Of a DNA stretch of 64,000 bases, positions 1-64,000 are shown one piece after another (within the stretch, counting starts at the first letter, position 1; each line of letters opens with the position of its first letter). This DNA is from Candidatus Sumerlaeaceae bacterium (GTDB taxonomy: Bacteria > Sumerlaeota > Sumerlaeia > Sumerlaeales > Sumerlaeaceae), in NCBI GenBank assembly GCA_051003195.1, contig JBPCLP010000034.1, positions 3,850-67,849 of the forward strand. The letters run 5' to 3'. The notes below the pieces were generated by a model. That model did no database searches. It was not told where the DNA came from and saw only the letters and a list, made by a program, of their open reading frames with translations. The position numbers and the translations under genes were made by a program.

Positions 1-57
1 ATCAGCGACAAAAGCGCGACGCGCGCAGCAGAGGAAATCCATGCGGCAATCGACTGA
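1..57 (+). CDS. 3' end of an upstream gene (ISDKSATRAAEEIHAAID*), truncated by the window edge; possibly miaA
   Basis: Open frame from position 1 to TGA at 55-57. The miaA guess rests only on common miaA-hfq synteny. Confidence 0.3.
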   Translation: MSDKSATRAAEEIHAAID

Positions 58-193
58 CCTGGCGGCAGCGCTATTCTCTTGTAAATGTGCGGCACATCCT
101 CCTCTTTAGGCTTGATATGAACCGGGCGTGGCGCCTAGCAACGTGGCTTCGCATAGTGTACAGTAGTGTTGTAGAAGGATGAGAGGATCAGTG

Positions 194-652
194 ATGTCGA
201 AGGCAGCGATGAACTTGCAGGACAGCTTTCTTAACCAGGTGCGGCGCGAAAATGCCGAAGTAAAGGTGCTGCTGGTCAATGGCACCGTACTGCGCGGCAT
301 CGTGAAAGGTTTCGACAATTTCACCCTGATCCTGAACAACCGCAATGGTCAGCACCTGGTCTACAAGCATGCCATCGCGCAGCTCGTGAGCCATCGCCCT
401 CAAGGCCAGCGGCCGCACGACGAGGAACATGGCGCTGCCGGCGAGTTGGGTGAATCCGGAGATCATAGCGAGTCACACCACGGCGAATCGCCTGGCGAGG
501 AGCCTGTAATGCAAGCTGCCCCCGCGGCAGCATCCGCACCATCGCCTTCGCCTTCGCACAAACAGGGTGACAATCGCGGCAACAAGCCCCGCAAAGAGGG
601 GTTCAATACGCTGGACCTGAGCGGCGTTAAGATCGGTGGCGACAAGAAGTAG
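194..652 (+). CDS. hfq: RNA chaperone Hfq with long disordered C-terminal extension
   Basis: NLQDSFLNQVRR...LVNGTVLRGIVKGFDNFTLIL...QHLVYKHAI matches Sm1/Sm2 motifs; GAGAGGA RBS at 181-187 before ATG 194. Confidence 0.93.
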   Translation: MSKAAMNLQDSFLNQVRRENAEVKVLLVNGTVLRGIVKGFDNFTLILNNRNGQHLVYKHAIAQLVSHRPQGQRPHDEEHGAAGELGESGDHSESHHGESPGEEPVMQAAPAAASAPSPSPSHKQGDNRGNKPRKEGFNTLDLSGVKIGGDKK

Positions 653-660
653 CCCGTCGC

Positions 661-3171
661 TTAATTACCGGCTGGCGCTCTCCGTGCGGCAGGGATATTT
701 TCATCCGCATTGGCAGATGGCTCGAGTGCGTCGTCGAAATTAGGTTCGGCCGTGCGTTCCTCTTTATCGTCCTCATCTTCGTCCCGCGCGCGGGATGTCT
801 TACGAGTGACTTCCGCATCTTCGCCGCGCTTCGCCGGGCCGCTCACCTTCGCCGCCTGCTGCTCCTTCGCCCATTGCGTCCAGCTTTGCTTCGCGAGCGC
901 GCTGTTGGGAGCACCGGCTGCATACTCGTCCAGGTCGGGAATCGGTGTCGCGCCAGGTTGAACGGGTTTAGCCACGCCACGCGTGCTGTGGACCGGTGTG
1001 GGCTGCACCGGAACGGAGACAGTGCGAGAACCACGTTCGAGAACGAGCATGTCCGGTGCCCCAACTTCTGGTCCGGAGGTTAACTCTGCCGTCTTGCGCA
1101 CCGGCCCGACTTCTTGAATAGCCTTACGGATTCGGCGGCTTTCTGAGCCGAAGGTGATATGTGCGATATGCCCCGGTTCAATGGTTACAAACGCCCGAGG
1201 TGTCTGCTCGATCACCACACCGCTTCCCGAAAACTCGAACTCCAGTTCCAGATCCGCGAGTTTGTCGCGTACTTCGCGCATCGTCAGCCCGGTCAGATCC
1301 GGCATGCTTCCCGTGGTCGCATCATCGGTGGTGCGGTCGAGCAATTCACGCGGCACACGCCCCTCCATCTTCGCGCGAATGCGGTCCAGGGTAACTTCCA
1401 TCTTCGATGTTTCGTTCGCCTGCGGCGAAACCGGAACGCGAAGAACTTTCATTGCAGTTTCCGCGATTTCGCGAAATACGGGCGCGCTCACCTGCCCGCC
1501 ATACGTTTTCGCCCCTTTCGGGTTATCAATGGACACGTAGATGCAGACTTCCGGATTCTCCACGGGTGCAACGCCGCAGAAAGATGCGATGTAGTTCTTC
1601 ATCGTATACGTGGGCGGATGAGCAGTGTGATCGATCTTTTTTGTTGTGCCGGTTTTGCCCGCCACCCGATAATTGGGCAGGGCGGCAAGCTTGCCCGTAC
1701 CGTGCGTTACAACTCCTTCCATGAGTTGCAGCACCTTGTGGCACGCAACGGGGCTGGCTACGCGCCGCAATTTGGTTGGCTGAATGCGCTGGATGGTTTT
1801 CCCGTTGTAGTCCAGTATCTCCTGCACGACGTGCGGCTGCATGTAAATGCCCTCGTTTGCAATTGCGGCAACCGCCGCAGCCATCTGGATTCCGCTGACA
1901 CGCAACTCGTATCCCATGGGCAGCGACGACATCGACAAACCGTCCCAGCGCCGCACATCGCGCAGTTTTCCTCGCACTTCTCCAGGTAAGTCGATGCCGG
2001 TCTTTTCTCCAAATCCCAGATCCAGCAGGTGATTATAGAATCGCCGGCTATCCAGCCGCCGGGCGCACTTGATGGTACCGATGTTGCTCGATTCGGCAAA
2101 TACCTGGCGGACCGGCACCACACCCATGCTGTGCGAGTCGCGAATGGTGCGATTCACGTTATTGACCCAGGTACCGCCCTCGCAATCGACCATGTCGTCC
2201 ACGTCGACCTTCTTATCTTCCAGGAGGCACAGGAAGGTGATGATCTTCATAACAGATCCTGGTTCGATGGCATCCACGATGGCACGGCTGCGCTTCGTAA
2301 ACTCCGGAGCTTTGGACAAGTCGCTCAGGCTGAACGTGGGCACGTTAGCCATGGCAAGCACTTCGCCGGTCTTCACGTTCAGTACTACCGCGGTCCCATT
2401 ATCAGCCTGGTTCTGGTTTACTCCGCGTTCGAGAGCCGCCTCGGTCGCACCCTGGATCGTCTCGTTGATCGTCAGTTTCACGCTGTTTCCGAAGGTGGCC
2501 GCAAGCACCTCGCTATCGATGGGCTCCATCGCCGCCTGCGTCGCATTCGTACGTGCCCGGAATTTCTCCGGTTGTCCTCGCAGTTGCTCATCGTAGAATT
2601 GCTCTACGCCATCGGCACCCTTGTTGTCGCCAGTCTCGTCGCGTTGCGCATAGCCGACAACATGCGCCGCAAGCTGACCGCGGCAATAGAAGCGTTTGCC
2701 TTCCGGTTCGAAGGTGATCGCATTGCCGGGAATCTTCTTCTTATATTTAACAAGCGCATCTTTAATGGCGATGACCTTTTCCTCGGCTAGTTCGCGCGCC
2801 AGTAAAATGCGTCCTGTGCCGTTGCCCCGCAGCTTCTTCAAGATAGACTCATAATCCTTCTCAAGAATGAATGCCAGGTCGTGCGCGAGGCTCTTCAACT
2901 CGCCCACGAGTTCCTCCGGCATTCGTTTCACCTCCACGTAGGCCGCCATGAAGAACACGCTTCCGGCAAGCTCGTGTCCGTTCGCGTCGTAGATTTTCCC
3001 GCGGCTTGGGACCAGGCTGATGTCGCCGAAATGCTGCTGGTCGGCCCAGCCCTTCCAGTAATCACGTTCTACTACTTGCAGATAATAGAGACGGGGCACC
3101 AGCCCCACCATGAACACGAACGGGATGCAGTACAACGAGACGAGGCGAAGGCGGTACGTTTTCTTTAACAT
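661..3171 (-). CDS. ftsI: Class B penicillin-binding protein (FtsI/SpoVD type) with PASTA domain and long acidic C-terminal tail
   Basis: N-terminal TM, PBP dimerisation region (PSRGKIYDANG), SxxK (GSVMK), SxN (SSN), KTG (GKTGTT), PASTA (MPDLTGLTMREV); follows mraZ-rsmH-ftsL. Start placed at MLKKTYR (ATG 3171). Confidence 0.9.
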   Translation of the reverse strand: MLKKTYRLRLVSLYCIPFVFMVGLVPRLYYLQVVERDYWKGWADQQHFGDISLVPSRGKIYDANGHELAGSVFFMAAYVEVKRMPEELVGELKSLAHDLAFILEKDYESILKKLRGNGTGRILLARELAEEKVIAIKDALVKYKKKIPGNAITFEPEGKRFYCRGQLAAHVVGYAQRDETGDNKGADGVEQFYDEQLRGQPEKFRARTNATQAAMEPIDSEVLAATFGNSVKLTINETIQGATEAALERGVNQNQADNGTAVVLNVKTGEVLAMANVPTFSLSDLSKAPEFTKRSRAIVDAIEPGSVMKIITFLCLLEDKKVDVDDMVDCEGGTWVNNVNRTIRDSHSMGVVPVRQVFAESSNIGTIKCARRLDSRRFYNHLLDLGFGEKTGIDLPGEVRGKLRDVRRWDGLSMSSLPMGYELRVSGIQMAAAVAAIANEGIYMQPHVVQEILDYNGKTIQRIQPTKLRRVASPVACHKVLQLMEGVVTHGTGKLAALPNYRVAGKTGTTKKIDHTAHPPTYTMKNYIASFCGVAPVENPEVCIYVSIDNPKGAKTYGGQVSAPVFREIAETAMKVLRVPVSPQANETSKMEVTLDRIRAKMEGRVPRELLDRTTDDATTGSMPDLTGLTMREVRDKLADLELEFEFSGSGVVIEQTPRAFVTIEPGHIAHITFGSESRRIRKAIQEVGPVRKTAELTSGPEVGAPDMLVLERGSRTVSVPVQPTPVHSTRGVAKPVQPGATPIPDLDEYAAGAPNSALAKQSWTQWAKEQQAAKVSGPAKRGEDAEVTRKTSRARDEDEDDKEERTAEPNFDDALEPSANADENIPAARRAPAGN

Positions 3172-3308
3172 GTTAGTGGGCCATTGGCTGGATAAGCGTA
3201 GAGGTTGGAAACGGGAGATGCGAAGCGCAAAAACCAGAACATGCAGCACATATTGCGTTTGACTGGCGAAGGGACACAACATGGGTGAGACGTGGCGTTA
3301 GAAAATGC

Positions 3309-3761
3309 TGACCAGACCGGCAGCGACGGCATCGCGGGTGGCACTAAATCCACGATTTCCGTGTTCAACGGAGCAGGGTATCGCCAACAGGAGACGAAGT
3401 AGCAGCTTCGTCCCTGTTTTTTTGAGTCGCGCGACAGGCCGGACATGACCATCCAGCGGGCAGCGGGGTTCAGGGCAATTCCCCTGCAAGCAGCAGCAGC
3501 AAGAGCCTCGGGCATGAGCCGGTAAGGTAACGGGCTGGAATGTGCAGCGAAAATTTTCGCAGCAGTCGTCGGGAGCTTTCTCGGGAGCGGAATCAGTAGG
3601 GACACGAGCCAACGGGAACAGTACCCAGGGCCAAAAGGCCGCCGGGCGTCAACAGGAACGTGGAACGGGTCGCCGGAACGGGAGCTTGAGCGGTAGCGTG
3701 ACAACTGGATCTTTATCGGGTACATCCGCGAGGAACTGTAGCAGTGCTGCCGGTCTGGTCA
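3309..3761. other. 453-bp element bounded by perfect 16-bp inverted repeats (MITE-like or structured ncRNA)
   Basis: TGACCAGACCGGCAGC at 3309-3324 and its reverse complement at 3746-3761; TG...CA ends; flanks AATGC (3304-3308) and AATGG (3762-3766) resemble an imperfect 5-bp target duplication. Confidence 0.5.
3386..3423 (+). terminator. Rho-independent terminator on the + strand (antisense to the dcw operon)
   Basis: AACAGG-A-GACGAAG / loop TAGCAG / CTTCGTC-CCTGTT, ending in a run of 7 T. Confidence 0.6.
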
Positions 3762-3825
3762 AATGGTTAGTCGATAGTATCTTCCTTAAAATTTAGTGTG
3801 CTGCGCACCATTGTACTGCAAACTC

Positions 3826-4320
3826 TTATCTTTCAGGAACACTCGCCGCATTTGCGTTGCCGATGTCCAACAGCGTCATCAGCCGCTCGGGCATCGTGTC
3901 GCGAGGTACCGCCCCCGCAACCAGCGCGCTCTGCGAGCCCCTTGGCATATGCAACGGCTCCTCGTACTTGCGTCGAAGGGCCACTGGCACAACCGCCACC
4001 ATCTGCTGTCGTGCATCGACTTCTTTCATCTTCTCCTGCGAGGCCATGGACGCCAGCCGGGCCCGATCGCAGAAAGTCTCGTTCGCCCGTTGCAGCCGTT
4101 GTTCTTCCTGCAGCAGGTAACACACACGCTTCTGAAGCTCGTGCTGCTGAAACTTCATGTCTGTGCGCACAAACTGCAGGTGCACATGAGCCAGGGCCAG
4201 CACCCCGAGAAGTACGAATGCGGCGAGCGACTGTAGCATACGTGCATCGGTAAACGTGCTGACGCGCGGCATCGGGTCGATGCACTCGCTGATTTTCGGC
4301 AAGGTTGCTTTACGTGTCAT
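3826..4320 (-). CDS. ftsL: FtsL-like cell division protein
   Basis: Short cytoplasmic N-terminus, one TM, coiled-coil (QQHELQKRVCYLLQEEQRLQRANE); lies between rsmH and ftsI. Confidence 0.6.
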   Translation of the reverse strand: MTRKATLPKISECIDPMPRVSTFTDARMLQSLAAFVLLGVLALAHVHLQFVRTDMKFQQHELQKRVCYLLQEEQRLQRANETFCDRARLASMASQEKMKEVDARQQMVAVVPVALRRKYEEPLHMPRGSQSALVAGAVPRDTMPERLMTLLDIGNANAASVPER

Positions 4321-4404
4321 CTATCACCCACTCCCTTCAGCAGGCAAACTGGTGCTGGCACATGCTTTGCTACTTTTGACAACTAAACTGGCTTTACAAA
4401 ACCT

Positions 4405-5367
4405 TTACAAACGCTCCACGACCCGCAGCTTTGCGCTACGTGCACGTGGGTTGACGTCGACCTCCGTTGGCTCGGCAACCACCGGCTTCGGCGTCACAAT
4501 ACGGAACTGCGGTTTACGTCCACAGACGCAGACCGGTAATTCCGGTGGGCAGATGCAGCCTTGTGCCCAGGCACGGAAGGCGTCCTTCACCCGCCGATCT
4601 TCGAGCGAATGAAAGCTGATGATGCCCACCCGTGCGCCCGGCTTGCATGCGTCCCGCAACTTTGGCAGCACCTCGTCGAGCTCGGCGAGTTCCCGATTTA
4701 CCTCGATTCGCAACGCCTGGAAAACGCGCGTGGCCGGGTCCATCTTCGGAGGCCATGCCTTCCTTGGAATCGACCGTGACACGATCGCACGCAGATCGGA
4801 AGTCGTGCGGATGGGCGATGCTTTCCGCACTCTCACGATCTCCCGCGCAATGCGACGGGCAAACCGCTCTTCGCCAAAGCTATCAAAGATCCTGGACAAC
4901 TCAAACTCATCCCCAGTGGCCAGAACATCGGCCGCACTCCGGGTGCCGGGTTCCTGCGGATTCATCCGCATGTCCAGCGGCCCCTCGCGCTTGAGGCTGA
5001 AACCCCTCTCCGGCTCATCCAGGTGCAGACTGCATACTCCTACATCCAGAAAGAACCGGTCAAAATGGCCGATGCGGCGGCTGGCCAGCGCCAGGTCAAA
5101 CTGCGAAAACCGCCGCACCTCCACCTCGAACTGCTCTTCGCGGGTGAAACCAACATTTATCAGCTCCCGCGCCGCAAGTTCAGCAACCTGCGGGTCTCTA
5201 TCCAGCCCCAGGAGGAAACCTCCTGGGCTAACAGACTTTAAAAACTCTTTTGCGTGGCCGGCGGCACCGACCGTACCATCCACAACCACCTGCCCCGGCG
5301 CGAACGCCATGTGCTGCAGGCTTGCCTGCAACAAGACAGGGACGTGGACCTTACGATCACTTGACAC
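4405..5367 (-). CDS. rsmH: 16S rRNA m4C1402 methyltransferase RsmH (MraW)
   Basis: HVPVLL, VDGTVGAAGH, LGLDRDP, PLDMRMN, TRVFQALRIEVNREL, SFHSLEDRRVK, NPRARSAKLR. Confidence 0.97.
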   Translation of the reverse strand: MSSDRKVHVPVLLQASLQHMAFAPGQVVVDGTVGAAGHAKEFLKSVSPGGFLLGLDRDPQVAELAARELINVGFTREEQFEVEVRRFSQFDLALASRRIGHFDRFFLDVGVCSLHLDEPERGFSLKREGPLDMRMNPQEPGTRSAADVLATGDEFELSRIFDSFGEERFARRIAREIVRVRKASPIRTTSDLRAIVSRSIPRKAWPPKMDPATRVFQALRIEVNRELAELDEVLPKLRDACKPGARVGIISFHSLEDRRVKDAFRAWAQGCICPPELPVCVCGRKPQFRIVTPKPVVAEPTEVDVNPRARSAKLRVVERL

Positions 5368-5863
5368 CGGCCTGCCGGTTCCGGAAGACGTCTGCCATTA
5401 CCGATTTATAATTACGGGCGGTTCCGGCATTGAACTCCTTCCACTTCCCAGCGTCCCAAATCTCCATCTTGTCCTGCTGCCCCACAAAAACCACATCCGT
5501 CGTCAGTTCAGCCAGCTCACACAGGCTGGTCGTCAGCCTTATACGGTTCTGCGTATCCAGCGGGGCCACCACCATGTTTCCGAAGGTGAAGGTCCTTAGA
5601 TCGTCAGCGCTCGGATCGAACTCCGAAAGCTGCTCGAGCTTGGCCTGCACCGATCGCCAGACCGGGATTGGCAGTACCTTCACCTTTCCCGAATCCGGAA
5701 CGAGAACCACGTGGGAACCTGTAACTCCATACTGCGAATCGAGCACCTGTTTGAACTTCGCGGGAAAGGCCAGCCGAAGCGCCTTGTCCAAGCGAAGGTT
5801 GAAGTTTCCCGTAAACCCGAAGGAAAGCTCCACGGTGTTTGATTCTGGCGGTATGTTCTCCAA
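5357..5863 (-). CDS. mraZ: Transcriptional regulator MraZ
   Basis: FTGNF...LDKALRLAFP and LDTQNRIRL...VVFVGQQDKMEIWD (two SpoVT/AbrB-like repeats); directly upstream of rsmH. True start may be GTG 5833. Confidence 0.93.
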   Translation of the reverse strand: MENIPPESNTVELSFGFTGNFNLRLDKALRLAFPAKFKQVLDSQYGVTGSHVVLVPDSGKVKVLPIPVWRSVQAKLEQLSEFDPSADDLRTFTFGNMVVAPLDTQNRIRLTTSLCELAELTTDVVFVGQQDKMEIWDAGKWKEFNAGTARNYKSVMADVFRNRQAGVK

Positions 5864-5882
5864 TATTCCCCATCATTCCCCG
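5853..5882 (-). promoter_or_regulatory. Putative MraZ operator: three 10-nt direct repeats
   Basis: Minus strand CGGGGAATGA TGGGGAATAT TGGAGAACAT, 10-nt period, at the 5' end of mraZ; resembles known TGGGN-type MraZ boxes. Confidence 0.6.
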
Positions 5883-6201
5883 AAAACAGCCATAGACCTA
5901 CACAAGCGCCCAAGCACTTCGCAATAGAAAAGTGCATGGTTGATCAATTTTTTTTTGTTTGCAGATCCTTGGCACGGATAGGCTTATCGTTATAGAACGA
6001 ATGATCTACATTAAGCCCGGGGTCGTAAGTCAGAACTAAGCCGCCAAGAAAAGCTCCGGCCATTGCTCTGTAAATGCAATTGGATGAGTGATCGACAGTT
6101 CACATGCGACCAAATACAGCGCACAACATGGCCGTTGTTTGCGGAAAAATGCAGAGTACTGTGGCATTAATCACCACTACAGCACGATTGCTGTGATTCG
6201 A

Positions 6202-7038
6202 CTATTTAGGAGGATCCGGTATCCGTCCCATCCCATCTGTGGAGTCCACGTGCGTCAGCTTGAACTCCTGCACCACGGGCGAGCCTTTCCCGGTCGATGT
6301 AAGTGTAAGCCTATACCGGACATAGGGATACAGGTCGAGCCCGTTGGCCACACTTGAACCGCTAACTGCCCCATAATTGGGGTTCGGGCGCCCATCCGGG
6401 TACGTGGGGCTGATCTCATCACCCGATGGCTCAATGGGATACCATTGCGACCACTTCTCCTGGTCGGCACTCAGGGCGATTTCGACATTCACACTCGAAT
6501 CCGTTGAACCCTTAATTCTCCAGATCGGCTGAACGGCATTACTGGGTTGTGCCATGGTAAGCACGGGAGACTCCAGCGTGCCGCGCCGAACGCCTCCATC
6601 GCCCGGGGAAGTCGTATCGTCTTTTTTCGAAAGCGCCAGTCCGTCAACGGTACGTTCGACATTGTCCAGCTTGTATCCGGTAAGTGGCTTGTCAAAGTTC
6701 CGAAAATTATCGACGAGGTGGCTGACACTTACCCGAGCTTCCTGCGCTGGAGTTTCGGTGTTCGTTGTCTGTTCCGGTGCATTGGGTGCGTCCGAATTCG
6801 TCGTGGTGGATGCATCGTCTGCGCGACCGGGGCGCGAAGTGGATGCGGTCACCGGCCGGATAGTACTCCTGGTGCGTTCACTTGCATCTGGGTCGCTTTG
6901 CACTTCCTGGATCCTGGCGTCGCTGACTTTGCGCGATGCGGACTGTCGAAGAAAGATTAGCCCGCCGATGACTGCGGCGGCTATGACAATTGCGCCGGAC
7001 CAAACCAACATACGCGGGCTTTGCTTATCGGGAGTCAT
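6202..7038 (-). CDS. Hypothetical membrane-anchored protein (signal anchor, Ser/Thr-rich linker, beta-rich domain)
   Basis: MTPDKQSPRMLVWSGAIVIAAAVIGGLIFL TM segment; long ORF co-oriented with the operon; start placed at ATG 7038. Confidence 0.65.
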   Translation of the reverse strand: MTPDKQSPRMLVWSGAIVIAAAVIGGLIFLRQSASRKVSDARIQEVQSDPDASERTRSTIRPVTASTSRPGRADDASTTTNSDAPNAPEQTTNTETPAQEARVSVSHLVDNFRNFDKPLTGYKLDNVERTVDGLALSKKDDTTSPGDGGVRRGTLESPVLTMAQPSNAVQPIWRIKGSTDSSVNVEIALSADQEKWSQWYPIEPSGDEISPTYPDGRPNPNYGAVSGSSVANGLDLYPYVRYRLTLTSTGKGSPVVQEFKLTHVDSTDGMGRIPDPPK

Positions 7039-7078
7039 GAATAGCTCCAGTACGAAATGTGCTGCAAGTAAGTGGCAA

Positions 7079-7603
7079 TCACGGTTTCCGCTCAATTCGC
7101 AAGGGTTTATCGAACCAGGTAAATTGGGCCGGGACGAGAACGTGTTTATTTGCATCGGAAATACTCAGCGTTGCGGGCGGGGCGCCGGGCAGCTGGTTGA
7201 TAAATGGCGCTGAAAGGAAAACAGTCGCTGGCGCGGCACTTAAGTCGAATTGGAGATCGAATTTAACCTCGGCGCCGCTCGTGACGCTGACATGGAGCGG
7301 GCGTGCAACGATCGTTCGGCCCTCCGCTGTCATTGTTATTTTCGCGGTTGCGAGAAGCCGAAGCGTCTCGGAACTCTGGCCCCACTCCGCAGGACTGACC
7401 ACGCTATCGTCGTTGGGATCCACATACTGGTGAAGCAATCCGACACCCACACGCAGGTCCAGCATTGCCGAGCTGGTACTGAGTGTGATGGTTCCGATGA
7501 CAGAGGTTGGTCCATGGCAGTAGCCGGACCGCGCAAGCAGCAGCAGTGTAACGTAAAAGGTCAATCTACACAAGTGCGACATAATAGCCTCCGAAACCTG
7601 CAT
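7079..7603 (-). CDS. Secreted protein with predicted N-terminal His and EF-hand-like loop
   Basis: Signal-like LCRLTFYVTLLLLARSGYC then HG; DPNDDSVVSPAE loop; TGATG overlap with upstream stop at 7603. Confidence 0.65.
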   Translation of the reverse strand: MQVSEAIMSHLCRLTFYVTLLLLARSGYCHGPTSVIGTITLSTSSAMLDLRVGVGLLHQYVDPNDDSVVSPAEWGQSSETLRLLATAKITMTAEGRTIVARPLHVSVTSGAEVKFDLQFDLSAAPATVFLSAPFINQLPGAPPATLSISDANKHVLVPAQFTWFDKPLRIERKP

Positions 7604-8115
7604 CAGTGAACGCTTCCCGCTTTGCGATCAACGTCATCGCAGCCGCGAAAAGGCATCCAGCAGCTTTTGCGTAGTATAGAAAGCGGGAACCGATCCCTGA
7701 AGCCGGTTGCGACGCGGATTACGCCAAAATAAACTTCATAGTATAGTCGCGCCCAAAACCCCGCGAACCCCGTCCGGCAACGCGCCCGCAAGCAAAGCAA
7801 TTCCCCTCTTGCAGCCGGTGGCAAAAGCTCCCGGCTCCGCAGCCACTTGAGAAAGCTGAGCGCGTCCTGTGCTGCTGCCGGCACCGAGGGGTGCTCGCCG
7901 AAGTATCGGGTCACCAGGTGCGCAAATCGATCCCCCATCACGGTGAGCGTGGCGGGCAGCATTCGCTCAAGGCAGCGCCGCCGTTTATTGCGCAGTGACT
8001 GGCTGGTGCGCACGAGCATAGGCACCGAAGCGCCGGCAGGTGCCTCTCCACCGCACATCAGCGCCTGCACCATTTGCGCCTGCTGCTTTGAAATTTGTTC
8101 ACGGAAGGACGGCAT
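7603..8115 (-). CDS. Putative MNIO partner protein (helical, DUF692-associated)
   Basis: MPSFREQISKQQAQMVQALMCGGEAPAG...SQSLRNKRRR resembles the small proteins that follow DUF692 in TIGR04222 loci; overlaps the DUF692 stop. Start ATG 8115, not the 8400 ORF-track start. Confidence 0.6.
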   Translation of the reverse strand: MPSFREQISKQQAQMVQALMCGGEAPAGASVPMLVRTSQSLRNKRRRCLERMLPATLTVMGDRFAHLVTRYFGEHPSVPAAAQDALSFLKWLRSRELLPPAARGELLCLRARCRTGFAGFWARLYYEVYFGVIRVATGFRDRFPLSILRKSCWMPFRGCDDVDRKAGSVH

Positions 8116-8941
8116 GCACCCGGTTCCAGCTCGACGCAATTTGATCCATCTCTGCATTCCACTCATTGTGCGTCGGGTATTGATCGTCGCGCTCGAGCAG
8201 GACACCTCCAGGCGCACACATTCCACACAACTCATCCAGCAGCTCGAAAACCGGAGCTGCAACGCCATGCGCGTGGGAGTCGACATATGTGCCATCAGCC
8301 TGCACATAACCCCCGCCGACGTGAACATACGCGACTCGCTCCAGCGGCAGCTCCGCGAGAAAGGTTCGCGCATCCATGCGCAGATTCTGCGCGTTCGCAT
8401 ACACGTTGGCGATGTCGAGCAGCAGCATCGCGCCCGTTTCGTGCAGCAATTCGGTTACAAACTGGGCCTCACTCATTTGCGCGTCCGGCCACTCGAAAAG
8501 CGCGGAGATGTTCTCCAATGCAAAAGGCACCGGCAGAAAGGCCTGTGCCGCGCGGACGTTCTCGATCAGCACACCAAGCGAATCGCGGGTGCGTGCAACG
8601 GGCAGCAAGTGACCGGCTTCGACCCCGCCGGCGCGCACAAATGCGATGTGCTCGCTGACCAGCGGTGACTTGAATTTCTCAGCCAGAAGAGCGAGATGCT
8701 CCAGTCGCCTTTCATCGAGTGTGTCCGCGCCACCCAATGACAGCGATATGCCATGCGGCACAACGTGCACCCCATCCTCGTGCAACTGCCTGAGCGCGGG
8801 CGGAATTTCATTACTGAAATTTTCAGCAGTGATCTCGACGAAGTTTATATCCTCGCGCAGTTCGATTGCACGCGCCAGTTCAGGGCGCCAGCCGGCACCG
8901 AGACCCAGTCGCGGTAGTTGTACAGCAGTTCCGCTAATCAC
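8099..8941 (-). CDS. DUF692 family multinuclear non-heme iron oxidative enzyme (MNIO)
   Basis: GLGAGWRPE, FVEITAEN, HGISLSLGG, SEHIAF, ENIS, LLLDIANVYAN, HVGGG, DSHAH, LLERD; GTG at 8941 overlaps the upstream TAG. Confidence 0.92.
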   Translation of the reverse strand: MISGTAVQLPRLGLGAGWRPELARAIELREDINFVEITAENFSNEIPPALRQLHEDGVHVVPHGISLSLGGADTLDERRLEHLALLAEKFKSPLVSEHIAFVRAGGVEAGHLLPVARTRDSLGVLIENVRAAQAFLPVPFALENISALFEWPDAQMSEAQFVTELLHETGAMLLLDIANVYANAQNLRMDARTFLAELPLERVAYVHVGGGYVQADGTYVDSHAHGVAAPVFELLDELCGMCAPGGVLLERDDQYPTHNEWNAEMDQIASSWNRVHAVLP

Positions 8942-9878
8942 CGCCGCCTCCCCCGCCACAACCACCACAGCCGCCTCCACCGCCACCACTGTCGCTACTG
9001 CTACTTCCCCCGCTTCCGCAACTGCCGCTGGAATCACCGCCCCCATAGCTGGAAGAACCGCCGCCGTCTCCCGAACGGTTACGTTTTACCCAATCGTTCA
9101 AGTCAGGGTACATCGCTGGAATTGCCGCGACGCCAAACAATGCGACACCGAGTGCGAGGTCGTTGCCACTCAGGCTGCTGCCACCGCTCTTCACCACGGC
9201 CTTCAATGACTCGCTCTTTTTTCGCAGCTTCGACAAAGTAGTGTCGGCACGCGACGTGCGGAAAAACTGCCCGGCAAGGCAAAGCAGCGCAATCAGCACC
9301 GTCGCAATCACAAATGCGATCAGGAAACCTACCGGCTTGTCCCGCGAAATCCCGACCCAGATTTTGATCGCGCCCACCGCCGCAACCACGAGGTAGAGGC
9401 TCATCATCAGGATTCGAATGCTCCAGATCGAGTTCTTCGACAGCAGCATGCCCATGCGCAGCAGCTTCTCGTGCATTTTATCAAAGGCTGGCGCGCACGC
9501 GCCAAATAGATCGCCCAGGCGGCCAACTTTCTGTGTATCCACCTGCCGGACAATTTCCTGTTCAAGCGGGTGCTCGACGTCGCGACGCCTCGACCCCTCG
9601 CCGTATACCACGGACACCGCATCGCCCATGATATGAATAACACCTTTTTGCAGCAAACTGGTGAGGGCGGCCTGGTACGCGCGTGGCGGGCCGCCCTGCA
9701 GATAAGCGACGTCGTAAGGATCCAGCCGCCCGGCCGCCAACTGGTCGTAGTCGGATGGCCCGCGCATGAAGTAACGCATGATCAGCCCCACGATCATTGC
9801 GCCACCAAACATCACTCCATACAGCACAAGAAACTGCGGCCCGCGAAGATCAAAAAATGCCGGCAGATCAATTAGCAT
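8934..9878 (-). CDS. TIGR04222 domain membrane protein with Gly/Ser/Cys-rich C-terminal tail
   Basis: FFDLRGPQFLVLYG, LDPYDVAYLQGGPPRA, SRDKPVGFL, RTSRAD; tail SGSCGSGGSSSSDSGGGGGGCGGCGGGGGGD. Confidence 0.88.
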   Translation of the reverse strand: MLIDLPAFFDLRGPQFLVLYGVMFGGAMIVGLIMRYFMRGPSDYDQLAAGRLDPYDVAYLQGGPPRAYQAALTSLLQKGVIHIMGDAVSVVYGEGSRRRDVEHPLEQEIVRQVDTQKVGRLGDLFGACAPAFDKMHEKLLRMGMLLSKNSIWSIRILMMSLYLVVAAVGAIKIWVGISRDKPVGFLIAFVIATVLIALLCLAGQFFRTSRADTTLSKLRKKSESLKAVVKSGGSSLSGNDLALGVALFGVAAIPAMYPDLNDWVKRNRSGDGGGSSSYGGGDSSGSCGSGGSSSSDSGGGGGGCGGCGGGGGGD

Positions 9879-9990
9879 GGGATTTCCCTGTTGGATTCTT
9901 TTGTGCAGGCTGCGGCACCGGGACGCAGTTCGTCAATGCGGAACAACTGCTCACACTATGTGAACGACTGATGAAGTTGACGGATCGCTC

Positions 9991-10905
9991 CTACAAATTG
10001 CGCAGACGGAAGATGAGCATGAGAGAGCGGCTGGGAGTGGTAATCCCCAGAACAACCGGGCGCATGGTGTCGGTGCGGAAGTGGTTGGCAAATACAGTTC
10101 GTCCGACGGACAGGTCGAAGGGGTTCGCACCCTTGTCTTTTTCGGCCAGGTTCAGCGCAACTTCGTAGTCGCCGGTAAGCGTCTGACGCAACTCGTAGAG
10201 CAAAGTCATGCGTTCGCTAAACTGCACCGTGTTCTCCCCGCCACCAGTGGCCGGCGCCGTCAGATCGGCAATTTTCCAAAGGCGCCCGGGCATTGCGGCG
10301 GATTCGAGATCGTTCGCTGCGAGGCCCATGTTCGGTAAATTTGCGGGGAGTTGCGCAAGCGCAATAGGGGTCGCGGTGGTAGTGTCGTCCGGCGCATGGT
10401 CTGTAAGAAGCGCCGCGTGAAGTTGAATCTGTTTCACCGGCCGTTTCATTGCCGAGCGGATTTGCTCTGTAAGCTGCACTGTGCGTCGGAGCGACTCGGA
10501 AGTGCCGGTGACGGCGACATGTGCGCTGTCGATCTGCTTCGCCGTGAGGTTTTTGCCGAGTGTAGGGCCGATGATTTGGAGAAACTCGCGTGCATCGATT
10601 CCAGTTTCGAGCACGCGTGTCTCGGCAGGAGCCCCGCTCTTAGCAGCATACCCCCCAGTACCAGGCTTCGCGGGAGCTGTCAGCCGCGCGGGAGATTTGT
10701 CCAGCAGGCTGCCTCCTTTGAGCGTCGCTGTAGCCGCGTCGTTATGCACGCTGGGGCGCCTGTCAGTTCGAGTGGTCGTACTGTCGAAGCTGCGTACGGA
10801 TGAAGGGCCCTGGCCGGTGCTGTCGATCTCAGACATCTGCGCGCCACAGCACGCGCTCAGCATGACGAGGGTGCCGGGTAAAACAGCTTTTCTTATGCGT
10901 ACCAT
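9991..10905 (-). CDS. Hypothetical lipoprotein, possibly with a secretin-N-like alpha/beta domain
   Basis: Lipobox-like MLSAC; Thr/Ala/Pro linker; IDAREFLQII...HVAVTGTSESLRRTVQLTEQI. Confidence 0.55.
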   Translation of the reverse strand: MVRIRKAVLPGTLVMLSACCGAQMSEIDSTGQGPSSVRSFDSTTTRTDRRPSVHNDAATATLKGGSLLDKSPARLTAPAKPGTGGYAAKSGAPAETRVLETGIDAREFLQIIGPTLGKNLTAKQIDSAHVAVTGTSESLRRTVQLTEQIRSAMKRPVKQIQLHAALLTDHAPDDTTTATPIALAQLPANLPNMGLAANDLESAAMPGRLWKIADLTAPATGGGENTVQFSERMTLLYELRQTLTGDYEVALNLAEKDKGANPFDLSVGRTVFANHFRTDTMRPVVLGITTPSRSLMLIFRLRNL

Positions 10906-10924
10906 GCGTCGCTCCGAATTGTCC

Positions 10925-11173
10925 TCAGTAGGTGCGTGGCACGTCAGCTGTCGCGTACGTCCACAGAATCCGCGTGCCCGAGGATGTTATATGCTCGACC
11001 GTCAGCACCTTACGCTCCGGATCAAGCAGATCGCTTTCAAGCCGTGCAAGCGTCTTCGAGCCGGTCGTCATGCGAACGTTCCCAGAGGTTGATAAGGAAC
11101 TTTGCCCATAGACGGGAATGCTAGTCCCAAGGGCGATCACCATCGCGCCGAGACAACTCACCTTCTCGATCAT
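10925..11173 (-). CDS. Small secreted hypothetical protein (82 aa)
   Basis: MIEKVSCLGAMVIALGTSIPVYGQ signal-like; ATGA overlap with the stop of the upstream fusion gene. Confidence 0.5.
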   Translation of the reverse strand: MIEKVSCLGAMVIALGTSIPVYGQSSLSTSGNVRMTTGSKTLARLESDLLDPERKVLTVEHITSSGTRILWTYATADVPRTY

Positions 11174-14100
11174 GTGTGCCCACATGCTGCGTTTACTTTC
11201 AGCAGGGCGGCTCCGTAAGTATAACCTCCACCAAAGGCAGTGAGTCCCAGCAGATCGTCCGTGTGCAGTTCGGCCGAGTTCACGAGGTCGCGCAGGCATA
11301 GCGGAATCGTGGAGGAAGAAGTATTGCCAAGCATCCGGATATTACTGAAGACCTTTTCCGGCGCGACGCCGAGATCCACGCCAAGATCATTAAGGATTCG
11401 CTGATTTGCCTGATGCGCTACCACATAGCGCAGATCCGTCGGCAGGATTCCATGCGCGCGGCAGACTTCGCGCAACGATTCGCTTAACGCTGGTATGCTT
11501 TCCTGCCGCACGTGCCGTCCCTCGAGCTGGATGTACTCGCCCGTACCAATGGGCGGAACGGTCAGCGCGTTTTCCTGGTCGCCTTTCGCATGCACGCTCG
11601 GCCGCAACACTTCAAATGGAGCGGACTGTGCAAACGATTGACCGCCGACAATACAAGCGGTCGCGGCATCTCCGAAACCGATACACGTGGCAGCATTCGT
11701 CGGGTCCAGCAATGACGACAGAGTTTCGGCTGTCACCACGAGTGCGCGGCTTTGCGGGCTGGCTTTGATCAATCCATGTGCGATCTGTAACGCGTAAAGG
11801 AAACCAGTGCAGGTAGCGAGCACGTCAAAAGCGGGCGCGCGGCACGCCGGCAGTCGATGATTCAACTCCGCCAGGATGCTGCATGCGATGGATGGACACA
11901 CCTGACTGACGGAACTCGTTGCACAGACAATGAGATCCAGGTGCTGGAAGGCCGAAGGATCCGCATCATAACAGGCATCCACGGCTTTCATCGCCAGCGT
12001 AAATGCTGTCTCGCCCTTTGCCGCGCGGCACCGGCTTACGATGCCAATCTTGCGCAGAATATCTTCTTCGGTAAGTTCCGGAAAACGCGCAGCGAGGTCA
12101 GCATTGGTCGTGGTTTGCGAGCCCTGCGCAGTATAAACTCGGGAAAGGAATACGGCGGTGCTACGGCGCGGATCGATTATCTCCGGATTTTGCATAGAGG
12201 GAATTTCGCGGCGCACGATATCTTGGGGTAACACACGACGCTTAACGACCGGTAGTGGCCGGTTCGGGATGTGCATCTGGCCAAGGCCAGACGTGCGCGG
12301 CTCGGGCGTGCGGATGCTGATCAACGGCGTTCCGATCCGTACCATGTCGCCCGCGCTCACGAGTATCTTTTCTACGCAACCACTCACGGGCGCGTCCAGT
12401 TCTCCCGCCGCCTTGTCGGCTTCCACTTCTGCAATGGTATCGCCAACCTTGATCTCTTTGCCGACCTCCACGAACCATTGAAGGATGGTAAGCTGCTCAT
12501 CAGACGGGCTGGTGCCAAACGCCTCCACGACATACAGGTGCGGGTCAGTCTCAACTGCGTGGGCCGCCGCGGGCTCGACATCGAGGTCGAGCAGTTCGGC
12601 GGCGGCTTCCACGATCGCCGCCGCGCTTGGCAAAACCTCGAGCTGGTTGCCGAAATTGCACGGTATGTGCGTATCCGCGCGCGTCACGCGCCGCATGTGC
12701 ACCTGGCGGGAAGCCTTCTCGGCGATCGTTGCGCACACCTCTGCGCCAAATCCGACCGACCGATTGTCTTCGTGCACGACAATCAAATTCCCGGTCCGCT
12801 CGACGGAGGAGATCACGGTGGCTGCGTCCCAGGGCGAGATGCACCGCAGATCGATGACCTCGGCACTGACGCCCACTGCATGCAGATGCTGCGCTGCGGC
12901 CGTGCAGAGTGGCACCGTTCCTCCCCAACCGAGGATGGTGACCTCCGTGCCGCGGCGCATCACGCGGGCGCTGCCCAGCGGGACGATCAGGTGTTCGGGT
13001 AATTCGCGCGTCGCCAGTGAGCGGTCGTTCAGGCAACTTTTCGGATAGAGGAAAATCGTCGGACGCCGTGACGCGAACGCCGCGTTCAGCAGACCTGCCG
13101 CATCTTCGGCGTTTGATGGCATGATCACATCCAGTCCGGGGATGTGGGCTACTACCGATTCCAGCGTTTGCGCGTGAAAGGGACCCAGGCCGGCCTTGTA
13201 GCCGCCGCAAACCGCCATCACGATAACAGGGGCCTGCCACCCGCCATCCGTGCGCCAGTATATACTGGCCAGTTCGGCGGCAATCTGGTTGAATGCGAGC
13301 GGAATAAAATCCGCAAATTGCAGAAACGCGACCGGGCGCTTACCGGCAAGTGCGCGGCCAATGGATACGCCAATGATCGTGGATTCGGAAAGCGGCGAGT
13401 TCTCCACCTGCTCGGGAAATGCAGTACCCAGGCCGCGCGTGAGTCCGAAAACGTCTCCCTTCGGATCATCGATGTCCTGGCCATATAGGATGACGTCCTG
13501 ATTCGCGGCGAGTTGCGCCCGTAATGTCCGACGCATGGCTTCCAGCATCGTCAGGGGGCCATCCACCGGAGGCGCAGGTTCTGCCAAAGCGGGGGCTGCT
13601 ATACGTGGCAGCGGGGGTTTCGCGTCCATGCATGCAGTCGGCTCCGCCGCACGCTTCGCCCGCTCGGCGGCCGCATTGACCTCTTCGCGCGCGGTCGACG
13701 TGATTTCATCCAGCTCCTGTTGCGTCACGCCGAGCTGCAGCAAATCAGATGCAAGCACGGCAAGCGGATCGCCGGTACCCGCTGCGCTTGCAATTTCCTC
13801 AGCGCTGCGATAGACAGCCTGGTCGTCCGCGTTGGTGTGATCGTCCAGGCGTTCGGTTCGCAACACCGCGATGACCGGTGCGCGGTTCTCCCGCGCGCGC
13901 TGCACCATGCTGCCAAAGACCGCATAGCACGACTGCACACTCGAGCCGTCGAGGTAGTGTATCGGAATGCCCATGAATTCGTCGGCGAGGCCAGTCGGCA
14001 GTGAGTAAAACGTTTTGCCGGCCGTGCGTGTGCTGATGGCGAAGTAATTATCTTCGACCAGCCACAGCACCGGCAGATGTGACCGCACCGATTCCGCAAT

Positions 14101-14580
14101 AGCTTCCAGCACTTCGCCTTCCTGAGTTGTTCCGTCGCCAACGCAGCACACTACCACCGGCTGCCCGTTGCGCTCCTTTACGGCGGACGCAATGCCCGCT
14201 GCCTGAAGCGCGTTATTTCCCACCGGTCCCACGACGCTGAGCACATTCAGCGAAGGCGCACTCATGTGTGCGCTCATCTGGCGCCCGCGCGAGTGCGAAT
14301 CGTTTTTGCAAAAGAGCGCGAGAAAAAAGTCTTCCGCAGCGATTCCGCGCGCCAGCATCAATGCCTTGTCACGGTAGTGGCAATGCAGCCAATCCTGAGT
14401 GCCGAGATGCGGCGCCAGCGCGGCCGTTGCCCCATGACCAAAACCCGCCACATGAAAGAACGCTTCGCCGCGGTTGGTGAACTGCCGCTCGAGTTCGTCG
14501 ATACGACGTGCCGCCACCAGCGTATGGTATAGCGGCAACAGGGCCCGCGTGGTCGCGGTTGACAGGTCGACTGAACTCAT
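11170..14580 (-). CDS. Fusion: 2-oxoacid dehydrogenase E1alpha + E1beta + lipoyl domain + FabH-like 3-oxoacyl-ACP synthase III
   Basis: HCHYRD, GDGTTQEG...VEDN (TPP motif), HTNADD; NSPLSESTIIG, EVIDLRCISPWD; VEADKA lipoyl Lys; ATCTGF, HQAN, GNTSSS (Cys-His-Asn triad). Confidence 0.92.
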   Translation of the reverse strand: MSSVDLSTATTRALLPLYHTLVAARRIDELERQFTNRGEAFFHVAGFGHGATAALAPHLGTQDWLHCHYRDKALMLARGIAAEDFFLALFCKNDSHSRGRQMSAHMSAPSLNVLSVVGPVGNNALQAAGIASAVKERNGQPVVVCCVGDGTTQEGEVLEAIAESVRSHLPVLWLVEDNYFAISTRTAGKTFYSLPTGLADEFMGIPIHYLDGSSVQSCYAVFGSMVQRARENRAPVIAVLRTERLDDHTNADDQAVYRSAEEIASAAGTGDPLAVLASDLLQLGVTQQELDEITSTAREEVNAAAERAKRAAEPTACMDAKPPLPRIAAPALAEPAPPVDGPLTMLEAMRRTLRAQLAANQDVILYGQDIDDPKGDVFGLTRGLGTAFPEQVENSPLSESTIIGVSIGRALAGKRPVAFLQFADFIPLAFNQIAAELASIYWRTDGGWQAPVIVMAVCGGYKAGLGPFHAQTLESVVAHIPGLDVIMPSNAEDAAGLLNAAFASRRPTIFLYPKSCLNDRSLATRELPEHLIVPLGSARVMRRGTEVTILGWGGTVPLCTAAAQHLHAVGVSAEVIDLRCISPWDAATVISSVERTGNLIVVHEDNRSVGFGAEVCATIAEKASRQVHMRRVTRADTHIPCNFGNQLEVLPSAAAIVEAAAELLDLDVEPAAAHAVETDPHLYVVEAFGTSPSDEQLTILQWFVEVGKEIKVGDTIAEVEADKAAGELDAPVSGCVEKILVSAGDMVRIGTPLISIRTPEPRTSGLGQMHIPNRPLPVVKRRVLPQDIVRREIPSMQNPEIIDPRRSTAVFLSRVYTAQGSQTTTNADLAARFPELTEEDILRKIGIVSRCRAAKGETAFTLAMKAVDACYDADPSAFQHLDLIVCATSSVSQVCPSIACSILAELNHRLPACRAPAFDVLATCTGFLYALQIAHGLIKASPQSRALVVTAETLSSLLDPTNAATCIGFGDAATACIVGGQSFAQSAPFEVLRPSVHAKGDQENALTVPPIGTGEYIQLEGRHVRQESIPALSESLREVCRAHGILPTDLRYVVAHQANQRILNDLGVDLGVAPEKVFSNIRMLGNTSSSTIPLCLRDLVNSAELHTDDLLGLTAFGGGYTYGAALLKVNAACGHT

Positions 14581-14781
14581 GGCGGCAACACTCCACTATG
14601 CGTATATGCGGTGCAATCGTAGAAAATCAGCGCGAGCCCACCAGGAACCCGAAGATTGCACGCGTCATAACACTAGGACGAACCAGGCGGCGTCCAGGTT
14701 GTCACCCGGCCGGATAATATATGCAGTACAGCCGATCCGTCCCTTCGCGTGGTGCGGCGTGGGTCAACCCCAAGAAATGGC

Positions 14782-15360
14782 TTATGGCTCCACGGCACTG
14801 CCAACGGGTGGCGGCGGAGGAGGTGGCGGCGCTGGCTCCGAAACCGCGGCCGCCGCCGGTACGGACTCCGCCGCGCTGTAGGGCTGCGCGAAACTACCGC
14901 TCACAACCTCTGCAGACCGGAACACGGCCGTGTTGGCCATCTGGTCCCACACTGCCTGTTTAGCGGGCTGCAGTATAAGGTACAAACTCGCGAACCCAAG
15001 GCCCAGACCAAGTAATCCGCCAATTGCCTGGATCAAGCCATGCAGCAGCCAGATATTAAAGATGGCTGCTGCGAGCATGAAAAGACTCGGTGACATTTTT
15101 ATCAGGTAGCGCTTCAGCAGCATTTCCTGACTGGCGGCGCTGCCGTCTGCAGCCGCAATGGTAAGACCCATGATTTTCTTCCCGGGGCTGGCAGAATTCA
15201 TGACCTCTGTGAACATGTAGGCCAACACTGCGGCTGCGGTAAGTACTTCGCCGATCCAGTTTTTCAGCACGACCCGGACGACAATCGTGCCGATGATAAG
15301 AATTCCCCAGTCGATAGCCGCTGCAATGATGCGCTGCTCGAATCCCATACGCTTTTCCAT
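14782..15360 (-). CDS. RDD family membrane protein with Pro-rich tail
   Basis: GFEQRIIAAAIDW, ASPGKKIMGL, QAVWDQMANTAV. Confidence 0.85.
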   Translation of the reverse strand: MEKRMGFEQRIIAAAIDWGILIIGTIVVRVVLKNWIGEVLTAAAVLAYMFTEVMNSASPGKKIMGLTIAAADGSAASQEMLLKRYLIKMSPSLFMLAAAIFNIWLLHGLIQAIGGLLGLGLGFASLYLILQPAKQAVWDQMANTAVFRSAEVVSGSFAQPYSAAESVPAAAAVSEPAPPPPPPPPVGSAVEP

Positions 15361-15495
15361 CGCCTGACTCCCGTTCTCTTGCGTTATCGCGCATACGAGT
15401 GCGCTCAATAATATCGAAGTCAAAGCACTAAAGCACTGCCCCACAAAGTAAGAATACTAGTTGATGCCGTATCGGTGTATGTTTGAAATGAAGTC

Positions 15496-16341
15496 ATGGA
15501 GTCACTACCCCTTCTGCGCATGGCAGCGCTGTCTTGCATTGCCGCGGAATGCCTGTTCGTCAACGCCGCCTCAACAAAACAGCGCAAGCCAACGATTGGA
15601 ATCAACCTGGAGGCGAGTGGCGACACTACCAGCCCGCGCTTTTCGCTCAGCTCCGATTATGTGGATGCCGTCACCAGTGCGGGCGGTGTGCCATTGCTGC
15701 TGCCTGCCCTTACATCGCTGGAGGACGTGTCCGAGCATGTAAAGCTGTGTGACGGGTTTGTCTTTACCGGCGGGCGGGACGTCAATCCCGCGCGGTTCGG
15801 ACAACCTCCCCACGCCGCAAATAAGCTCTTACTCCCCCGCCGCGAGAACTACGACTTTCGCCTTATACAGGAAGTACTGCGGGCGCGGAAGCCCTTCCTC
15901 GGCGTTTGCCTGGGTTGCCAGCAGGTAAACGTCGCACTTGGAGGAACGCTGGTCCAGGATATTCCCTCGGAAACGAGTTCGACGGTGGACCACCACCAGG
16001 GCGAGACGCGCCACGAGACAGCGCACAACGTGCACATAACCACACGTTCGCGCCTGGCAGATATTGTGGGCACTACGACGCTCGCGGTTAACAGCATCCA
16101 TCACCAGTCGTGCGGCGTTCCCGGTCGCGGTGTTCGCTACACTGCGAAATCGGAAGACGGGATTATAGAAGGATTCGAAGTCTCCGGTAGTCCGTTTGGG
16201 ATCGCCGTCCAGTGGCACCCCGAAGCGATTCGTCAATACCCCGGGCATTTGCGGCTCTATAAACGGCTGGTGCAATCGGCACGTCGCAATAAGTCCGCTT
16301 CAGTGCCGCGCGGATCGAAATCCGAATCACTTCCTCAATGA
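15496..16341 (+). CDS. Peptidase C26 / gamma-glutamyl-gamma-aminobutyrate hydrolase (PuuD-like) class I amidotransferase
   Basis: DGFVFTGGRDV, LGVCLGCQ, VNSIHHQ, AVQWHPE. Confidence 0.9.
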   Translation: MESLPLLRMAALSCIAAECLFVNAASTKQRKPTIGINLEASGDTTSPRFSLSSDYVDAVTSAGGVPLLLPALTSLEDVSEHVKLCDGFVFTGGRDVNPARFGQPPHAANKLLLPRRENYDFRLIQEVLRARKPFLGVCLGCQQVNVALGGTLVQDIPSETSSTVDHHQGETRHETAHNVHITTRSRLADIVGTTTLAVNSIHHQSCGVPGRGVRYTAKSEDGIIEGFEVSGSPFGIAVQWHPEAIRQYPGHLRLYKRLVQSARRNKSASVPRGSKSESLPQ

Positions 16342-17313
16342 TTTTTCAAACGCTGCTACCGACACCTGGTCGTGTATGACTTCCCGCGCTGTACCGGAAG
16401 CATCATAGATTACCACGGTTCCCGGCGCAGCAATGTGCAGTCTTTTAGCCAGGTCGGCATTGGCATTAAAATCGAGCCGAATGGGGATATAGTCTGTTGC
16501 GATGATCGTCTGCACCGCGGAGTCGGTGAACACATCCTGGTCGAAATAACGCGTGACCGCGTTCTGCTCCCCGCAGAGGAACAGAAGCACTTTCCTGCCG
16601 TGCATAGCCGCAGCGCGGTACCCTGCCACCACGTCCTTCACCCATACTATTGCGCTGCCTTCAGTTTGGGGTACCAGTGAAGCCTCGGTTGCGGAGGCAG
16701 GGCGTTCAATCATGGTTTGTGAAGCGGCAGCATGTACAGTGCCGCTCGACGGCACATCAGTAGAGATAACCCGGGGCGTAACTGCCGGCGCCATCTCCCA
16801 CTTCAGGTCGTCAAATGCCGCCGTATTGAAGGTTGCCGAAAGCCGGATACGGACGGAACCTGCACCGGCAGGCGCGCCTACCGGTCCAAGACGGAACGGC
16901 GTCCAATTACTGACAACATCGCCTGAGTTTACGTCCGGGCCGTTCTGCAGTACCGTACCCGCGGGAGCATTCAGCCAGGAGAGCGCAACCCGGGCCACAT
17001 CAAATGGGGCGGTCTTGTCTCCATTGCGCCACACGCCGCTCAGCACATAGCTACTGCCCGGGACAACTGCCACATCCTGGTACACAGAACTGTCGCGTTC
17101 ACCGCCGTTAATTTTTCCGGAGAACAGACCGCCGTTATGTTTCTGATTATCACTTACGAACGTACCTTTTTCAACGATCCAGCCGGATGATGCGCCGCCC
17201 GGCGAAGCGTTTGTCTCAAAGTCGCCATTGAGTAAAGACTGGCATACGGCACAATGGGCTGCGGAGATGAAGGCCATCGTTGCTATTACGATCCGCGCCT
17301 GCTGAAGGGTCAT
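16327..17313 (-). CDS. Secreted protein: CBM-like jelly-roll domain, linker, thioredoxin-like domain lacking CxxC
   Basis: Signal peptide; LLNGDFET...YQDVAVVPGSSYVLSGVW...FDDL; RKVLLFLC...YIPIRLD...LAKRLHIAAPGTVVIYD. Confidence 0.7.
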   Translation of the reverse strand: MTLQQARIVIATMAFISAAHCAVCQSLLNGDFETNASPGGASSGWIVEKGTFVSDNQKHNGGLFSGKINGGERDSSVYQDVAVVPGSSYVLSGVWRNGDKTAPFDVARVALSWLNAPAGTVLQNGPDVNSGDVVSNWTPFRLGPVGAPAGAGSVRIRLSATFNTAAFDDLKWEMAPAVTPRVISTDVPSSGTVHAAASQTMIERPASATEASLVPQTEGSAIVWVKDVVAGYRAAAMHGRKVLLFLCGEQNAVTRYFDQDVFTDSAVQTIIATDYIPIRLDFNANADLAKRLHIAAPGTVVIYDASGTAREVIHDQVSVAAFEKSLRK

Positions 17314-17516
17314 TGAAGGTTCCTCGTTGCTGAAGCTCGTACGCCGCGTCGCCGCATGTAAGCCACATGCCGCTGAATTGAGCGCAATTAGTCAGACAGC
17401 TTTGTTTTCATTTCTCAATCAAAACTTTCACGCACAAAAAACGGCCCGCCGCCGAGCATTCGTAGTTGCCTTTGTCCACGCCGCCCCGGCAAGCTGCGTG
17501 CTGAACAAGGGATTGC

Positions 17517-19658
17517 ATGGACACTTCACGTAATACTGACACTACAGACTACGAGATTCTCGTAGGCACACCAAATGACGGTGCGGGGACGCCGGAATCT
17601 TCCAGTGCGTCTGCGCGATCCGAAGAGTCGCTCGCGCTACTGCCCGAAAGCACGGTTGGCTGCATCCAGGTAGTACGTCTCATTGGCTGCGGCAAAGTTA
17701 GCGAGTCCTGGTTCGGCGTCGATGCAAAGAACCAGCGCGAAGTGGTCGTTAAGGTACTGCGCAAGCCATGGTCATCCGATTCGACTGTGCTCTCATACTT
17801 CGAAAGTCAGCTTAACGCCATTCGATCACTGGATCATCCGAACCTTGCCAACGTGCTCGATGTCGGTCAGGACGATGGTATGCTTTTCTGGGTCACGGAA
17901 TGGGTAAAAGGCGGTTCAGTATGGCCGAAGATTCGCCGCAAAGGCCCCATGGAAATCCCGGCTGCGTTCAACATCGTCGATCAGGCTGCGGCAGGACTAG
18001 CCAGTGGTGCAGTGGCGGGGCTGGTTCACGGCGGACTTAAGCCCGAGAACATCCTGATGGAACGCTCCGGCGCGGTGAAGGTGTCGGATCTTGGAGTAGA
18101 ATTCGCCGCGCGCCAGCTGGTGAGTGGTACACCTGCCGCATCCACGCTTTGGCTTGCGGAGTTCATGGCTCCGGAAGTGCGGAGCGGCGGCATCCCGGAC
18201 ATCCGGAGCGACATCTATTCGCTGGGTGCCATCCTTCTCTACCTGGTCGCAGGTGTTGTACCGCACGATGGACTCCTGGATGCGACAAGTCCGCGGATCA
18301 CACCGGCACTGCGTCAGCTGCTGATTAAAATGACGGCTACCGGTCCGGATGACCGGCTACAGGATTACGGTGAACTGCGCGGCTGTCTCTCGGATGTCGA
18401 ATCGGCTATTGTTAACAGTGCGGCGACACCGGGCGATTTGATTTCGGCAACAGCGGCTCCAAAGAACGAGACGACCGGTGTGCACTCTGGGGATACACAG
18501 GAACTGTTTGAAACGCAAGAGACGCTATTCGACTCGGAGCCCGGTGAGCGGGCTGTCCCAGCGGCGGCCACTGCTACACGGCAGGATGCGGATCAGACGA
18601 CACCGGAACGAGAATTAACTGAAGCCGACCTTTTGCGAGCCTTTGCAAACGAGGAGGACCTGGTCTACAACGCGCCGGAACCGGCGCCCACTCCGATCGA
18701 TTTAGCAACTGGCGACCCTTCGCACAAACTAGTTTCGCAGACATGGGCGACACCGGCACGTCCAGCTAAGTCTCGAAAGCTGGCGGTTAGTGCGGTCGCA
18801 GTGCTCGCGGTCGCAGCAGCCGGCGCGGCCGCATGGTTCCTGACTCAAGGCAAGCCGGAGCCAAAGAAGGTCGTCGAAACCAAGGCGGTTGCACCTCGGG
18901 CGACAACTCCTCTTTCCCAACCCACCGTAACTGCGCAGGCAACACCTCTGCCGTCATCAGGTTCCGTTGTCACGCAGCCCGCTCCGCGAACGGTTTCAAC
19001 ACTGCCTGATCTTACTGCTGCGACGGCGACTCCGCCGCCCATTATCGATCCACCCGCCATTATTGCGCCGCCGGGAGTGGACCCCGTAGCGCTTGCTCAG
19101 ATCGCCGCGACACCCGCAAGTCCCGGGGTTGCAGTAAATTTTTTGCCGCACACGGCACCATCCTTTTCACCGGGAGCAGTGGCTGCAGCCGCCCGCACAG
19201 CTCCGGCACCATCCAATGATTCCATCATTGTCGACAATGCTGTTTCCGGCGCACTGGAACTTGATCCGCCATCGGGATGGCAGGCGTCACCGGAAACACG
19301 CGCATCGTATGCCGGGAGTTCGCTGGTTGCCATTACCGGCGGCGCCTCGCAGAAAGCTACGTTTACAGCTGATGTTCCGAAAGCCGGACGCTACCAGTTA
19401 TACATGTGGTGGGTTGCGCGTTCGTCGGATGTCAGGTCGGCAACCGTCCCGGTTACGATACATACTGCCACCGGACCGATCAACATCACGGTGGACCAGG
19501 TTAACAGTGACAGCGACTTTAATCTGATTGGTACTTATAACCTCAAGGCAGGCGTGCACCAACCGATCGTTTCTGTGAGCACAGATGGAATCAAAAATCC
19601 CAGCGGCAATGTGCATGTTTCCGTCGATGCACTTAAGCTAATTCCCAAAAACGATTAG
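17517..19658 (+). CDS. Transmembrane Ser/Thr kinase-like protein (probable pseudokinase) with extracytoplasmic golvesin/Xly-like carbohydrate-binding domain
   Basis: VVVKVL, LDHPNL, VHGGLKPENIL, VSDLG, FMAPE, DIYSLG; TM AVSAVAVLAVAAAGAAAWFL; C-terminal IIVDN...AGRYQLYMWW...DALKL. Confidence 0.85.
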   Translation: MDTSRNTDTTDYEILVGTPNDGAGTPESSSASARSEESLALLPESTVGCIQVVRLIGCGKVSESWFGVDAKNQREVVVKVLRKPWSSDSTVLSYFESQLNAIRSLDHPNLANVLDVGQDDGMLFWVTEWVKGGSVWPKIRRKGPMEIPAAFNIVDQAAAGLASGAVAGLVHGGLKPENILMERSGAVKVSDLGVEFAARQLVSGTPAASTLWLAEFMAPEVRSGGIPDIRSDIYSLGAILLYLVAGVVPHDGLLDATSPRITPALRQLLIKMTATGPDDRLQDYGELRGCLSDVESAIVNSAATPGDLISATAAPKNETTGVHSGDTQELFETQETLFDSEPGERAVPAAATATRQDADQTTPERELTEADLLRAFANEEDLVYNAPEPAPTPIDLATGDPSHKLVSQTWATPARPAKSRKLAVSAVAVLAVAAAGAAAWFLTQGKPEPKKVVETKAVAPRATTPLSQPTVTAQATPLPSSGSVVTQPAPRTVSTLPDLTAATATPPPIIDPPAIIAPPGVDPVALAQIAATPASPGVAVNFLPHTAPSFSPGAVAAAARTAPAPSNDSIIVDNAVSGALELDPPSGWQASPETRASYAGSSLVAITGGASQKATFTADVPKAGRYQLYMWWVARSSDVRSATVPVTIHTATGPINITVDQVNSDSDFNLIGTYNLKAGVHQPIVSVSTDGIKNPSGNVHVSVDALKLIPKND

Positions 19659-19794
19659 CTACGATCACAGAGTCGACGTCCAGTACTCCGGACGCGTTGT
19701 CTCGGTATCCATGCTGGAAGGCAATCGCCAAACTTCACCGGCCTTGTTGCAAAAATACAAGCGCGATTCGCTTCCTGGAAGGTAAATTCCGCGC

Positions 19795-21555
19795 TTAGCG
19801 CTCCGAAAAGTCGGCTGGCAACCGAACACGAAACGTTGATCCCTTGCCCTTTTCACTTTTGACGCTGATCTCGCCTCCAAGCATCTCACAGAACCGCTTG
19901 CTGATCGATAAACCCAGCCCCGTTCCGCCATGACGCCGGGTCGAAGAAGAGTCGATCTGCATGAAATCGTGAAACAACATCGCCACTTCTTCAGGCGTCA
20001 TGCCGATTCCGTTATCACGAATTTCGAAACCAATCCATTTCGGATCTTGCGGGTCCCGCTGCACACAAAGTGCGATCGTGCCCCGCTCTGTGAACTTGGC
20101 GGCATTACTCAAAAGGTTAAAGAGCACCTGCCGCAGTTTCGTTTCATCACTCTTCATGAATCCAGTTCCTGGTTCAACAACGGATGAAAGCTCATTGCGG
20201 TTTCTGGCCAGCAGCGGATGAACGGTTGCAACGACCTGCTCAACGACCGATCCAACTTCGAACTTGTTGATGTGCAATTCCATTTTGCCGGCTTCGATCT
20301 TCGAGAGATCGAGTATGTCGCTGATCAGCGAGAGCAGATGCCTTCCGGCGTTATGAATTTTGCCGAGATCGTTGGACACTGTATCGAGTTCCAGCGGCCG
20401 CACTTCTTCCTGCAGCATCTCAGCATAGCCAATTACCGCATTGAGCGGCGTGCGAAGCTCATGGCTCATATTTGCCAGGAATATACTTTTCGCTTTATTG
20501 GCGCGCTGTGCGGTTTCATACAGCCGCGCGTTGTCTATGGCTATGGCAGCCTGCGCAGCCACGCCAAGAATAATCCGTTCACTCCGTTCACTAAATATTC
20601 CGGGTTCCGGATGACCAAAGAACAATCCGCCGATGGCCTCGCCGGAACGGGAGATGACCGGAACTGCCAGGTAGCTACGAACGGGGAGATGCCCATCAGG
20701 CATTCCATAATGCGGCGCCATCTTACCATACCGTGGATCTTTTGTAATATCTTCCGAGCGCACAACGCCTGTCCCGTGGAACGTCGCATTAAACACATCG
20801 GTATTACGAGGTAGCCCAAATTTTTCAAAAGCCTCGCGAGGTGCGCCAGACAACGTATACAGAAGAAAGGATTCACCGTTATGGTTAACTACATTATAGA
20901 AGAAGGCTCCAAACTTTGCCCCGCTGAGCTGCGTGGCCGCGTCAGTAACCGCCTGGACCAGTGTTTGCAGGTCCAGGTTTGAAGCTATGGTAGTACCGGT
21001 CTGGTTTAACAGCTCGAGGATTCGCGTCTCATCGCGCAAAGCCTCTTCTGTTCTCGTGCGAAGTGTGATATCACGAAAGCTCCAGACGCGGCCAACCTTG
21101 CGCTCACCAATTCGTTGAATCGTTGAAAACCGCTCAACCACTCGGCCATCGGATAGCTCAAGCAAATCATAAGATTCGGGTGGTGATGTCTGGTATATCT
21201 GCTCCACTTTATCTCGAAACGTCTGTGGTGAGCTAAAGTGCCGAGTGGTCGATTCCAGCAGTTGTCGATGATCCGCGGCTCCCATGGCTTCCTGCGGAAT
21301 GCTCCACATCTCCAGGTATTTCGTGTTATAGCCGGTAATCTTACCATCGTCGTCCGTTACAAGGATTGCATCAGTGGTCGATTCGAGAGTCGCACGGAGC
21401 ATGGAAAGCGAGTGCGCCAGCTCTTCGCTTTTTCGCTCGAGCGCTTCCTTGGCCTTGAGCAGCTCCTGCTCGGCACGATTACGCGCGGCGAGAATGCTCT
21501 GGGCATTCTGCAGAGTCGCCGAACGCAGCAGCTCTTCCTCCAACTCCGGTTCCAT
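19795..21555 (-). CDS. Sensor histidine kinase (coiled-coil, PAS, GAF, HisKA, HATPase)
   Basis: AKSIFLANMSHELRTPLNAVIG, KLRQVLFNLLSNAAKFT, DNGIGM, GGTGLGLSIS. Confidence 0.93.
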   Translation of the reverse strand: MEPELEEELLRSATLQNAQSILAARNRAEQELLKAKEALERKSEELAHSLSMLRATLESTTDAILVTDDDGKITGYNTKYLEMWSIPQEAMGAADHRQLLESTTRHFSSPQTFRDKVEQIYQTSPPESYDLLELSDGRVVERFSTIQRIGERKVGRVWSFRDITLRTRTEEALRDETRILELLNQTGTTIASNLDLQTLVQAVTDAATQLSGAKFGAFFYNVVNHNGESFLLYTLSGAPREAFEKFGLPRNTDVFNATFHGTGVVRSEDITKDPRYGKMAPHYGMPDGHLPVRSYLAVPVISRSGEAIGGLFFGHPEPGIFSERSERIILGVAAQAAIAIDNARLYETAQRANKAKSIFLANMSHELRTPLNAVIGYAEMLQEEVRPLELDTVSNDLGKIHNAGRHLLSLISDILDLSKIEAGKMELHINKFEVGSVVEQVVATVHPLLARNRNELSSVVEPGTGFMKSDETKLRQVLFNLLSNAAKFTERGTIALCVQRDPQDPKWIGFEIRDNGIGMTPEEVAMLFHDFMQIDSSSTRRHGGTGLGLSISKRFCEMLGGEISVKSEKGKGSTFRVRLPADFSER

Positions 21556-22617
21556 CTAGGAAGTCCCGATCACGTCCGCGGCCATCTTTGTTCCCTCCAC
21601 GCGTGCACGTATTTTGGCGAAAGCGGTTTCGCGGGTTGTCGACGTATCGTCACAGAACGGCGAGAATCCGCAGTCGTCGGTGGTACCCAGTTGCTCAATC
21701 GGGATGTACTCTGCTGCCTCGAGGACGCGATCACGGACCTCTTCGGCTGTATCGATGCGAGGATTAATAGGGGCGACGACACCGACAAAAATACGCTGGT
21801 CAGGTTTCATATACTTACGGATCATTTTAAGCACACGCACTCGATCTGGTTCACCCGCAAGTGCGATATAGAAATTGCCGGCTTTCAACTCCAGCAGGCT
21901 TGGCAGTAGCTCCGCGTAATCCACGTCGGCACTGTGCGTAGAATCCCGGTCTCCTCCCGGGCACGTGTGCACGCCGATTCGTTTACGCTCCTCCGTTGAG
22001 AACCGCGACAGCGCCATGTTGTTAAGATCGATAAAACTGTTCAGCAGGTCTCCTGTTGGATCAATTTTGATCGCCAGCCGACCTTCCGTAAAATCGATCT
22101 GTACTGTATGCGCTCCCTTGTCAAAGCAACGGCGCACTTCCTTCTCATGCTCATTAAGCAGGTCCTCGATGAATTGCTCACGCGGGTAACCTTCGATACC
22201 CTCAGGCGGGTAGAGCAGGCTCAATGCGGATGGTGAAATCACCGCCTGCTTAATGGGCTTTTTCGCATAGCGCATCGCAACATCGAGATACTCATCCGCA
22301 TAGCGCTTATACCGGAAGGGGCCTGCTGTCAGCATAGGCATTCGCCGTACATGCCCGGCGATGAATGGAATTTTAAACCCGTCCGGGCAGGTATTGGAAA
22401 GTCCGTGCACGGAGTACGTCCAGAAATTGTGATACTTTCTCTGCTCACCATCGGTAATGACGGGCGATCCAGTCTCCTCGAACTGCTCCACCGTTTCGCG
22501 AATTGCCTTTTCATAAAGCGGGGCAAGCGACGGCGCGCTATCGCCCTCTCGTTCGATTGCCTGGATTAGTTCTACAGGGCGGGGAATACTGCCAATCGGT
22601 TCAGTTGGAATCATCAT
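21556..22617 (-). CDS. Cobalamin-independent methionine synthase II (MetE catalytic-domain-only) family protein
   Basis: TEPIGSIPRP, ITDGEQR, VQIDFTEG, GVHTCPGG (HxC), GVVAP, DDCGF (Zn Cys). Confidence 0.85.
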   Translation of the reverse strand: MMIPTEPIGSIPRPVELIQAIEREGDSAPSLAPLYEKAIRETVEQFEETGSPVITDGEQRKYHNFWTYSVHGLSNTCPDGFKIPFIAGHVRRMPMLTAGPFRYKRYADEYLDVAMRYAKKPIKQAVISPSALSLLYPPEGIEGYPREQFIEDLLNEHEKEVRRCFDKGAHTVQIDFTEGRLAIKIDPTGDLLNSFIDLNNMALSRFSTEERKRIGVHTCPGGDRDSTHSADVDYAELLPSLLELKAGNFYIALAGEPDRVRVLKMIRKYMKPDQRIFVGVVAPINPRIDTAEEVRDRVLEAAEYIPIEQLGTTDDCGFSPFCDDTSTTRETAFAKIRARVEGTKMAADVIGTS

Positions 22618-22802
22618 TTCGTTTTCACCCCGCTTACCGCCGTTATGCGATGGATTAAACTAGCGCCACCAAATACATTAGCAGGCAAGTTGAATTGTGC
22701 GCAGATTAACGGCACGTACTCATTCCAGCGGCCAGATCAGATTGTTTATAAGCGAATCAAACACAGTTATGAGAGAGCAGATGAGCGCGCCGATTTAGAC
22801 GC

Positions 22803-23582
22803 TCAATTGAAAAATACCTGCTCTTCATACTGCAGCAGCAGCGAACGAAGTGGCTGCACCAGCTCATTAAAAAGCAGTGCTATTTCCCGCGAAAGGGTAG
22901 ACCTGCTAAATAGGATACAAACGAAAAGATCTCCTTTGGGGAGAATTCCGCCGAAACCAATTACCGATCGAATGCCATACGGGGTTACAAAGTCCGATTG
23001 AGACGGGATAAACTCGCTGCCGCGTGCATCCGGAATAAAGAACACATTGAGCGCCGGTTGCGTGACCATCAGGACCTCAGGATTTGGCTTCACCACCCAG
23101 TCAAGGTCGCAGCCAAGCTGCCTAAACAAATTCGCAATCATTGGCGCACGCTCTACCACCTCAATGCTTGTAAGAGCTATTGCTCGATGCGATCCCGACA
23201 GGTGGCGCGAGTTCCATGATGGCATAATGCCGGCCGTTCCCAATAGCGTAAGGCATGGGGATTCCGGTGTATGCTTTTCAGCCGGCGCAGTGCGACGGAC
23301 ATACCCTTTCAGGTCCTCAGTCAGCTCGCCAAACGGGTGTGTTTTAAAGATGCGAACCAACGGGCAGGCGCGATCGGACGTCTGTGGATCAACAAGCGAA
23401 TGGTGCAGTAGCGTGCAGACCCTTTCGGCGGCAGATTCCATGCTCCTTGATGTCAACGCGAGCCCTGTAATCGACCGGCTGATTTGCTCAATATCCCTCG
23501 TATTCAGGATGGTGAGGCCGTATGCATTGTTTGTAGTACTGGCGCTCATGCTCACGGTTGTTGGCGTTGTTATAGAACTCAT
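22803..23582 (-). CDS. Stand-alone GAF-like uncharacterised protein
   Basis: SMESAAERV, ACPLVRIFKTHPF, CLTLLGTAG, PMIANLFRQLG, FVTPYGIRSVIGFGGILPKGDLF; recalled as a domain also found fused to kinases. Confidence 0.6.
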   Translation of the reverse strand: MSSITTPTTVSMSASTTNNAYGLTILNTRDIEQISRSITGLALTSRSMESAAERVCTLLHHSLVDPQTSDRACPLVRIFKTHPFGELTEDLKGYVRRTAPAEKHTPESPCLTLLGTAGIMPSWNSRHLSGSHRAIALTSIEVVERAPMIANLFRQLGCDLDWVVKPNPEVLMVTQPALNVFFIPDARGSEFIPSQSDFVTPYGIRSVIGFGGILPKGDLFVCILFSRSTLSREIALLFNELVQPLRSLLLQYEEQVFFN

Positions 23583-23641
23583 AATACCAGTTTTCTGTTC
23601 AATGCAAGTATTACGCCCACGCTGCGCGCCGACGTTTCATG

Positions 23642-25342
23642 TTAATTCGCTCCATCCAGCGGAGCCGGTTCCATTGTGACAACCAGTTCAGTCGTCAGGC
23701 CCGCAATGATCGCTGCATACTGCGTTCGCGTCGCCTGGCCGCTTGCATCTACGCGAATTGGCGGAGTCCATCCGTTTGCTTCCACAGTGAATGGCTGCGA
23801 ACCGGGACGAAACCCCTTTAGTGCCGCAAAGCCATTACCGTTGGTTGTCGCCGACCAAAGTTTTTCATCGAGATACAAAGTCGAGACGCCTGTGGACCAA
23901 AAGACGTTGGGCCAGGCAGCCAGCCTTGCGCCGATGATGGGCTGGTTGGAGCTGTTCACTACGCGCACGCGTAAGCCACCGGTCTCTTCCATGACCAGGA
24001 TAAACAGCGCCGCATTTGGGTCGGAGTTCAAATTGTACACCTGGTTCTGTTCGTACGGTCGCGCACTCAGCTGCCGATGCGCGGCAATGTATCCGTCACA
24101 CAAGCCGATTATCTCGCCGGGTCCTTCGGGAAGCCCGGGAATCTCAAAACTCCCATCCGGCGCAATGTCAGCCCCGCCTTCGCGCATCGTAGTTGCAGTG
24201 GAACCCGCAAGCGGGGACCCCGGGGGCGGCCACTGTGCGGCTGCCAGCACGCGGCCGTTCGCCACCGGACGCCGTACGTTGTCACTCAGCCGGCCTCGTA
24301 AAGTCAGACCGCGCTTCAACTGTACTTCCAGTTCCTTCGCTTCGCCTCCGCGCATTTCTATCGGGACCGTGTCGGAGTGCCACGTGATTCCATCCGGTGC
24401 TTTGTATTCCACCGTCAGCGCATGTTTGCCGTCGGGAACTGATTCGGTCACCTGGCTTCCGTCGGGCATATGCGACCAGTCTTCGGGCATCAGCGCGCCG
24501 GAAGTATGAGTGGCCGAAGACACCTTCGGCACAAACCCGAAAACACGCTGGGAGGGTGTATCCATGTATGCAGCGACGGTAAGCGTATTGCCCTTCCTGA
24601 GCACCTCGTCGCGCTCGGTGCCGTCCACGGGGTAGCTGAAAATCCGTCGTTTGGCATACCCCGGTTTGGAAGCCGTGAAGCTTATACCGATCGCCAACGA
24701 GATATCGGACAAAATGACCGGTGATGCCAGGTAGGCACGTCCTTCGGCGTCCGTAATCTCGGATGGCGCAGGCCCGAATTTCTTTTCGTCCCAGCCGCCG
24801 TGCGCGGTCTCGCGGGCCTGCTGCCCGTGGTGTATTCCGTCGACCAGCACCTGCACGCCCTCGAGCGGCTGGCTGGTCATATCGACCATGCGCACTGGCA
24901 CAAGCTGAAGCCCCCGGGCCTTCCATTTCTCCCGGCGGGTTTCAGTCGAATCGGTAGCGTCGGTTCCCGCTGCGCTGCCAGCGCGATTACCAAGACCCAC
25001 ATTGGACGCAAGCGCTCCCGATGGTCCGCGTAACGGGAGTTCGAAGGTGCGCAGCCGCGACGTCGTTTGCGCCGAACCGGAGGTAAAGCTGGCAGCGGCG
25101 ACCGTGGCCACGGCAACGCGAGGACTATGCTTCGTGCTCGCCACCGGCCCAGTCTCACGCAAGCGGGCGACCCGTGTCCCGGACTTCGAACGAACTTCAT
25201 GCGCCTCGCCGTTCACGGAGCTTGAAACACGTGCCTTATCGCCGCTCGAACGGAGCTGTACTGCCGCAATGACAATAGCCGCGCCGGCCACGAGAGCGAT
25301 ACCGGCTTTCCGCGCAAAGCCCTCGGTAGGATTAAATGCCAT
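23642..25342 (-). CDS. Membrane-anchored protein with carboxypeptidase-regulatory-like (prealbumin fold) repeats
   Basis: TM AGIALVAGAAIVIAAV; repeats VRMVDMTSQPLEGVQV, ITDAEGRA, LRGRLSDNVRRPVANGRV, VRVVNSSNQPIIGARL. Confidence 0.75.
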   Translation of the reverse strand: MAFNPTEGFARKAGIALVAGAAIVIAAVQLRSSGDKARVSSSVNGEAHEVRSKSGTRVARLRETGPVASTKHSPRVAVATVAAASFTSGSAQTTSRLRTFELPLRGPSGALASNVGLGNRAGSAAGTDATDSTETRREKWKARGLQLVPVRMVDMTSQPLEGVQVLVDGIHHGQQARETAHGGWDEKKFGPAPSEITDAEGRAYLASPVILSDISLAIGISFTASKPGYAKRRIFSYPVDGTERDEVLRKGNTLTVAAYMDTPSQRVFGFVPKVSSATHTSGALMPEDWSHMPDGSQVTESVPDGKHALTVEYKAPDGITWHSDTVPIEMRGGEAKELEVQLKRGLTLRGRLSDNVRRPVANGRVLAAAQWPPPGSPLAGSTATTMREGGADIAPDGSFEIPGLPEGPGEIIGLCDGYIAAHRQLSARPYEQNQVYNLNSDPNAALFILVMEETGGLRVRVVNSSNQPIIGARLAAWPNVFWSTGVSTLYLDEKLWSATTNGNGFAALKGFRPGSQPFTVEANGWTPPIRVDASGQATRTQYAAIIAGLTTELVVTMEPAPLDGAN

Positions 25343-25390
25343 GACATACCAGATAGGTGTTCACCCGAGGCCGGGTCAAGTGTTGCTGTA

Positions 25391-28300
25391 TTATTCCAGT
25401 TGGGGTTGTGGTGCTGCATTTAACCCAGAGATGCGCGCAAGTTCATCGAACTCGAAATGGACCTGCACCTCGTTGCCTCCCTCAGGCACATCCAGATGAA
25501 GTCCGGGACCATCCTGCAGTCCAACCGTATATGGACCAGGTTCCAGAAACACTTCATAGTTGCCCTCGGGACCCAGCACCACCCGCCGCACATCTCCAAA
25601 AGTATTTTGTGAGGTGAAGTACAGCATATGCTTCGCCGTTGGATTAGCTTCGGCAGAATTGATCTGCACCCGCCCCGCAACTCGCACCAGGGCACGGAAG
25701 TCCACGTTCGCCGTCGACGACCTCCCGCGCACAAGAACGTTCTGGCGCTTCCGCAGACCCTTCGCGTCAGTTCCCCAAAGCGCCTCCGCAATTAACAGAC
25801 GGCTGCCTTCCGGCACGCCTTCGATACTGTAATGTCCCTTCTCGTCCGTGACAGCACTGCCGATCCAGCGCGCCATATCCTCGCTTGGATACACAACGAT
25901 CGTCGCATCAGCCAGGGGTTTTCCGTCCAGGCGTACCTGTCCACTCAGCAGCGTGACCGACTTGTTCATCTTAAAGTTCACCGTCAGCTTGCCTGACGCA
26001 GGCAGCTGTACGATCTGTGCCTGGTCCGAGTAATTAAGGTGCCTGGCTGAAATAACGACGATGGCGGACGGCAGGACAGCAATACTGTATCGCCCCTGAC
26101 TGTCGCTGGGTTTAGAGACCACTTCGAACTCGGCCGGCGTTGCGCCTTGCAATTGCACGTGGACATTCGCACCGGTGACAGGATCGCCGGTTTCCTCGTC
26201 GGTGATCCTTCCTTCGAGTGATGCACCGGTCGCCACTGGAAGTTCGAGTTCAAGATTGCGGCTCTCGGCTTTCAGCTGCGCAGCCTTGCTTTCGGAGTAC
26301 ATCGATTCATCATCCGTGGTAATTGCCGCTTTATACCAGCCAGGCTCCACATTCTCAAACAGCGCCTTGCCGAAACTGGCCTGCTGGTGTCGCACGCTGA
26401 CAAATTGACTTGGAGCGGGCTCGGTGGCAGTCGGCTTCCCGGTATTTGCGCGCAACAGCCACACAATGTACCGAAGGCTCTCCTCCGGCACAGAGGGAGG
26501 AGCGGTTATAGTGACCGATACGGAGGGATACGCCTTAAGTCGGATTTCATATTTCTGCTGCGGCAATGAGATATTCGCGGCGGTAAACGGCGCGAAGTCC
26601 CGATGGCGCACCACAATATTTTCTATGCTCGGGGCATTGAGATGAAATACGGTTCGCCCATCGAAGCCGGTCCTGCGTGTTAATTGACGGATACCCGACG
26701 TTTGTTTTTCGGTATCGCTGGTTACGGGAAAGATCTGCACAATCGCATCTTCAACTGCGGAGCCGGATTCTGTCAGAACCTGCGCAGTGAAAGCACTACC
26801 GGCCGGGAATCGGAATTCGATCGGCCGATTATCTTTTGCGAGCACCGTGATCTCTGTGGTTACCGCCGTGTCGTAACAGGGGTGCGTCGCTACAGCGCGA
26901 ACTTTCTCTGGGAAAGTGCTGTCCACCGAAAAGCTGCCTCTTGTGTCAGAGCGGCCACTTGCGACCAGGGTAGCGGAGTCTTGCGCCGACGCGAAAAATT
27001 CCACTCGTGCGCCATTCAGCGGCGCGCCATCAGCGTCGATGGCGCGCCCGGTCAGCGTTACCACCCGCTGCATCTCCACCACCAGTTCTTTTGGCGAGGT
27101 GGACGACGCCTCATAAGTTTGCGGCAGCATTCCCAGGAATGGCGCGGTTGCTCGAAGCTCGTACATGCCGGAGGGGAACACGGCCATTTCGAACTGCCCG
27201 CTGCTGTTGGAGCGAACCGTGAACACCGATGGGCGGCGCATTTCGCCATAACCCTGGTCCACATCCTCTACGGTCCTCAGCACAATATCCGCACCGGGAA
27301 CAGGGCGATTACCGGGTCCCACGACGCGACCACGCACCAGCGCGCGGGGCGTAAGCGCCGCCGTAATGGTGGTGATGTCGCGTGCCGGCTGCGTCGAAAT
27401 CGTTATCCGGTCACCCCACTGGCCGTTCTCGCGCGAGCGGAAAGCGTAGTTCAGCCCATCGAACGCCAGCGAAATGTTCCGGAATGCATCGATCTTTTCA
27501 AACCGGAAGTAGCCCGCCGCATCCGTGCTGGTGCTGGCTGGGCTGTCTGCTTCAAAAGTGTTCAGGCGCAAAGGCATATTTGGAATGGGAGCGGAAGTCT
27601 CCGCATTGAGAAACTGTCCTGCAATCGTGACCCCCTGGTTGTGCAACAGCACCAACTCGCGCCCTTTATCACTGCGCCCATTCTGCACAACCGGCGCCGC
27701 CTTTGGTTTCTCCAATGGCGACGGCGTTGTATTGAACTTCCACTCCGCATTCTGCAGCATACCGAATGCGAACTCGCCCCTTATATCCGTTGTCGAGTAG
27801 AGGCGCATCAGGCCTGCATGGGCTTCGACGATTATCCCAGGCTGGGGCTGACGGTCCTTCGACCCCAGGAGTATTCCCGTCACGGTGGTGCCGGAAGACG
27901 GCAGCGTGACTGACGTCTCCTGGCCTGTGGTAGCCAGTCCAATTTCCGGCGGCAACCCGGGGGCCTGCACCAGGAAGCTATACTGGCCGGGAACGAGTCC
28001 ACCGATGCGAAAGTAGCCGCGTGCACCGGTGTGGCCATAAATCGGTGCGAGAGGAGGGGGTTCCCTGGAAGCGTCAGCTTCCTCGCCAGTGTCGATCGGC
28101 AGCACAGGGCCAATTGCGGCGTCGATGATGGTCGTCCCTTTGTCATCATAAAGTCTGCCGCCGATTTCTGCATGCAGTCCCAGCGCAATCGTCTTTGGCA
28201 GCGGCTTCTGGCCGTCCAGAGGGACGGTTACATACCGTGGTTTCGATAACAGAAGAAGGCTTTTTGAAGTTGTCGGATTCGCCGTAAACGTTCCATCCGC

Positions 28301-28570
28301 GCCCGTGATGGTAATGGTCGTATACAGGTCCTCCGCTGGGCGCATCTGTAGCATGCTCCACTCCAGCCGCGCCACAAGGACGTCTGACAGCGGATAGCCC
28401 ATTTCGTCCGTCACTTGCGATTGCGCGACGGCGGACGCAATATCTGCCACGACAAGCGTACAAGCCAGGATTGAAAACGCGACGCTTCTAAAAACCTTCA
28501 GCAAAAAGCCGCACCTCGACCTAAGGGATATGAAAAGCCCGAAGGTAATGCCGGGGGCGAACCTTTGCAA
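25391..28570 (-). CDS. Large secreted protein with multiple carboxypeptidase-regulatory-like repeats
   Basis: Repeated [IV]xGxVxxxxgxPvxgAxV...TDxxGxFxF units across 1059 aa; signal-like N-terminus. Start uncertain. Confidence 0.75.
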   Translation of the reverse strand: MQRFAPGITFGLFISLRSRCGFLLKVFRSVAFSILACTLVVADIASAVAQSQVTDEMGYPLSDVLVARLEWSMLQMRPAEDLYTTITITGADGTFTANPTTSKSLLLLSKPRYVTVPLDGQKPLPKTIALGLHAEIGGRLYDDKGTTIIDAAIGPVLPIDTGEEADASREPPPLAPIYGHTGARGYFRIGGLVPGQYSFLVQAPGLPPEIGLATTGQETSVTLPSSGTTVTGILLGSKDRQPQPGIIVEAHAGLMRLYSTTDIRGEFAFGMLQNAEWKFNTTPSPLEKPKAAPVVQNGRSDKGRELVLLHNQGVTIAGQFLNAETSAPIPNMPLRLNTFEADSPASTSTDAAGYFRFEKIDAFRNISLAFDGLNYAFRSRENGQWGDRITISTQPARDITTITAALTPRALVRGRVVGPGNRPVPGADIVLRTVEDVDQGYGEMRRPSVFTVRSNSSGQFEMAVFPSGMYELRATAPFLGMLPQTYEASSTSPKELVVEMQRVVTLTGRAIDADGAPLNGARVEFFASAQDSATLVASGRSDTRGSFSVDSTFPEKVRAVATHPCYDTAVTTEITVLAKDNRPIEFRFPAGSAFTAQVLTESGSAVEDAIVQIFPVTSDTEKQTSGIRQLTRRTGFDGRTVFHLNAPSIENIVVRHRDFAPFTAANISLPQQKYEIRLKAYPSVSVTITAPPSVPEESLRYIVWLLRANTGKPTATEPAPSQFVSVRHQQASFGKALFENVEPGWYKAAITTDDESMYSESKAAQLKAESRNLELELPVATGASLEGRITDEETGDPVTGANVHVQLQGATPAEFEVVSKPSDSQGRYSIAVLPSAIVVISARHLNYSDQAQIVQLPASGKLTVNFKMNKSVTLLSGQVRLDGKPLADATIVVYPSEDMARWIGSAVTDEKGHYSIEGVPEGSRLLIAEALWGTDAKGLRKRQNVLVRGRSSTANVDFRALVRVAGRVQINSAEANPTAKHMLYFTSQNTFGDVRRVVLGPEGNYEVFLEPGPYTVGLQDGPGLHLDVPEGGNEVQVHFEFDELARISGLNAAPQPQLE

Positions 28571-28635
28571 GCACCTCGGCGGCCTTCGGGCTGATCAGCA
28601 TTCAGCAGGTTCAAATCCGTTCACCCTGCGGATTG

Positions 28636-29529
28636 TTAGTAGTCGCTGCTGCCCACTCCCGTAGCCAGGCAATCGATGGCCACCCAGCCGCGGCGACTCA
28701 TGATGATGCTGCTGCCATCTCGCGCGATTTGTTTTTCCCACATGCGGCCGTAAAGGAACTTCAGGACGCGCGAAGAGTACGTCATTGTGCGGCAGTTAAA
28801 CAGCGCCCGATCCACGCTCGTCACGTTGACGTAGCGATAGAAGTTGTATCTTCCGGCGGCGGCACGAATGCCTTCGGTCGCCGAGCCGTAGCCATTGGCA
28901 GGCAGGTTGTAGATCATGGTATTGTTACCATTCCGCGTCAGGTAATCGGTCGCTTGCTCACCACCGCCACCGCACGCGCTTGAACCCGTCACCTTGAACG
29001 AATTCCCGTCGCCGTCCAGGTAGATAGAGTTGTCCGAAGTTTTCGAGTGCCAGTTGCTGACATCTCCGCCCGGGTTCGCGGGAACGGTGTCGTAATTCCC
29101 TGTTGTGCTCTCAGCCACGGCTTGCGTGTTCAGCCAGCCGGAAAACGTGCCGCTGCGCGTCCACGTGGCCCACGACAAAAGCATGCCGAGATTCGTGCCG
29201 ACTGCGCGAATGCCGCAGTTCACATTGATGGTCTCATTGGCGTGGCCGGTGCCCCCAGGAAAAGTTCCAAGGACCTGGCCGACCGAGTTCATGAGCGACC
29301 ACTCGCCGGCGTTGGTTCTAAAATTCAAAGTGCAGTTGGTGCGGTTCATCAGGCGCGTCGTGTCGCAGACATACCTGGGGTACACATAACAGTTGTAGCT
29401 GGAGTTTGCGCACCCGCCGTTCGACAGCGTCGGTTGCGGTTCCAGTGTGGAACACCCGGAACATGTGGCGCTGGCATTTTGAACGCCAGCAGCCAGGAAT
29501 GCAAGAAGGACAAGGAGGGATTTCTGCAT
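28636..29529 (-). CDS. Secreted Cys-rich hypothetical protein
   Basis: MQKSLLVLLAFLAAGVQNASA signal peptide; several Cys in the mature N-terminus. Confidence 0.7.
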   Translation of the reverse strand: MQKSLLVLLAFLAAGVQNASATCSGCSTLEPQPTLSNGGCANSSYNCYVYPRYVCDTTRLMNRTNCTLNFRTNAGEWSLMNSVGQVLGTFPGGTGHANETINVNCGIRAVGTNLGMLLSWATWTRSGTFSGWLNTQAVAESTTGNYDTVPANPGGDVSNWHSKTSDNSIYLDGDGNSFKVTGSSACGGGGEQATDYLTRNGNNTMIYNLPANGYGSATEGIRAAAGRYNFYRYVNVTSVDRALFNCRTMTYSSRVLKFLYGRMWEKQIARDGSSIIMSRRGWVAIDCLATGVGSSDY

Positions 29530-30009
29530 AATGGATTACCTTTCTGCTGCAATGAAGGTGGAGTAAACGGGGACTTAAAATGCGGAAAGACGATACGTCG
29601 TGGGATGGCAGGCTTTTCTCCTTTCCAATGGCCCGCTGAATTGAAACGCAGGATTGCCGGAATACAGAATGCAAGCATAATTAGTTCTTGGTGCAAATTA
29701 TATCACCCGCATGGCAGCTAGATGCCGAATCAGTAGTTCCTTACCAGACCAAAGGGCAGACTTTGACCTCGATTCGACACACAGAACAGACTACAAACTA
29801 ACGGTAGACCACACTAGGGCCTGCCGCGGACCGTTAGACGCATGGACCTGTCACAAAAATGCTGCCGATGCCGCTACGTATCTGGTTCCCCGGCTGGACA
29901 ACGAACTCCGCTTTGCGCGCGTTCAGAATCCCGCACTTCATGGAAGCAGCGACGTGAATTTTCTGTGCTTTCTGTTCGCTAACCAATCAGCATTCCAGCA
30001 CTTCGCTGC

Positions 30010-31401
30010 CTACTCGAACAGGTACCAGTCTGGCGCTGCAGTAATTGTCGACTGGGAGTGGACCCAATCGAACTGCGCCGCGGCTGCTGTTCCCAACTGG
30101 GCATCGCCGGGGCCAAAAACCCGTTTGGAATGCAGGCGCACCTGCGCATTTTTCAACGGAGCTGGATATACAAATCCACCATTGGGCGCCGAACTCCACG
30201 TGACGTTATCATAGCTGTAACGAGCTGTATACCGTGACCCGTTCTTCTGGATCTGCAGGTAATTTGGAAGCAGAGCCGTGCCGAAATCAACGTTAACAAC
30301 ATCATAAAGGCCGGCACGCTTATAGCCGACTTCGACACGGTTCGTGATCGTGTCCGACCTTTGAGCGCTGATCATGATCCAGTTACACTGGTCCTGCCAC
30401 AGCATCATCCCGTACCCATTCCACTGTTCAAAGGGGCGCAGGTCGTTCGGTCCGCTCAGTTTCGTGATAACTTCAAAGCTGTTGCTCGTCGGGGCGTCCT
30501 GGTAAATGTGCATTGCCCGTTCTACGTGTTCCCATTGGTCCTGCCGAAAACCGGGCAGCAGAGTAAGGTTACCTGCGCCGACACTCACCGTGCCTTTTTC
30601 AACACCTTCATAGAAGCTCCATAATGACGAGTTAAGCGACGTTCCATTAAACTCGTCGTCGGTGTAAGAAGCAGTAGGCCCTGTAACGCTGACCGTCCGC
30701 GCGTAATCAAAATCGGCGGGTCTTGGAGCCCCGGTGCCGAATCCACCCGTACCAAACAGCCGGAACTTTTCTGCCGTTAACGAACCATCGACCGTCTCCG
30801 GATTTCGAACAACAGGCAACACATTGATCCACGTCACTCCGTCACCGCTCATTTGGCCCAGGTAACCTCTCGGTGTCTTGACGACCTTCAGGAACATTGG
30901 GCTGGTTGTAATGCCATTGTACGCGGCCAGGCCGCTGTAGCGGTTGTTGGAAGTCCCGCTTGTCGGATCGGTCTGCCACACGGCCTCTACAATGCGCTGG
31001 AGGCCGTCGCCGCTGCTCATCACGTATATGCTCAACCAGTGGTCGTTATCCTGCCATAGCTGAATTCCCGTTTTGTTGTAGTTACGTCGGAAGCCGACTG
31101 CAGTCGGATCGAAGTTATCCAGTTTTGTAACAATTTCCCAGTTCGTACCCACGGGAGCATTCTGCTGAATATATGCCTGTGTATCGTTCTGCAGGAAGAG
31201 GTCGCTGCCTGCCGCCGCGGTCAGGCGATATGCGCTCCCTGTAAGCGTCGAGCTGCTGCCGCCTGGTGTGCTGTCGACAAATGTCCACTGCGGACCAAGA
31301 CTTCCTGAGTTGAACTCGTCGTTAACGAACTGGCCTTGTGCCGGTCGGCACACAACTATCGCTAATGCAGCAGAAAATAAGGCAAACGGGCGTGATAACA
31401 C
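30010..31401 (-). CDS. Secreted protein with two tandem ConA-like (GH43 C-terminal/DUF1349-like) domains and C-terminal DWYLFE motif
   Basis: Repeats NDEFNSGSLGPQWTF / DDEFNGTSLNSSLWSF, GIQLWQDNDHW / GMMLWQDQCNW, ADFDYART / AQFDWVH; GGGGAGG RBS before GTG 31401. Confidence 0.75.
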   Translation of the reverse strand: MLSRPFALFSAALAIVVCRPAQGQFVNDEFNSGSLGPQWTFVDSTPGGSSSTLTGSAYRLTAAAGSDLFLQNDTQAYIQQNAPVGTNWEIVTKLDNFDPTAVGFRRNYNKTGIQLWQDNDHWLSIYVMSSGDGLQRIVEAVWQTDPTSGTSNNRYSGLAAYNGITTSPMFLKVVKTPRGYLGQMSGDGVTWINVLPVVRNPETVDGSLTAEKFRLFGTGGFGTGAPRPADFDYARTVSVTGPTASYTDDEFNGTSLNSSLWSFYEGVEKGTVSVGAGNLTLLPGFRQDQWEHVERAMHIYQDAPTSNSFEVITKLSGPNDLRPFEQWNGYGMMLWQDQCNWIMISAQRSDTITNRVEVGYKRAGLYDVVNVDFGTALLPNYLQIQKNGSRYTARYSYDNVTWSSAPNGGFVYPAPLKNAQVRLHSKRVFGPGDAQLGTAAAAQFDWVHSQSTITAAPDWYLFE

Positions 31402-31767
31402 TGACGGCCTCCCCTGAAATTGATATTATGGCTGATAGTCCTATATTCCGTGCGTCCTTCTCAAGCTAAATCGCTCGCGAGTATCTGAAGGCGTGCCTGA
31501 ACACTTGCGGGAGGACCGCCCAGTAATCCGACGGAAACGTTTTGGAGCAGCGCTGCTCTTTAGTCCAGGCGTACTTCTGCCGCTTCATTTTTCTTGTGTT
31601 CAGCAATTCGCGATGCCTTTGAATGTCTTCTTCATTAGACTTCGCAGCTTGGGAATGACGCATGAGCTTCGACGTCGGCTGCGACGCCGAGAGCAAATGC
31701 GAACTCTTGCCCGCTCGAACAAACTCCCACATCCTCACTCAGAGCCATTTATCCAGGGGTGTGTTCC

Positions 31768-34700
31768 ATGCGTTTTATTTCTCTATCCGTTTCTTTGCTT
31801 TCCGTAGTTTTGGTTGCAGCACTCTGCCCAAGCCCGGCACTCGCTGCCGGCAATGCTCCACAGCCGGCAATTTGCACTCGCGGTTGCTGGGGAGCTAGTG
31901 CGCCCGGCTCGATCTCGTACATGTCGACGCTCAACCGCGCCATCGTGCACCACACGGCAGGCAACGAGTTCAACACGACCGGCTATGAAGCATCAAAGGC
32001 CAACGTAAGAGCCATCCAGAGCCTGCACAAGAATACGAACGGCTGGTCGGATATCGGCTACCATTTCCTCGTCGACAAGTTCGGGTACATTTTCGAGGGC
32101 CGCTACAACTCGATGGGTAGTCTGCCCCGGGGCGCACACGACGGCTTTAATACTAACAGCTTCGGCTTTAATGTCATGGGCTACTTTCACCCGACGGTGA
32201 ACAACGTCCCTACCGCCGCAATGATGAATTCGCTGTATGATATCATCGCGTGGCGCATGCCTTCGGCCTGGCGCCCCTATGGCTCGCCCGGTGGCACTTA
32301 CGGCGACCTTGGGAATACGGTTGGTTATGTCGATAGTCACCGTCGCGTCAAAGCAACGGCCTGCCCAGGCGATAACGTTCACAATCCATACATAGGCAAT
32401 AACGTGAACGCCGGGACCATCCGCGCTGAAATCAACAACCGTATCATCGGCGGCACGCCATGGGATGCGACCTTCAATAATCAGTCATACGTCGGCGCAA
32501 TGTATCCCGGCCAGGCAGCAACCTTCTGGGTCGAATATAAAAACGTGGGCACGAACACATGGACGCCGGGCGGCGGAAACCCGACACGCCTGGGTACAAG
32601 CAGCCCGCGAGATCGCTCAAGTGCGTTCTTCACTTCCGGAAACTGGCCCAACGCCAGCAGGCCTACTGATGTGGATGCATCCACAGGGCCTAACGGCATC
32701 GGGCGATTCAGTTTTGTCGCAACCGCCCCACAGACGCCGGGCTATTATGTAGAAAACTGGGAACTCGTCACAGAAGGCGTCTCCTGGTTCGAGGGCGCCG
32801 GAGACGGATCATGGTTCGGTATCGAAGTCGCCAAACAGGGCGACAACATCCAATGGGAGTGCGAAGATTACAGTCGCGGCATCCACGCCGCGAATAACGT
32901 GGATTATTTCGATACCACCGCTGGCAACACGGGCGGTGCCTATCGTTCCCAGGACGTCGATATACGTGCGTGCGTCGAAGGCGGTTACCAGGTCGGCTGG
33001 ACAGAACCAGGCGAATCGCTGAGATATTATTTCTACGGAGGCGGCAACAGCTACCGCTTTGCTGTACGTTATTCGAATGGATCGGCCGCCAATGCATCCG
33101 TACGCCTTCGCGTCGATGGCGTTGACGTGGGCACCGTCATTCTGCCGCCAACTGCAAACTACGATACGATGGCGACGGCCTACACGCATGTCAGCATCGG
33201 TTCCGCCGCACTGCATGAACTGAAGATCGACGTCATGTCCGGCAACCCGGACCTCAACAATTTCCGCCTCGATAAGGTGTGGAACCCACCGCACAATTTC
33301 AGCTTTAATGCGCAGGGTTATGATGTGTGGGGCAGAAACGGTCTTTCGGCTATTAGTTGGACGGACTGCTGCGGCTGGCCCGGCATCATGTATACGGATC
33401 AAACCGGCAATGACGCGTTTGTGTACAGCGGCGCCACGAATTTCACCGGCGGTTCTTATGATCTCATTCACGTCCGTGTCTTCCCGCAGGGAGGCACCAG
33501 CGCCAGCCACAATATGCAGATATTCTGGCTGAACTCAGAGGATTGGGCGTGGAACTCTGCGAAGTCCTCGGATATCGTTTACTTCACCGCGCAGGATGCC
33601 TGGGCGGATGTGTACCTCTATGTCGGTCCAAACTCCGGATGGAACGGGAAAACAATCACCCAGCTCCGCCTGGACTTTGATAACACAAGTGTGGGTACGC
33701 GTTGGCATGTGGACTCCCTCAGTATCGAGCAACAACCCACCGCACCAGCAGCGCCTACCGGCCTCGCTGCAACGGCTGCATCTTCCTCGCAGATTAATCT
33801 CGCGTGGACGGATGCATCGAACAATGAGGAGAATTTTGTCGTGGCACGCAGCGCAACAGCCGGCGGGCCTTACACGGATCTCGCCACGCTGGGCGCAAAT
33901 GTAACCAGTTACTCCGACACCGGGCTTTCCCCGCTGACGGCCTACTATTATGTTGTGCGCGCAACCAACGCGGCCGGCTCATCGGCAAATTCAAGTGAAG
34001 CCTCAGCAACAACGTTGTCCAACATCCCGACTGCGCCATCCGGACTCGCGGCAGCTGCGACCACTCCTTATGACATTAATCTCACCTGGACTGACAATTC
34101 CGCGAATGAGGCGAACTTCGTGGTTGGTCGCAGTTCCGTGGCAGGTGGCCCCTATGTGGACATCGTGACCCTTGGGGCGAATGTCACATCTTATACCAAC
34201 AGTGGACTGAGCCCCAGCACCACGTATTACTATGTCGTCCGGGCGACGAATTCCGGAGGCTCTTCTGCGAATTCCAACGAGGCGAGTGCAACGACACTTC
34301 AGCAACCGCCCAATGCACCAAGTGCACTGGGGGCGACTGCAATCAGCTCGACACAGATTAACCTGGCGTGGACGGATAACTCCACAAACGAGGCAAACTT
34401 TGTGGTCGCACGTGGCTCCGCAAGCGGTGGCCCGTACACGGACATCGCCACGCTCGGCGCTAATGTAACCTCATACAGCAACACCGGCCTGACCGCCGCC
34501 ACGACGTATTACTATGTCGTGCGGGCGACCAATGCCGGTGGAGCGTCGGCAAACTCCAACCAGGCCTCTGCAACAACGTTACCTAATCCGCCCGCAGCCC
34601 CCAGTGGACTGGTCGCAACCGCGGCCTCGAATGGTACGCAGGTCGACCTCGGTTGGGCGGATAACTCGGGCAATGAAGCTAACTTCATCGTCGCACGCTC

Positions 34701-36411
34701 TGCCACCTCCGGCGGACCCTACTCCGACATCGCTACGTTGGCCGCCAATACTACCAGCTATTCAAACACGGGTCTGGCGGAAAACACAACCTACTATTAC
34801 GTGGTGCGGGCCACGAACTCGGGAGGATCCTCCGGGAACTCCAACCAGGCTACCGCAACCACTCCGGTCCCTGATCGCATCATCGACAATCCATCTGCCT
34901 CGCTGACCGGCACGTTCTCGACAGGAACGAGTGCGTTGGACAAATTCGGTGCCGACTACAACTACAGAAGCCAGGGTACTGGCGCAAACTACGCCACGTT
35001 CACGCCAACGCTGGCCGTCGCCGGACGCTATAGCGTTTACGAGTGGCACCCACAGGGAACCAACCGCACAATCGGTGCTCCGCATGTCATCACATTCGAT
35101 GGCGCGTCGGATACCATCGCGGTGAATCAGCAGGTAGGTGGCGGTGCATGGAATCTGCTCGGGACCTTCAACTTTGCGGCAGGTTCGTCGGGGAACGTGA
35201 GAATCACCGATGCGTTCCCGGATGCCGGCCAGCTGGTTCTGGTCGACGCCATCAAGTTTGTGTACGTTGGCGGCGCCGTGGCACCGGCAGCGCCGACCGG
35301 ACTTGCGGCAACGGCTGCGTCTCCATCGCAGATAAACCTCTCGTGGAACAACGTGCTGAACGAAAGCGGGTACGTCGTTGCACGCAGCACGACATCCGGT
35401 GGCCCTTACACGGATATCGCAACGCTCGGGGCAAACGTTACAAGCTACTCGAACACCGGCCTCGCCCAGAACACCTCCTACTACTACGTGGTACGCGCAA
35501 CCAACAGTGCAGGAGCATCAGCCAATTCGGCGCAGGCCGCCGCGACAACACCGGTTGCACCACCCGCCGCTCCAAGCGGGCTGAGCGCCACCGCACTTAC
35601 ACAGACAAAGGTCAGTCTAAGCTGGACGGATAACGCGACGAACGAGGCGAATTATGTCGTCAGTCGCGCAACCACGGCCGGTGGACCTTACACCGACATC
35701 GCCACGCTTGCAGCAAACAGTGTGAGTTACACCGACACGGGATTGTCGGCCAGCACGGCCTACTACTACGTCGTTCGGGCAACAAATGCCGGCGGTGGAT
35801 CAGGCAACTCCAACGAAGCTGCAGTTACTACGCCCGTACCCGCAACCATTACGGTCGACGCGGTCGGTGCGGACGATGGCTGGGCGCTCGAGAGCGCTGC
35901 CGGGTCAAACGTCGGCGGTTCTAACAACGGTATCAACACCACGTTCGCCGTAGGCGACATGACCGGCAACCGTGCATACCGCGGCATCGTTTCATTCGAT
36001 ACGTCCGGGCTTCCGGATGACGCGAGCGTCACAAAGGCCACGCTGCGGCTTACCCAGTACTCGCTGAACGGCACAGACCCATGGGCCGTCTTAGGAACCC
36101 AGGCAGTCGATATTAAGACACCCAACTTCGGCGCGGTAGCCGGTATGGAAAATAGCGACTGGGAAGCAGGGGCAGGTGCGGCCAGTGTTGGTACTGTGCC
36201 AAAGCCCGCCGCCAATGGCTCCAGCGTCGATGCGATCCTCAGCTCCGGTGCAAATGGCCACGTGAGCGTCACGGCGAAGACGCAGATGAAGCTCCGCTTT
36301 ACCACTAACACCAACAGCGACGCGCTTAATAACTACGTGAACTGGTACTCCGGCGACTTTACCACCGACACCACCAAGCGTCCCAAGCTGATCATCGAAT
36401 ACGTGCAATAG
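31768..36411 (+). CDS. Secreted multidomain N-acetylmuramoyl-L-alanine amidase (Amidase_2/PGRP) with Ig-like, CBM6/35-like, 6x FN3, golvesin-like and C-terminal DNRLRE-like domains
   Basis: IVHHTAG, GWSDIGYHFLVD, GAHDGFN, HRRVKATACPG; six APxgL...YYYVVRATN repeats; C-terminal RPKLIIEY. Confidence 0.88.
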   Translation: MRFISLSVSLLSVVLVAALCPSPALAAGNAPQPAICTRGCWGASAPGSISYMSTLNRAIVHHTAGNEFNTTGYEASKANVRAIQSLHKNTNGWSDIGYHFLVDKFGYIFEGRYNSMGSLPRGAHDGFNTNSFGFNVMGYFHPTVNNVPTAAMMNSLYDIIAWRMPSAWRPYGSPGGTYGDLGNTVGYVDSHRRVKATACPGDNVHNPYIGNNVNAGTIRAEINNRIIGGTPWDATFNNQSYVGAMYPGQAATFWVEYKNVGTNTWTPGGGNPTRLGTSSPRDRSSAFFTSGNWPNASRPTDVDASTGPNGIGRFSFVATAPQTPGYYVENWELVTEGVSWFEGAGDGSWFGIEVAKQGDNIQWECEDYSRGIHAANNVDYFDTTAGNTGGAYRSQDVDIRACVEGGYQVGWTEPGESLRYYFYGGGNSYRFAVRYSNGSAANASVRLRVDGVDVGTVILPPTANYDTMATAYTHVSIGSAALHELKIDVMSGNPDLNNFRLDKVWNPPHNFSFNAQGYDVWGRNGLSAISWTDCCGWPGIMYTDQTGNDAFVYSGATNFTGGSYDLIHVRVFPQGGTSASHNMQIFWLNSEDWAWNSAKSSDIVYFTAQDAWADVYLYVGPNSGWNGKTITQLRLDFDNTSVGTRWHVDSLSIEQQPTAPAAPTGLAATAASSSQINLAWTDASNNEENFVVARSATAGGPYTDLATLGANVTSYSDTGLSPLTAYYYVVRATNAAGSSANSSEASATTLSNIPTAPSGLAAAATTPYDINLTWTDNSANEANFVVGRSSVAGGPYVDIVTLGANVTSYTNSGLSPSTTYYYVVRATNSGGSSANSNEASATTLQQPPNAPSALGATAISSTQINLAWTDNSTNEANFVVARGSASGGPYTDIATLGANVTSYSNTGLTAATTYYYVVRATNAGGASANSNQASATTLPNPPAAPSGLVATAASNGTQVDLGWADNSGNEANFIVARSATSGGPYSDIATLAANTTSYSNTGLAENTTYYYVVRATNSGGSSGNSNQATATTPVPDRIIDNPSASLTGTFSTGTSALDKFGADYNYRSQGTGANYATFTPTLAVAGRYSVYEWHPQGTNRTIGAPHVITFDGASDTIAVNQQVGGGAWNLLGTFNFAAGSSGNVRITDAFPDAGQLVLVDAIKFVYVGGAVAPAAPTGLAATAASPSQINLSWNNVLNESGYVVARSTTSGGPYTDIATLGANVTSYSNTGLAQNTSYYYVVRATNSAGASANSAQAAATTPVAPPAAPSGLSATALTQTKVSLSWTDNATNEANYVVSRATTAGGPYTDIATLAANSVSYTDTGLSASTAYYYVVRATNAGGGSGNSNEAAVTTPVPATITVDAVGADDGWALESAAGSNVGGSNNGINTTFAVGDMTGNRAYRGIVSFDTSGLPDDASVTKATLRLTQYSLNGTDPWAVLGTQAVDIKTPNFGAVAGMENSDWEAGAGAASVGTVPKPAANGSSVDAILSSGANGHVSVTAKTQMKLRFTTNTNSDALNNYVNWYSGDFTTDTTKRPKLIIEYVQ

Positions 36412-36415
36412 ATCA

Positions 36416-36453
36416 GTCGCCCGGCCGCGTAACAGCGGCCGGGCGGCTTTTTT
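36416..36453 (+). terminator. Rho-independent terminator between convergent amidase and gcvPB
   Basis: GTCGCCCGGCCGC-GTAACA-GCGGCCGGGCGGC followed by TTTTTT. Confidence 0.85.
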
Positions 36454-36502
36454 GATCAGTCTCGCTGCTTTAGAAATTAAAACCCAATTCACCTGGTTTC
36501 GG

Positions 36503-38029
36503 TTACTCCGATTGGGTCAACAGCTCCTGCACCACAATGGGATTACGAGCAGCGGCTAATTCGTCCATGCGGCCAACTGGTGTTGTGTGCGGAGCGGATG
36601 TGATATCTTCGGCGCTGGTTTCCGCGTTGCGGGCGATATCGAGCATCGCTCCCGCGAACAGCTCCAGCATCTCCTTGTTTTCGGTTTCGGTCGGTTCAAT
36701 CATCACCGCCTCCGGAACGATCAGCGGGAAATACGTCGTCGGCGGATGAAATCCGTAGTCGATCAGCTTCTTGGCGATATCGACGGCTTTAACACCCTGC
36801 TTCTTTTGTCGCGTCGCATCGATCACGAATTCGTGCATGCACCGCTTGCCGTGCGGGATGTCGTACGCGCCGGCCAGCAGGGACAAAAGGTAGTTTGCAT
36901 TTAGAACCGCGTGATCGCTGATGTCGCGACAGCCCTGTTCACCCAGTTGTTGCAGGTACACGTAAGCACGGACCACATGGTTTACGTTGCCGTAAAAACT
37001 GCGCACTTTGCCGATGGATTTAGCGGTGTCACCAGAGAACCGGAAGGTGCCATCTGCCCGTTTCTCGATATGGGGTGTCGGCAGAAAGGGCGCGAGAAAA
37101 TCCCGTACCACAATCGGGCCCGCTCCCGGTCCCCCGCCGCCGTGCGGAATCGAGAACGTCTTGTGCAGATTGATATGCATCATATCGCCGCCGAAATCGC
37201 CGGGCCGCACCCGTCCCACAATCGCGTTAAAATTCGCGCCGTCGATATAGACGAGTCCCCCCGCTTCATGGACAAGCTCGGCAGCGGCATCAATGCGGTC
37301 TTCGAACAGGCCCAGCGTGTTCGGATTCGTCACCATCAGGCACGCCGTCTTCGGGCCGAGGGTTCGCTTCAGTTCGTCCAGCTCAATACGCCCGCGGCTG
37401 TCCGACTTGACGGTGACGGTCTCCAGGCCCGCACGATATGCGGAGGCCGGGTTGGTGCCATGCGCCGTGTCGGGAATGATCACCTGGTTCCGTTCGGGCT
37501 GTCCCTTGTCTGCGAAGTACGCCTTCGCAACCAGAAGCGCTGTAAATTCGCCATGCGCGCCGGCCGCTGGTTGCAGGCTCACACCCGGGAGGTTCGTCAG
37601 TTTTCCAAGTGCCTTATGGACTTCATAGTACGCTTCCAGCAGTCCCTGCATCGTATCCTGCGGCTGCATCGGGTGCAGGTGCGTAAAGCCGCTCAGCCCC
37701 GCGCCGAACTCGTTGATCTTGGGATTGTACTTCATCGTGCACGACCCCAGCGGATAGAACGTTGTCTCCACGCCCATCGTCCGCGAAGACAGATGCGTGA
37801 AATGCCGCATAACCGTCAGCTCGCTGACTTCAGGCAGTGCCGGTGGAGTTTTGCGACGCACGTTCGCAGGAATCGCTTTCTCGACGATCGCGTTCGTCTC
37901 ATCATGTTCGATCGGTAGCGAAAATCCGGTACGGCCCGACACGCCCTGTTCAAAGATCGTCTGGTTGTCCAGCGCGTGCTGAACCGAGAACGTATCGTCC
38001 TCTTCGATAATCCGAATTCGCCGGCTCAC
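36503..38029 (-). CDS. gcvPB: Glycine dehydrogenase (decarboxylating) subunit 2
   Basis: YPLGSCTMKYNP, QPAAGAHGE, AHGTNPASA, MHINLHKTFSIPHGGGGPGAG, MIEPTETE. Confidence 0.96.
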   Translation of the reverse strand: MSRRIRIIEEDDTFSVQHALDNQTIFEQGVSGRTGFSLPIEHDETNAIVEKAIPANVRRKTPPALPEVSELTVMRHFTHLSSRTMGVETTFYPLGSCTMKYNPKINEFGAGLSGFTHLHPMQPQDTMQGLLEAYYEVHKALGKLTNLPGVSLQPAAGAHGEFTALLVAKAYFADKGQPERNQVIIPDTAHGTNPASAYRAGLETVTVKSDSRGRIELDELKRTLGPKTACLMVTNPNTLGLFEDRIDAAAELVHEAGGLVYIDGANFNAIVGRVRPGDFGGDMMHINLHKTFSIPHGGGGPGAGPIVVRDFLAPFLPTPHIEKRADGTFRFSGDTAKSIGKVRSFYGNVNHVVRAYVYLQQLGEQGCRDISDHAVLNANYLLSLLAGAYDIPHGKRCMHEFVIDATRQKKQGVKAVDIAKKLIDYGFHPPTTYFPLIVPEAVMIEPTETENKEMLELFAGAMLDIARNAETSAEDITSAPHTTPVGRMDELAAARNPIVVQELLTQSE

Positions 38030-39381
38030 AAGTATTGCTCCAGCGCAGTGGCGAAAGCGTCGATTTCATCGTCGGTGGGCTTCTCTGTTACCGCCACGAG
38101 TAGATGATTCGCAAATTGCTTCCCGAGCGTCTCGCCGAGCGGTATGCCCGCATAAAAATCTTTCGCCAGCATTGCATCCCGCACTTCATTTGCCGGGCGT
38201 TTGCACATCAGCGTCAGTTCCCTGAAGTTCGGGCCGGGAAACGCAATTGCCCCCGGCGCTTTTGCTTCGATCGCACTCCGCAGCCGCTCTAAACCGCGAA
38301 CACACGAGCGAGCGACGCGCCCCAATCCCTGCGGTCCCATGAGGCACATGTAGATCGTCGCACGCAACGCGTTATGCGCATGGTTGGTGCAGATGTTCGA
38401 CGTCGCCTTCTCGCGGCGGATGTGCTGCTCACGCGTTTGTAACGTCAGCACAAAACCTCGTCGGTTTTCGCGGTCACGCGCCACGCCCACCAATCGCCCC
38501 GGCACCTTGCGGATGAAATCCTTCTGGCACGTAAAGATCCCCAGCGATTCCCCCCCGGCAAACTGGTTCAGCCCAAGCGGTTGCCCTTCGCCAATCGCGA
38601 TGTCCGCACCATAGCTCCCAGGCGGTGCGAGCACACCCAGCGACAGCGGATCTGCAATCACGATGAGCAGCGCGCCGGCATGATGCGCGCGGTTTGCAAC
38701 CTCCTGCGCCTCCTCGATGCAGCCGAAGTAGTTGGGTTGCTGCATGATCACCGCGGCGGTATCCGGTCCGATCAGCTCGTCCAGCACCTCAAGCCCAATG
38801 CGCCCGTCCATCGTTCCGCACGGGACGATTTCCGCGTTGAAATTCGCGAGGTATGTCTTCGCCAGTGCACGGTATTCCGGATGCACCGTGTTCGGCATCA
38901 CGATCTTGTTCCGCTCCGGACGTATTCCAAGGGCCAGGAAGATCGCTTCTCCCAGCGCGGAGGCGCCATCGTACAGCGAGGCATTCGAAACCGGCATTTC
39001 ATAAAGCCGGCTTATCAAAGACTGGTATTCGAAGAATGCCTGCAGCAAACCCTGGCTGGCTTCCGGCTGGTAAGGCGTATACCCCGTCACATACTCCTGC
39101 CGGTTGGCCACGTGCATGATTGCAGTCGGGACAAAGTGGTCGTAAATTCCGCCACCAAGGAACGACACCACCTGTGTCGTAGGACGGTTCTTCGCTGCAA
39201 GCGCCGTCAGTTCCCGTTGCAGTTCCAGTTCGCTCAGCGGCGCCGGCAGTCCGTGGCTGCCTTTGAACTGCAGCTCCGCCGGCACCTGGTCGTCGAACAG
39301 CTCGTCGATTGACGATGCATCGCATGCCTTCAGCATCTCCCCAAGTTGTGCCGGGGTTGTCTGGATAAACGGGTTCGTCAA
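38026..39381 (-). CDS. gcvPA: Glycine dehydrogenase (decarboxylating) subunit 1
   Basis: FLGGGIYDH, YTPYQPEASQG, NASLYDGASA, TREQHIRREKATSNICTN; TTG 39381 with GGAGG RBS, overlapping the gcvH stop. Confidence 0.95.
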   Translation of the reverse strand: MTNPFIQTTPAQLGEMLKACDASSIDELFDDQVPAELQFKGSHGLPAPLSELELQRELTALAAKNRPTTQVVSFLGGGIYDHFVPTAIMHVANRQEYVTGYTPYQPEASQGLLQAFFEYQSLISRLYEMPVSNASLYDGASALGEAIFLALGIRPERNKIVMPNTVHPEYRALAKTYLANFNAEIVPCGTMDGRIGLEVLDELIGPDTAAVIMQQPNYFGCIEEAQEVANRAHHAGALLIVIADPLSLGVLAPPGSYGADIAIGEGQPLGLNQFAGGESLGIFTCQKDFIRKVPGRLVGVARDRENRRGFVLTLQTREQHIRREKATSNICTNHAHNALRATIYMCLMGPQGLGRVARSCVRGLERLRSAIEAKAPGAIAFPGPNFRELTLMCKRPANEVRDAMLAKDFYAGIPLGETLGKQFANHLLVAVTEKPTDDEIDAFATALEQYL

Positions 39382-39770
39382 TGCGCCTCCTCGGCACATA
39401 CCTTCTCGTAAGCTTCAGGCGAGAGCAGCCCGTCAATATCCGTCGAATTGTCGGCCCGAATTTTGACCATCCATCCGGCGCCATACGGATCCTCCGAGAC
39501 AACGTTCGGATCCGAAACCACAGCTTGATTGGCGGCGGTAACCGTTCCGCTCACCGGCGCATATAAATCCGACGCCGCCTTCACCGATTCTATCACGCCA
39601 AAAGATTGTCCCTGCTGTACCTTCCGCCCGATTTCCGGTAGCTCAACATACACAATCTCCTTGTTGAGTGCATCGACGGCGAAGTCGGAGATGCCTACCG
39701 TCACCGTGTCGCCTTCGGTGCGCGCCCATTCGTGCGACTTCAGAAACTTCACGTCTGCCGGCCTCGCCAT
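39378..39770 (-). CDS. gcvH: Glycine cleavage system H protein
   Basis: SHEW, VGISDFA, IESVKAASDLYAP (lipoyl Lys), DPYGAGW. Confidence 0.96.
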   Translation of the reverse strand: MARPADVKFLKSHEWARTEGDTVTVGISDFAVDALNKEIVYVELPEIGRKVQQGQSFGVIESVKAASDLYAPVSGTVTAANQAVVSDPNVVSEDPYGAGWMVKIRADNSTDIDGLLSPEAYEKVCAEEAH

Positions 39771-40871
39771 TCAGGCTCTCCTCTTGTAAAAAGGTCGTTT
39801 CACAATGGTTGCGGGATGCAGCCGCCCCCGCACATCTATCTGGATCGTACTGCCCGTCTTCGCCTGGTCAGCGCTGACGTACGCCATCCCGATCACCTTT
39901 TGCAGCGTCGGGGAAAAGATGCCACTCGTGACTTGACCTAGGGACGCACCGTCGGAGGACTTCACCTCGAACCCCTGGCGCGCAACGGGTCCTCGCTGCT
40001 GCATCTCGAATGCGACAAGCCGCTCCGAAGCACCGCGCTCACGCAACTTCATCAGCGGCTCGCGTCCGATGAAGAATGGCTTATCCAGGTCCACAAACCT
40101 GCTCAATCCCGCGTGCAGCGGCGTCCTGTCTTCGTTCAACTCGTGGCCGTACAGCGGCATCGCCGCCTCCAGCCGAAGCGAATCGCGCGCACCCAGCCCA
40201 ATCGGCCACACCTCGGCGTTCGAATCCAGTTCCAGCAGCGCCTCCCACAACTTCGACACATTATCCTGCGGCAGGTAAAACTCGAACCCGCGTTCACCCG
40301 TATACCCGGTAGCCGAGACAATCAGCGGGCCAGGCCCGATGGTGTCGTCCAGGTGCGAAAAACAGTAGTACTCTGGCAAAATCGTTTCAGCACCGAAAAG
40401 CTTCTGCACCACCTCCTGGCTGTTCGGCCCCTGTATCGCCACCATGCCCCACGCATCCGACAGGTCCGTCACCTCTACGTCCTTCGCGTTCGCCGCCTGC
40501 TCTTGAATCCAGGCGACATCGCGCTCACGTCCACCCGCGTTGATGATCAGCAGGATGAAGTCGTTGTCGTAATAAATCGTGATGTCGTCGATGACACCGC
40601 CGCGTTCGTTCAGCATGAACGAATATTGAACATCGCCCACGCGGCCCTGTCCGACTTTCGCCGGCGTCAGCCGGTCGATAAAGTCCTTGGCGCCCGCGCC
40701 TGCGATTCGCACGCGACCCATATGGCCAAGGTCGAACAGCCCGGCTTTACTGCGCGTGTGCAGGTGCTCTTCCGTTATGCCCTTGTAATACAAAGGCATA
40801 TGCCAGCCGTTGAAGTCGGTCATGCATGCGCCGTGCTCAAGGTGCCAGCCATGTAAAACGGTCTCGCGCAT
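39771..40871 (-). CDS. gcvT: Glycine cleavage system T protein (aminomethyltransferase)
   Basis: FNGWHMPLYY, GLFDLGHMG, GVIDD, TGYTGERGFE, GLGARDSLRLEAAMPLYGHE; start placed at MRETVLH. Confidence 0.96.
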   Translation of the reverse strand: MRETVLHGWHLEHGACMTDFNGWHMPLYYKGITEEHLHTRSKAGLFDLGHMGRVRIAGAGAKDFIDRLTPAKVGQGRVGDVQYSFMLNERGGVIDDITIYYDNDFILLIINAGGRERDVAWIQEQAANAKDVEVTDLSDAWGMVAIQGPNSQEVVQKLFGAETILPEYYCFSHLDDTIGPGPLIVSATGYTGERGFEFYLPQDNVSKLWEALLELDSNAEVWPIGLGARDSLRLEAAMPLYGHELNEDRTPLHAGLSRFVDLDKPFFIGREPLMKLRERGASERLVAFEMQQRGPVARQGFEVKSSDGASLGQVTSGIFSPTLQKVIGMAYVSADQAKTGSTIQIDVRGRLHPATIVKRPFYKRRA

Positions 40872-41011
40872 CTGCCTGCCAGGAGAAAAGTGGGTCAAAT
40901 CCGTGGGCCATAATTAGGCACGAGTCTGGCCGCGCAAGCGCCAAGTTGTGAAATTCTTAAAAACAAAGTCCACCGTTGCAATACGGGTTGGATAATGAGG
41001 TTAGTTAGCTC

Positions 41012-41413
41012 ATGAAAAGTTGGAAAAAGCCGTTTTTCGCCACCGTGTCTCTGGTGTTTGTTATTCTCACGTGCGCGCCGCCCGCCACTGCCGCATCGCA
41101 ACCGCCCATCGAAATCTGGCTTAGCCAGCGGATGGGCCGCTGGGGCGATTACTACTTCCCGGCCTTAGGCGGCAAGAGTACACACCCGACCCCGCGCGGC
41201 AAGTTCCGCGTCATTTCCAAATACGAAGACTTCTACTCGCGCAAGTACAAGTCCCCCATGCCGCTGTCGCTTTTCTTTACCGATCAATGCGCCATACACG
41301 TCGGCAGCCTGCGCGTCAGCAGTCATGGCTGCATTCACGTCGACTGGCAGACGGGTGACTACCTGTTCCGTTACGCTTCCTCTGGCAAGACGGAGGTTCG
41401 CGTCTACGAGTAA
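41012..41413 (+). CDS. Small secreted L,D-transpeptidase (YkuD) family protein
   Basis: Signal peptide; TPRGKFRV, MPLSLFF, AIHVG, SHGCIHV. Confidence 0.85.
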   Translation: MKSWKKPFFATVSLVFVILTCAPPATAASQPPIEIWLSQRMGRWGDYYFPALGGKSTHPTPRGKFRVISKYEDFYSRKYKSPMPLSLFFTDQCAIHVGSLRVSSHGCIHVDWQTGDYLFRYASSGKTEVRVYE

Positions 41414-41495
41414 GACCGGCCTTCGCATTGCACGCTTGCAAAACGCGTCGCCCCGGCTGTTTTGGATCGACCGTTAACCAGGGGGACACCTACCA

Positions 41496-42308
41496 ATGAG
41501 ACTTCTACTCGTGTCATTCGCGTGCTGTGCTCAGCTATGCTACGCGATAGAACCGCAGCTGCCTCCTGCTCCCCGGCAACTGGTGGTGGCGCAGGCCGCC
41601 AAAGGCTCGCGGTCGACAGCAACAGCCCAGAATTCGGTGGACGACGAATCCTTCGATTTTCCTGCCTTCCCTTCCGCCAGCCAGACCCCCGTCGCGTCCC
41701 GCAAACCGCAACGTCTCACACGAATCCCCAACCCACAAACCGAACCTCGTGCGTACTACGACTACTGTACCTCGGCAGCAGCCTACTGGAGGACGCGAGC
41801 CGATAAAGCTGTCCTGCCGGCGGAATTGAACGTCCACAACCAGGCCATGGACTACGTTCGATCTTACAACCATGCCGGCGCGTCCGTTCGTGAACGGGCA
41901 CTTGCGACGCCGACTCCGCGTGCACAGACCGGTGCAACGGCGCAGGCAGATGCCGGCCCGACTCCCGCCCGAACCATGGGAGACGACCTGCCCCCTGAAA
42001 TTTCTCCCGATGACCTGAAAGACCCAAAGCTTGTCGCCGACTGGGTTGCACGTGCAGCCCAGCAGCGGCTCATCACCGTTCTTCACGTTTACCGCGATGA
42101 GGCGCAGGTCAATGCGTTAACCTGGGCCCGCCTCAAACTGGACTTCAAACGCACGATGGGTGCCGTGCTGGCCCACCACCTCAGACACAATGGCCGGACC
42201 GGCGAGGGCACCATTGTCGACGAGCAGGACGGCAAGGTGCTCGCGACCTTCACCCTCGACGGCACCAACGTGGTTGGAGCCGGCGTGCCCGCTGCCGCCC
42301 GCCCCTAA
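41496..42308 (+). CDS. Secreted hypothetical protein
   Basis: MRLLLVSFACCAQLCYA signal; Pro/Ala linkers; small C-terminal alpha/beta domain. Confidence 0.6.
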   Translation: MRLLLVSFACCAQLCYAIEPQLPPAPRQLVVAQAAKGSRSTATAQNSVDDESFDFPAFPSASQTPVASRKPQRLTRIPNPQTEPRAYYDYCTSAAAYWRTRADKAVLPAELNVHNQAMDYVRSYNHAGASVRERALATPTPRAQTGATAQADAGPTPARTMGDDLPPEISPDDLKDPKLVADWVARAAQQRLITVLHVYRDEAQVNALTWARLKLDFKRTMGAVLAHHLRHNGRTGEGTIVDEQDGKVLATFTLDGTNVVGAGVPAAARP

Positions 42309-42309
42309 A

Positions 42310-42687
42310 GATCCCCGACCCAGTAGCAGAAATAAGGGGTGCGACCGATCTGGCCGGACCCCTTCGGAGTGCCACTCATACACGTTGTACTCAGCGGCTT
42401 CCGCCACGTTCGCTCGGTACCGTTGTTTCGTCGCCAGTTGCGGCGATCGCCACAGGTGGAGTCGACTGCCTGTCGTTGCGGGCTGCGGTCCTGCGCTGCG
42501 TCGAATCGGCGACGCTGGTCGCACGCGCGTTCCGGGTGCGTTTTGAACCACTTTCCTGGTGGTCGGCGCGCGGAGTCTTATCGGCGCCGGCTCTCGGTAT
42601 CTCGCGAAGCAGTGCCATCGTGCCCACTCCAACCACGACCATCGCCGCGGCCATGATCACCAGGTGGGAACTCGACGGATTGCGCAC
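42310..42687 (-). pseudogene. Degraded gene: signal-anchor ORF (42391-42687) followed by a frameshifted golvesin-like fragment
   Basis: TM LVIMAAAMVVVGVGTMALL; in another frame, at about 42350-42415, ANVAEAAEYNVYEWHSEG resembles AVAGRYSVYEWHPQG of the amidase. Confidence 0.4.
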
Positions 42688-43215
42688 TTACAGCCGTTCC
42701 TGCATGGCAGTGATCAGGGCGCGGCAGAAATCCGGCAGGTCTTTGGGCACCTGCGCGGTAATGATATGGCCATCGCGTACGCAACCCTGGTCCACCCACG
42801 TCGCGCCGGCGTTTTCCAGGTCGTCCTTCAGGGCGTTGACGCTCGTGAGTCGCACACCTTTTACGATGCGCGCGCTGATCGGGACCCAGCCGCCGTGGCA
42901 AATGAACGCGATGGGGCGTTTGTCGGCGTCGAAGTCGCGGACGATCTCCAGCGCGCGCGGGTAGCGGCGCAATTTGTCCGGCGCGTAACCGCCCGGCACA
43001 ACCAGCGCGGCGTAGTCGCGGGTTTTCACATCGTCGATCGTGAGATCCGGTTCCAGCGGATACCCGTTCTTCCCCGTGTATTTCTGGATCTTCGGCGTGG
43101 CGACGTCCACCTCCGCCCCCTCTTCGATCAGGCGCAGCTTGGGGTACCAGAGCTCGAGGTCTTCATAGATGTCCTCGGTGATGATGAGAACTTTTTTTCC
43201 TGCCAGTGAAGCCAT
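42688..43215 (-). CDS. pfpI: PfpI/DJ-1 family type 1 glutamine amidotransferase-like protein
   Basis: YEDLELWYP, VPGGYAPDKLR, AFICHGGW, WVDQGCVRDG, PKDLPDF. Confidence 0.92.
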   Translation of the reverse strand: MASLAGKKVLIITEDIYEDLELWYPKLRLIEEGAEVDVATPKIQKYTGKNGYPLEPDLTIDDVKTRDYAALVVPGGYAPDKLRRYPRALEIVRDFDADKRPIAFICHGGWVPISARIVKGVRLTSVNALKDDLENAGATWVDQGCVRDGHIITAQVPKDLPDFCRALITAMQERL

Positions 43216-43410
43216 AATTATCTCCTGTGTGGGTGCCTCGCTGCCCAGCCGGGGAGTGTCAATCCCGCAGCCAGCGCAGGAGTCTCACTTCGCGAGTGAG
43301 TACTTAACCCTCATTAAGACGGTAATTTTTATCCACGAATCGCACGAATGCACACGAACATGCTGGAAGGATGCGAGAGTCGGAGGGTGCTCGTGGTGGC
43401 GGTTGGAGGC

Positions 43411-43446
43411 TTTTCAAGTTTTCAAGTTTTTCAAGTTTTTTTCAAG
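43411..43446 (+). repeat. Short tandem repeat (T)nCAAG x4
   Basis: TTTTCAAG TTTTCAAG TTTTTCAAG TTTTTTTCAAG. Confidence 0.8.
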
Positions 43447-44005
43447 TTTGGCGTATAGAAGCTTGAAACGTTTGCAGATAAATCAAGTTGGCGAAAATGG
43501 GGTAATTTCGCCACTTGAAAAACGATAATCCTCGCGTAAGGATTCGCCAGGGCCGTGGATTTCCGGCTTTCTTGCGCGATGGGCGGCTTTTTCCGCCAAG
43601 CGCAAAGACGCGGAAGCCACGCGGATTGGGCGCAGAAGTCCATCTGCCGTCGGTTACGGCGTTCGGGCTGCATAGTTTTCAAAGAACACGTTCAGCTTAC
43701 TACGGGGGCACGTTTACACCAGGTTGCTGGGGCCCGTCACTTCCCTGGCGTACCCTTCAGGCGGGCGAAGTCCAATAAAGTCGAAAAGGATTTTTGGGCG
43801 AACGTGCGCTGGTGCGTGCGGGCAACTCCAGATGAAGGCCTTTGCTCGACGTGCCATGCTGATGAGGCCTTCAGTAAGAAAGGTTGGCGTCGAGCGTGCG
43901 AAGGCGACGCGCTCCCAAATCCCGACCACTTAACCCTTCGACGTAACTGATCTTGTCGCGAAGTATTTTCTGACGCTAGCAAATTAATTAGTGAAAACGT
44001 CAACC

Positions 44006-44140
44006 GTGTGGCTGTTGAAAAACCCTCTATCTTTGTTCGACCCCTCCAGGGTCGTCGGGAGATTACGATCAAGATCCGCAGGTTGCACCTGCGGCTATTC
44101 ATGTTCGACACCTCCGGTGTCGGTTTTTCAACAGCCCCAC
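44006..44140. mobile_element. MITE-like element with GGCTGTTGAAAAACC terminal inverted repeats enclosing a three-hairpin REP-like cassette
   Basis: Perfect 15-bp IR at 44010-44024 / 44122-44136 (19 bp with one mismatch); internal hairpins CGACCC-CTCCA-GGGTCG, CCGCAGG-TTGCA-CCTGCGG, CGACACC-TCC-GGTGTCG. Confidence 0.65.
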
Positions 44141-44251
44141 CGTCAGCGAATTTACGGCCCACGACGAGTCCGCTGGGCGCGTGTCGAAAGGACTTAATTT
44201 CGCACGTCCCTGATTTTCGAAACCCGAGAAATCAGGCTCGAGAATCCCCCA

Positions 44252-46888
44252 CTAGTACGAGTTCCAGTTATCCACGGTGGTCGCAGGGTCTGGAATTGCT
44301 CCATAGGTAGAATTAATCCCTGTGATGGGAGCAGTGATCGAATATATTTGCCTGCCATTCTCCAGCCTAACCGGAACCGGCGGGCTCTGGCCGCCGAGGA
44401 ATGTTACGGACGCCGCTTCCTTTGAAGCGGGGTAAGCCGCTGGATAGGTAAGCCGTGCAGCTCTGAATTGTGTATATGGTTTGTTAAAAAGCACAGCGTC
44501 ATCTTCACTGAACTCGACGTCAATCGTCGCCCCGGCAGTAAAGGTAACTCCACCAGGTGAGAGGGTAAAGGCGCCACGTACCTGCTTGGAGGTGACTTTA
44601 ATTTCCTCTGCTCGAGTAAGGGTGATCGTCGTCGGTAAAGTTCCCGGATAGCTAACTACAGTGCTGCTGGTGGTCCTTAATGCTGGCTTATAAAAAGAAC
44701 TCGCAGAATTGCCCAGTGTCCACGCCCCAGGCTGTGTCGTGAGAAGGTCCGTCGCATTGCTCACTTTGGCCTGCCATTCGCCATATTTGCCCGAAACTTT
44801 GTCTCCGGCATACGAAAAGAGCCCGGCAACGAGCAGAGTATCGCCCCGCATTGCCATATCAGAAACCCAGCCAAGGCCGTATTCATTGTCCGTGCCGCTT
44901 CCAAGCGCAGCCCAGGACGTCCCATTCCATTCTGCAATGCACTTTGCACTTACTGCACCCACGGTACTGAATCGTCCGCCGATATAAATGCTGTTACCAG
45001 ACGCAACGATTGTGTTGATGTTGGTATTGATTCCTCCAATTTTAGGCGACCAGGCGGTTCCGTTCCACCGCGCGATATACCACGAGTATGGATCATAGGT
45101 AGCGGCCCAGAGATCACTGCCGCTGGCCGTGATGGTCTGCACATTTTCGTTAACATTAAGCGGGAGCGCAGACCAGGCAGTTCCGTTCCATTTGGCGATT
45201 GTCTTTGCACTGATTCCGCCTGCGGTAGTAAAGCTGCCGGAAGCATACAGGTTCCCGCCACAAATTGCTATGTTACTGACCGCACCATCCATTCCGGATC
45301 CCAGCGGCGACCACACCGACCCGTTCCACATGGCAATCCGGTTTAATACAGTGCTACCCGCCGCAGTGAAAGCGCCACCAACGTAGACCTTTTCCCCATC
45401 TGTTGCAATGGCATACACCCTCTCGTTCATGCCGGGCCCAAGTGCCGACCACTCGGTCCCGTTCCATTTCGCAATGTTACTGACGGTTGTTTCACCTGCG
45501 TGAGTAAACAACCCGCCTGCATAAACAGAATTTTGGTCTGCCGCCACAGCATAGACCGGGGCATACGTGTAGGAAGGGTGACTCATGCCGCTTCCAAGAC
45601 TGGCCCAGGAACTGCCATTCCATTTTGCGATACAGTTCGCAGTGACGTCGCCAACGCCTGTGAAACTGCCACCGCAATACACGTCGTCACCTTTCACAGC
45701 CAGGCATGATAGCTGATCACTGAACCCAGCCTGCATATTGGACCATGAGGTTCCGTCCCACTGGGCAACATGATGTGCAAAGACGCTGCCGGCCTTGATA
45801 AAGGTGCCGCCGGCATAAAGCCGCGTGGGGCTGGCAGCCAGTGCGCGGACTTCATAATCAGTTGCCGTAAATCCACCCATACCTCCGCCTACCGAGAACC
45901 AGGAGGTTCCGTTCCATCCCGCCATCCCGGTGGTGCCGGGGATGATGCCTCCCGCACTTGTGAAAATACCGCCAACGAAAAGATTACCCTCACGAGCAGC
46001 CAGGCAATGCACTCGTGTAGACTGTAGCCCCGACACTGCTGACCATGAGGATCCGTCCCATTTATGGAGCACTTTGTTCGTATTTCCCTGCTCGCCACCC
46101 GCGTATAGTGCGTTGTCGTGCATTGCGAGTGCATAGACAGTTCCAACCATCCCTGTATTGTTCACGCCTGACCAGGTGGCATCTTTCCATTTTGCAATGG
46201 ATGGTGCATACACCCCGCCCGCCTCAAAAAAATGGCCGCCCACATATAACTCGGTGCCGGAAGTCACCAGGGCGTTTGCCATAACGTTCAACCCACTACC
46301 GAGAGAAGACCACGTACTGCCGTTCCACCTGGCGATTCTGTTGGCCGGGGCAGCACCGGCAATTGTAAACGAGCCCGCTGCATACAAATCGTTTCCGATG
46401 GTTGCCAGGGCACTTACCGCTCCGCCGCTAACCCCCGCACCAAGGGGTGCCCAGGAAGCGCCGTCCCACCTCGCAATACCACTGGCGGCTATACCGCCGG
46501 CAGTAGTAAAAGCACCCCCGGCATAGACATAACCGCCGGCAATCGCGATCGCAGAGACGCTGCCACTCAGTCCACTTCCGAGACTGGACCATGAAGTCCC
46601 ATCCCATTTCGCGATGTAGGCAGCGCGCACTTTTCCGATGTGCTCAAAGCTTCCACCGACATAGAGGTTCCCCTGCCCATCCACAGCAGTAGCCAGCACA
46701 TCATTGTCGGCCGTTGCGGGGAAATTATCATCCCAGTAGGCATCGTCAGCATTTGTAGAAACAACCTTGGGCTGAGAGCTTATTTGCTCGGTCCTGACTC
46801 CCCCACCAGGAGCTGCGGCCGAAACTGTTAGGCTCGCTTGCAGAAGAACACCTGCGGCAAAAATGAGAAATCGGCTTGGCAGTGTCAT
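44252..46888 (-). CDS. Secreted beta-propeller repeat protein (galactose-oxidase/Rax2-like blades) with C-terminal beta domain and DNWNSY motif
   Basis: About 12 repeats of YxGGxFtxaGxxxaxxIAkWnGtsWsxLgsG; start MTLPSRFLIFAAGVLL (ATG 46888). Confidence 0.8.
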   Translation of the reverse strand: MTLPSRFLIFAAGVLLQASLTVSAAAPGGGVRTEQISSQPKVVSTNADDAYWDDNFPATADNDVLATAVDGQGNLYVGGSFEHIGKVRAAYIAKWDGTSWSSLGSGLSGSVSAIAIAGGYVYAGGAFTTAGGIAASGIARWDGASWAPLGAGVSGGAVSALATIGNDLYAAGSFTIAGAAPANRIARWNGSTWSSLGSGLNVMANALVTSGTELYVGGHFFEAGGVYAPSIAKWKDATWSGVNNTGMVGTVYALAMHDNALYAGGEQGNTNKVLHKWDGSSWSAVSGLQSTRVHCLAAREGNLFVGGIFTSAGGIIPGTTGMAGWNGTSWFSVGGGMGGFTATDYEVRALAASPTRLYAGGTFIKAGSVFAHHVAQWDGTSWSNMQAGFSDQLSCLAVKGDDVYCGGSFTGVGDVTANCIAKWNGSSWASLGSGMSHPSYTYAPVYAVAADQNSVYAGGLFTHAGETTVSNIAKWNGTEWSALGPGMNERVYAIATDGEKVYVGGAFTAAGSTVLNRIAMWNGSVWSPLGSGMDGAVSNIAICGGNLYASGSFTTAGGISAKTIAKWNGTAWSALPLNVNENVQTITASGSDLWAATYDPYSWYIARWNGTAWSPKIGGINTNINTIVASGNSIYIGGRFSTVGAVSAKCIAEWNGTSWAALGSGTDNEYGLGWVSDMAMRGDTLLVAGLFSYAGDKVSGKYGEWQAKVSNATDLLTTQPGAWTLGNSASSFYKPALRTTSSTVVSYPGTLPTTITLTRAEEIKVTSKQVRGAFTLSPGGVTFTAGATIDVEFSEDDAVLFNKPYTQFRAARLTYPAAYPASKEAASVTFLGGQSPPVPVRLENGRQIYSITAPITGINSTYGAIPDPATTVDNWNSY

Positions 46889-47673
46889 CAATGGCCCCCT
46901 GGTGCAGATTGACACGCTGCACATCGTATTAGTTGCGATCCTTGAGGATCCGTTAGCGGCGAGTCAAGTTCCCGCTGCCACTCCTAAGCATACGAAAAAT
47001 CTAGGGATATTGAAGATTGCGATACGGTTCTGGGGATGGTTCCGTGGACGGCTCGCGATTTCAGTTCTGGTCAAGCTATTGCCGAACTGGCTCGAGAATT
47101 CGGTCCATAGAATTCGAAGATTGCGCGACGAGTGACGGGGTTCTGAAGTGTGGTTTTAAGCTTGGGGGCTCGGCTGCTGGTTGTCGTCAGGAAAAGTGAA
47201 AACAAGCTTTTGCATTCTAAAGATTGCTGCGCAATCGGGTGGGTTGGTGGTGGACGGGTGTAGGGCTGGTGGATGTGGGCGGGAAGGTCGGCCATTCGGT
47301 AGAGTTAAATTCGGGGACGTCCCCGGTTAGTCCCCCTCCCTTCCTTTTCCTGGTCAGCGATTCGGCTTGCGTCGGAACGCCGCTTCCTTATTTTAGCACG
47401 CCCATGAACTTTAGTCAGCACTCCCGTAATGGTATTGCGCTAAGATCGAGCGACGCAACGGGCATGCTGCTTCGGAACCCGATGGGCATAGCCGTACGCA
47501 ACCATTTGGAACATGCCGCGAAGGTCCAGCAGACCAGTTGCGAACTTCTCGTGCTCAAAGGCGTATAATGGGAACTTCACGCCACAAGACTGTCCTGAAG
47601 GCTCAAGTGGCGCACCTCGGATTCATAAAGGTCCAGCGACTGCTGAACCAAGCTGCAGGGAGGAACCCCAGAG

Positions 47674-50600
47674 GTGACCAATGATACCCAGGAGCTTCCG
47701 GATGCTTTGGCTACCATGCAGGCGACCATCGAGTGTGCCAGGGATGGCATCCTCGTGGTGGACAGCAACCAGAGGATAGCGTGCTGGAACAGTCAATTTG
47801 TTCAGATGTGGCGATTGCCAGTGGAACTTGTACAGAAAGAGCACAATGCAGATCTGCTACAGTACGCCGTTCAGCAGTTGTGTCGACCAGATGAGTATCT
47901 GGCTCAAACGCAGGAGATTTATAATTCGTGTCCCAGTGAGAGCTTTGACCTGGTAGAGTTCAAAGACGGCCGGATCTACGAACGTGTGTCGAAAATGCAG
48001 ATGGTCAAAGGTAAGTACGGCGGCCGCGTGTGGAGTTACCGTGATGTAACCGAGCGGCGCATTGCCGAAGAAGCCCTGCAAAAAAGCGAGCGATATAATC
48101 TCAGTATTATGGAAAGCAGCAGAGACTGCATCAAGGTTATCAGTCTCCAGGGTGATCTGCTGTGGATGAGTAACAGTGGTCGGCGTAAACTTTGCATTGA
48201 AGACCCACATGAAGTGCTGGGGAAATCCTGGATAGGCTTTTGGTCAGCCCGTGACCAACCGATGGTACGCCAGGCGGTGAAGGATGCGGCAGCCGGCGGG
48301 GTTGGAACTTTTACCGCCGTATTTCCTGTGCAAGGCGTCGAAAGAATCTGGGACATCGTAATTACTCCAATTCTCGACTCCAGCGGCCAACCTTACCAGT
48401 TACTCGCCGTTTCACGCGATGTGACAGAAGAAAACAAAACCGTGCAAGCCCTTGAACAGAGTGAAGCGCTGCTGCGTACCGTGACAAATGAGGCGGGTGT
48501 AGGGCTTGTCGTGCTTGATAGTTCCCGACGTTATCTGTTTGTCAACGCAGCCTATGCGGAAATCCTCCGGCTACCCACTCCTGACATAATAGGCCGTCGC
48601 GTGGAGGATGTGCTCGGCGATCTATACGAGCAGGTCCGTCCTCATCTCGATTGTGCATTTTCCGGTGTGCCAGTTCATTACGAGCTCCAGGTTCCGGCGC
48701 CTACACCCAAGGAAACCAGTCGCTTCTACGAGGTTACTTACGATCCTCGAAAGGGTGAAGACGGTACGCCCCACATCCTTGTTCTCCTGGTGGATGTTAC
48801 AACCCGCAAACAGGCCGAACAAGCCTTGCAGCGCCGTGAACAGGAGCTGCAGGCACTGGCGGACTCGATTCCGCAGCTCGCGTGGATGGCCGAACCTGAT
48901 GGACACATCTTCTGGTATAATCATGGTTGGTACGAATATACCGGGACGACACTAGAGCAGATGGAAGGTTGGGGCTGGCAGTCAGTCCACGATCCAGAAA
49001 TTCTTCCAAAAGTACTTTTGCAGTGGAAGGCCTCGATCGCCACAGGCCACCGGTTTGAGATGGAGTTCCCGTTGCGCGGATCGGACGGCACCTTCCGCTG
49101 GTTTCTCACGCGCGTAAACCCATTACGCGACGAGGCTGGTAGAATTGTCAGATGGTTTGGGACGAACACTGATATTGATCAGGTAAAGAAAGTCCGGGAG
49201 GCGCTGAGCGAAGAACGCCGTGTCCTCGAAGTGCTGAATAATACCGGCGCCATCATAGCGTCTCAACTGCAACTCGACGAACTGGTGCAGGCCGTGACAG
49301 ATGCGGGTACGCAGTTGAGCGGGGCCAGGTTCGGCGCTTTCTTTTACAATGTGATTAACGACGCCGGTGAATCGTTACTGCTATACTCTTTAGCGGGAGC
49401 CCCGCGTAGCGCCTTTGACAAATTCGGTCTGCCGAGAAACACTCCTGTTTTCAACGCCACATTTCGGGGGCAAGGAGTTGTTCGATCGGCAGACATCACG
49501 AAGGACTCACGCTATGGCACAATGGCTCCGCATCACGGCATGCCAAAGGGCCACCTGCCTGTGCGTAGCTACCTGGCAGCCCCGGTTATCTCGCGTTCAG
49601 GTGAAGTGATTGGCGGCTTGTTCTTTGGCCACCCTGACGCAGAAGTCTTTACCGAACGTGCCGAACGCCTGATCATCGGCATAGCAGCCCAAGCAGCCGT
49701 GGCAATCGACAATGCGCGACTCTACGACGCGGCACAGCGGGAAATTGAGAAGCGCGAAAAGGCAGAGCACGCACTACGGGAGAGTGAGGAGCGCCTGCGA
49801 GCTGCGATTTCTGCCACCGGAAGCGGCACCTTCCGGTGGAACATCCCCGAGGCAACGCTGGAGGGTGACGAAACACTTTACCGGCTCTTTGGTTTGCCTG
49901 CAAATCATGGTGCGGTGGATCTTGATGTGCTCATGAATCGTGTGCATGCAGAAGACCGGCACCAAATGGCGGCGACAGTGGCGAGGTGCGTCAACGATGC
50001 CGCAGATATCAATATTGAGTTTCGAGTGGTGTGGCCGGATGGTTCGGTTCACTGGCTGTCTGAAATGGGCCGGATGTACACTGGGCCAGAAGGGCAGCCC
50101 AGCCATATGATCGGTGCCGCCATGGAGGTGACTGCACAGAAAACGTTGAATGCAGAATTTGAGGCGGCTCGCGATGCAGCCCTGGAGGCGAGCCGTGCAA
50201 AAAGCACATTCCTTGCCAACATGAGCCATGAGTTCCGCACTCCGCTGAACGCGATTATAGGGTATGCGGAACTGATGCACGAGCAAAGCGACGCTCTCGG
50301 GGACGAGCTGCGCGCCGACATTGCCAAAATACTTAACGCCGGACAGCACCTGCTGTCTCTTATCAGCGACATTCTTGACCTGTCAAAGATCGAAGCTGGC
50401 AAAATGCAGGTGGTCATCAGTACATTTGATGTCGCGAGCGTCGTCAACGAGTTGGCTGCTACCGTGTATCCACTTCTTTCCAAAAGGAGCAACCGGATTG
50501 TAGTACAAATTGCTGAAAATATCGGCACGATGGCAAGCGACGAGACCAAGCTGCGACAAATTCTTTTTAATCTGTTGAGCAACGCTGCAAAGTTCACCGA

Positions 50601-50889
50601 GATGGGGCAGGTTACCTTGACTGTTCACCGCCTGAGTCAGGCCGGAACGGATGTGATCAGTTTCCGAGTGGAGGACACTGGCATTGGGATGACTCCCGAG
50701 GAAATAAAACTCCTGTTCCGCGACTTTTCGCAGCTCGATTCTTCCAGCACACGGCGCCATGGCGGAACTGGTCTCGGCTTATCCATCAGCAAGCGATTCA
50801 GCAAAATGCTCAGTGGAGACATCACCGTGCAAAGTGAAAAGAACCAGGGCTCAGTCTTCACTCTCACAGTTCCCGCACAGTTGCTTTAA
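47674..50889 (+). CDS. Multi-PAS/GAF sensor histidine kinase
   Basis: Several PAS/PAC domains (IWDIVITP, WFLTRVNP), GAF, AKSTFLANMSHEFRTPLNAIIG, NLLSNAAKFT, GGTGLGLSIS. Confidence 0.93.
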   Translation: MTNDTQELPDALATMQATIECARDGILVVDSNQRIACWNSQFVQMWRLPVELVQKEHNADLLQYAVQQLCRPDEYLAQTQEIYNSCPSESFDLVEFKDGRIYERVSKMQMVKGKYGGRVWSYRDVTERRIAEEALQKSERYNLSIMESSRDCIKVISLQGDLLWMSNSGRRKLCIEDPHEVLGKSWIGFWSARDQPMVRQAVKDAAAGGVGTFTAVFPVQGVERIWDIVITPILDSSGQPYQLLAVSRDVTEENKTVQALEQSEALLRTVTNEAGVGLVVLDSSRRYLFVNAAYAEILRLPTPDIIGRRVEDVLGDLYEQVRPHLDCAFSGVPVHYELQVPAPTPKETSRFYEVTYDPRKGEDGTPHILVLLVDVTTRKQAEQALQRREQELQALADSIPQLAWMAEPDGHIFWYNHGWYEYTGTTLEQMEGWGWQSVHDPEILPKVLLQWKASIATGHRFEMEFPLRGSDGTFRWFLTRVNPLRDEAGRIVRWFGTNTDIDQVKKVREALSEERRVLEVLNNTGAIIASQLQLDELVQAVTDAGTQLSGARFGAFFYNVINDAGESLLLYSLAGAPRSAFDKFGLPRNTPVFNATFRGQGVVRSADITKDSRYGTMAPHHGMPKGHLPVRSYLAAPVISRSGEVIGGLFFGHPDAEVFTERAERLIIGIAAQAAVAIDNARLYDAAQREIEKREKAEHALRESEERLRAAISATGSGTFRWNIPEATLEGDETLYRLFGLPANHGAVDLDVLMNRVHAEDRHQMAATVARCVNDAADINIEFRVVWPDGSVHWLSEMGRMYTGPEGQPSHMIGAAMEVTAQKTLNAEFEAARDAALEASRAKSTFLANMSHEFRTPLNAIIGYAELMHEQSDALGDELRADIAKILNAGQHLLSLISDILDLSKIEAGKMQVVISTFDVASVVNELAATVYPLLSKRSNRIVVQIAENIGTMASDETKLRQILFNLLSNAAKFTEMGQVTLTVHRLSQAGTDVISFRVEDTGIGMTPEEIKLLFRDFSQLDSSSTRRHGGTGLGLSISKRFSKMLSGDITVQSEKNQGSVFTLTVPAQLL

Positions 50890-50909
50890 TCTATTCTCGG
50901 CCACTATTC

Positions 50910-51090
50910 TTAAATGGAAACAGTCATGTGGGAGGCTGGCGCCGGCCACGATTTTTCCCCCGGTGGCATCGAGCTTCAAAGGCACACTTCAGCGGCTGAG
51001 TATCTTCGCCGCGAACATCGAAAACGCCCGCTCTTTGAACTGCTGCCGGAAACTGGTCCAGACGATGCTTCGTGATATTGTCCGCGACAA
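50910..51090 (+). mobile_element. Possible frameshifted IS4-family transposase remnant
   Basis: TVMWEAGAGHDFSP then (shifted) SFKGTLQRLSIF recalls the xTVMxxAAxxHxxxPRxISFKGxLQ segment of IS4-type transposases; recognised from memory only. Confidence 0.35.
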
Positions 51091-51152
51091 AGGGTTAGAT
51101 TTGGGGTCAGCTCCCGATCAGTTTCTTTCCATGGCCGCGGCTGCCCGGCGAC

Positions 51153-51295
51153 TGAACTTCCTCTGAAAATGCGGCCAGTGTATGAGCGGTTTTGAATGGG
51201 GTTTGGTGATGCACTTCAGATTCAAGGGGAGACTTTCCGCTCAAGCTGGTATGGATGCGCCTGGGGTTGTAGAAAGTCTCGATTAGTCGAACACC
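51153..51295 (-). mobile_element. IS3-family remnant: 3' end of OrfB plus right inverted repeat
   Basis: IETFYNPRRIHTSLSGKSPLESE (YN..R.H.SL...SP..FE motif), followed by an end reading TGAACTTCCTCTGAAAATGCGGCCAGTG on the + strand from 51153. Confidence 0.7.
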
Positions 51296-51558
51296 AGTAG
51301 CTCGGCCTGGCGTCGGCTTTGAGCGATTAGTCTGTCGAATAGCTCCGTCTTTAGTTCGCGAATGCTGGTCTGCGGTGCTCATGCTTGCGAGCTGAGAGGG
51401 TTAGCTGAACGCAGGCAACGGATAACCTCTCACTGGGTTCTCGTCACTGGGTTCTGAATCTCGCCGCATGTGTGAAAAGGATTTAAGGTGGACCGGCAAT
51501 ACAGCAGGGCATGCATCCGGCGGTAGATCAGGCGGCTGATAGCCTCACCATGTATTCC

Positions 51559-52038
51559 TCACTTGTAGTCCATCGCTTCAATGGGCTGTGCACCGCCGAG
51601 CCGGGTGTACACTTCGCTTGTCCCTGAATCCACCCACGGCGTATACGAATTCGTTCGAGAGTAGCCGAGGCGACAGAAGTAAATCCTGGAGCCGACCTTC
51701 TCAATCGACGGCCGCCAGATCTTATCCCCGTCCGAGTCTACCCACCTCACCGCTTTTAAGCCGTCAGGTCGGATAATCTCCAGGTAGGTTTCGTAAAAAT
51801 CGCTACTCGGTTGCTGACCAAAGCGGATGGTGTAGGTGTCGAGCTTGTACTCGGCCACCGTTCTTCGGGCGGGCATCAGCCAGTCGAACGGAAAAAAATA
51901 GAGCATGCACCATAATGCAAAAGCCAGCAGGAGCGATCCGGGAAGGATGGCCATCCAGTGCTTGCGCGCCGCACCGTAAGCTAACAGCAGAGCGCCGGCC
52001 AGCAGGAACCCTATATGCAGAAATGCGACGACGAGCAC
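51559..52038 (-). CDS. Hypothetical membrane protein (two N-terminal TM helices)
   Basis: Hydrophobic N-terminal 50 aa and soluble beta-rich remainder. Confidence 0.55.
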   Translation of the reverse strand: MLVVAFLHIGFLLAGALLLAYGAARKHWMAILPGSLLLAFALWCMLYFFPFDWLMPARRTVAEYKLDTYTIRFGQQPSSDFYETYLEIIRPDGLKAVRWVDSDGDKIWRPSIEKVGSRIYFCRLGYSRTNSYTPWVDSGTSEVYTRLGGAQPIEAMDYK

Positions 52039-52154
52039 ACCACTTAGGATGCCGGCGTTAAAAGCTATGTCATTAGGAATTCAAGCGGCGCCCACATCGC
52101 CTATAACTCCTGCTCGTACCCCGCAACGGGTGCGCGACATTAGTCAGGCATTCG

Positions 52155-53981
52155 TTAGTGGATCTGAGGCTGACCAGGCAGTTGGATTGGCGTAAGTATG
52201 ATCCCGCTGGTGGTGGCTTTCTCTGCCAGCGTAATGTAGCCCTTCCAAACATCGTCGGGTGAACTTGCCACTTTAACGCTGACGGTGCGCGCTCGCCCGA
52301 ATGCCTGCTTTCCAAGTCTTGCAATGACATCGAAATGACCCGGGTGAAGTTTTTCACAACGGAAGCGTCCCGTATCATCAGAGAAAACCGGTTGTTGCGA
52401 GTAGATGTTAACTACCGGCATGTTGGGTGTGAGAATTGGCGCATTCGACGTCGTGTGTATTTGAAGCTCCTGACCCACGCTGTCAGCCGATTCCAGCGTC
52501 GAGACTGACAGCTTTGCGCCTGCAACCGGCCGTCCGTCACTGTCGATCACCTGTCCCTCAATACTTGCGCCGTCAGTGGGCATCACGATTTGAAGACCAA
52601 CTGCGGGCGCGGTTGCCGAGGCAGTGGTCTGCACATAATCTGCATTCACGAAGCGCAGGGCGCATCGACGGGATGCGGGTGCTTCGAATCGAAAGGTTCC
52701 ATCGTCGTTACATCTGTGCCACTGCTGCGGCTTGTTTTCCCTGTTTTCCCAACGAACCGCTATATAAACGTGTAGGATGGGTGATCCCTGCTCGTTTGTC
52801 ACACGGCCTGAGATCTCCGCATTGTCAGCTTTTGCAGTGCTATTTGCTGCAACAGGGGCCGCGGCGGCCGTTACGGTTTGTGGTGAGGATTGCGCGAGGA
52901 TGATGGGTGTGGCGGCCAGCGGCGTCGAGGACGCAGGGCTTTCGTGAATGCGGACAGGCGTCTCGCTGCTGATGACGTTTGGCTTCGCTCCGGCAGCTGC
53001 TACGGATGTCACTTGCGCAGGCCGGGAAAGATCTCGCGCGAGCGGGGGAGCAAGAACGCTTTCCGTTTTTGTCGAAGCAGGTGACGCTTTTATCCTGATG
53101 TCTGATTGTATGGTTTGTACTCTTCGACCACTCTCACCAGGTATGGTTACGGCAATTTGGTCCGTTGCAGGTGATCCCGATCCGAACCATATTACAGCTG
53201 CGACGGCTGCTGCTCCTAATCCTAATGCCGGCATGAGCTTTCCTCCTGGTAGTGGGTTTGATAAGACAGAAGTCCGTGGAATAGTGGCTTGCCTGATGAG
53301 CTGCTCGCGCGCCTGAGCAGGCAGCGAGATTGCGGCGCCGATAAGCGCAACAGCGCCGGCGACTCTCTGCTTGCGAGACGCAGGCGGTTTGAGATCGCGC
53401 TCCATATCAGCGGCGGTAAACTCTCGAAGGTTCGCGAGTGCGCGTTGAAGCTGGCGCGACACAGTGGACGGCTGAACGGATAGTTGTCGGGCCACTTCGC
53501 TTAGCGAGAGTCCCTCGCCGAAATGAAGCATCACTACATCGCGCTGGGACGGGGGCAGGGTAGAAATATAAGCGCGCAGGTTGACCGCCGTTTCATTGTC
53601 GGTGGCCTGCTCCATCGGCGTGGGGCGGCGATCCTTCACCTGTGCGAGCAGCTCGGATTCTGTGGTGACAAATTGTACGAGCCGGGAAGCACGGATCTGC
53701 TTTTTGCGCCAGTCGAACGCCAGGTTACGCGCCGTTCGCAAAACCCAGGGAGCAAATAATCGGGAGTTCCGAAGCGAGGCCAGGTTGAGAAACACGCGCA
53801 GAAACACTTCCTGTGTAAGGTCCTCGGCGCTTTCCCGGTCCCACAGAATGCTGTAGCCGACGGCGAACACGCTACCGTAGTAGCGCTCAACCAGGCGTGA
53901 GAATGCGAGCTGGTCGCCATCCCGTGCGGCGTCCGTCCACACCGCGTCGGTGTGCACGAGCTCATCGCTGAGTTCCGTCAT
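52155..53981 (-). CDS. ECF (RpoE-type) sigma factor fused to a TM segment and carboxypeptidase-regulatory-like domains
   Basis: GDQLAFSRLVERY, AEDLTQEVFLRVF, FAPWVLRTARNLAFD; LPPSQRDVVMLHFGEGLSLSEVARQL; TM ALGLGAAAVAAVIWF; ISGRVTNEQGSPI, IEGQVIDSDGRPVAGA. Confidence 0.88.
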   Translation of the reverse strand: MTELSDELVHTDAVWTDAARDGDQLAFSRLVERYYGSVFAVGYSILWDRESAEDLTQEVFLRVFLNLASLRNSRLFAPWVLRTARNLAFDWRKKQIRASRLVQFVTTESELLAQVKDRRPTPMEQATDNETAVNLRAYISTLPPSQRDVVMLHFGEGLSLSEVARQLSVQPSTVSRQLQRALANLREFTAADMERDLKPPASRKQRVAGAVALIGAAISLPAQAREQLIRQATIPRTSVLSNPLPGGKLMPALGLGAAAVAAVIWFGSGSPATDQIAVTIPGESGRRVQTIQSDIRIKASPASTKTESVLAPPLARDLSRPAQVTSVAAAGAKPNVISSETPVRIHESPASSTPLAATPIILAQSSPQTVTAAAAPVAANSTAKADNAEISGRVTNEQGSPILHVYIAVRWENRENKPQQWHRCNDDGTFRFEAPASRRCALRFVNADYVQTTASATAPAVGLQIVMPTDGASIEGQVIDSDGRPVAGAKLSVSTLESADSVGQELQIHTTSNAPILTPNMPVVNIYSQQPVFSDDTGRFRCEKLHPGHFDVIARLGKQAFGRARTVSVKVASSPDDVWKGYITLAEKATTSGIILTPIQLPGQPQIH

Positions 53982-54427
53982 TTACTTTCGACCCTGGTCA
54001 TGCCCATTAATGACGACATCTGCAATTGCGCTTTGCACTCCACACCCGAATTCGTTATGAAAGAGCAGTTGGACGAAGCATCGCGGCCAAAGCGACGGCA
54101 TCGCTAAAGCGAACCTGCTCTTGTTCCGCACCGTACAAATCTATTAGTCATTGTCTATTCTTTCTATAGTTGTCGCTTAATTTCATGTTTATCCTGCGTG
54201 CATACTGCTCCTAGTTCTCAATTCCATCACGCAGCGCGTAATTTCGAAACTTCCGATGTCCGGACGGAGAGGAGGGGCGCTTAAAGACAAGCTACGTCTG
54301 CTTTAAAGTGCGCCAGTAATGCGAAGCGTGCATTCGGGAACCAACGGAAGTCCCAAACACCCCCCAGCCTTCTCGAGCGCGTCAGCCGACCCATTTCTTA
54401 TGGAGTATCAATTTTTAGGAGATCTAA

Positions 54428-55543
54428 ATGAAACGTAAATTGCTCTCAATTGCCGTAAGCTGTACCTTGGTTTTGGTGCTGGCTTGTGCGCCCGGGGCCG
54501 CTCGCGCCCAGACTAACTATCAGCTCAGAGTCATGACCTGGAATATCAAAGGGGCGTGTTGTAATATGTCAGACGTGTTGGGGCGAATGAATAACCTCAG
54601 ATACGGCGGCCATGGCCTGGACGTTATTTGCCTGCAAGAGTGCAGCAAAGACCAGGTAAAATATCTGGTAGGCGAACTTAAGTGGAAGAACTGGCGATTT
54701 GTCGAGGCAAAAAACGGTTGGGGAAACGGGATTATCTGTCGGTATAGATTTATAGCCGCAACGGGAAGAGGAAAGCTTTTGCCTCAAGTTGACGACGGTG
54801 AGATTCGTAATATAAAGGGTGTGAAATTTAACGTCTCACAACGACCCGTGTGGGTATTTAACACACATGTATCTCCTCATGCCGCCCCTGGGGTGACTGG
54901 GACCCGCACTCGTGCCCGTCAAACCGCAAGGGCGCGTGATTTCGCCGGCGGCAATCCAAATTCTACCGGTATCGGGCCTTACGATGCCACTCTAGTTTGC
55001 GGCGACTTTAACGACGTTCGAAATATGGACGTTGACTATTTGGACAGCGCATGGAAACGAATGGACGCAACCTTCGAAGACACTTGGTATCGGCTGCTTC
55101 CCGCGTGGTCGGGCTCCACGGTGCCGACCTGTGTATATGAAAACTATGGCCTGTTCGGCTGCACGAGAGATAGACGTACGGTCAACCGTCGAATTGACTA
55201 CATCTGGCGCAAGCGAAACAGCCTGCTCACTCCAATATCAATTGGCGTAGATAACCAGGCCGACATGATCTCCGATCACTTGCCGGTATTCGCGACCTTC
55301 CGGGTCGAAACATTGGGTTTTGCAAATGCTGAGCAACCCAAGGATGACAAAATCGTCCAGGTAGTATGTGGCCATGATGAGGATGGAGGGGGAGGCGGTT
55401 CAGCACCCGCAAACCCGCCAGACTATGAATATGTACCAAATGATGATCCTTCGTTGTATCCCAACGACGAGATCGTAGTCGGAGACGATGTAATAGATCC
55501 GCCTCCAACCTATGACCCGCCGATGGGAGATGGGGTTTCGTGA
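54428..55543 (+). CDS. Secreted endonuclease/exonuclease/phosphatase (EEP) family protein with acidic Pro-rich tail
   Basis: RVMTWNI, VICLQE, NTHVS, CGDFND, RIDYIW, SDHLPV. Confidence 0.88.
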   Translation: MKRKLLSIAVSCTLVLVLACAPGAARAQTNYQLRVMTWNIKGACCNMSDVLGRMNNLRYGGHGLDVICLQECSKDQVKYLVGELKWKNWRFVEAKNGWGNGIICRYRFIAATGRGKLLPQVDDGEIRNIKGVKFNVSQRPVWVFNTHVSPHAAPGVTGTRTRARQTARARDFAGGNPNSTGIGPYDATLVCGDFNDVRNMDVDYLDSAWKRMDATFEDTWYRLLPAWSGSTVPTCVYENYGLFGCTRDRRTVNRRIDYIWRKRNSLLTPISIGVDNQADMISDHLPVFATFRVETLGFANAEQPKDDKIVQVVCGHDEDGGGGGSAPANPPDYEYVPNDDPSLYPNDEIVVGDDVIDPPPTYDPPMGDGVS

Positions 55544-55715
55544 GGCCGTAGAAGATTCCATAATTCACGGAAAACACGGCCCTGGTTAGTAGTTAGCGAC
55601 TGGGAACTGCCATGGCAATTTCCCGTCGGGCTAAATAACCTCCGGAAAGGGGCGCGGCACCTGCCGCGCCCGTTTTTCCGGGGAGAACGCCGATAATATT
55701 TAAAGGCGGACTGGC

Positions 55716-56624
55716 ATGAAAAAACAAATAGATTCCGCTGTGTTGCTTCCCATAGCGAGTGTGATTTTCGCGCTGCTCGCCATTGCCGGTGTTCACTCCC
55801 TCGCGCACGTGACCGAAAAGGGCAGGGTGAGGTCCCTCGCCAGTAAAACTATCGCGGACGCTAGATCTGAGCATGGTGAAAATAGCATTCCTACCAAAGT
55901 GGCCATGCTGGGTACTTCCGAAAAACCGCAAAACTCTGCGCCATCTGTTCGGCGGGGCAGAAGGGCATTAATTCCTCTCCACGAATTGCGAGGCGATGCA
56001 ACCACGACCTCCTTTTACTCGACTGTCAATTTAGAGGTTGGGCACTATACCCCCCCCGCTGAGCCTGTTAAAGATCCGGCAATTGCTCGTTCTATGATCG
56101 AAGAAGCGGGAGTTGCGAAAGATCATATGATGGAGGTGGGCTTCCTGAGTTCGATCAATCCAATTGCCGTGCTACAGCTCCGGCGAGAAGGTATCGAGCT
56201 ACTCGAGCAGCACTACAACGCCAGCCACCATATTCCCGCCCGCACAGCGGTCCAAGACCTATTAGGCCAAGTGGTTACCGCGGACTCCAAGAGCGCTTTA
56301 ATGCGAATGTACAATGATACGATTGCGACTCCAGAAGAGCGCGTGAACGCGGCTGAAAATTTGCTGCGCCTGCATAATCGAGATCCACGTCTGATAACAG
56401 CCGCGGAAGTGCGCGAAATAAGTGAGCAATTGAAGCTCCACTACCAAGCTGGCCTTGCGAATGAATTCCGCGCACATGCGGTCCTCGCTCTTAAGCTTGC
56501 CGGTAAAGAAAACTTGTCATTTTTTGAGCAGGCGCTTACGACGGAGCAGGATCAGGGTCTTAGAGATTTGCTCCAGCACATTGTAAGCGAGCTCTCCGGA
56601 AATCGACTGGCATCTCCCGGATAG
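55716..56624 (+). CDS. Hypothetical membrane-anchored helical (HEAT-like) protein
   Basis: N-terminal TM AVLLPIASVIFALLAIAGV; ERVNAAENLL, RAHAVLAL repeats. Confidence 0.6.
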   Translation: MKKQIDSAVLLPIASVIFALLAIAGVHSLAHVTEKGRVRSLASKTIADARSEHGENSIPTKVAMLGTSEKPQNSAPSVRRGRRALIPLHELRGDATTTSFYSTVNLEVGHYTPPAEPVKDPAIARSMIEEAGVAKDHMMEVGFLSSINPIAVLQLRREGIELLEQHYNASHHIPARTAVQDLLGQVVTADSKSALMRMYNDTIATPEERVNAAENLLRLHNRDPRLITAAEVREISEQLKLHYQAGLANEFRAHAVLALKLAGKENLSFFEQALTTEQDQGLRDLLQHIVSELSGNRLASPG

Positions 56625-56733
56625 GCAAAGGTTTTGAAGAGCGTTAAAAACGGGGATATCCATGATAAGGAGCATGGGTTTGGAGAAAGGGCGATGATGA
56701 ACGTTATGTCTGGGACTGACGTGTGAGGTTGCG

Positions 56734-56816
56734 GCGCTCCTACAGGACGCAAGTGAGTGAGGTCCCACAATCCTGGGGCTTCACCCCAAGCTTTGTTGCG
56801 TCGCCGCGTTGCGGCG
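56734..56816. repeat. Three-hairpin REP-like element between convergent genes
   Basis: Imperfect GCGCTCCTACAGGACGC, CCTGGGG-CTTCA-CCCCAAG and CGCCGC-GTT-GCGGCG; same architecture as the cassette at 44038-44122. Confidence 0.55.
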
Positions 56817-56832
56817 GAACAAGGAATTTTCA

Positions 56833-59800
56833 CTAGTCGTACAATTGCCAATCGTGGGAGGTGGTGATGCCGCCGCCGGAGTTTCCGACGAGCGCGGAGA
56901 TGAGCTGCGCATCGGAAGCGGACGCGGACTCTAGCCGCACGTACACCCAGCACGGCGCGCTGGTGATCCAGGTTGCAATGAAACGGCCGGCACTGGCCTG
57001 CGAAGAGTTTGCCGAGGCGCGCTGCACCAAGGTGTTGACGGGGCATACGGGATCGAGCGCTTCGCCTGCGAGCGACTGGAAGACGGTGACGGTTGCCGGA
57101 TTGGCTGAGGTTGCGTTTGGGTCGGCCGCGATGATGCGCAAGGTTGTGCCGGCCGTGGGCAGCCATGTTTTGTACCAGGCATCTGGAATGGTGTCGCAGC
57201 CGCCAGTGCAGCAGGTGGAACTGCCGCAGGCGGTAAGCGCACCGGAGAACGCAACGCCGCTTTGCATGTTCTGCGCGGTGAGTGGTTCGTCGTTGGGCAC
57301 TGTTTTGGGACAAGCCTGGTTTGTGCCGGCGTTGAACTGCGACTTGTTCTGCGCGACGGAGAGAATGGCGCCGTCGGTGCCGAACACGTTGCCCTGGCCC
57401 TTGGCATTCCACACGGCAAGGAGGTCGGTGCCGTCCATGGCTAAACGCGCATCCGCGTTGTCGACCAGGCCCTCCTGCGGACTGAGAACGTACGGGCTGG
57501 CGCAGACGAGCTGGGCGGGTTGGCTGTTGGTACCGCCGCCGGGATCGGCGTGCGCCATATAGATTGCACCATTCGCGTTCCCGGTGCCGCGGCGCCAGCA
57601 CAGGTGGATTTGTCCTGCGGAATCAGCAAGCAGGTCGTCGAGGCGATCGTCCTCGCGATCGACTTTTGCAAAGTCGGGAAGCAGGAGTTTTGGCTCGGTC
57701 CACGCGGTGGAACTGTTTGGTGTTGTGGAGTAGTAGAGGTCGAGGTCTTCACCGCCCCGCCAGTTTTCCTGCATGGACCACACCGCCAGCCAGAAGCCGC
57801 TGGTTGCGCGTGGTACCCAGCAGATTTGCGGGTTCACGATTTCGCTCGTGGTGCTTCGAACGATTTGCCTGGTGCCTCCCATCAGAACCCGCAGTTCCGT
57901 GTCGTCGGTGGCATGTGGCGGATCACTGGTGGCGGGTTTGACCACGTAGATGTCCATCGAGCTCTCGGACACGGTGGTGCCGGCAGACTGGCTGTAATCG
58001 ACGGTCATAAATGCTGGTGACGCATAGGGTGTGAGGTCGGGTTCGGCAGGGATGACGTTCGCGTTGATGGGAAGCGTGGAAGAATTCTGCCACGATCCGC
58101 TGAGGGGCTGAGTTCGCGTGAACACCGTGCGGCAGCAGGAACAGACCGAGCCGTCGCCTTCCTGCCCGTTGCGAATCCATGTCGCGCTCCATTCGGCGCC
58201 CGAGCCGACGGGACGAAGTATGAGATGGGGGTTCGTGGGTGCGGTGCCGCTGCACGTGAGATCGGTGTCGGATAGTTCCTGTGCGGGGTCCCACGCGCCA
58301 GCGGCAGCGGGCATCCTGATGAGCTTGATCTTCGTGGCGGTCGCAAAGATGATTCGCCACTCGTTGTTGCCGAACACGATCTTCAGCGGCTGGGAAGTAA
58401 CAGCCGGTTCGAGGGCGCCATTGTACGCAATGGTCGCAGGGGACCACGACCTGCCCTTATTGATCGAGCTGGCGACGACGACGTTTCCGTCTGAGTTCCA
58501 TGCGGCGATCATCGATCCTGCGCCGGTGGCGACACTGGGCGATGCCTGCCTGGCGGATCCGCCCGGTGGCATCAGTGTGACGGCACCGGGCGCCTGGTTG
58601 CCCCAACTGATGGTGAGTTGCTGGTCGAACTGGCGGGTGAGATCGGGCGAGCGGACACTGACAAGGTACTGGGCGGTGGCTTTGGTTCGATAGCTGACAG
58701 TCCATTTGCCGAGCGGGTCAGCAGCATTCTGCACGAGTGCGTTGGCCGTGTCGGTGGCACGGTACACTTTGATCACCGGAATCGCACCACCGGGGTCGCT
58801 GAAGAACACCTTCAGGGTATCGCCGACCGGCACAGTCACTTTGTACCAGACGCCGTTGGGAGCGTTGTACGTCAGCGGGCCATGCAGCATCGATCCGTTC
58901 TGCTCGCTGGTGAGAACGTGCGCGCGGACTGCGGCGTCGTTTGTCGGGTAGTTGTCGACGGAAAGATTGGCAGTGCCTGTGAATCCGAACTTCACGATTA
59001 CCTGCGGCGACTGACCAATGATGGGCGACGACGTCACATCGCTGTTGTTCACCTCGAGAGCGGTCCCGGTGGCGATGGCATTGTTGTTGGGGCTGTATTT
59101 GAGCGGATCGTAAACCGCGGCTGTGGCGGGAGCGGGGCAGTTGACCACGATCCTGCGATCGGTATCAAGCGGGTAGCTGACCACGCGATACGTCAGCCCG
59201 GAACCGGACTGCTTTGTTGGACCGTGATACGAGATCGTACGCACGTTTACGGTGGGGCCAAATGCCGGACGGTCGAAAAGGAAGGGAACCAGGCGCTGCA
59301 GATAGGCCTGGTTGCCGAGCGGCGTGAGGTGAATGCCGTCCTCGACTACATAGTCGGGGTGGCGCGCGGATGTGTAGGGCGGGAAATCGGCATAGTGGGG
59401 CACGAAAGCGTGAGGAACAAACGCGTGGGGCGCGGAGGGATCGGGTACAAAGCTCAGTCCGTACGACGTGGATAAATCGCTGAGCCCGCGATTCAATATA
59501 CGAACGGCGCGATCGCGGATTGCTTTGTCGCGGAACTTCAGCGCAGCGCCGTCCTGGCCGTGCGCCATGAGGTGATAGCCCTGGACGATCACGCGGACGT
59601 TCTGCGCATTGTAGGCGGCCATTGCGCGTACAAGCCGCTCGAGGACGTCGTAGTTGCCGTTGCATCCGTCGGACAGCATGTCGGTGCCACAGACGATGTC
59701 TTCGCACAGCTCCTCCTGCTGGGCGAACTGGGCAGGCTGGCGGCAGGGTGCGAAGCCGTAGTCGAGGCCGTTGAAGCCCGCCAGCATTACGATGGTGGAT

Positions 59801-60324
59801 GGACGGCCGAAGCCGGTATAGGAGTCGGGCGTGGTACCGGGCGAAAACAGTCGGTCCAACATCATACGAAGGCGGAAAGTGCCCAGGCCAAGAGAGCCGA
59901 AGTTGACGGAGAGCGGAACGATGGGATTGAACGAATTGGGTGGAGCGTAGCGGAAGTCGCCACGAAAGAGATACGTGATGGTGTCGCCAAGAAATGCGAT
60001 GTCGCCTTCCTGCCATTTCAAGGATGGGTCGGGGTCGCCCTGGTCGTTCTTAAAGGATTCGGCATCGGTGCAGAGGATGCAGTTTTGCACGCGGATGGCA
60101 GCGGCGTAAAGAAGCGCGCAATAGTCGGTGAACCCATTCGCAGCGCAGGAATTGCGGCAGGACCAGTCGCAGATCTCGGCGGTACAATCGCCGGAGGAAG
60201 TGGCTGGCAGTGGAGGTGGCGGAAGGGTGCAGGTGCACGCCGGGCAATCTTCGGCAGGCAGGCTGGAGGGACCCATGAGTACTAGAAGACAGACGAAAAT
60301 GGATGCTCGGCAGAGCCGTCTCAT
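56833..60324 (-). CDS. Large secreted modular protein: Cys-rich N-terminus, SGNH/GDSL-like domain, beta domains, BNR/sialidase-like propeller, C-terminal DWQLYD motif
   Basis: MRRLCRASIFVCLLVLMG signal (ATG 60324); FLGDTITY, LAGFNG, EDGIHLTPLGNQAY; SSINKGRSWS Asp-box-like. Confidence 0.78.
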   Translation of the reverse strand: MRRLCRASIFVCLLVLMGPSSLPAEDCPACTCTLPPPPLPATSSGDCTAEICDWSCRNSCAANGFTDYCALLYAAAIRVQNCILCTDAESFKNDQGDPDPSLKWQEGDIAFLGDTITYLFRGDFRYAPPNSFNPIVPLSVNFGSLGLGTFRLRMMLDRLFSPGTTPDSYTGFGRPSTIVMLAGFNGLDYGFAPCRQPAQFAQQEELCEDIVCGTDMLSDGCNGNYDVLERLVRAMAAYNAQNVRVIVQGYHLMAHGQDGAALKFRDKAIRDRAVRILNRGLSDLSTSYGLSFVPDPSAPHAFVPHAFVPHYADFPPYTSARHPDYVVEDGIHLTPLGNQAYLQRLVPFLFDRPAFGPTVNVRTISYHGPTKQSGSGLTYRVVSYPLDTDRRIVVNCPAPATAAVYDPLKYSPNNNAIATGTALEVNNSDVTSSPIIGQSPQVIVKFGFTGTANLSVDNYPTNDAAVRAHVLTSEQNGSMLHGPLTYNAPNGVWYKVTVPVGDTLKVFFSDPGGAIPVIKVYRATDTANALVQNAADPLGKWTVSYRTKATAQYLVSVRSPDLTRQFDQQLTISWGNQAPGAVTLMPPGGSARQASPSVATGAGSMIAAWNSDGNVVVASSINKGRSWSPATIAYNGALEPAVTSQPLKIVFGNNEWRIIFATATKIKLIRMPAAAGAWDPAQELSDTDLTCSGTAPTNPHLILRPVGSGAEWSATWIRNGQEGDGSVCSCCRTVFTRTQPLSGSWQNSSTLPINANVIPAEPDLTPYASPAFMTVDYSQSAGTTVSESSMDIYVVKPATSDPPHATDDTELRVLMGGTRQIVRSTTSEIVNPQICWVPRATSGFWLAVWSMQENWRGGEDLDLYYSTTPNSSTAWTEPKLLLPDFAKVDREDDRLDDLLADSAGQIHLCWRRGTGNANGAIYMAHADPGGGTNSQPAQLVCASPYVLSPQEGLVDNADARLAMDGTDLLAVWNAKGQGNVFGTDGAILSVAQNKSQFNAGTNQACPKTVPNDEPLTAQNMQSGVAFSGALTACGSSTCCTGGCDTIPDAWYKTWLPTAGTTLRIIAADPNATSANPATVTVFQSLAGEALDPVCPVNTLVQRASANSSQASAGRFIATWITSAPCWVYVRLESASASDAQLISALVGNSGGGITTSHDWQLYD

Positions 60325-60665
60325 AACCGGCGAACGCAGCCCTTTGGCGGGCGAGCCGTGAGGATCCATCGCTGTAATGTGGTCTACCATTAATTCGTAT
60401 TCGGTTCTGTGTGCCGAATTGAGCTCGTCTTCCGCACTCAAACTGGATAGAAACTTCTGATTCGGCACAACTAGTTATAAGCCCGAGTGCTAAAAATTGC
60501 CGGCGTGCAGACTTTACCAGTTTGCATAGGGTTCCGGGCGAATCTTCCCGCTGGCAAACACAGCCATGCGGATGAACGGTTTGTAAAAATTGCGCGTTGA
60601 ATGGTCAACCTCGACTCTAGTTCTTACGTCGAAGCTGATTGCGAGAAAAACAGGGGTAGAACGGC

Positions 60666-62342
60666 ATGGGACTGAACGGACGGCAGTTGCATTGCAGGCA
60701 GGCGGTAGCGGCAGCAGCTGTTGCTGCACTTTGTGTGCTCGCGGCGATGCCTGTGTGTGCGGTCGTGCAAAGTTCGAAGCCGAATATCCTGCTCATTGTC
60801 GCGGACGACCTTGGGTTCAGCGACCTTGGCTGTTACGGCAGCGAGATTGCCACGCCGAACCTGGACAAGCTGGCAGCAGAGGGTGTGCGGTTTTCACAAT
60901 TCTACAATGGCACGCGGTGCTGCCCGTCGCGGGCGTCGCTGCTGACGGGATTGTACGCGCACAAAGCGGGCGTGGGACTGATGGTGAGCGACAACGGCAC
61001 GAGCTTTCCAGCTTACCGTGGTTTCCTGACGACGAACAGCCTGACGCTCGCCGAAGCGCTGAAGCCGGCAGGCTATCGCACCTACATGGTGGGCAAATGG
61101 CACCTGTCGCAGAAGGTGACTCCGGTGCATCGTGGCTTCGATGAGTTCTATGGCATGCTCGGCGGCATTAACCATTTTTTCGCGGAGAAGCCAGGTTACC
61201 GCCGTTTGCCTGAAGGCAGGCCAGTGCGGCAGTATGATGCGGGCAAGTTTTATGCGACGGATGTGTTTGGCGATTACGCGCTGGATTTCATCAATGACGC
61301 CCGCACCAGCGCATCGCAGCCGTGGTTTCTTTACCTGGCATTCAGTGCGCCGCATTTTCCGCTGCACGCACTGCCGGAGGACATCGCGAAGTACGCATCC
61401 ATGTATCAGCAGGGCTGGGACAAAATACGGGAAGGACGCCTGGAGCGGCAGAAGCGCCTTGGACTTATCGACGCAGACACGACGCTTCCACCACGCAGCA
61501 CGATTCCGCCGAACTGGGTGGCGGACCCGCATGGGTGGTCGGGCAAGGAAAACCCCGCATGGGAAAGTATCCAGCCGGCGCGGCAGCGTGACCTGGCGCG
61601 GCGCATGGCGGTGTACGCCGCGATGGTGGACCGGCTGGACCAAAATGTAGGGCGTGTGCTGGAGGACCTGCGCGCGCATGGCGATCTCGACAACACTATT
61701 GTTCTTTTCCTGTCGGATAACGGGGCCTGTGCGGAGTGGGACCCGTGGGGATTCGATAAGAGCTCCGGGACGGACAATGTTCTACACACCGAAGCAGAAC
61801 TGGATGATATGGGAGGCCCCGCGAGTTACCTGAGCTACGGCAGCGGCTGGGCCAATGCGTCCAACACGCCGCTTCGGCTGTATAAACACTACATTCACGA
61901 GGGAGGAATTTCGTCGCCATTGATCGTGCACTGGCCGGCGCAATTGAAAGCGGATGGTGCCTGGCGAAAGCAGGCTGGTCACGTCATTGATGTGATGCCA
62001 ACGCTGCTGGAGGTAGCGGGTGTGTCGTATCCGGAGACACGTTCGGGTCACGAGCTTCCGGCGCTGGCGGGCGTCAGCCTGCTGCCGGCATTGCGTGGGG
62101 AGCCGCTGCAACGCGAGTATCTTGCGTGGGAGCATGAGGGCAATCGCGGCATCCGCGTGGGAGATTGGAAGCTGGTGTCGGTTGGCGCGAATGCGTGGGA
62201 GCTTTACGATATGAGGAAGGACCGGCTGGAGCTGCTTAATCGTGCGGATGCGGAACCCGATCTCGTAAAGCAGATGAGCGACAAATGGGACCTATGGGCG
62301 GCGGAAAACCAGGTGCTGCCGCAACCAGCATTGAAACCATAG
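60666..62342 (+). CDS. Secreted arylsulfatase (formylglycine-dependent, AtsA-like)
   Basis: KPNILLIVADDLG, CCPSRASLLTG (CxPxR), GKWHL, APHFPLHA, SDNG, HEGGI. Confidence 0.93.
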   Translation: MGLNGRQLHCRQAVAAAAVAALCVLAAMPVCAVVQSSKPNILLIVADDLGFSDLGCYGSEIATPNLDKLAAEGVRFSQFYNGTRCCPSRASLLTGLYAHKAGVGLMVSDNGTSFPAYRGFLTTNSLTLAEALKPAGYRTYMVGKWHLSQKVTPVHRGFDEFYGMLGGINHFFAEKPGYRRLPEGRPVRQYDAGKFYATDVFGDYALDFINDARTSASQPWFLYLAFSAPHFPLHALPEDIAKYASMYQQGWDKIREGRLERQKRLGLIDADTTLPPRSTIPPNWVADPHGWSGKENPAWESIQPARQRDLARRMAVYAAMVDRLDQNVGRVLEDLRAHGDLDNTIVLFLSDNGACAEWDPWGFDKSSGTDNVLHTEAELDDMGGPASYLSYGSGWANASNTPLRLYKHYIHEGGISSPLIVHWPAQLKADGAWRKQAGHVIDVMPTLLEVAGVSYPETRSGHELPALAGVSLLPALRGEPLQREYLAWEHEGNRGIRVGDWKLVSVGANAWELYDMRKDRLELLNRADAEPDLVKQMSDKWDLWAAENQVLPQPALKP

Positions 62343-62531
62343 TGCGGCGTCCCATTCGTTCACTGGTTTTGTGTGCCGTCGAGGTCGAAAGCTTCCTGAA
62401 GTATAGCTATGAACTTCTGGGACGGCACACTAGTGCGGCGTTGCTGAAAAAGAGTTGCCGCATGGGTGCACATGCGTTAGCGGCTGCGGACAGATGCTAT
62501 TTTGAAGGCTGGCAAGGAATGTTAACGCCGC

Positions 62532-64000
62532 ATGATTGATGAGGCTGTGGAAAGCGAAGAGCCACCGCGCAAGGGCGTGCGGCTGCTGGAAACGACAGCG
62601 GTCGAAGTGTACCAGCCGTCTGCAGGCGTCCCTGTGGTTTACGAAGCGCAACCGGTGCCGGACGCCTACAACAGGCCATTGCATTCCAAGACGGTGGCGA
62701 TGCTTTTCAATGTTATGCTGCCGATCGCGGCGTTTGTTAACCTCGGGAGCGCCGTAGTAAGCTATGCCATGGCCAGCAGTGGTGCGTTCCTGCCGGGCTT
62801 TTATAATTTCCTGGGCTCAACTGACCTTAGTCTGTTCCTATGGGTGCCGGCGGTCGTGGCACTGGTGGCGATTCTCGTGACCTCTTTTACCTATGTGCTT
62901 TCGCTGGATGATCGGCGCGAGCGGCGTCCGGTGAGACGCCTGCACGTATTGTGGGCGAGCTTCTTCATATTCCTCTCGGGCGCAGCGCTTGGCGCGCTGA
63001 AGGTGACACCTGAAATGGTATGGCCATTTCTTTGCGCGCTGGTGCTCTCGTTGCTGCTGCCGTTTGCGATGCAGGGGTTGGAAGTAATGATCGCCGGGGC
63101 GCTGACAAAATCGGCGGAAGGTTTCCTGCAAACGAATGGACCGTCGGCGGCGCGGGGAATTGCGCGCACATCTTTGCGTTTCAGGCCCGGGGATCGGCAT
63201 GCCGAGCAGGTGTACGGGCTTGCGCTGGCGCGTACGGGGCGGGGCGCGGCGGCATTGCCATACCTGGTGCGGAACTCGTCCGAGATTACGAAGCAGCCAG
63301 CGCCCGTGATAGCGGCGCTGGTGGACGTGTTCGAAGCCGCGGGTAACGAGGAGCACTCTCTGCTGGCCCTGGAGACCGTATATCGCGTGGCACCGTCGAA
63401 GAAGATCTTCGAGCGGCTGATGAACCGCTGGCGCTCACTGGGACGCAAAGAAGATGTGCTGCGCGAGTTGCAGGCACTGCCGCCAAAGGACCGGAAGCGC
63501 TGGCATGAGACATTGCAGGAACTGATTTTCGAAAACGGCGACATTGAGAGATGCCGGGCGTTCTGCCGTGAAATTGAAATGTCGGAGGGTCCGCCCTTCG
63601 CGCAGGCACACCGCTGTTACACCCGGCTGCTGGAGTTGCACCCGCAGGACCTGCCAACGCACCGCGCGCTGATTGAACTGGGACGCCGACGTGGCGATGC
63701 CGATCAATCTGCCGTCCTGCTCGAGCAGGTGATCGAAATGGATGAGGCGCATGCACTGCCGGATCGACGCGGCCTTGTTGCATATTACTGGTCGCGGGGC
63801 GACCGGAAAAACATGCTGCGGCATCTCAACCGCATCTACGAGCAGGGGCAGGCCACGCTCGATGAGAAACTGCGCATCGTGGAGGAGTGTTTTACCGAGG
63901 GGGATTTCGCGCGGGTGGAGGCACTGGTGGGCGAGGATTCGGACCTGGGCAGCAGCCCGCGCGCTCTGATGACACTGGCGCATGCACTGGTGGAACGGAA
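62532..64000 (+). CDS. Membrane protein with about 4 N-terminal TM helices and TPR-like repeats, truncated at the window end
   Basis: Open frame from ATG 62532 (MIDEAVESEEPP...) with no stop seen before 64000; hydrophobic segments, then VYGLALARTGRGAAALPYL-type TPR helices. Absent from the ORF track. Confidence 0.7.
   Translation, partial: MIDEAVESEEPPRKGVRLLETTAVEVYQPSAGVPVVYEAQPVPDAYNRPLHSKTVAMLFNVMLPIAAFVNLGSAVVSYAMASSGAFLPGFYNFLGSTDLSLFLWVPAVVALVAILVTSFTYVLSLDDRRERRPVRRLHVLWASFFIFLSGAALGALKVTPEMVWPFLCALVLSLLLPFAMQGLEVMIAGALTKSAEGFLQTNGPSAARGIARTSLRFRPGDRHAEQVYGLALARTGRGAAALPYLVRNSSEITKQPAPVIAALVDVFEAAGNEEHSLLALETVYRVAPSKKIFERLMNRWRSLGRKEDVLRELQALPPKDRKRWHETLQELIFENGDIERCRAFCREIEMSEGPPFAQAHRCYTRLLELHPQDLPTHRALIELGRRRGDADQSAVLLEQVIEMDEAHALPDRRGLVAYYWSRGDRKNMLRHLNRIYEQGQATLDEKLRIVEECFTEGDFARVEALVGEDSDLGSSPRALMTLAHALVER

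Follow-up and report, generated by a model that had tools for sequence, protein, structure and literature searches.

Three overlapping genes on the minus strand of the Candidatus Sumerlaeaceae contig encode, in this order, a TIGR04222 membrane protein, an MNIO (DUF692) enzyme and a helical partner protein, and we propose that the cysteine-containing C-terminal tail of the membrane protein is the substrate of the MNIO. Judged from the sequences, this is the best-supported reading of the locus and a probable one. It is favoured because the gene order recurs with unrelated flanks, because no other gene is conserved beside the three and because partner and MNIO also occur as a fusion. The locus would then represent a translationally coupled three-gene maturation cassette acting on one of its own products, an integral membrane protein, and on balance we prefer this description. 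The Sumerlaeaceae cassette belongs to an already described but uncharacterised kind. A bioinformatic study of 2025 (PMC12452194) already put forward the tail as an MNIO substrate, together with a DUF2063-like partner of 'PME-type 2'. The window, that is the whole 64-kb stretch of DNA that was analysed, contains the following features:

9878-8934, minus strand: TIGR04222 domain-containing membrane protein, 314 amino acids (NCBIfam TIGR04222 profile)
8937..9068, minus strand: sequence encoding residues 271-314, which form the C-terminal tail and the proposed substrate segment (Cys conservation, low pLDDT)
8941-8099, minus strand: MNIO (DUF692) enzyme, 280 amino acids from the GTG at 8941 (Pfam PF05114)
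8115-7603, minus strand: partner protein, 170 amino acids, helical, DUF2063-like, 'PME-type 2' (precomputed match to PF26136 SCO6045_C)
7079..7603, minus strand: 174-amino-acid protein with an N-terminal signal-peptide-like segment (sequence)

The genes of the membrane protein and the MNIO overlap by 8 nt and those of the MNIO and the partner by 17 nt; both overlaps had been noticed in the preliminary description of this DNA and were recovered here. Positions 8941..8934 read GTGATTAG, in which GTG is the start codon of the MNIO and TAG the stop codon of the membrane protein. The ATG of the partner at 8115 lies 17 nt within the MNIO gene. Further downstream, the ATG of the 174-amino-acid protein shares one base with the TGA stop codon of the partner, and at the Sumerlaeaceae locus this protein is probably co-transcribed with the cassette. 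It stands outside the conserved cassette, being missing from the cassettes at the other loci compared, and family profile and PDB searches gave no match for it. Each of the three cassette genes is present only once in the 64-kb window, and no further Gly/Ser/Cys-rich tail bearing the motif was found there. A scan for promoters and terminators yielded nothing above shuffle expectation, and Rfam and tRNA scans gave no matches. In a search for expression data the sequence was present only in DNA runs from one sediment study.

The open reading frame of the membrane protein (9878..8934, minus strand) encodes 314 amino acids and ends in ...SGSCGSGGSSSSDSGGGGGGCGGCGGGGGGD, exactly as quoted earlier. 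The protein matched the NCBIfam profile TIGR04222 with 136.9 bits (cutoff 43), residues 19-253 corresponding to profile positions 1-228 of 229, and its nearest relative showed 37% identity. It is polytopic and carries no signal peptide. Hydropathy and charge analysis together with an AlphaFold2 model (mean pLDDT 80.8) revealed three clear transmembrane helices at about residues 13-38, 148-178 and 184-202. A soluble alpha/beta domain is formed by residues 54-141 and a basic loop by residues 206-238; residues 238-256 make up a fourth, marginal hydrophobic helix. Several transmembrane segments and an unstructured Ser/Gly-rich C-terminus with interspersed cysteines are also the features by which such proteins were described (PMC12452194). 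No match to DUF2282 or Buf_6/12_Cys was obtained in Pfam and NCBIfam, and by this measure the protein is not a bufferin-type precursor. A Foldseek search of the PDB with the whole model gave no significant match, and the soluble domain could not be assigned as an RRE or a wHTH. The tail of TIGR04222 proteins was predicted to be periplasmic (PMC12452194), in which case a cytoplasmic enzyme would need to act before translocation. A signal peptide was found neither in the MNIO nor in the partner. As far as the topology analysis goes, a tail on the periplasmic face and one on the cytoplasmic face would both fit.

The tail comprises residues 271-314 and is a disordered stretch of Gly, Ser, Asp and Cys, with pLDDT values below 50 over residues 271-301 of the AlphaFold2 model. 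In an alignment of 19 relatives with 30-38% identity C304 (codon 8969-8967) and C307 (8960-8958) were invariant and C287 (9020-9018) nearly so. These three are the only conserved cysteines of the membrane protein, and all of them lie in the tail. Within the tail itself conservation is confined to the terminal C-G-G-C-G and one upstream Cys. Of the 119 nearest homologues, 112 have the CGGCG motif among their last 15 residues.

The MNIO matched Pfam PF05114 (MbnB_TglH_ChrH) with 260.6 bits (cutoff 25) over profile positions 2-260 of 263. Its residues H62, H97, E143, D176, N179, H208, D221, H223 and E251 are identical to those in the corresponding columns of solved MNIOs. The identity was 9/9 in 3bww and in MbnB (7dz9), and TglH (8hci) agreed over the part covered by its alignment, which starts at H97. 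From the MbnB structures we take these nine columns to be the metal ligands, and the earlier claim of intact metal-ligand motifs held true for all nine of them against 3bww and 7dz9. Among solved structures the best sequence match was the DUF692 protein 3bww (E 5.5e-26); TglH aligned at E 2.2e-19. A GGAGG sequence is located 5 nt upstream of the GTG at 8941. Other in-frame GTG codons occur at 8968, 8965 and 8959, the first of which was chosen by the gene caller. A start at 8941 results in a protein of 280 amino acids, which is near the 281-282 amino acids of its relatives. The closest NCBIfam models were those of two Cys-modifying enzymes, BufB (NF050167) with 198.6 bits and HvfB (NF003818) with 181 bits. 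Neither score reaches the equivalog cutoff of 310 and 360, respectively; thus the chemistry of the enzyme may differ. The MbnB model gave 34.6 bits (cutoff 325).

The partner had been described as helical, and its AlphaFold2 model (mean pLDDT 80.7) is indeed all-helical over residues 4-138 and contains no beta-strands. An exhaustive HMMER search at E <= 1e-3 revealed a family of 233 representatives. A word-indexed homologue search returned the partner itself as the sole match, and PDB sequence searches with the single sequence and with a profile gave nothing meaningful. Foldseek comparison of the model with 350,542 PDB chains placed MbnC (7dz9_C; E 0.83, prob 0.82) at rank 1, TglI (8hci_A; E 1.6) at rank 2 and 3dee (NGO1945) at rank 42, none of them being significant. 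The match to DUF2063 (15.4 bits, E 0.022) was below the cutoff of 27.2, and weak DUF2063 matches were found in 19 of 53 members of the partner family (best E 1.8e-4). PME-type 1 proteins are defined by a DUF2063 signature and a C-terminal RRE-fold in about 250-260 amino acids. With 170 amino acids, a sub-threshold DUF2063 match and no recognisable RRE domain the partner does not belong to this type. It is encoded directly after the MNIO and lacks the Pfam DUF2063 signature, which is how PME-type 2 was delimited (PMC12452194). In P0153 the MNIO and the partner are naturally fused.

The gene order TIGR04222-MNIO-SCO6045_C recurs at 33-37% protein identity with unrelated flanks. An MNIO gene was found immediately downstream of the TIGR04222 gene at 23 of 43 genome loci, spread over Planctomycetota, Myxococcota, Acidobacteriota, Actinomycetota, Cyanobacteriota and Bdellovibrio, and at 8 of 14 metagenome loci. 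Among the culturable carriers are Singulisphaera sp. Ch08, Myxococcus species and Micromonospora. The loci were found with a 6-sequence alignment seeded on the tail motif; all are therefore Cys-tailed by construction and cannot tell whether Cys-less tails avoid MNIOs. Clustering of all open reading frames of 24 MNIO-positive loci recovered the membrane protein and the MNIO 24 times each and partner-like proteins 16 times, with a second such cluster of 6. Beyond these three families only antisense shadow reading frames recurred. Three loci (L016, L038 and L046) carry two or three tandem TIGR04222 paralogues ahead of a single MNIO. Genes for RiPP precursors are often found as tandem paralogues before one enzyme gene.

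The neighbours of the TIGR04222 genes at 57 loci included the MNIO with its partner in 31 cases and a UCP032817-like domain in 19 cases, the two being found together in none. This domain is either fused to the TIGR04222 protein or encoded just upstream of it, and it gave no family or PDB match. The distribution suggests that MNIO plus partner and the UCP032817-like domain are two alternative accessory modules, a pairing newly seen here. This either/or relationship provides a second, independent handle on the role of the tail.

The preliminary description had named the tail as the substrate. This part of it is favoured by the conserved gene order, by conserved cysteines restricted to the tail, by the tandem paralogues, by the lack of any other conserved reading frame and by the proximity of the MNIO to the Cys-modifying BufB and HvfB; it is weakened by the occurrence of the same tails without an MNIO. 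At 20 of the 43 genome loci CGGCGG tails were observed without an adjoining MNIO; thus the tail is not dependent on the enzyme. One third of the TIGR04222-bearing genomes lack any MNIO (PMC12452194). As such tails are often found where no MNIO is present, the TIGR04222 protein has a role of its own. This would also agree with a membrane protein that serves as a scaffold, anchor, exporter or sensor for the MNIO-partner pair, the true substrate being an unlinked or unannotated peptide. Same-tailed proteins without an MNIO, also reported in PMC12452194, the partner without an RRE and the well-folded soluble domain, to which no role was assigned, all speak for such a function. The same holds for the leader: none was identified, and no leader-like element peculiar to MNIO-linked tails was seen, the segment ahead of the tail being alike in MNIO-linked and MNIO-less proteins. 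However, no other reading frame is conserved beside the MNIO in the 24 loci, tandem TIGR04222 paralogues precede one MNIO, and the 8-nt overlap puts the start of the MNIO gene inside the tail-coding sequence. A second motif-bearing tail in the window or a Cys-rich small reading frame near the cassette, which this explanation might call upon, was not found. The earlier statement that a separate precursor gene is missing proved correct: in and around the cassette there was no credible small Cys-rich reading frame. Nearby small reading frames with at least two cysteines were few, had no ribosome-binding sites and were not conserved, and were discarded as precursors. Taken together, we consider a substrate other than the tail improbable.

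Still less probable is a tail that acts via its unmodified thiols, in metal or Fe-S binding, disulfide exchange or acylation, next to an MNIO that performs other chemistry, for example on a C-terminal Asp or the backbone. Such a function would fit a tail that is kept with or without an adjoining MNIO. Asp is the last residue of the window protein and of about 30% of its close homologues, and the MNIO also matched the model of ApyH (105.5 bits), which we take to be a C-terminal-Asp-modifying MNIO. In small families MNIOs act on Asp, Asn and Phe (PMC12452194). On the other hand, the terminal residue differs from one MNIO-linked tail to the next (...CGS, ...CGG or ...GGAS), whereas the cysteines are conserved, and the ApyH score is far below those of BufB and HvfB. 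An incidental low-complexity tail derived from GGC/TGC-rich repeats, with coincidental gene adjacency, was effectively refuted: the tail is compositionally simple and Gly codons (GGC/GGT) are one base away from Cys codons (TGC/TGT), but C304 and C307 never vary among relatives that share 30-38% identity overall, CGGCG recurs in 112 of 119 homologues and the gene order is kept across many phyla with unrelated flanks.

For the tail as MNIO substrate the following mechanism can be envisaged. A cytoplasmic heterodimer of MNIO and partner would bind the tail, which would be the last part of the TIGR04222 protein to leave the ribosome. The multi-iron site of the MNIO, together with O2, would oxidise Cys287, Cys304 and Cys307, and the terminal CxxC might be turned into a membrane-tethered chelating site with two heterocycles. 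The predicted orientation places the N-terminus outside and the soluble domain and the basic loop inside. Depending on the marginal fourth helix, the tail would after modification reach the periplasm or stay on the cytoplasmic face. By analogy with BufB and HvfB, the nearest characterised enzymes, the leading candidate for the product is a Cys-derived thiooxazole-type heterocycle, although we regard this identity as somewhat less likely than not. Binding of a soft metal (for example Cu), again suggested by analogy, is an unlikely role on present grounds. The copper-binding function put forward in the preliminary description came from analogy and found no counterpart in the gene context, as no metal-homeostasis gene was present among the window genes scanned and none recurred among the neighbours of the 24 MNIO-positive loci. 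A wider scheme, which we offer as speculation, is that the CGGCG tails of the widespread TIGR04222 proteins undergo cytoplasmic maturation through either of two modules that exclude each other, MNIO plus a short DUF2063-like partner or the UCP032817-like domain. The MNIO branch would then provide the first case of a polytopic membrane protein with a heterocycle made by an MNIO, and the product would act as a membrane-tethered chelator or redox site, not as a secreted peptide.

The substrates of MNIOs have so far been small peptides, for example methanobactins, bufferins and pearlins. Should MNIOs also modify a polytopic membrane protein at its tail, RiPP-type chemistry would take in ordinary membrane proteins as well. 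Thousands of genomes would then encode a new class of metal or redox sites anchored in the membrane. TIGR04222 proteins number more than 3,500 (PMC12452194), and our literature search found no report of a demonstrated modification of any of them. The Sumerlaeaceae locus is a compact example, with no more than three cysteines in the tail and three genes that overlap, and thus offers a convenient construct for experiments.

Several characterised systems share parts of this arrangement. In the formation of 3-thiaglutamate TglH/TglI, again an MNIO with a partner, act on a Cys that lies at the very C-terminal end of the larger scaffold TglA. No membrane protein belongs to that system; the beta-carbon of the Cys is excised, and a soluble peptide of 50 residues serves as the scaffold (PMC9016710). 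The methanobactin system MbnA/MbnB/MbnC likewise combines an MNIO with a helical partner, and its Cys modification yields a copper chelator. MbnC was the top, not significant, Foldseek match of our partner model (E 0.83). In contrast to the membrane protein, the methanobactin substrate is a short leader-core peptide which is cleaved and secreted. HvfA/HvfB/HvfC from Haemophilus (Buf_EGKCG/oxazolin) contains the second-nearest enzyme model, HvfB, and in both systems the target Cys is followed by Gly. Its precursor is secreted and carries EGKCG repeats, and its partner is of PME-type 1.

The nearest enzyme model, BufB, comes from the bufferins (BufA, the MNIO BufB and the DUF2063 partner BufC), which have the order of enzyme and then partner in common with the cassette. 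Bufferin chemistry is Cys-directed and leads to thiooxazole metal chelators (PMC12452194). The substrates of this system are small Sec-signal peptides (DUF2282 or Buf_6/12_Cys), whereas the candidate described here is a 314-amino-acid integral membrane protein. The bufferin partner is a full DUF2063 plus RRE protein, unlike the RRE-less partner found here, and DoxX is often present. The closest correspondence was found with the TIGR04222-MNIO-'PME-type 2' clusters (Microb Genom 2025, PMC12452194). They consist of the same three proteins in the same order, including a membrane protein with a Cys-interspersed Ser/Gly-rich C-terminus and an MNIO near the bufferin and oxazolin enzymes. In both cases a short, helical, DUF2063-like partner without the Pfam signature is encoded right after the MNIO. 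Most described members are from Actinomycetota, whereas the present host is an uncultured sediment bacterium with an RsmH closest to that of Candidatus Sumerlaeota. The Sumerlaeaceae cassette further differs by its minimal tail with three cysteines and by the lineage-specific, putatively secreted protein that is coupled downstream.

The cassette consists of three overlapping genes on the minus strand between positions 9878 and 7603. A fourth gene follows, the start of which overlaps the last base of the partner stop codon (TGATG):

9878..8934, minus strand, TIGR04222 membrane protein, 314 aa, C-terminal end ...SGSCGSGGSSSSDSGGGGGGCGGCGGGGGGD
8941..8099, minus strand, MNIO (DUF692) enzyme, GTG start at 8941, 280 aa
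8115..7603, minus strand, partner protein, ATG start 17 nt inside the MNIO gene, 170 aa
7603..7079, minus strand, fourth gene, 174 aa, signal-peptide-like N-terminus

The MNIO start codon lies within GTGATTAG, the TAG of which is the stop codon of the membrane protein gene, and a GGAGG is located 5 nt 5' of GTG 8941. The gene caller chose the in-frame GTG at 8968 for the MNIO; the length of its relatives (281-282 aa) favours 8941. The overlapping three-gene layout with a Cys-containing tail, as proposed in the preliminary description, was borne out by these coordinates, the GTGATTAG overlap and the 17-nt overlap of MNIO and partner genes. Its statement that a separate precursor gene is missing also held, as no credible Cys-rich small ORF was detected near the cassette in the window. 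A second copy of any cassette component was not found in the 64 kb. The 174-aa protein showed no match to any family or solved structure and was not found adjoining the cassette in other loci; cleavage after ...SGYC would leave His as its mature N-terminus (HGPTS...).

Three other genes of the window were noted. A single 1136-aa polypeptide (11170-14580, minus strand), encoded ~1.3 kb upstream of the three genes, is an unusual fusion of 2-oxoacid dehydrogenase E1 (E1_dh, Transket_pyr, Transketolase_C), lipoyl/biotinyl and KAS III (ACP_syn_III) domains. An ECF-type sigma factor (Sigma70_r2/r4; 52155-53981, minus strand) is fused to a long C-terminal extension that contains a CarboxypepD_reg domain, and a Ser/Thr kinase (17517-19658, plus strand) carries a C-terminal Golvesin_C domain.

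The membrane protein scored 136.9 bits against NCBIfam TIGR04222 (cutoff 43). In an alignment with 19 relatives (30-38% identity) C304 and C307 (C-G-G-C-G) were invariant and C287 nearly so, and no other conserved Cys was present; no relative above 37% identity was found. Among the 119 nearest homologues, CGGCG was located in the 15 C-terminal residues of 112, and each of the 119 had two or more Cys among its last 25 residues. The underlying search was word-seeded and may favour tail words; most alignments covered ~77-81% of the query, which suggests that the tail itself was not included. By its conservation, the tail is under selection.

The MNIO matched Pfam PF05114 (MbnB_TglH_ChrH) with 260.6 bits and was aligned with the solved MNIOs 3bww, TglH (8hci) and MbnB (7dz9). 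H62, H97, E143, D176, N179, H208, D221, H223 and E251 were identical in 3bww and MbnB; the TglH alignment begins at H97 and shows the same residues from there on. In MbnB structures these nine columns are the iron-ligand positions, and their identity confirms the intact metal-ligand motifs noted before. Since the nearest curated models were BufB (198.6 bits) and HvfB (181 bits), followed by ApyH (105.5 bits), ChrH (58.9 bits) and MbnB (34.6 bits), and all scores were below the respective equivalog cutoffs, the enzyme is best assigned by sequence to the bufferin/oxazolin neighbourhood, as an equivalog of no named enzyme.

A word-indexed search revealed no close relative of the partner, and an exhaustive HMMER search yielded a family of 233 representatives at E <= 1e-3, mostly of 110-200 aa. 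The precomputed Pfam match is PF26136, SCO6045_C; the local Pfam copy gave only a weak DUF2063 match (E 0.022), and such weak matches were seen in 19 of 53 family members (best E 1.8e-4). The AlphaFold2 model (mean pLDDT 80.7) is all-helical from residue 4 to 138, as anticipated; it contains no beta-strands, and its C-terminus is of low confidence. In a Foldseek search against 350,542 PDB chains the top two matches, neither of them significant, were two solved MNIO partner proteins, MbnC (7dz9_C, E 0.83, prob 0.82) and TglI (8hci_A, E 1.6); NGO1945 (3dee) ranked 42, also without statistical significance. In addition, a natural fusion exists: the homologue P0153 (473 aa) combines an MNIO domain (20-278) and a partner domain (319-427). 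PME-type 2 comprises DUF2063-like partners that lack the Pfam signature and, in many cases, an RRE domain as well (PMC12452194). Taken together, these results place the window partner in PME-type 2. In another homologue, P0164, the partner domain (6-124) is accompanied by a trypsin-like peptidase domain (166-287), a hint that protease recruitment to the substrate occurs in some systems. A weak lead comes from SCO6045 of S. coelicolor, namesake of the Pfam family, which is among 28 genes induced ~3-fold by H2O2; this induction needs HbpS-SenS-SenR, and the gene set includes cysteine-biosynthesis genes (PMC4991794).

The membrane protein contains three clear TM segments, with best 19-residue Kyte-Doolittle means of 2.3-2.7 (averaged over 19 sequences) and summed insertion free energies of -3 to +0.7. 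Hydrophobicity is far lower (1.63 and ~+5, respectively) in a fourth segment, residues 238-256 surrounding the invariant ALFG, which forms an 11-residue helix in the AF2 model. Both sets of free-energy figures are approximate. Because the loop before the fourth helix has a mean net charge of +3.2, it should be cytoplasmic. In long TIGR04222 forms, an additional hydrophobic segment, with Arg/Lys-rich sequence before it, lies between an N-terminal domain and the TIGR04222 module. Under the positive-inside rule, this N-terminal domain and the soluble domain of TIGR04222 would be cytoplasmic, and the N-terminus of TIGR04222 would be outside. In the long-form proteins P0085 and P0118 this segment, located between a UCP032817-like domain and the TIGR04222 module, follows Arg-rich sequence and has lipobox-like motifs (LLLGC, LAGC) at its end; it is an internal signal-peptide-like element. 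With the loop in the cytoplasm, a periplasmic tail would require the marginal fourth helix to cross the membrane; a periplasmic tail has been predicted (PMC12452194). Neither the MNIO nor the partner has a signal peptide, so both must work in the cytoplasm, whichever side the tail ends on. Such a modification is feasible, since the tail is synthesised last.

The gene order TIGR04222 - MNIO - SCO6045_C was found again in the two closest relatives with long contigs, where the flanking regions are unrelated. A genome scan, using one genome per species and seeded on the tail motif, gave 43 loci from many phyla, and an HMM scan of ORFs located an MNIO directly downstream of the TIGR04222 gene in 23 of them. 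When the ORFs of 24 MNIO-positive loci were clustered all against all, only three families were conserved: membrane protein and MNIO each occurred in all 24 loci, and partner-like proteins formed one cluster of 16 and another of 6. The remaining clusters were antisense shadow ORFs and one ~255-aa gene directly upstream of TIGR04222 in five loci (L004:5228-5995, L008:782-1567, L010:5243-5995, L016:5228-5995, L047:5250-5990) with a weak nucleotidyltransferase-domain match (E 0.0099). In its place the window has a predicted 304-aa lipoprotein (LSAC lipobox; 9991-10905). Two or three TIGR04222 copies lie in tandem at L016:5860-7718, L038:5977-8555, L046:4101-6756 and L033:2657-4573. At the first three the paralogues precede one MNIO, a typical precursor pattern. 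One L046 copy (4921-5775) lacks Cys in its 60 C-terminal residues.

The proposal that the tail is the MNIO substrate is weakened by several observations. Of the 43 genome loci, 20 carry the same tail without an MNIO within 6 kb, and one third of TIGR04222-bearing genomes in a survey had no MNIO at all (PMC12452194). Since the pre-tail segment is alike in MNIO-linked and MNIO-less proteins, no MNIO-specific recognition element was found there. No metal-homeostasis gene was present among the window genes scanned (dcw cluster, glycine cleavage genes, sensor kinases, sulfatase), and none recurred in related loci. The sequence was present only in DNA runs of one sediment metagenome study.

Sixteen of the 20 MNIO-less genome loci carry a domain labelled PF27765, UCP032817-like, either fused to the TIGR04222 N-terminus (L009, L011, L014, L015, L023, L025, L029, L031) or encoded by a separate ~190-aa gene directly upstream (L018, L020, L024, L026, L027, L032, L034, L037); it occurs in none of the 23 MNIO-positive genome loci. 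The TIGR04222 proteins of these pairings have CGGCGG tails. The pairing was noted also at L049, L052, L054 and L058; over all these loci the domain is fused or lies ~0-700 nt upstream. Fourteen independent metagenome loci comprised 8 with MNIO only, 3 with UCP only and 3 with neither, two of the latter on ~1.3 kb contigs. In the pooled 57 loci, MNIO alone was found in 31, UCP alone in 19, both in 0 and neither in 7 (Fisher's exact p ~1e-9; phylogenetic non-independence of the loci inflates this significance). Both states exist within Planctomycetota, Cyanobacteriota and Acidobacteriota. The domain has a conserved His-rich motif (GHPVSPS..VD.AWHLHL.YTRSYW); it had no match in local Pfam, local NCBIfam or PDB sequences, and our literature search found no paper naming it. 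This either/or pairing, a new side observation, suggests that one and the same tail is served by either of two accessory modules, and supports the membrane protein as the constant 'core', with the enzymes as its modifiers.

With gene anatomy, family memberships, conservation and synteny as observed, we infer the following for binding, chemistry, metal specificity and final location of the tail. The three cassette genes would be co-translated, and on insertion of the membrane protein its soluble domain would be cytoplasmic. A heterodimer of MNIO and partner would then capture the acidic, disordered tail, the Cys residues of which would be oxidised at the multi-iron site of the MNIO. By analogy with BufB and HvfB, the latter according to the title of a 2026 preprint, the likeliest product would be a thiooxazole-type heterocycle. 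In this way the terminal CxxC would become a membrane-tethered chelating site with two heterocycles.

Bufferin, oxazolin, methanobactin and pearlin systems were rejected for the cassette because their defining tests fail. The locus fits the TIGR04222-MNIO-PME-type 2 class, which was defined bioinformatically in 2025 with the same tail-substrate hypothesis and the remark that modifications and roles 'remain to be investigated' (PMC12452194). Full-text literature searches revealed no experimental follow-up of this class. The RsmH of the host shows 58-70% identity to proteins labelled Candidatus Sumerlaeota. Thus, the window cassette is an uncultured-bacterium member of a class already described but uncharacterised.

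Follow-up and report, generated by a model that had tools for sequence, protein, structure and literature searches.

The 1136-aa E1-lipoyl-FabH fusion encoded in the window (the whole 64,000-nt stretch of DNA that was analysed) is a real, uncharacterised and widespread variant. The protein is predicted, with a probability of about 0.58, to be a self-contained 2-oxoacid:malonyl-ACP oxidative-decarboxylating condensing enzyme that works without E2.

Gene and domain architecture

The ORF starts with an ATG that GGAG precedes by 9 nt, and a hairpin resembling a terminator (14651-14633) lies between the gene and the upstream RDD-family gene. Pfam assigned E1_dh (residues 21-316, E 1.6e-39), Transket_pyr (343-517), Transketolase_C (536-642), Biotin_lipoyl (697-756), ACP_syn_III (918-981) and ACP_syn_III_C (1041-1128). 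The E2 core (2-oxoacid_dh) and E3_binding had no match in the 1136 aa at E<=0.01. Pfam and motif reading thus confirmed the sequence-only reading, which had described one ORF with a TPP motif, E1beta, one lipoyl domain and a FabH triad but no E2 core. The AF2 model was confident in all four modules (mean pLDDT 91.5, pTM 0.72). The following features were assigned:

11170..14580, minus strand: whole gene, E1alpha-E1beta-lipoyl-KAS III polypeptide (ORF listing, Pfam, AF2 model)
13633..14520, minus strand: E1alpha module, residues 21-316, TPP-binding half of a heterotetramer-type 2-oxoacid dehydrogenase E1 (PF00676)
14047..14139, minus strand: TPP-binding motif GDG-X27-N, G148 to N178; the translation reads GDGTTQEGEVLEAIAESVRSHLPVLWLVEDN
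13837..13839, minus strand: H248, E1alpha His of the 'HSxSDD' loop, equivalent to human BCKDH His291 (alignment to 1um9_A and 1dtw_A)
12655..13554, minus strand: E1beta module (Pfam, 1um9_B alignment, Foldseek)
13384-13386, minus strand: codon of E399, TPP-activating Glu in 'PLSE'
13174-13176, minus strand: codon of H469, in 'H-A-Q' aligned to 'HSQ'
12310..12528, minus strand: lipoyl domain, residues 685-757 (PF00364, E 1e-16), with lipoyl-lysine K723 in 'EADKA' (codon 12412-12414)
12136..12309, minus strand: putative flexible linker from lipoyl domain to KAS III, residues 758-815 (low pLDDT, family linker lengths)
11194..12135, minus strand: KAS III (FabH-type) condensing domain, residues 816-1129 (Pfam, NCBIfam, PDB matches, Foldseek)
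12061..12063, minus strand: D840, aligned with E. coli FabH Trp32 (CoA-adenine stacking), Trp lost (120-member alignment)
11809-11811, minus strand: catalytic C924 (mapped to E. coli FabH, as are H1056, R1061 and N1086)
11692..11694, minus strand: A963, aligned with E. coli FabH Arg151 (adenine clamp), Arg lost (120-member alignment)
11413-11415, minus strand: catalytic H1056
11398-11400, minus strand: R1061, ACP-docking Arg (E. coli FabH R249)
11323-11325, minus strand: catalytic N1086
39771-40898, minus strand: gcvT (window ORF)
39378-39770, minus strand: gcvH (window ORF)
38026-39399, minus strand: gcvP1 (window ORF)
36503-38029, minus strand: gcvP2 (window ORF)

The four gcv genes match the glycine cleavage system named in the earlier description. 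None of the window ORFs covered by the scan was identified as an lpd, E2 or fab gene.

Family distribution and gene context

The six-domain architecture is common to >200 protein clusters (1094-1214 aa) from independent assemblies, in line with the earlier remark that similar fusions may exist in databases, and query residues ~5 to ~1130 were matched in 80/80 fetched genome loci. An assembly artefact or a sequencing error as the source of the fusion, considered in the sequence-only reading, is ruled out by these two counts. The fusion was found at ~50% identity in genomes of at least eight phyla; the taxa comprise Planctomycetota, Spirochaetota, Verrucomicrobiota, Lentisphaerota, Kiritimatiellia, Nitrospirales, Sumerlaeota, Proteobacteria and one cyanobacterium. 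One MAG carries two copies (L001 and L010). No publication characterising the fusion, as an ordinary bifunctional enzyme or otherwise, was found in the searchable literature.

The gene stands alone. No conserved operon partner was found among the fetched loci, and housekeeping neighbours (e.g. aconitase, SerRS, tRNA-synthetase-like) vary by lineage; proximity to ACP, fab, lpd or E2 genes is not conserved, and within 10 kb of the fusion no E2 gene occurs in the 80 loci. An SDR gene resembling beta-ketoacyl reductases follows on the same strand in 7 spirochaete loci, after a gap of 1-202 nt. A 1942-aa derivative (P0157, locus L083) has KR and ACP domains added after KAS III, an extension for which a database-wide search returned no second case. 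The reductase of this protein and the spirochaete SDRs imply a beta-keto product.

In the split variants of L084 and L085 the lipoyl domain and KAS III are still encoded as one chain. L085 encodes an E1beta-lipoyl-KAS III protein and a separate, overlapping E1alpha gene; in L084 a lipoyl-KAS III didomain gene is followed after 6 nt by a gene for an 81-aa PP-binding product with weak similarity to AcpP (E 8.5e-4). The gene order of L087 is collinear with the fusion (E1alpha-beta, lipoyl, KAS III).

E1 and lipoyl modules

Residue conservation was counted in a family alignment of 120 members. The best solved relative of the E1alpha module was the Thermus BCKDH-type E1alpha (132.7 bits, against 92 for human BCKDH and 72-74 for PDH E1alpha). 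The E1beta module scored 196.7 bits against 1um9_B and superposed on E1beta chains with a Foldseek TM of 0.95. By sequence comparison E1alpha resembles the BCKDH type most and E1beta is ambiguous; a branched-chain or another short aliphatic 2-oxoacid is the probable substrate, with pyruvate also possible. G148, G150 and N178 of the TPP motif, E399, H469 and H248, the His for reductive acylation of lipoamide, are invariant in all 120 members, which indicates an E1 built to acylate a lipoyl group and not merely to decarboxylate.

The lipoyl motif reads 'AEVEADKAAGEL'. K723 is conserved in 120/120 members and E720 in 119/120. The lysine is flanked by D and A, whereas biotinyl domains have Met-Lys-Met. 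An NF011457 match covered the lipoyl part of the fusion only. In the AF2 model the strands of a beta-sandwich (682-757) form this domain, and pLDDT falls below 50 on either side of it (674-676 and 786-805), so that flexible linkers are predicted to flank it. The linker to KAS III measures 51-79 aa across the family and contains a patch with the consensus KPxTxExPGTP, in which E772, G775 and P777 are >=90% conserved.

KAS III domain and loss of the CoA clamp

The KAS III domain resembles genuine FabH more closely than DarB, PqsD or the other specialised KAS III families. It scored 244.5 bits with PRK09352 (NCBIfam FabH), just below the cutoff of 249, and matched PDB FabHs with E values as low as 1e-48 and Foldseek TM of 0.90-0.92. 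Compared with E. coli-type FabH (PDB 1HN9, 6X7R, 9KA6; ~30% identity, TM 0.90), it retains C112, H244, N274, N247, R249, F157, G209, S276 and F304-G305-G306 (E. coli numbering). C112, H244, N274, N247, S276, F304-G305 and R249 are invariant or >96% conserved in the family; C924, H1056 and N1086 of the window protein are invariant, as is K723. F87 is replaced by Thr, Cys or Ser, so the primer pocket may be larger or have a different shape.

Besides being tethered to a lipoyl domain, the fused KAS III differs from E. coli FabH in the two residues that clamp the CoA adenine. The Trp32 position is occupied by D in 104 and E in 10 of the 120 members, the Arg151 position by F in 65, P in 33 and other residues in the remainder; W and R, respectively, occur in none. 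Canonical PDB FabHs have both residues in 5/5 cases. Among lipoyl-linked KAS III domains both are present in 0/62 and neither in 55/62, whereas stand-alone KAS III proteins keep the pair in 50/73 (Fisher p 1.8e-19, a value that overstates independence, as the loss may have happened once in a common ancestor). In diverse full-length representatives W32 alone was present in 4/38 and R151 alone in 1/38.

In the subclade that includes the window protein (P0001 to P0004), acidic or neutral residues occupy the positions on the ACP-docking helix that are A253 and R257 in the family. In the window protein these are the charge-reversing changes A1065D and R1069D, and the KAS III of the subclade departs from the family at 15/81 conserved columns. 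The acceptor of this subclade may therefore not be ordinary AcpP.

Proposed reaction

In the proposed reaction, the fused E1alpha-beta would bind TPP and decarboxylate a 2-oxoacid, and the hydroxyalkyl-TPP intermediate would reductively acylate the lipoyl group of K723 on the protein's own swinging arm. The S-acyl-dihydrolipoyl arm would then take the place of the acyl-CoA pantetheine in the KAS III tunnel and form acyl-Cys924 by thioester exchange; as the arm hands the acyl group directly to Cys924, KAS III would do the job of E2 without CoA. Malonyl-ACP would dock at Arg1061 and be decarboxylated by His1056 and Asn1086, and condensation with the acyl-Cys would give a 3-oxoacyl-ACP. This product would go into type II fatty-acid synthesis; rare derivatives would pass it to a PKS-like line. 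Free Lpd and NAD+ would re-oxidise the arm, as for the glycine cleavage H-protein; Lpd would thus be required in trans, as the sequence-only reading had suggested. Residues for decarboxylation, lipoyl acylation and condensation are all conserved; the chemistry after decarboxylation, the kind of 2-oxoacid used and the pathway that takes up the product are inferred.

Direct lipoyl-to-Cys transfer with FabH in place of E2, the core of the earlier proposal, is partly borne out. It is backed by the absent CoA clamp, by the conserved condensing, ACP-docking and E1 reductive-acylation residues, and by the joint retention of lipoyl domain and KAS III in split variants; all sequence-level tests that were run agree with it. 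The branched-chain substrate is less certain, as the E1beta type is ambiguous. Against the predicted condensing enzyme count the charge-reversed docking helix of the window subclade, the representatives that keep W32 or R151 alone, the FabH score just short of the NCBIfam cutoff, the single occurrence of the KR-ACP extension and the lack of conserved ACP, fab, lpd or E2 neighbours.

Alternative explanations

The same chemistry might supply a specialised-metabolite starter (polyketide, alkyl-lipid or signalling molecule) on a dedicated carrier instead of a membrane fatty-acid primer. The KR and ACP of P0157, the small PP-binding gene of L084, the altered docking helix of the window subclade and the MAG with two copies fit such a role. 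It is nevertheless considered unlikely, as the main family has varied housekeeping neighbours and no biosynthetic-cluster context, its cross-phylum sequence conservation is as high as expected of a core function, and its KAS III resembles genuine FabH.

KAS III could also act purely as a transacylase that stands in for E2 without being homologous to it. The lipoyl arm would then give up its acyl group either to free CoA, which would make the fusion a novel acyl-CoA-forming 2-oxoacid dehydrogenase, or to holo-ACP with no condensation step. FabH enzymes have an acyl-CoA:ACP transacylase side activity, a number of KAS III-like proteins work only as acyltransferases, replacement of E2 by a different fold is known (AcoC-type), and no ACP gene is conserved beside the fusion. 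Loss of the adenine clamp speaks against CoA as acceptor, however, and the residues for malonyl-ACP decarboxylation and condensation (His244, Asn274, Asn247, Ser276, Phe304-Gly305, Arg249) are invariant or almost so across many phyla at ~50% identity. Together with the reductases in P0157 and the spirochaete loci, this makes pure transacylation distinctly improbable.

Conventional coupling, in which E1-lipoyl serves a separate E2 core and the resulting acyl-CoA feeds the fused FabH, would reduce the fusion to co-localisation or co-regulation. BCKDH followed by FabH is the textbook route of branched-chain priming. The fusion, however, has no peripheral-subunit-binding domain (PSBD) for attachment to an E2 core or E3, no E2 gene within 10 kb in the 80 loci and no clamp for acyl-CoA, and the lipoyl domain of split variants goes with KAS III and not with E2, so that this coupling is held to be very doubtful. 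An artefactual join of two genes or a decaying, inactive relic has a negligible probability in view of the independent clusters, the full-length loci, the invariant catalytic residues and the confident model.

Comparison with known systems

The predicted condensing enzyme shares E1 fold and catalytic residues, lipoyl arm and Cys-His-Asn FabH with the BCKDH complex (E1alpha2beta2-E2-E3) plus FabH, the iso/anteiso primer route of Bacillus, Staphylococcus and Listeria. The net conversion would be equal (2-oxoacid and malonyl-ACP to 3-oxoacyl-ACP). The fusion differs in being a single chain without E2 core, PSBD or adenine clamp, and is predicted to skip the acyl-CoA step. Oku and Kaneda reportedly proposed in 1988 that Bacillus subtilis makes branched-chain fatty acids from 2-oxoacid primers in a decarboxylase-dependent way, a proposal largely superseded by acyl-CoA-specific FabH. 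It likewise had 2-oxoacids prime synthesis without free acyl-CoA, but through a separate decarboxylase, whereas the fusion would give an explicit covalent route.

In AcoC-type 'E2' proteins of some acetoin dehydrogenase systems a lipoyl domain is joined to an alpha/beta-hydrolase fold in place of the E2 core. As in the fusion, an unrelated fold substitutes for that core; in AcoC the fold is not a condensing enzyme but an acyltransferase of the hydrolase type, and acetyl-CoA is still formed.

In outline, the glycolicacyl-ACP systems QncN/QncL/QncM (naphthyridinomycin, quinocarcin) and SclQ1-4 (scleric acid) use a TPP-dependent module that loads a lipoyl domain, from which the acyl group passes to ACP without CoA. 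Their E1/transketolase-like TPP module, lipoyl domain and independence of CoA resemble the fusion, and they are the precedent for CoA-independent lipoyl-to-ACP transfer (PMC6335953). They differ in having an E2-type acyltransferase domain, in using ketose phosphates, in making an NRPS extender unit and in lying in biosynthetic gene clusters; the gene for the fusion is solitary, and the acyl group is predicted to go to a condensing enzyme. Actinobacterial OdhA/KGD, in which E1o and the E2o catalytic domain are fused and structures of which (8p5v, 2yid) were among the Foldseek matches, is likewise a fusion that rearranges the three-protein 2-oxoacid dehydrogenase layout (bioRxiv 10.1101/2020.07.24.212647). 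Unlike the fusion, OdhA keeps an E2 acyltransferase domain, has no lipoyl domain of its own and yields acyl-CoA.

If the predicted reaction is correct, the joining of E1 and lipoyl arm to a FabH without the CoA clamp suggests an undescribed and widespread route by which fatty-acid synthesis would be primed from 2-oxoacids without acyl-CoA.

Gene and domain architecture

In the ORF listing, the fusion gene is the minus-strand ORF of 1136 codons at window positions 11170-14580. A putative ribosome-binding site (GGAG) is located 9 nt 5' of its start; a promoter scan yielded no hit. Because a terminator-like hairpin separates the gene from the upstream RDD-family gene, it is probably transcribed alone as its own transcription unit. 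Six domains were assigned with Pfam, and the NCBIfam results were consistent with them.

Pfam domains of the focal protein (encoded on the minus strand)
Residues 21-316, E1_dh
Residues 343-517, Transket_pyr
Residues 536-642, Transketolase_C
Residues 697-756, Biotin_lipoyl
Residues 918-981, ACP_syn_III
Residues 1041-1128, ACP_syn_III_C

At E ≤ 0.01, Pfam detected no E2 catalytic core (PF00198) in the focal protein, and a KAS III (FabH) domain stands after the lipoyl domain instead. The peripheral-subunit-binding or E3-binding domain (PSBD, PF02817), which recruits E1 and E3, was likewise without a Pfam match. The 1136-aa fusion ORF lacking an E2 core, as well as the TPP, lipoyl and FabH triad motifs described below, had been proposed from the sequence alone and were all confirmed. 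Foldseek and sequence searches of the PDB matched the modules separately (TM 0.95 for E1beta, 0.90-0.92 for FabH) and returned no solved structure with the whole architecture.

Distribution of the fusion

More than 120 full-length proteins of 1094-1164 aa with the same six Pfam domains and 47-76% identity were retrieved from about 5.8 billion protein clusters, and many further members were added when a distant member was used as the query of a second search. Fusion proteins are carried by the cultured planctomycetes Lignipirellula cremea and Rosistilla carotiformis. A scan with one genome per species gave at least 587 confirmed loci, the best 80 of which all align from query residue ~5 to ~1130. 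Among these best 80, ~30 belong to Pirellulaceae and other Planctomycetota and ~38 to Spirochaetota; the other taxa are Verrucomicrobiota, Lentisphaerales, Kiritimatiellia, Nitrospirales, Sumerlaeota, Gamma- and Betaproteobacteria and one cyanobacterium. The sequence-only reading had allowed that similar fusions may already exist in databases, and these proteins and loci are such fusions. Their database names are unspecific and contradict one another ('2-oxoisovalerate dehydrogenase E1 component', 'thiamine pyrophosphate-dependent enzyme', 'beta-ketoacyl-ACP synthase 3', 'transketolase'), and no paper on an E1-lipoyl-KAS III protein was found in the searchable full-text literature (subscription-only literature lies outside this scope), where lipoyl domain and FabH are mentioned together in a single, unrelated paper. 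The fusion is a widespread, uncharacterised protein related to known kinds.

Two full-length copies (loci L001 and L010) were found on different contigs of one Pirellulaceae MAG (CAYWNA01). Contamination of the bin could explain this, as could paralogy with divergent substrate use.

E1 module and lipoyl domain

Conservation was assessed in an alignment of 120 family members. The TPP-binding motif GDG-X27-N (G148-D149-G150 to N178) is invariant or at least 90% conserved, with invariant glycines and N178. In the E1beta part, E399 corresponds by alignment to the TPP-activating Glu of 'PLSE', and H469 aligns with the 'HSQ' His; in the E1alpha part, H248 aligns with the 'HSxSDD'-loop His of Thermus and human BCKDH E1alpha (1um9, 1dtw). 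All three residues are invariant (n = 120). Since H248 and H469 serve reductive acylation of lipoamide, their invariance suggests an E1 built to load a lipoyl group, beyond mere decarboxylation. The lipoyl Lys, K723, is present in 120/120 members in the context 'EADKA', which is of the lipoyl type (D/T-K-A) and not M-K-M. As far as sequence can tell, the fusion has every testable feature of the heterotetramer-type E1 (PF00676 with PF02779/PF02780) and lipoyl-domain families.

For substrate assignment, bit scores against solved E1s were compared. E1alpha scored 132.7 with the Thermus BCKDH-type enzyme, 92 with human BCKDH, 72-74 with PDH and 69 with P. putida BCKDH; for E1beta the values were 196.7 (Thermus), 186 (Geobacillus PDH) and 179 (P. 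putida BCKDH). E1alpha thus appears nearest to the Thermus and human BCKDH types and E1beta equidistant from BCKDH and PDH types, which makes the predicted substrate class ambiguous. The focal protein falls far under every cutoff of the NCBIfam PDH and E1 models, and no usable E1 specificity determinants were obtained from PMC2663715.

An AlphaFold2 model was computed from the family alignment (mean pLDDT 91.5, pTM 0.72). In this model, the lipoyl beta-sandwich spans residues 682-757, and the sole disordered stretches, 674-676 and 786-805, lie on either side of it, in keeping with a swinging arm. The linkers flanking the lipoyl domain measure 26-30 and 51-79 residues in the members of the family. 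The otherwise variable lipoyl-KAS III linker contains a conserved patch (window 12250-12270, minus strand; residues 771-777; consensus KPxTxExPGTP) in which E772, G775 and P777 each reach 90% conservation or more, directly followed by a short strand predicted by AlphaFold2 at 778-780. The arm may dock on this patch.

KAS III domain

Family sequences were mapped onto E. coli FabH, using a reference verified to be identical to PDB 1HN9_A. The triad C112/H244/N274 (C924/H1056/N1086 in the window protein) is retained in 120/120 members, N247 in 115/120, and the equivalents of S276 and F304-G305-G306 in at least 96% (n = 120). The ACP-docking R249 is kept in 116/120, including the window protein (R1061).

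In FabH-CoA structures, Trp32 and Arg151 of E. coli FabH sandwich the CoA adenine. Position 32 is Asp in 104/120 and Glu in 10/120 family members, Trp in none (window D840); at position 151, Arg occurs in 0/120, its place being taken by Phe, Pro, Leu, Ala or Tyr (window A963). As a control, all five solved canonical FabHs inspected (Aquifex, Vibrio, Haemophilus, Thermus and E. coli) retain 'SDEW' and 'D..DR'. A larger control set came from searching 1.84 billion representatives exhaustively with HMMER, the query being the lipoyl-plus-KAS III part. Both residues were retained in 50/73 stand-alone KAS III proteins versus 0/62 lipoyl-linked ones (Fisher p = 1.8e-19, uncorrected for shared ancestry). 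Neither was present in 55 of the 62 lipoyl-linked domains. Four diverse fusions retain W32 alone and one retains R151 alone. In a crude neighbour-joining tree of KAS III domains, 55/62 lipoyl-linked domains formed one clade free of members with W32 and R151. With midpoint rooting the window protein fell outside this main clade, and for this reason no monophyly is claimed.

At the primer gate, Phe87 has given way to Thr in 102/120 members, otherwise to Ser or Cys (Cys in the window protein); such a small residue would be consistent with a primer larger than acetyl. The domain scored just short of the cutoff of the FabH subfamily model PRK09352 (244.5 versus 249 bits) and below that of TIGR00747 (210 versus 292). 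Judged by these comparisons, the condensing domain of the fusion is a KAS III in fold and catalytic core, but lacks the acyl-CoA-binding signature of FabH.

The window protein departs from family-conserved columns at 15/81 positions in KAS III versus 3/97 in E1alpha. Its equivalents of A253 and K257 are both Asp (A1065D, with A in 110/120 family members; R1069D, with R or K in 113/120). Together with its closest relatives (P0002 to P0004), the window protein (P0001) shows an altered ACP-docking helix (window 11365-11388, minus strand; residues 1065-1069), with Asp or Glu at the A253 equivalent and Asp, Glu, Leu or Ala at position 257. With Arg1061 and the triad intact, the window enzyme is probably active; the altered helix suggests that an acceptor other than ordinary AcpP may be used in this lineage.

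Split and extended variants

Variants were taken from an HMMER search with the lipoyl-plus-KAS III part. Some proteins of 769-803 aa have the form E1beta-lipoyl-KAS III; the gene for one of them, at locus L085, is overlapped at its start by a distinct E1alpha gene of 343 aa. A 450-aa lipoyl-KAS III didomain (L084:18-1621) is followed after 6 nt by an 81-aa PP-binding (carrier protein) gene; this contig measures 1.7 kb, so that any upstream E1 genes are cut off. At L087, E1alpha-beta, lipoyl and KAS III are collinear separate pieces, which may reflect a real split or a frameshift. Lipoyl and KAS III domains share one polypeptide in each confident split variant (L085, L084), and none of the variants recovered joins the lipoyl domain to an E2 core.

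One protein of 1942 aa (P0157, L083:10001-15829, GCA_029777335.1) carries E1alpha-beta, lipoyl and KAS III followed by KR and PP-binding domains, and ends in ~260 residues without a Pfam match. A database-wide search with P0157 gave no second example of this form. Being a singleton without recurrence, it is weak evidence, although a carrier-bound beta-keto thioester as product would fit its KR-ACP extension.

Genomic context

ORFs were clustered in 10-kb flanks of 80 loci. No operon partner conserved across phyla was found; neighbours were lineage-specific only (aconitase, SerRS, SDR, MsrB, sigma-54 regulators) and likewise unrelated at the closest relatives P0003 and P0004. Except for two or three incidental ACP-like ORFs, no stand-alone FabH, AcpP, fab cluster, E2 or lpd gene occurred within 10 kb at the 80 loci. 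Neither the window nor these loci showed a biosynthetic-cluster context, and a dedicated ACP was confined to the rare variants. The fusion gene behaves like a self-sufficient housekeeping gene, not like a member of a biosynthetic cluster.

At seven spirochaete loci, a beta-ketoacyl-reductase-like SDR gene lies 3' of the fusion on the same strand at a distance of 1-202 nt (1 nt at L007, L013 and L015; 90-202 nt at L003, L004, L008 and L021). Its best NCBIfam resemblance is to mycolate reductase and FabG, far below cutoff. This arrangement is only suggestive; the SDR could be a dedicated 3-oxoacyl reductase.

Within the window, the gcv system noted in the sequence-only reading proved real: a complete gcvT-gcvH-gcvP1-gcvP2 operon is present at 36503-40898 (minus strand). 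The window ORFs scanned included no fab, E2 or lpd gene. An Rfam scan of the whole window gave no family at gathering score, including the glycine riboswitch, and a tRNA scan gave none. The gene content, with dcw genes and many CarboxypepD_reg proteins, has an Acidobacteriota-like appearance. Further genes were recorded as follows.

8099-9046, minus strand, MbnB/TglH/ChrH-family (DUF692) gene (Pfam E = 2.6e-77)
8934-9878, minus strand, 314-aa membrane protein just upstream of the DUF692 gene and overlapping it, with a Gly/Ser/Cys-rich C-terminal tail (...GGGGGGCGGCGGGGGGD)
7603-8400, minus strand, 265-aa ORF without Pfam match, downstream of the DUF692 gene
31759-36411, plus strand, 1550-aa secreted-looking protein with Amidase_2, CBM35, six fn3 repeats and Golvesin_C
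17517-19658, Ser/Thr kinase that also has Golvesin_C at its end
56833-60468, minus strand, 1211-aa ORF with zero Pfam matches

The stretch 7603-9878 (minus strand) is a candidate locus for the modification of a RiPP-like or metal-binding peptide.

Proposed reaction and alternative explanations

The following reaction sequence is proposed, steps 2 to 5 being derived from conservation and architecture. (1) E1 would decarboxylate a 2-oxoacid on TPP and (2) reductively acylate K723 on the lipoyl arm of the same protein. (3) The S-acyl-dihydrolipoyl arm would take the place of the pantetheine arm in the KAS III tunnel and acylate C924. (4) Malonyl-ACP would dock at R1061 and be condensed to 3-oxoacyl-ACP. 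(5) Free Lpd with NAD+ would re-oxidise the arm, as for GcvH. A single turnover per fatty acid would explain why a PSBD is not needed for recruiting E3. We assign this lipoyl-to-KAS III mechanism as a whole a probability of about 0.58. Direct transfer from the lipoyl group to the FabH Cys, with FabH replacing E2, had been put forward before; as a prediction, it gains independent sequence-level support from the lost CoA clamp and the kept catalytic residues. The chances are evenly balanced that the family represents a widespread, undescribed initiation mode, in which one polypeptide converts a 2-oxoacid to 3-oxoacyl-ACP, the lipoyl arm shuttles the acyl group instead of CoA, and a condensing enzyme acts in the E2 role.

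The same chemistry might instead feed a specialised metabolite, for which the rare ACP- and KR-bearing variants and the altered docking helix of the window subclade can be cited; given the housekeeping context, this is unlikely. Still less probable is a KAS III that acts purely as a transacylase to CoA or ACP, against which stand both the loss of the CoA clamp and the invariance of the decarboxylation residues. Conventional coupling through a separate E2 and acyl-CoA ranks lower again and is quite improbable, as PSBD and clamp are missing and no E2 neighbour occurs within 10 kb at 80 loci. An artefactual fusion, feared in the sequence-only reading as a sequencing error, is refuted by full-length proteins and loci of the same six-domain architecture in many independent genomes, and its likelihood is practically nil.

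Relation to known systems and significance

Having neither E2 core nor PSBD, the fusion is not a canonical 2-oxoacid dehydrogenase (E1-E2-E3) complex. It resembles a BCKDH-plus-FabH pathway condensed into a single protein that omits the acyl-CoA step. According to PMC6335953, QncN/L/M and SclQ1-4 pass the acyl unit from a lipoyl arm to ACP without CoA, via an E2-type domain. The fusion differs from QncL/SclQ in having no E2-type acyltransferase domain and no dedicated ACP in a biosynthetic cluster, and does not qualify as a system of that kind. Besides these systems, the closest mechanistic precedents are actinobacterial OdhA, an E1-E2 fusion, and AcoC-type E2 proteins, in which a non-homologous catalytic fold takes the E2 role.

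Type II fatty-acid synthesis is known to be initiated by acyl-CoA-dependent FabH, by malonyl-ACP decarboxylase or by FabB priming. If the proposed mechanism is true, it would add a further route, revive the old idea of CoA-independent 2-oxoacid priming, and provide the first thiolase-fold condensing enzyme that replaces the E2 acyltransferase of a 2-oxoacid dehydrogenase. The database names '2-oxoisovalerate dehydrogenase E1 component', 'beta-ketoacyl-ACP synthase 3' and 'transketolase' would need correcting, and the gene would serve as a compact, single-gene part with which branched or unusual fatty-acid starters could be engineered. In Planctomycetota, Spirochaetota, the wider PVC group and other phyla, primer supply, and hence the branched-chain content of the membrane, would be insulated from the acyl-CoA pool, and it would be explained how many anaerobic or BCKDH-poor lineages could draw their primers directly from amino-acid-derived 2-oxoacids.

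Follow-up and report, generated by a model that had tools for sequence, protein, structure and literature searches.

A MetE-like enzyme gene and an N-terminally tagged histidine kinase gene form a conserved two-gene module in diverse bacteria

The window analysed here is a stretch of 64,000 nucleotides of contig JBPCLP010000034.1 from a Candidatus Sumerlaeaceae bacterium, and within it two abutting minus strand genes encode a MetE-like protein and a histidine kinase (Table 1). The MetE-like reading frame is closed by a stop codon 42 nt before its ATG and is open back only to position 22659; the ORF upstream of it (22803-23582, 259 aa) is separate and unrelated and has no Pfam match. Beyond the kinase gene a terminator-like hairpin is the probable end of a two-gene operon, and a convergent Ser/Thr kinase gene terminates at 19658. 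The region is present in sediment metagenome sequencing runs, DNA runs only.

Table 1. Features of the MetE-like enzyme and histidine kinase gene pair, in positions of the window
Feature	Position	Strand	Remarks
MetE-like CDS	22617..21556	minus	353 aa, single-barrel, PF01717; TAG stop 21558-21556 included
S10 codon	22588-22590	minus	Homocysteine-binding equivalent; role from PMC7857596
E58 codon	22444-22446	minus	Homocysteine-binding equivalent; role from PMC7857596
R60-W66 (RKYHNFW) codons	22420..22440	minus	Directly 3' of the DGE58 substrate-binding motif
D175 codon	22093-22095	minus	Homocysteine-binding equivalent; role from PMC7857596
HxC Zn-ligand motif, codons H217-T218-C219	21961..21969	minus	Invariant alignment columns; alignments with 1YPX and 3RPD
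A252 codon	21862..21864	minus	Most likely the MetE Glu665 position; PDB alignments give A252 or A254
E256 codon	21850-21852	minus	Kept in the kinase-coupled clade, the GGDEF-adjacent relative and stand-alone relatives alike
C316 codon	21670-21672	minus	Third Zn ligand, invariant in the family
Junction	21553..21567	minus	Weak SD-like GGGA 21567-21564, TAG 21558-21556, ATG 21555-21553, 0-nt gap
Histidine kinase CDS	21555..19795	minus	586 aa, cytoplasmic, without receiver domain
Kinase N-terminal tag, aa 1-45	21421..21555	minus	Acidic EPELEEE 21532-21552; LLRSATLQNA 21502-21531; helix then runs into PAS
Kinase PAS (aa 52-171)	21043-21402	minus	Pfam
Kinase GAF (aa 194-341)	20533-20976	minus	Pfam
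Kinase HisKA	20287-20493	minus	Pfam, 2.7e-20
Kinase HATPase_c	19813-20148	minus	Pfam, 7.8e-31
Terminator-like hairpin and T-run	19759..19773	minus	22 nt past the kinase stop; consensus scan only

The MetE-like protein matches PF01717 (Meth_synt_2) over residues 4-319, scoring 44.7 bits where the cutoff is 21. As the initial annotation had proposed, the folate-binding N-terminal half is absent (PF08267 is not found, and the 353 aa carry PF01717 only) and the HxC and C Zn ligands are kept, as the family-invariant H217-x-C219 and C316. In E. coli numbering the Zn ligands of MetE are His641, Cys643, Glu665 and Cys726, and the amino-acid end of homocysteine is bound by Ser433, Glu484 and Asp599 (PMC7857596). 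The equivalents of the latter three residues, S10 (in IGSIPRP), E58 (in TDGEQ) and D175 (in VQIDF), are invariant here, and so is the D223/D225/H228 loop. The position aligned with Glu665 is an Ala (A252, or A254 by alignment), and a conserved Glu, E256, lies 2-4 residues further on; either E256 or the D223/D225/H228 loop may complete the zinc site. AF2 models the enzyme only moderately well (pLDDT 68.8), residues 57-105, R60-W66 among them, having low confidence; the best Foldseek matches to this model come from MetE catalytic domains, 1YPX and 3RPD (probability 1.00, TM 0.61-0.68).

A single barrel of ~350 aa without a folate-binding domain is also the architecture of the 'core' methionine synthases MesA-MesD (PMC7857596). 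With these and with MetE, as represented by 1YPX (Listeria YxjG-like) and 3RPD (Shewanella MesD), the protein shares its fold (TM about 0.65), PF01717, the HxC...C Zn ligands and the homocysteine-binding Ser/Glu/Asp. It differs from them in the Ala at the likely Glu665 position, in a much higher conservation across phyla and in sequence, since it is only 16-21% identical to the solved MetE, MesD and YxjG-like structures (about 17-19% to 3RPD, E = 3e-7 to 3e-8); all of the curated NCBIfam methionine-synthase models score far under their cutoffs on it (best 63.3 bits against 406). Unlike MesD with its MesX, it has no MesX/DUF1852 or corrinoid-protein neighbour, and an obligate tagged kinase stands there instead.

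More than 8000 homologues are 77-83% identical to this enzyme, for which databases give the name '5-methyltetrahydropteroyltriglutamate--homocysteine methyltransferase'. The protein is 79% identical across phyla, and the four-fold sites of its gene are 0.42 identical against a chance expectation of 0.34. These sites are near saturation, which points to extreme purifying selection behind the high enzyme identity, and recent horizontal transfer was rejected as the cause of the about 80% identity on the same ground. The upstream protein belongs to a clade of its own among single-barrel MetE-like enzymes, one under extreme constraint, and thousands of database entries under the above name are probably not folate-dependent methionine synthases.

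The N-terminus of the kinase reads MEPELEEELLRSATLQNAQSILAARNRAEQEL. It had been described as a coiled coil in place of a sensor domain; the helix is indeed predicted, as a single one over residues 3-59 in the AF2 model (pLDDT 93-98 at residues 1-50), but sensor domains are not missing, as a PAS and a GAF domain follow it. About 45 residues at this end are conserved among relatives and form a tag whose consensus is an acidic stretch followed by LLRSVALQNAxSILLARQRAExEL. There is one copy of the tag per locus, and neither the other kinases of the same loci nor the second PAS/GAF kinase of the window has it. Identity at its first, second and third codon positions is 0.76, 0.82 and 0.43, with all synonymous codons in use, which indicates that the tag is selected as a protein; an RNA- or DNA-level explanation was discarded because third positions vary freely. 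Its C-terminal half resembles generic inter-PAS coiled-coil linkers (weak internal matches and a match to NF045595), so that the truly specific part is only the first ~20 residues. When a profile of the tag was run against a set of 5.8 billion proteins, the matches were short fragments of less than 80 aa only.

The pairing is not peculiar to this window, which decisively contradicts one refuting outcome named in the initial annotation, a pair without conserved counterparts elsewhere. Gene-neighbourhood analysis links the MetE-like gene and the tagged kinase in both directions across many phyla. In the forward direction, 80 species genomes from at least 8 phyla were found with the enzyme alone, including Acidobacteriota, Burkholderiales and other Pseudomonadota, Planctomycetota, Verrucomicrobiota, Longimicrobium, Polyangia, Acidimicrobiia and Binatus, and in 80/80 of these loci the next gene on the same strand starts with the tag motif. 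Carriers of the pair also include MAGs classified as Chthoniobacter, Schlesneria, Ramlibacter, Paucimonas and Usitatibacter. In the reverse direction, 80 metagenome loci were found with the tag pattern alone, 78 of them informative, and an enzyme gene ends no more than 60 nt upstream of the tag in 77; the sole exception, locus L163, retains the last ~17 codons of the enzyme as a remnant. Adjacency is kept in 157 of the 158 genome and metagenome loci. The linkage is real and strong, and the pair is best explained as a conserved signalling module of two genes. It is widespread: at least 484 confirmed relatives occur among one-per-species genomes and hundreds more in metagenomes, in at least 8 phyla.

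All-against-all clustering of ORFs over the 80 genome loci gave no third conserved gene besides the enzyme and the kinase, and the upstream 259-aa ORF was rejected as a member of the module, not being conserved in the neighbourhoods. No response regulator is conserved beside the pair in these 80 loci, nor did a crude model find a receiver domain in the window. Searches for a SAM or B12 riboswitch upstream were negative in the window (E up to 1) and in 11 diverse loci. We found no description of a pair of a MetE-like enzyme and a tagged kinase in the literature searched.

The minus strand reads GTG ATC GGG ACT TCC TAG ATG GAA CCG across the junction, so that the kinase ATG follows the TAG with zero gap and in the same frame, as had been noted. 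The tight translational coupling first suggested from this one arrangement fits the junction geometry of the relatives. Stop and start codons overlap by 1 nt (42 loci) or 4 nt (10 loci) in 52 of the 80 genome loci, and 55 have an SD-like motif 3-12 nt before the kinase start, inside the last codons of the enzyme gene. Most often GGAGG or GGAG falls within the last Gly-Gly codons and is followed by TGATG, TAATG or TAGTG. The in-frame TAG-ATG of the window is a minority variant, a 0-nt gap being present in 4 of the 80 loci. Ordinary coupled operon junctions (ATGA or TGATG) have the same overlap or abutment and the same SD within the upstream gene, and there is nothing unusual in the geometry per se; its conservation supports translational coupling of the gene pair.

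The kinase bodies have been swapped behind a constant tag, and include HisKA, HisKA_3 and HWE/HisKA_2 types with or without REC. In the genome loci 60 bodies are HisKA and 9 HisKA_3, and a receiver domain is present in 53 of 73; the counts for 60 metagenome loci are HisKA 38, HWE_HK 18 and HisKA_2 12. The type of PAS domain after the tag varies between loci as well. Distances between enzymes follow those between tags (rho 0.36) better than those between kinase cores (rho 0.15), and an APC-corrected mutual-information scan of 108 pairs showed no enzyme-tag residue covariation above noise.

Relatives of the enzyme that stand alone, in Streptomyces and Trichlorobacter, are 57-60% identical to it and have the whole active site in common with it. 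Seventeen clade-specific positions separate the kinase-coupled enzymes from these relatives. They cluster right after the DGE substrate motif, the densest group being R60, Y62, H63, N64 and W66, residues that the kinase-coupled clade conserves and the stand-alone relatives do not share. The Glu665-equivalent is also among them: the kinase-coupled enzymes and a relative adjacent to a GGDEF gene have Ala there, the stand-alone relatives Glu or Gln. This GGDEF-adjacent relative, from Pseudoalteromonas piscicida (carried by strain 2515), is 51% identical and overlaps a PAS-GGDEF gene; the N-terminus of the GGDEF protein has no match to the tag profile and no detectable homology to it, and we score the case as adjacency to a different signalling protein and no more. 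No tagged kinase was found behind enzyme relatives of 49% identity or less on the short contigs examined. We note that some distant relatives (P0124 and P0137, also on short contigs and with no tagged kinase behind them) are without the Zn ligands.

We think it probable, with some reservation, that the enzyme works as trigger enzyme or co-sensor by docking on the kinase's N-terminal tag, that the state of its active site alters autophosphorylation, and that the tag is a portable handle. Enzyme and cytoplasmic kinase would be co-produced through translational coupling, and the enzyme would bind the acidic stretch and the LLRSVALQNA...ARQRAE helix that leads straight into the first PAS domain. 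A change in the state of the active site would then change the contact between enzyme and tag, and hence kinase autophosphorylation; candidate states are occupancy by a homocysteine-like amino-acid thiol or by the methylated product, turnover, and oxidation or alkylation of the Zn-thiolate. In evolution the tag, as a portable docking handle, would have been grafted onto many kinase bodies. The linkage of the genes in both directions, the coupling geometry, the selection on the tag at the protein level, the swapping of bodies and the retention of the active site are observations; that the two proteins bind, which way information passes and what signal is read are inferences, with the enzyme as the putative sensor and homocysteine or methionine as the putative signal. 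Against a co-sensor counts that the kinase, with PAS and GAF domains of its own, has no need of an external sensor, and an intact active site would be just as expected of a plain enzyme that is simply co-synthesised with a regulator.

H-NOX/HnoK and NosP/NahK are known cases of a stand-alone sensor protein that shares an operon with its kinase. In these systems as in the present pair, the gene of a soluble ligand-binding protein lies directly upstream of that of a cytoplasmic kinase, the protein is presumed to control the kinase through direct contact, and one sensor family goes with more than one type of output. The present pair differs from them in having a Zn-thiolate TIM barrel in place of a haem protein, a dedicated helix tag on the kinase, conserved in sequence and diagnostic of the partnership, and a kinase that keeps its own PAS/GAF domains. 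To our knowledge, a signal has been assigned to only a minority of the cytoplasmic PAS/GAF kinases in soil bacteria, and the pair suggests a hitherto undescribed kind of input to bacterial two-component systems, one based on an enzyme. If the enzyme is that input, the MetE fold would be added to the few known stand-alone kinase sensors, and signalling would be tied to sulfur-amino-acid, one-carbon or thiol-redox status. The pair would also show that a docking tag can be grafted onto unrelated kinase bodies, which is useful for understanding and rewiring two-component specificity. The recognisable small-molecule site of the enzyme and the 45-residue helical tag of the kinase offer an experimental handle.

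Examples of trigger enzymes and co-sensing proteins, a group reviewed in PMC6978683, are CysK with CymR and CysE, GlnA with TnrA, and DctA and DcuB with DcuS. By analogy with them, a metabolic-enzyme fold would here report its substrate state to a regulator through contact. In the literature searched we found neither a MetE-fold trigger enzyme nor one that pairs with a kinase by way of a conserved N-terminal tag. CysK receives a short terminal peptide of its partner at the active site, whereas for the MetE-like enzyme a contact at the active site is hypothetical only.

A doubtful but specific form of such a contact is a substrate-gated tether, in which enzyme and tag together would be a sensory module of a new and portable kind, serving two-component and perhaps also c-di-GMP signalling. 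The barrel probably lacks the zinc-capping Glu (Ala252), and its open active-site face would receive the kinase's acidic N-terminus and helix; a tag carboxylate may fill the vacant position on the zinc or stand in for the polyglutamate tail of folate. The tag would be displaced, and the kinase switched, by a thiol substrate or by oxidation or alkylation of the Zn-thiolate. We know of no histidine kinase for which a mechanism of this kind has been described.

The co-sensor reading has to be weighed first against the reverse polarity, in which the kinase helix activates, scaffolds or inhibits the enzyme, much as the N-terminal barrel does in MetE or the MesX and corrinoid partners do for the core methionine synthases; PAS/GAF signals would then control methyl transfer, with phosphorylation as a parallel output. 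We regard this as unlikely, though not negligible. The active site is kept and constraint is far stronger on the enzyme than on the kinase, the kinases bear PAS/GAF sensors of their own, the clade-specific changes adjoin the substrate loop and hit the Glu665-equivalent position, and a need for partner proteins is established for core MetE-like enzymes (PMC7857596). However, enzyme and tag are constant while PAS/GAF content and kinase type are free, which is the pattern of a common input with varied outputs, and the stand-alone relatives that have the same active site lack such a partner.

It is improbable, in our judgement, that the two products are co-expressed without contact, the kinase controlling the enzyme or its pathway via an unlinked regulator and its helix being an inherited dimerisation coiled coil. 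Operons of a regulator and its target enzyme are common, and the distal part of the tag does resemble ordinary PAS linkers; yet the kinases are not one lineage, since bodies of four DHp families and with different PAS types share the same first ~25 residues, and the motif occurs essentially only beside the enzyme and is absent from paralogous kinases of the same genomes. The overlap of the genes also suggests matched synthesis, which would be unusual for a bulk metabolic enzyme and a low-abundance kinase.

An ordinary housekeeping methionine synthase that lies next to a kinase by chance would account for the database name and for the Zn and homocysteine-binding residues, but hardly for a protein without the folate-binding domain that is so remote from the NCBIfam models (63 bits against 406) and from the solved structures (16-21% identity), for adjacency in 157/158 loci or for the lack of any riboswitch found, and we give it next to no credence.

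Equally slight is the chance that some ribosomes read through the TAG to make a MetE-kinase fusion protein, or that a fusion gene was recently split, both of which had been entertained in the initial annotation. The two ORFs of the window are in frame with one TAG between them, and the 0-nt abutment recurs in 4 of the 80 relatives; but the commonest arrangements, overlaps of 1 nt and 4 nt, place the kinase in another frame, the frame is common to both genes in only 15 of the 80 loci, and the stop codon of the upstream gene may be any of the three (TGA 49, TAG 16, TAA 15). No true MetE-kinase fusion was seen among about 160 loci, and the long 'fusions' among 50% protein representatives proved on inspection to be frameshifted ORFs with junk sequence. 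The in-frame TAG is incidental: ORFs that abut at a 0-nt gap are necessarily in frame, so the shared frame carries no information of its own, and what exceeds chance is the adjacency of the two genes.

At the junction between the MetE-like gene (hereafter the enzyme) and the histidine kinase gene, the minus strand reads GTG ATC GGG ACT TCC TAG ATG GAA CCG, with the TAG at 21558-21556 and the kinase ATG at 21555-21553; this sequence and both ORFs agree with the coordinates and the stop/start reading of the initial annotation. The two genes do share a frame, as it also stated, but this carries no extra information since it is automatic when the gap is 0 nt. In this region, which derives from a sediment metagenome, the two appear to form a two-gene operon. 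On the upstream side, 185 nt lie between the enzyme gene and the nearest ORF, which is unrelated. On the other side, the kinase stop is followed by a terminator-like hairpin, and position 19658 marks the end of a convergent Ser/Thr kinase gene. The ORF immediately upstream (259 aa, 22803-23582, minus strand) has no Pfam or NCBIfam match and, although next to the pair here, is not conserved there in other genomes.

Features of the enzyme-kinase region in the window
Feature	Position	Strand	Remark
MetE-like ORF, 353 aa	22617..21556	-	ORF listing
Histidine kinase ORF, 586 aa	21555..19795	-	ORF listing
Terminator-like hairpin	19773-19759		after kinase stop

With the enzyme as the only query, 80 genome loci were retrieved. 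In every one of them the next same-strand gene opens with an acidic stretch and then (L/Q)LRSVA(L/I)QNAxSILLARQRAExEL, and the window kinase begins with the same two elements (together the "tag"). The pairing, which the initial annotation allowed might not recur elsewhere, is thus kept throughout this neighbourhood analysis, and no third conserved gene was found around it in the 80 loci. Conversely, when metagenome contigs were scanned for the tag pattern and nothing else, 80 loci were found. Of the 78 with enough upstream sequence, 77 have the end of the enzyme gene no more than 60 nt from the tag; in the lone exception the last ~17 enzyme codons still lie directly upstream of the tag. A tag profile had no further match among the other ORFs of 81 regions examined, and the tag was found neither in other kinases of the examined loci nor in the second large cytoplasmic kinase of the window (47674-50889, plus strand; 1071 aa with PAS_7, several PAS, GAF, HisKA and HATPase_c domains). 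The core of the latter is close to that of the tagged kinase (287 bits), yet it has neither tag nor MetE-like neighbour, and it is a useful internal control.

The stop-to-start gap in the genome loci is -1 nt in 42, -4 in 10, 0 in 4 and +2 or +3 in 17, and in 55 of 80 the kinase start is preceded by a Shine-Dalgarno-like motif, often a GGAGG supplied by the Gly-Gly codons that end the enzyme. These overlaps, short gaps and motifs point to the tight translational coupling that had been proposed. Stop readthrough or a split fusion, also proposed from the in-frame TAG, is disfavoured, as the genes share a frame in only 15 of 80 loci and each of the three stop codons occurs, so that it is the apparent coupling that is conserved and not readthrough.

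By Pfam the enzyme contains only PF01717, the catalytic barrel of cobalamin-independent methionine synthase (44.7 bits), and no folate-binding domain. Its sequence matches to solved relatives are remote (1YPX, E = 1e-11; 3RPD (MesD), 3e-7; MetE, ~1e-3), it scores far below the cutoff of every curated NCBIfam methionine-synthase model, and its AF2 model (pLDDT 68.8) superimposes on MetE catalytic barrels with a TM of ~0.65 at 16–21% identity. Among the residues that define MetE-type catalysis (Price et al., PMC7857596), the His-x-Cys and distal Cys zinc ligands (H217, C219 and C316) are invariant in the family, bearing out the initial description of a protein that keeps these ligands and lacks the folate-binding half, and S10, E58 and D175, which hold the amino-acid end of homocysteine, are likewise invariant. 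The position that aligns with the fourth ligand (Glu665) is Ala, with a conserved Glu 2–4 residues further on. The retained residues make zinc and a homocysteine-like molecule probable ligands of the enzyme.

The enzyme has more than 8000 matches among database proteins, the best 120 of them being 77–83% identical, and relatives occur in at least 484 genomes (one per species). Over 69 loci from many phyla the proteins average 79% amino-acid identity, and at four-fold degenerate sites the value is 0.42, where composition predicts 0.34. Very strong purifying selection, not recent transfer, therefore explains why the family is so uniform.

The initial annotation saw no sensor domain at the start of the kinase; Pfam places PAS (52-171) and GAF (194-341) domains after the N-terminal helix, followed by HisKA and HATPase_c. 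The bodies behind the tag vary: HisKA in 60, HisKA_3 in 9 and a receiver domain in 53 of 73 from genome loci, and HisKA in 38, HWE_HK in 18 and HisKA_2 in 12 of 60 from metagenome loci, which gives four phospho-acceptor families, and the PAS types that follow are of several unrelated kinds. Identity at tag codon positions 1, 2 and 3 is 0.76, 0.82 and 0.43, and every synonymous codon is in use at its invariant residues. The tag is modular and is selected as protein. In the AF2 model of the window kinase, residues 3-59 form one helix running into a PAS-like fold (pLDDT 93–98 over the first 50), and the conserved tag residues L10, S12, V13, A14, N17, A18, A24, R25, R27, A28, E29 and L32 form one stripe along that helix. 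Distances between enzymes follow those between tags (rho 0.36, p = 0.001) more closely than those between kinase cores (rho 0.15). We note that tag residues 13-14 of the window (21514-21519) deviate, LLRSATLQNA replacing the LLRSVALQNA of over 90% of relatives, and that in its enzyme M95 and L135 stand in place of the R95 and M135 of relatives (the latter a clade-specific position); in this single case the changes may be compensatory.

Enzyme relatives 59–66% identical still have a tagged or tag-like signalling gene downstream, and those of cultured Streptomyces and Trichlorobacter lovleyi (57–60%) are stand-alone genes in metabolic contexts. The coupled clade and the stand-alone relatives have 129 conserved positions in common, including the whole active site, and differ at 17. 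Among the latter, R60, Y62, H63, N64 and W66 come straight after the DGE substrate motif, others form a group at 81-93, and at the capping-Glu site the clade has A252 in place of the E or Q of stand-alone proteins. A Pseudoalteromonas piscicida relative (51%) overlaps a PAS-GGDEF gene whose N-terminus has no detectable homology to the tag. In some distant members the zinc ligands have been lost, and no tagged kinase follows these on the short contigs at hand. A 47% identical relative (P0160, JGI 3300047160) lies 22 nt downstream of a 1628-aa REC/STAND-NTPase/MalT-TPR/GerE regulator, a possible further link between the wider family and signalling proteins. Two relatives (P0183 and locus L170, protein P0146 of GCA_054859025.1; 46–53% identity) lie in apparently eukaryotic gene models, one a 1185-aa multi-domain protein and the other an intron-containing gene on a 1.9-Mb contig adjoining LRR_ComC/EGF genes, so the wider family apparently extends beyond bacteria.

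The most economical reading of this linkage, junction geometry, selection and modularity is that the enzyme serves as a trigger enzyme or co-sensor, on a logic like that of H-NOX/HnoK and CysK/CymR. The enzyme-like protein and the kinase would form a complex through the kinase N-terminal helix, and the kinase would receive the state of the active site, with its presumed ligand, by way of this helix and the first PAS domain (direction presumed). The main rival keeps the complex and reverses the polarity, the kinase controlling the enzyme. An operon whose products make no contact would account poorly for the specificity of the tag. An "ordinary metE" is disfavoured by the absence of SAM or B12 riboswitches upstream of the pair in the window and in 11 diverse loci, and by the neighbourhood conserved in both locus sets. 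Pairing of an accessory sensor or trigger enzyme with a kinase is already known; the sensor fold and the diagnostic, portable, putative docking tag of the trigger-enzyme reading are new. Consistent with the suggestion that the input is undescribed, full-text searches of an incompletely searchable literature gave nothing on such a pair, and neither PMC7857596, in which the core methionine synthase families are defined, nor a review of protein-activity sensing mentions it.

Beyond the 259-aa ORF lie a 566-aa ORF (23642-25342, minus strand), whose CarboxypepD_reg match of 30.2 bits falls short of the 32.3-bit cutoff, and a 1059-aa ORF (25391-28570, minus strand) that by eye looks similarly repeat-rich. 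An ECF-type sigma factor elsewhere in the window (Sigma70_r2/r4; 52155-53981, minus strand) carries a CarboxypepD_reg-like domain fused at its C-terminus. Two plus-strand proteins (17517-19658 and 31759-36411) contain or end in Golvesin_C, a recently defined domain; the first is a Ser/Thr protein kinase whose linker is long and Pro/Ala-rich, the second a 1550-aa amidase_2/CBM35/fn3-repeat protein. In a single 1136-aa ORF (11170-14580, minus strand), a 2-oxoacid dehydrogenase E1 (E1_dh, Transket_pyr, Transketolase_C) and a lipoyl domain are joined to a KAS III resembling FabH (ACP_syn_III and its C-terminal domain); by this unusual fusion, fatty-acid priming would be tied directly to a branched-chain or 2-oxoacid dehydrogenase.

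Follow-up and report, generated by a model that had tools for sequence, protein, structure and literature searches.

A short tryptophan-centered C-terminal tail on unrelated exported proteins of Sumerlaeota, a candidate address tag

Comparison of translated genes with their homologues shows that a subset of the predicted Sec-exported proteins of the uncultured phylum Sumerlaeota carries a C-terminal linear motif that is independent of fold, conserved, and restricted to this lineage. The motif is found in the window, by which we mean the whole 64,000-nucleotide stretch of DNA analyzed here, at the ends of three minus-strand genes whose ORF translations terminate in DWYLFE (30010-31401), NWNSY (44252-46924), and DWQLYD (56833-60324), each followed directly by the stop codon. 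The encoded proteins, which we term proteins 1, 2, and 3, all have signal-peptide-like N-termini and their folds are unrelated to one another. The first-pass annotation of this DNA had claimed three near-identical endings on proteins of different folds, placed after the last folded domain and absent from other secreted proteins, and these claims were borne out. All three ORFs lie on the minus strand with the endings given there, the ConA-like jelly rolls of protein 1 differ from the propeller of protein 2 and from protein 3, which has no match in Pfam, the placement in the carriers and the AlphaFold model of protein 1 put the tail beyond the last folded domain, and the other exported proteins of the same contigs lack it. 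The consensus given at that stage, xT-[TA]-[AVS]-x-[DN]-W-x-[LS]-[YF], did not survive, as it was over-fitted to three sequences and its upstream T/A reflects nothing more than linker composition. What is conserved instead is the core [VAI]-x-[DGN]-W-x-[LVF]-[YF]-([ED])-stop, in which W alone is near-invariant, and the fuller consensus is [TS]-x-[VAI]-x-[DGN]-W-x-[LVF]-[YF]-(E/D)0-1-COOH, where the residues before the core form a short linker rich in T/S/A/P/G that joins it to whichever domain comes last. The spacing V-x-x-W-x-x-[YF] is strict and [DGN] is conserved just before W, but the register to the chain end varies. The stop codon directly follows [YF] in 50 of 82 anchored tails (~60%) and the remainder add E/D or further residues, with sometimes 2-13 extra residues beyond the motif.

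Chance can be rejected as the source of these endings. In the 36 curated genes of the window (17,447 aa) the pattern [DN]W..[YF] occurs four times, three of them at the extreme C-terminus, against 0.0034 terminal matches expected from composition; the resulting probability of three or more (~7e-9) is post hoc because the motif definition came from the same genes. Greater weight attaches to three independent tests: the control loci of other phyla and the conservation of the tail in homologues from other samples, both described below, and a looser regular expression, which over the 335 six-frame ORFs of the window matched no real genes but those of proteins 1, 2, and 3. A DNA-level element was also rejected as the cause, as the codons vary: the D, L, and F/Y codons of the tails in the protein 1 family (family 1) show synonymous variation, and the stop codons also differ. 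An Rfam scan of the window gave no matches, and therefore no known RNA element lies beneath the tails. On the evidence of these comparisons, we conclude that the tail is real and is under selection at the level of the protein.

Protein 1 (463 aa; 30010..31401, minus strand) consists of a signal peptide, two ConA-like (GH43_C2/DUF1349) jelly-roll domains, and the tail, as assigned by Pfam, AF2, and Foldseek, where the Foldseek matches are to GH43 C-terminal domains and to the DUF1349 structures 3o12 and 3mep. Its predicted Sec signal peptide, MLSRPFALFSAALAIVVCRPAQG (31333..31401, minus strand), was delimited by eye and its end is approximate, and the hydrophobic N-terminus is conserved across all homologues. 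At its C-terminus the ORF 30010-31401 reads ...TITAAPDWYLFE and stop, and the tail itself, ITAAPDWYLFE, extends from I453 to E463 plus the stop codon (30010..30045, minus strand) with the core D458-W459-Y460-L461-F462-E463. The tail is kept in all 13 homologues, at identities of 38-57%; W459 and L461 are invariant in the 14 family-1 sequences and the linker that precedes them is variable. A gene identical to that of protein 1 is present on one sediment-metagenome contig, a metagenome scan with the family-1 alignment recovered two loci only, and the same alignment found no relative in the GTDB genome contigs scanned. In two contexts, family-1 genes have a prepilin-type N_methyl gene nearby, an association that we judged too weak to use. 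In the AF2 model of protein 1 (mean pLDDT 86.6, pTM 0.83), pLDDT falls below 50 in tail residues 455-463 and also in residues 1-22, and from this model the tail of protein 1 is predicted to be a disordered, exposed linear motif.

Flexibility and exposure of this kind would also suit an alternative in which the tail is the ligand of a periplasmic PDZ protease or chaperone (Ctp/Prc, DegP/DegQ/DegS-like) and serves C-terminal maturation, turnover, or stress sensing instead of localization. In most carriers the motif is at the extreme C-terminus, where the last or penultimate residue is aromatic or hydrophobic and adjoins a free carboxylate, and it resembles known PDZ ligands, for example the Y-x-F-COOH peptide of outer membrane proteins (OMPs), which activates DegS. 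However, a canonical PDZ domain holds on to the final residue of its ligand, whereas the tail varies in its register to the chain end, and 10 of the 14 family-1 members have a terminal E/D, which is disfavored by the recognition of non-polar ends of the Tsp/Prc type. Moreover, one would not expect a degron to be conserved above all other features of stable extracytoplasmic enzymes, and no PDZ gene was seen within the window. We regard this alternative as unlikely.

Protein 2 (890 aa from the ATG at 46924; 44252..46924, minus strand) has a signal peptide, Rax2/Kelch-like beta-propeller repeats, a C-terminal beta domain of ~190 aa, and the tail, a domain make-up that is also described as propeller+Ig. 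In the public gene call P0014 the start is placed at 46888, which gives 878 aa. Its tail, ATTVDNWNSY (44252..44284, minus strand), has the core V-D-N-W-N-S-Y, and with the preceding residue included the chain ends ...PATTVDNWNSY and stop. W-x-x-Y is kept in all five true orthologues, which end in NWQYY (P0023), DWSAY (P0036), DWTLYE (P0040), EWQKY (P0075), and SWKGY (P0113). At the place where the tail sits, propeller homologues in other phyla have one of two recognized kinds of sorting module, namely a T9SS CTD (PF18962) or a basic cluster together with a hydrophobic helix. Protein 3 (1163 aa; 56833..60324, minus strand, within the ORF 56833-60468) probably begins at the ATG at 60324. [quoted passage not shown] The C-terminus of the ORF reads ...GITTSHDWQLYD and stop. 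A homologue search with protein 3 returned itself and five weak partial matches with no orthologues, so by sequence comparison it appears to be essentially an orphan.

Three further families carry the tail, namely a clade of GH3 hydrolases, a 209-aa protein, and the BNR-repeat protein P0138, making at least six unrelated carrier families together with the two-ConA-like-domain, propeller+Ig, and orphan protein 3 types. In the GH3 clade, whose named members are Sumerlaeota (NCBI lists the tailed ones as Sumerlaeaceae, Sumerlaeia, or Sumerlaeota), W occupies position -4 in 43 of 91 ingroup sequences and in none of 26 outgroup GH3 sequences, a 46-fold enrichment over background given that W makes up 1.0% of the protein body. 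The tail is canonical in about half of the clade and in the rest is degenerate or consists of the motif plus 1-13 extra residues; because only about half of the members have the canonical form, it is dispensable or drifting there. Such degenerate tails in many members, together with an AF2 model in which the GH3 tail is a coil of pLDDT ~70 that might pack to some extent on its own domain, are what can be said for a tail with no trans-acting role, either an intramolecular stabilizer or a neutral, lineage-specific relic or convergence. Against it, one motif on six unrelated folds cannot be integral to each of them, the tail is the most conserved C-terminal feature of protein 1 and yet is disordered in its model, the enrichment of W at -4 in GH3 is absent from the outgroup, and an invariant Trp at 38% identity is unlike a neutral relic. 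We consider this possibility to be largely refuted and very improbable.

The nature of the carriers bears on a different alternative, in which the tail is a receptor-independent sticky anchor to the LPS/outer-membrane interface, an S-layer, a surface glycan, or an insoluble substrate such as chitin. The residues W and Y are typical of interfacial and carbohydrate-stacking positions. The carriers have links to glycans (ConA-like domains, a GH3 hexosaminidase, repeats of BNR type, and the adhesin-like propeller protein), and Sumerlaeota have been described as degraders of chitin and polysaccharides (PMC8092238). On the other hand, a flexible peptide with only 4-5 informative residues would by itself bind membranes or glycans weakly, the flanking Asp and the acid at the chain end work against partitioning into a membrane, and carbohydrate-binding modules (CBMs) that are known are folded domains. 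The strict V-x-x-W-x-x-[YF] spacing with [DGN] before W also suits a protein pocket better than generic stickiness. We therefore find a sticky anchor quite improbable.

The first-pass annotation had further proposed that the tag is specific to its lineage, has no transmembrane helix, and matches no known tag, and here too the data agree. The GH3 carriers are named as Sumerlaeota and their outgroup lacks the tail, and in control loci from Planctomycetota and other phyla (1.09 Mb) only 1 of 2002 ORFs of at least 150 aa matches, that one being short and spurious-looking. We accordingly conclude from these comparisons that the tail is restricted to the Sumerlaeota lineage, of which about 290 kb of DNA was sampled. 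The window itself belongs to Sumerlaeota, as it encodes a GcvPB that is 77% identical to that of a Sumerlaeales MAG. In named Sumerlaeota MAGs, the 146 ORFs in the vicinity of gcv include no tailed gene, but this sample is small and mostly cytoplasmic. Most of the other contigs examined were short and yielded no additional tailed family. The tail contains no transmembrane helix and no basic cluster, and a search of Pfam and NCBIfam that included isolated C-terminal pieces found no model that matches it, which disposes of the concern raised in the annotation that the tag might already belong to a known domain model. Literature searches on Sumerlaeota secretion, C-terminal signals, T9SS, T2SS, and Trp-containing C-terminal sorting signals likewise returned nothing relevant and no description of the tail.

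Among the criteria that Haft gives for small C-terminal sorting signals are that they are C-terminal, that they occur several times per genome, that their carriers have signal peptides, and that these carriers are otherwise unrelated (10.1101/2023.06.07.544157). The tail displays these four features. There are three copies in the 64-kb window and three in a separate 14-kb locus (L006), and each of the full-length carriers that were inspected begins with a signal-peptide-like segment, as called by inspection and a hydrophobicity heuristic without a trained predictor. The tail thus resembles the tripartite signals (LPXTG/sortase, PEP-CTERM/exosortase, GlyGly-CTERM/rhombosortase, and MYXO-CTERM/myxosortase), which are likewise C-terminal, multi-copy, and lineage-restricted on unrelated signal-peptide proteins, and other phyla have propeller proteins homologous to protein 2 that end in an anchor of that type. 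In contrast to them, the tail has no transmembrane segment, as the chain ends 0-1 residues past the motif in most carriers, and in place of the terminal Arg/Lys cluster it ends in Y, F, E, or D. The whole tail is ~8 residues. It does not imply an intramembrane protease or sortase, and none was found in the gene neighborhoods. The T9SS CTD (PF18962/TIGR04183) is also a C-terminal addition to Sec-exported, folded, and often glycan-active or adhesin-like proteins, and it occupies the same place on homologous propeller proteins in Bacteroidota, but it is a folded Ig-like domain of 70-100 aa whereas the tail is a disordered peptide of ~8 aa. Identity with the T9SS CTD was rejected, there being no PF18962 or NCBIfam match.

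The OMP beta-signal and the DegS-activating Y-x-F-COOH share with the tail a C-terminal aromatic residue by the free carboxylate and hydrophobic residues just upstream, although the beta-signal consists of alternating hydrophobics in the last barrel strand and the tail of W-x-x-[YF], often with E/D at the end. A BAM substrate signal was rejected because none of the carriers is a beta-barrel: they are soluble proteins of the jelly-roll, propeller, and TIM-barrel types. Type I substrates lack Sec signal peptides and usually have RTX/GG repeats upstream of the signal, and a signal of this type was rejected since the carriers have N-terminal signal peptides and no RTX-type Pfam matches. Type VII substrates are small helical hairpins without a Sec signal in which Y-x-x-x-[DE] follows the WXG hairpin; the type VII WXG / YxxxD/E signal was rejected in view of large, beta-rich Sec substrates, the W-x-x-[YF]-[DE] spacing, and a diderm host, as indicated by LptE and LolA on a further locus (L004). 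Very short peptides can by themselves specify surface export or retention in a compartment via a receptor, as with the LES of Bacteroidota and the eukaryotic KDEL. The tail has no sequence similarity to either one, LES being N-terminal and acidic after a lipidated Cys and KDEL being eukaryotic.

We now put forward a hypothetical function for the tail, which we think has an even chance of being correct: it may be an address tag that is read after inner-membrane export and directs outer-membrane crossing or surface retention. In this proposal, Sec export and folding in the periplasm would leave the tail exposed, where it would be bound by a lineage-specific envelope protein. A hydrophobic pocket would be filled by W, by the hydrophobic residue at +2, and by the aromatic residue at +3, and an adjacent carboxylate, from the chain end or the final Asp/Glu, would supply a negative charge. 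Binding would then direct the cargo across the outer membrane or hold it at the cell surface. By such receptor-directed localization, the tail would therefore do what T9SS CTDs and PEP-CTERM-type anchors do in other phyla, as a different and much shorter signal that does not span the membrane. It should be noted that GH3 beta-N-acetylhexosaminidases are often periplasmic, which argues against a sorting function in that outer-membrane crossing is not obviously needed by every carrier. Also weighing against it, the neighborhoods of tailed genes contained no consistent sortase, peptidase, porin, translocon, receptor, or PDZ candidate, about half of the GH3 clade lacks the canonical tail, and the sampled ORFs around gcv include no tailed gene. 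We also consider, as a distinctly less probable proposal, that the tail is a portable linear signal for outer-membrane export or surface retention of folded proteins in a diderm bacterium, read by a dedicated receptor such as a GspC-like PDZ-type domain (type II) or by a wholly new translocon.

Each of the LPXTG, PEP-CTERM, MYXO-CTERM, and T9SS CTD tags led to new envelope machinery. To our knowledge, all of the small tags described so far are either a motif with a transmembrane helix and a basic cluster or folded domains. If the address tag proposal is correct, a phylum-wide tail of eight residues without a membrane segment would represent a different recognition principle with an undescribed partner. 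If the signal is portable, it would, for the first time outside T9SS, give post-Sec secretion a simple sequence code and offer a handle on what type II-like systems recognize, and a transferable tail could serve as a very small tag for secretion or display. For the Sumerlaeota themselves, annotation would improve because domain databases currently miss these tails, and the surface and secreted proteome of the phylum, including its polysaccharide-degrading enzymes, would become readable directly from sequence.

Three minus-strand genes of the window end in a short peptide with a W-x-x-[YF] core, and their signal-peptide-like N-termini, different folds and C-terminal ends, as claimed in the first-pass annotation, were found again for all three. 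Protein 1 (30010-31401, minus strand, 463 aa, ending in TITAAPDWYLFE) consists of two ConA-like jelly rolls with Pfam matches to GH43_C2 and DUF1349, and Foldseek pairs it with GH43 xylosidases, at their C-terminal domains, and with DUF1349 structures (3o12, 3mep); the sole public run containing a match to its gene is a sediment metagenome. Protein 2 (44252-46924, minus strand, 890 aa, or 878 aa in the public call P0014, ending in PATTVDNWNSY) is a Rax2/Kelch-like propeller by Pfam. Protein 3 (longest ORF 56833-60468, minus strand, ending in GITTSHDWQLYD) has no match in Pfam or NCBIfam, and its start, probably the ATG at 60324 to give 1163 aa, is uncertain, as the public call P0134 starts 16 codons downstream and a clear Shine-Dalgarno sequence precedes neither candidate ATG. 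The three folds are unrelated. Signal peptides were judged throughout by eye and a hydrophobicity heuristic, by which the N-termini of proteins 1, 2 and 3 (MLSRPFALFSAALAIVVCRPAQG, MTLPSRFLIFAAGVLLQASLTVSAAA and MRRLCRASIFVCLLVLMGPSSLPA, respectively) are signal-peptide-like. The tail is the mark of a subset of exported proteins: it is absent from the amidase (1547-1548 aa), EEP-family protein and sulfatase, as had been noted, and from an L,D-transpeptidase-like protein and several window proteins of no assigned function, all with signal-peptide-like N-termini, as well as from a polysaccharide deacetylase, a substrate-binding lipoprotein and a 1696-aa CarboxypepD_reg protein, all of exported type, on other contigs. 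Its frequency in the DNA sampled is about 1 gene in 12-20.

In the curated window genes (36 genes, 17,447 aa), [DN]W..[YF] occurs four times, three of them at the extreme C-terminus, where composition predicts 0.0034 matches; the probability of three or more (~7e-9) is a post hoc figure, as these same genes supplied the motif. Independent checks matter more. Specifically, the loose pattern W-x-x-[YFLW]-(one polar residue)?-stop matches only the three real genes among 335 six-frame window ORFs of ≥80 aa, and W..[YF][DE]?$ matches one of 2002 control ORFs of ≥150 aa (1.09 Mb, Planctomycetota and other phyla), a spurious-looking one of 169 aa. ORFs adjoining gcv in named Sumerlaeota MAGs, a small and mostly cytoplasmic sample, include no tailed gene (0/146).

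All 13 homologues of protein 1 (family 1), which are metagenomic and 38-57% identical, keep the tail, with the consensus TAAxDWQLFE, invariant W459 and L461 and a variable preceding linker; some lack the final acid and end in DWQLF, DWQLY or DWELY. Contigs differ synonymously at the D, L, F/Y and stop codons, so this tail is conserved as protein, and a nucleotide element as the source of its conservation is ruled out. The propeller of protein 2 and its homologues (family 2) is widespread (7902 matches in the search); the C-terminal domain ENGRQIYSITAPIT.I.STYGA.P is common only to five true orthologues, and all five have W-x-x-Y ends (NWQYY, DWSAY, DWTLYE, EWQKY and SWKGY). Protein 3 is an orphan that matched, among 1.84 billion representatives, itself and five weak partial matches, including P0138, a signal-peptide BNR-repeat protein ending in ENWGEYE.

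Since contigs around homologues were chosen for tail carriage, the only unbiased replications are two further genes on L006, a contig around a family-1 homologue, and a clade of GH3 hydrolases. The L006 genes, both with signal peptides, encode a GH3 hydrolase ending in AEVADWAVY and a 209-aa protein of no assigned function ending in AAAGWMLYD. In the GH3 clade (P0140-P0233; NCBI assigns its named members to Sumerlaeaceae, Sumerlaeia or Sumerlaeota), a short linker separates the conserved domain end (...G.[WL]PV.[IV]) from the motif. Trp, 1.0% of the protein body, occupies C-terminal position -4 in 43/91 of this ingroup versus 0/26 outgroup GH3 proteins (Blastocatellia and others), whose C-termini read ...PGFYPIGHSAAKK; together with the control ORFs, this upholds the proposal of a lineage-specific tail. 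Many remaining ingroup members have degenerate tails, with W replaced by Y/F or with hydrophobic-plus-acid ends (e.g., HFSIE, SWLFE), and other non-canonical members retain the motif followed by 1-13 additional residues. Five short GH3 proteins (P0152, P0154, P0156, P0160 and P0168; 535-543 aa) begin MTLDEK..., lack a signal peptide according to the heuristic, and all contain a non-terminal W-x-x-[YFL] with extra residues after it, which may reflect tail decay upon loss of export or mis-called gene starts. The window GcvPB is 77% and 75% identical to those of two Candidatus Sumerlaeota MAGs and 52-56% to the best from Planctomycetota, which places the window in Sumerlaeota. This phylum, formerly BRC1, is reported mostly from sediments and soils; a tailed GH3 (P0144, ending ...SVDAWELY) is encoded on a Sumerlaeota-like 148-kb contig (L092, ENA ERZ4567617) from a metagenome assembly of the human gut (Hadza/Nepal).

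A W-anchored comparison of 84 tails from four carrier families gives T/S/A at -5, V/A/I at -3 (56/84), D/G/N at -1 (52/84), any residue at +1, L/V/F at +2 and Y/F at +3 (59/82), followed by stop in 50 or by E/D and stop. Only the W is near-invariant across families. Of the consensus first put forward, the W-centered core ending in [YF] stands, and the upstream "xT-[TA]-[AVS]" is mere linker composition. A terminal aromatic adjoining the carboxylate would suit a ligand of a PDZ-type protease or chaperone, but the register is variable and E/D is frequently terminal, and we consider such a role unlikely.

The AF2 model of protein 1 (pLDDT 86.6) has its last strand at residues 442-451 and the tail at residues 455-463, beyond the last folded domain as the annotation had placed it. 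The tail has pLDDT <50 despite including the invariant W and L, the hallmark of a short linear motif acting through a binding partner. Of the GH3 model (pLDDT 91), the final nine residues form a coil with a mean pLDDT of ~70, so this tail may pack to some extent onto its own GH3 domain. That the tail is an intramolecular or neutral feature is contradicted by its fold independence and invariant Trp, and is very improbable. Receptor-independent anchoring to the envelope or glycans through the aromatic residues, which the glycan-related carriers would favor, is also improbable, as a flexible, acid-flanked 8-aa peptide should have low intrinsic affinity.

As the annotation had stated, the tail has no transmembrane helix and matches no known model: Pfam and NCBIfam gave no match to the tails, including isolated C-terminal pieces scanned at E≤1. 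Set against the criteria that Haft (10.1101/2023.06.07.544157) published for small C-terminal sorting signals, it is similar in being C-terminal and present several times per genome on unrelated carriers with signal peptides, only partly so in having W alone where three near-invariant signature residues are expected, and different in having neither transmembrane helix nor basic cluster. Identity with the OMP beta-signal was rejected, as the carriers have soluble folds, the residue spacing does not fit and an acid is often terminal. Also rejected were the T1SS and T7SS signals and, because it folds as a domain of 70-100 aa, unlike the tail, the T9SS CTD. Literature searches yielded neither a description of such a motif nor an account of secretion systems of Sumerlaeota. 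In many Verrucomicrobiota-type homologues of the protein 2 propeller (P0016, P0018, P0021, P0024 and dozens more), a beta-rich domain precedes the end ...[RK]-F-[YF]-R-[ALV]-x-x-P-stop, which looks like a second lineage-typical C-terminal motif.

Other features of the window deserve mention. Two copies of a ~110-nt element, at 29712-29830 (plus strand, intergenic after the protein 1 stop, opposite to protein 1) and 60362-60482 (minus strand, directly 5' of the protein 3 start, same strand), have in common the exact 36-mer pattern CACACAGAACnGAnTACnAAnTAAnGGTAGACCACA (chance expectation 0 matches); the element has a weak consensus fold (-6.8 kcal/mol), no Rfam match and no further copy in 93 loci searched, and may represent a regulatory site, an ncRNA or a small repeat. 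One 1136-aa ORF (11170-14580, minus strand) fuses a 2-oxoacid dehydrogenase E1 (E1_dh, Transket_pyr, Transketolase_C), a lipoyl/biotinyl domain and KAS III (ACP_syn_III), an unusual arrangement that by its domains would join keto-acid decarboxylation with fatty-acid initiation. A 608-aa ORF (52155-53981, minus strand) fuses an ECF sigma factor (regions 2 and 4) to C-terminal CarboxypepD_reg domains, and Golvesin_C domains occur on a Ser/Thr protein kinase (17517-19658, plus strand) and on the secreted amidase/FN3/CBM35 protein of 1547-1548 aa (31768-36411, plus strand). A prepilin-type (N_methyl) pseudopilin-like gene lies 1-2 genes from a family-1 tailed gene on two independent contigs, L006 and that of P0005; on L006 (6691-7335, plus strand) it is flanked by two tailed genes. 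No partner gene for the tail was found in any neighborhood of tailed genes inspected.

The tail is thus real, previously undescribed and phylum-restricted. It is a conserved, exposed motif at the C-terminus of some proteins with signal-peptide-like N-termini, and its carriers have unrelated folds. The strongest case for its being a sorting tag is indirect and positional. Bacteroidota homologues of the protein 2 propeller have PF18962 T9SS CTDs at their C-termini and other homologues a hydrophobic helix plus basic cluster, so the tail holds the position of other phyla's sorting modules. By this analogy, it is most likely a tag of new architecture for sorting or retention. We give about an even chance to a mechanism in which a lineage-specific envelope protein would recognize the tail, and this recognition would steer the carrier through the outer membrane or keep it at the surface.
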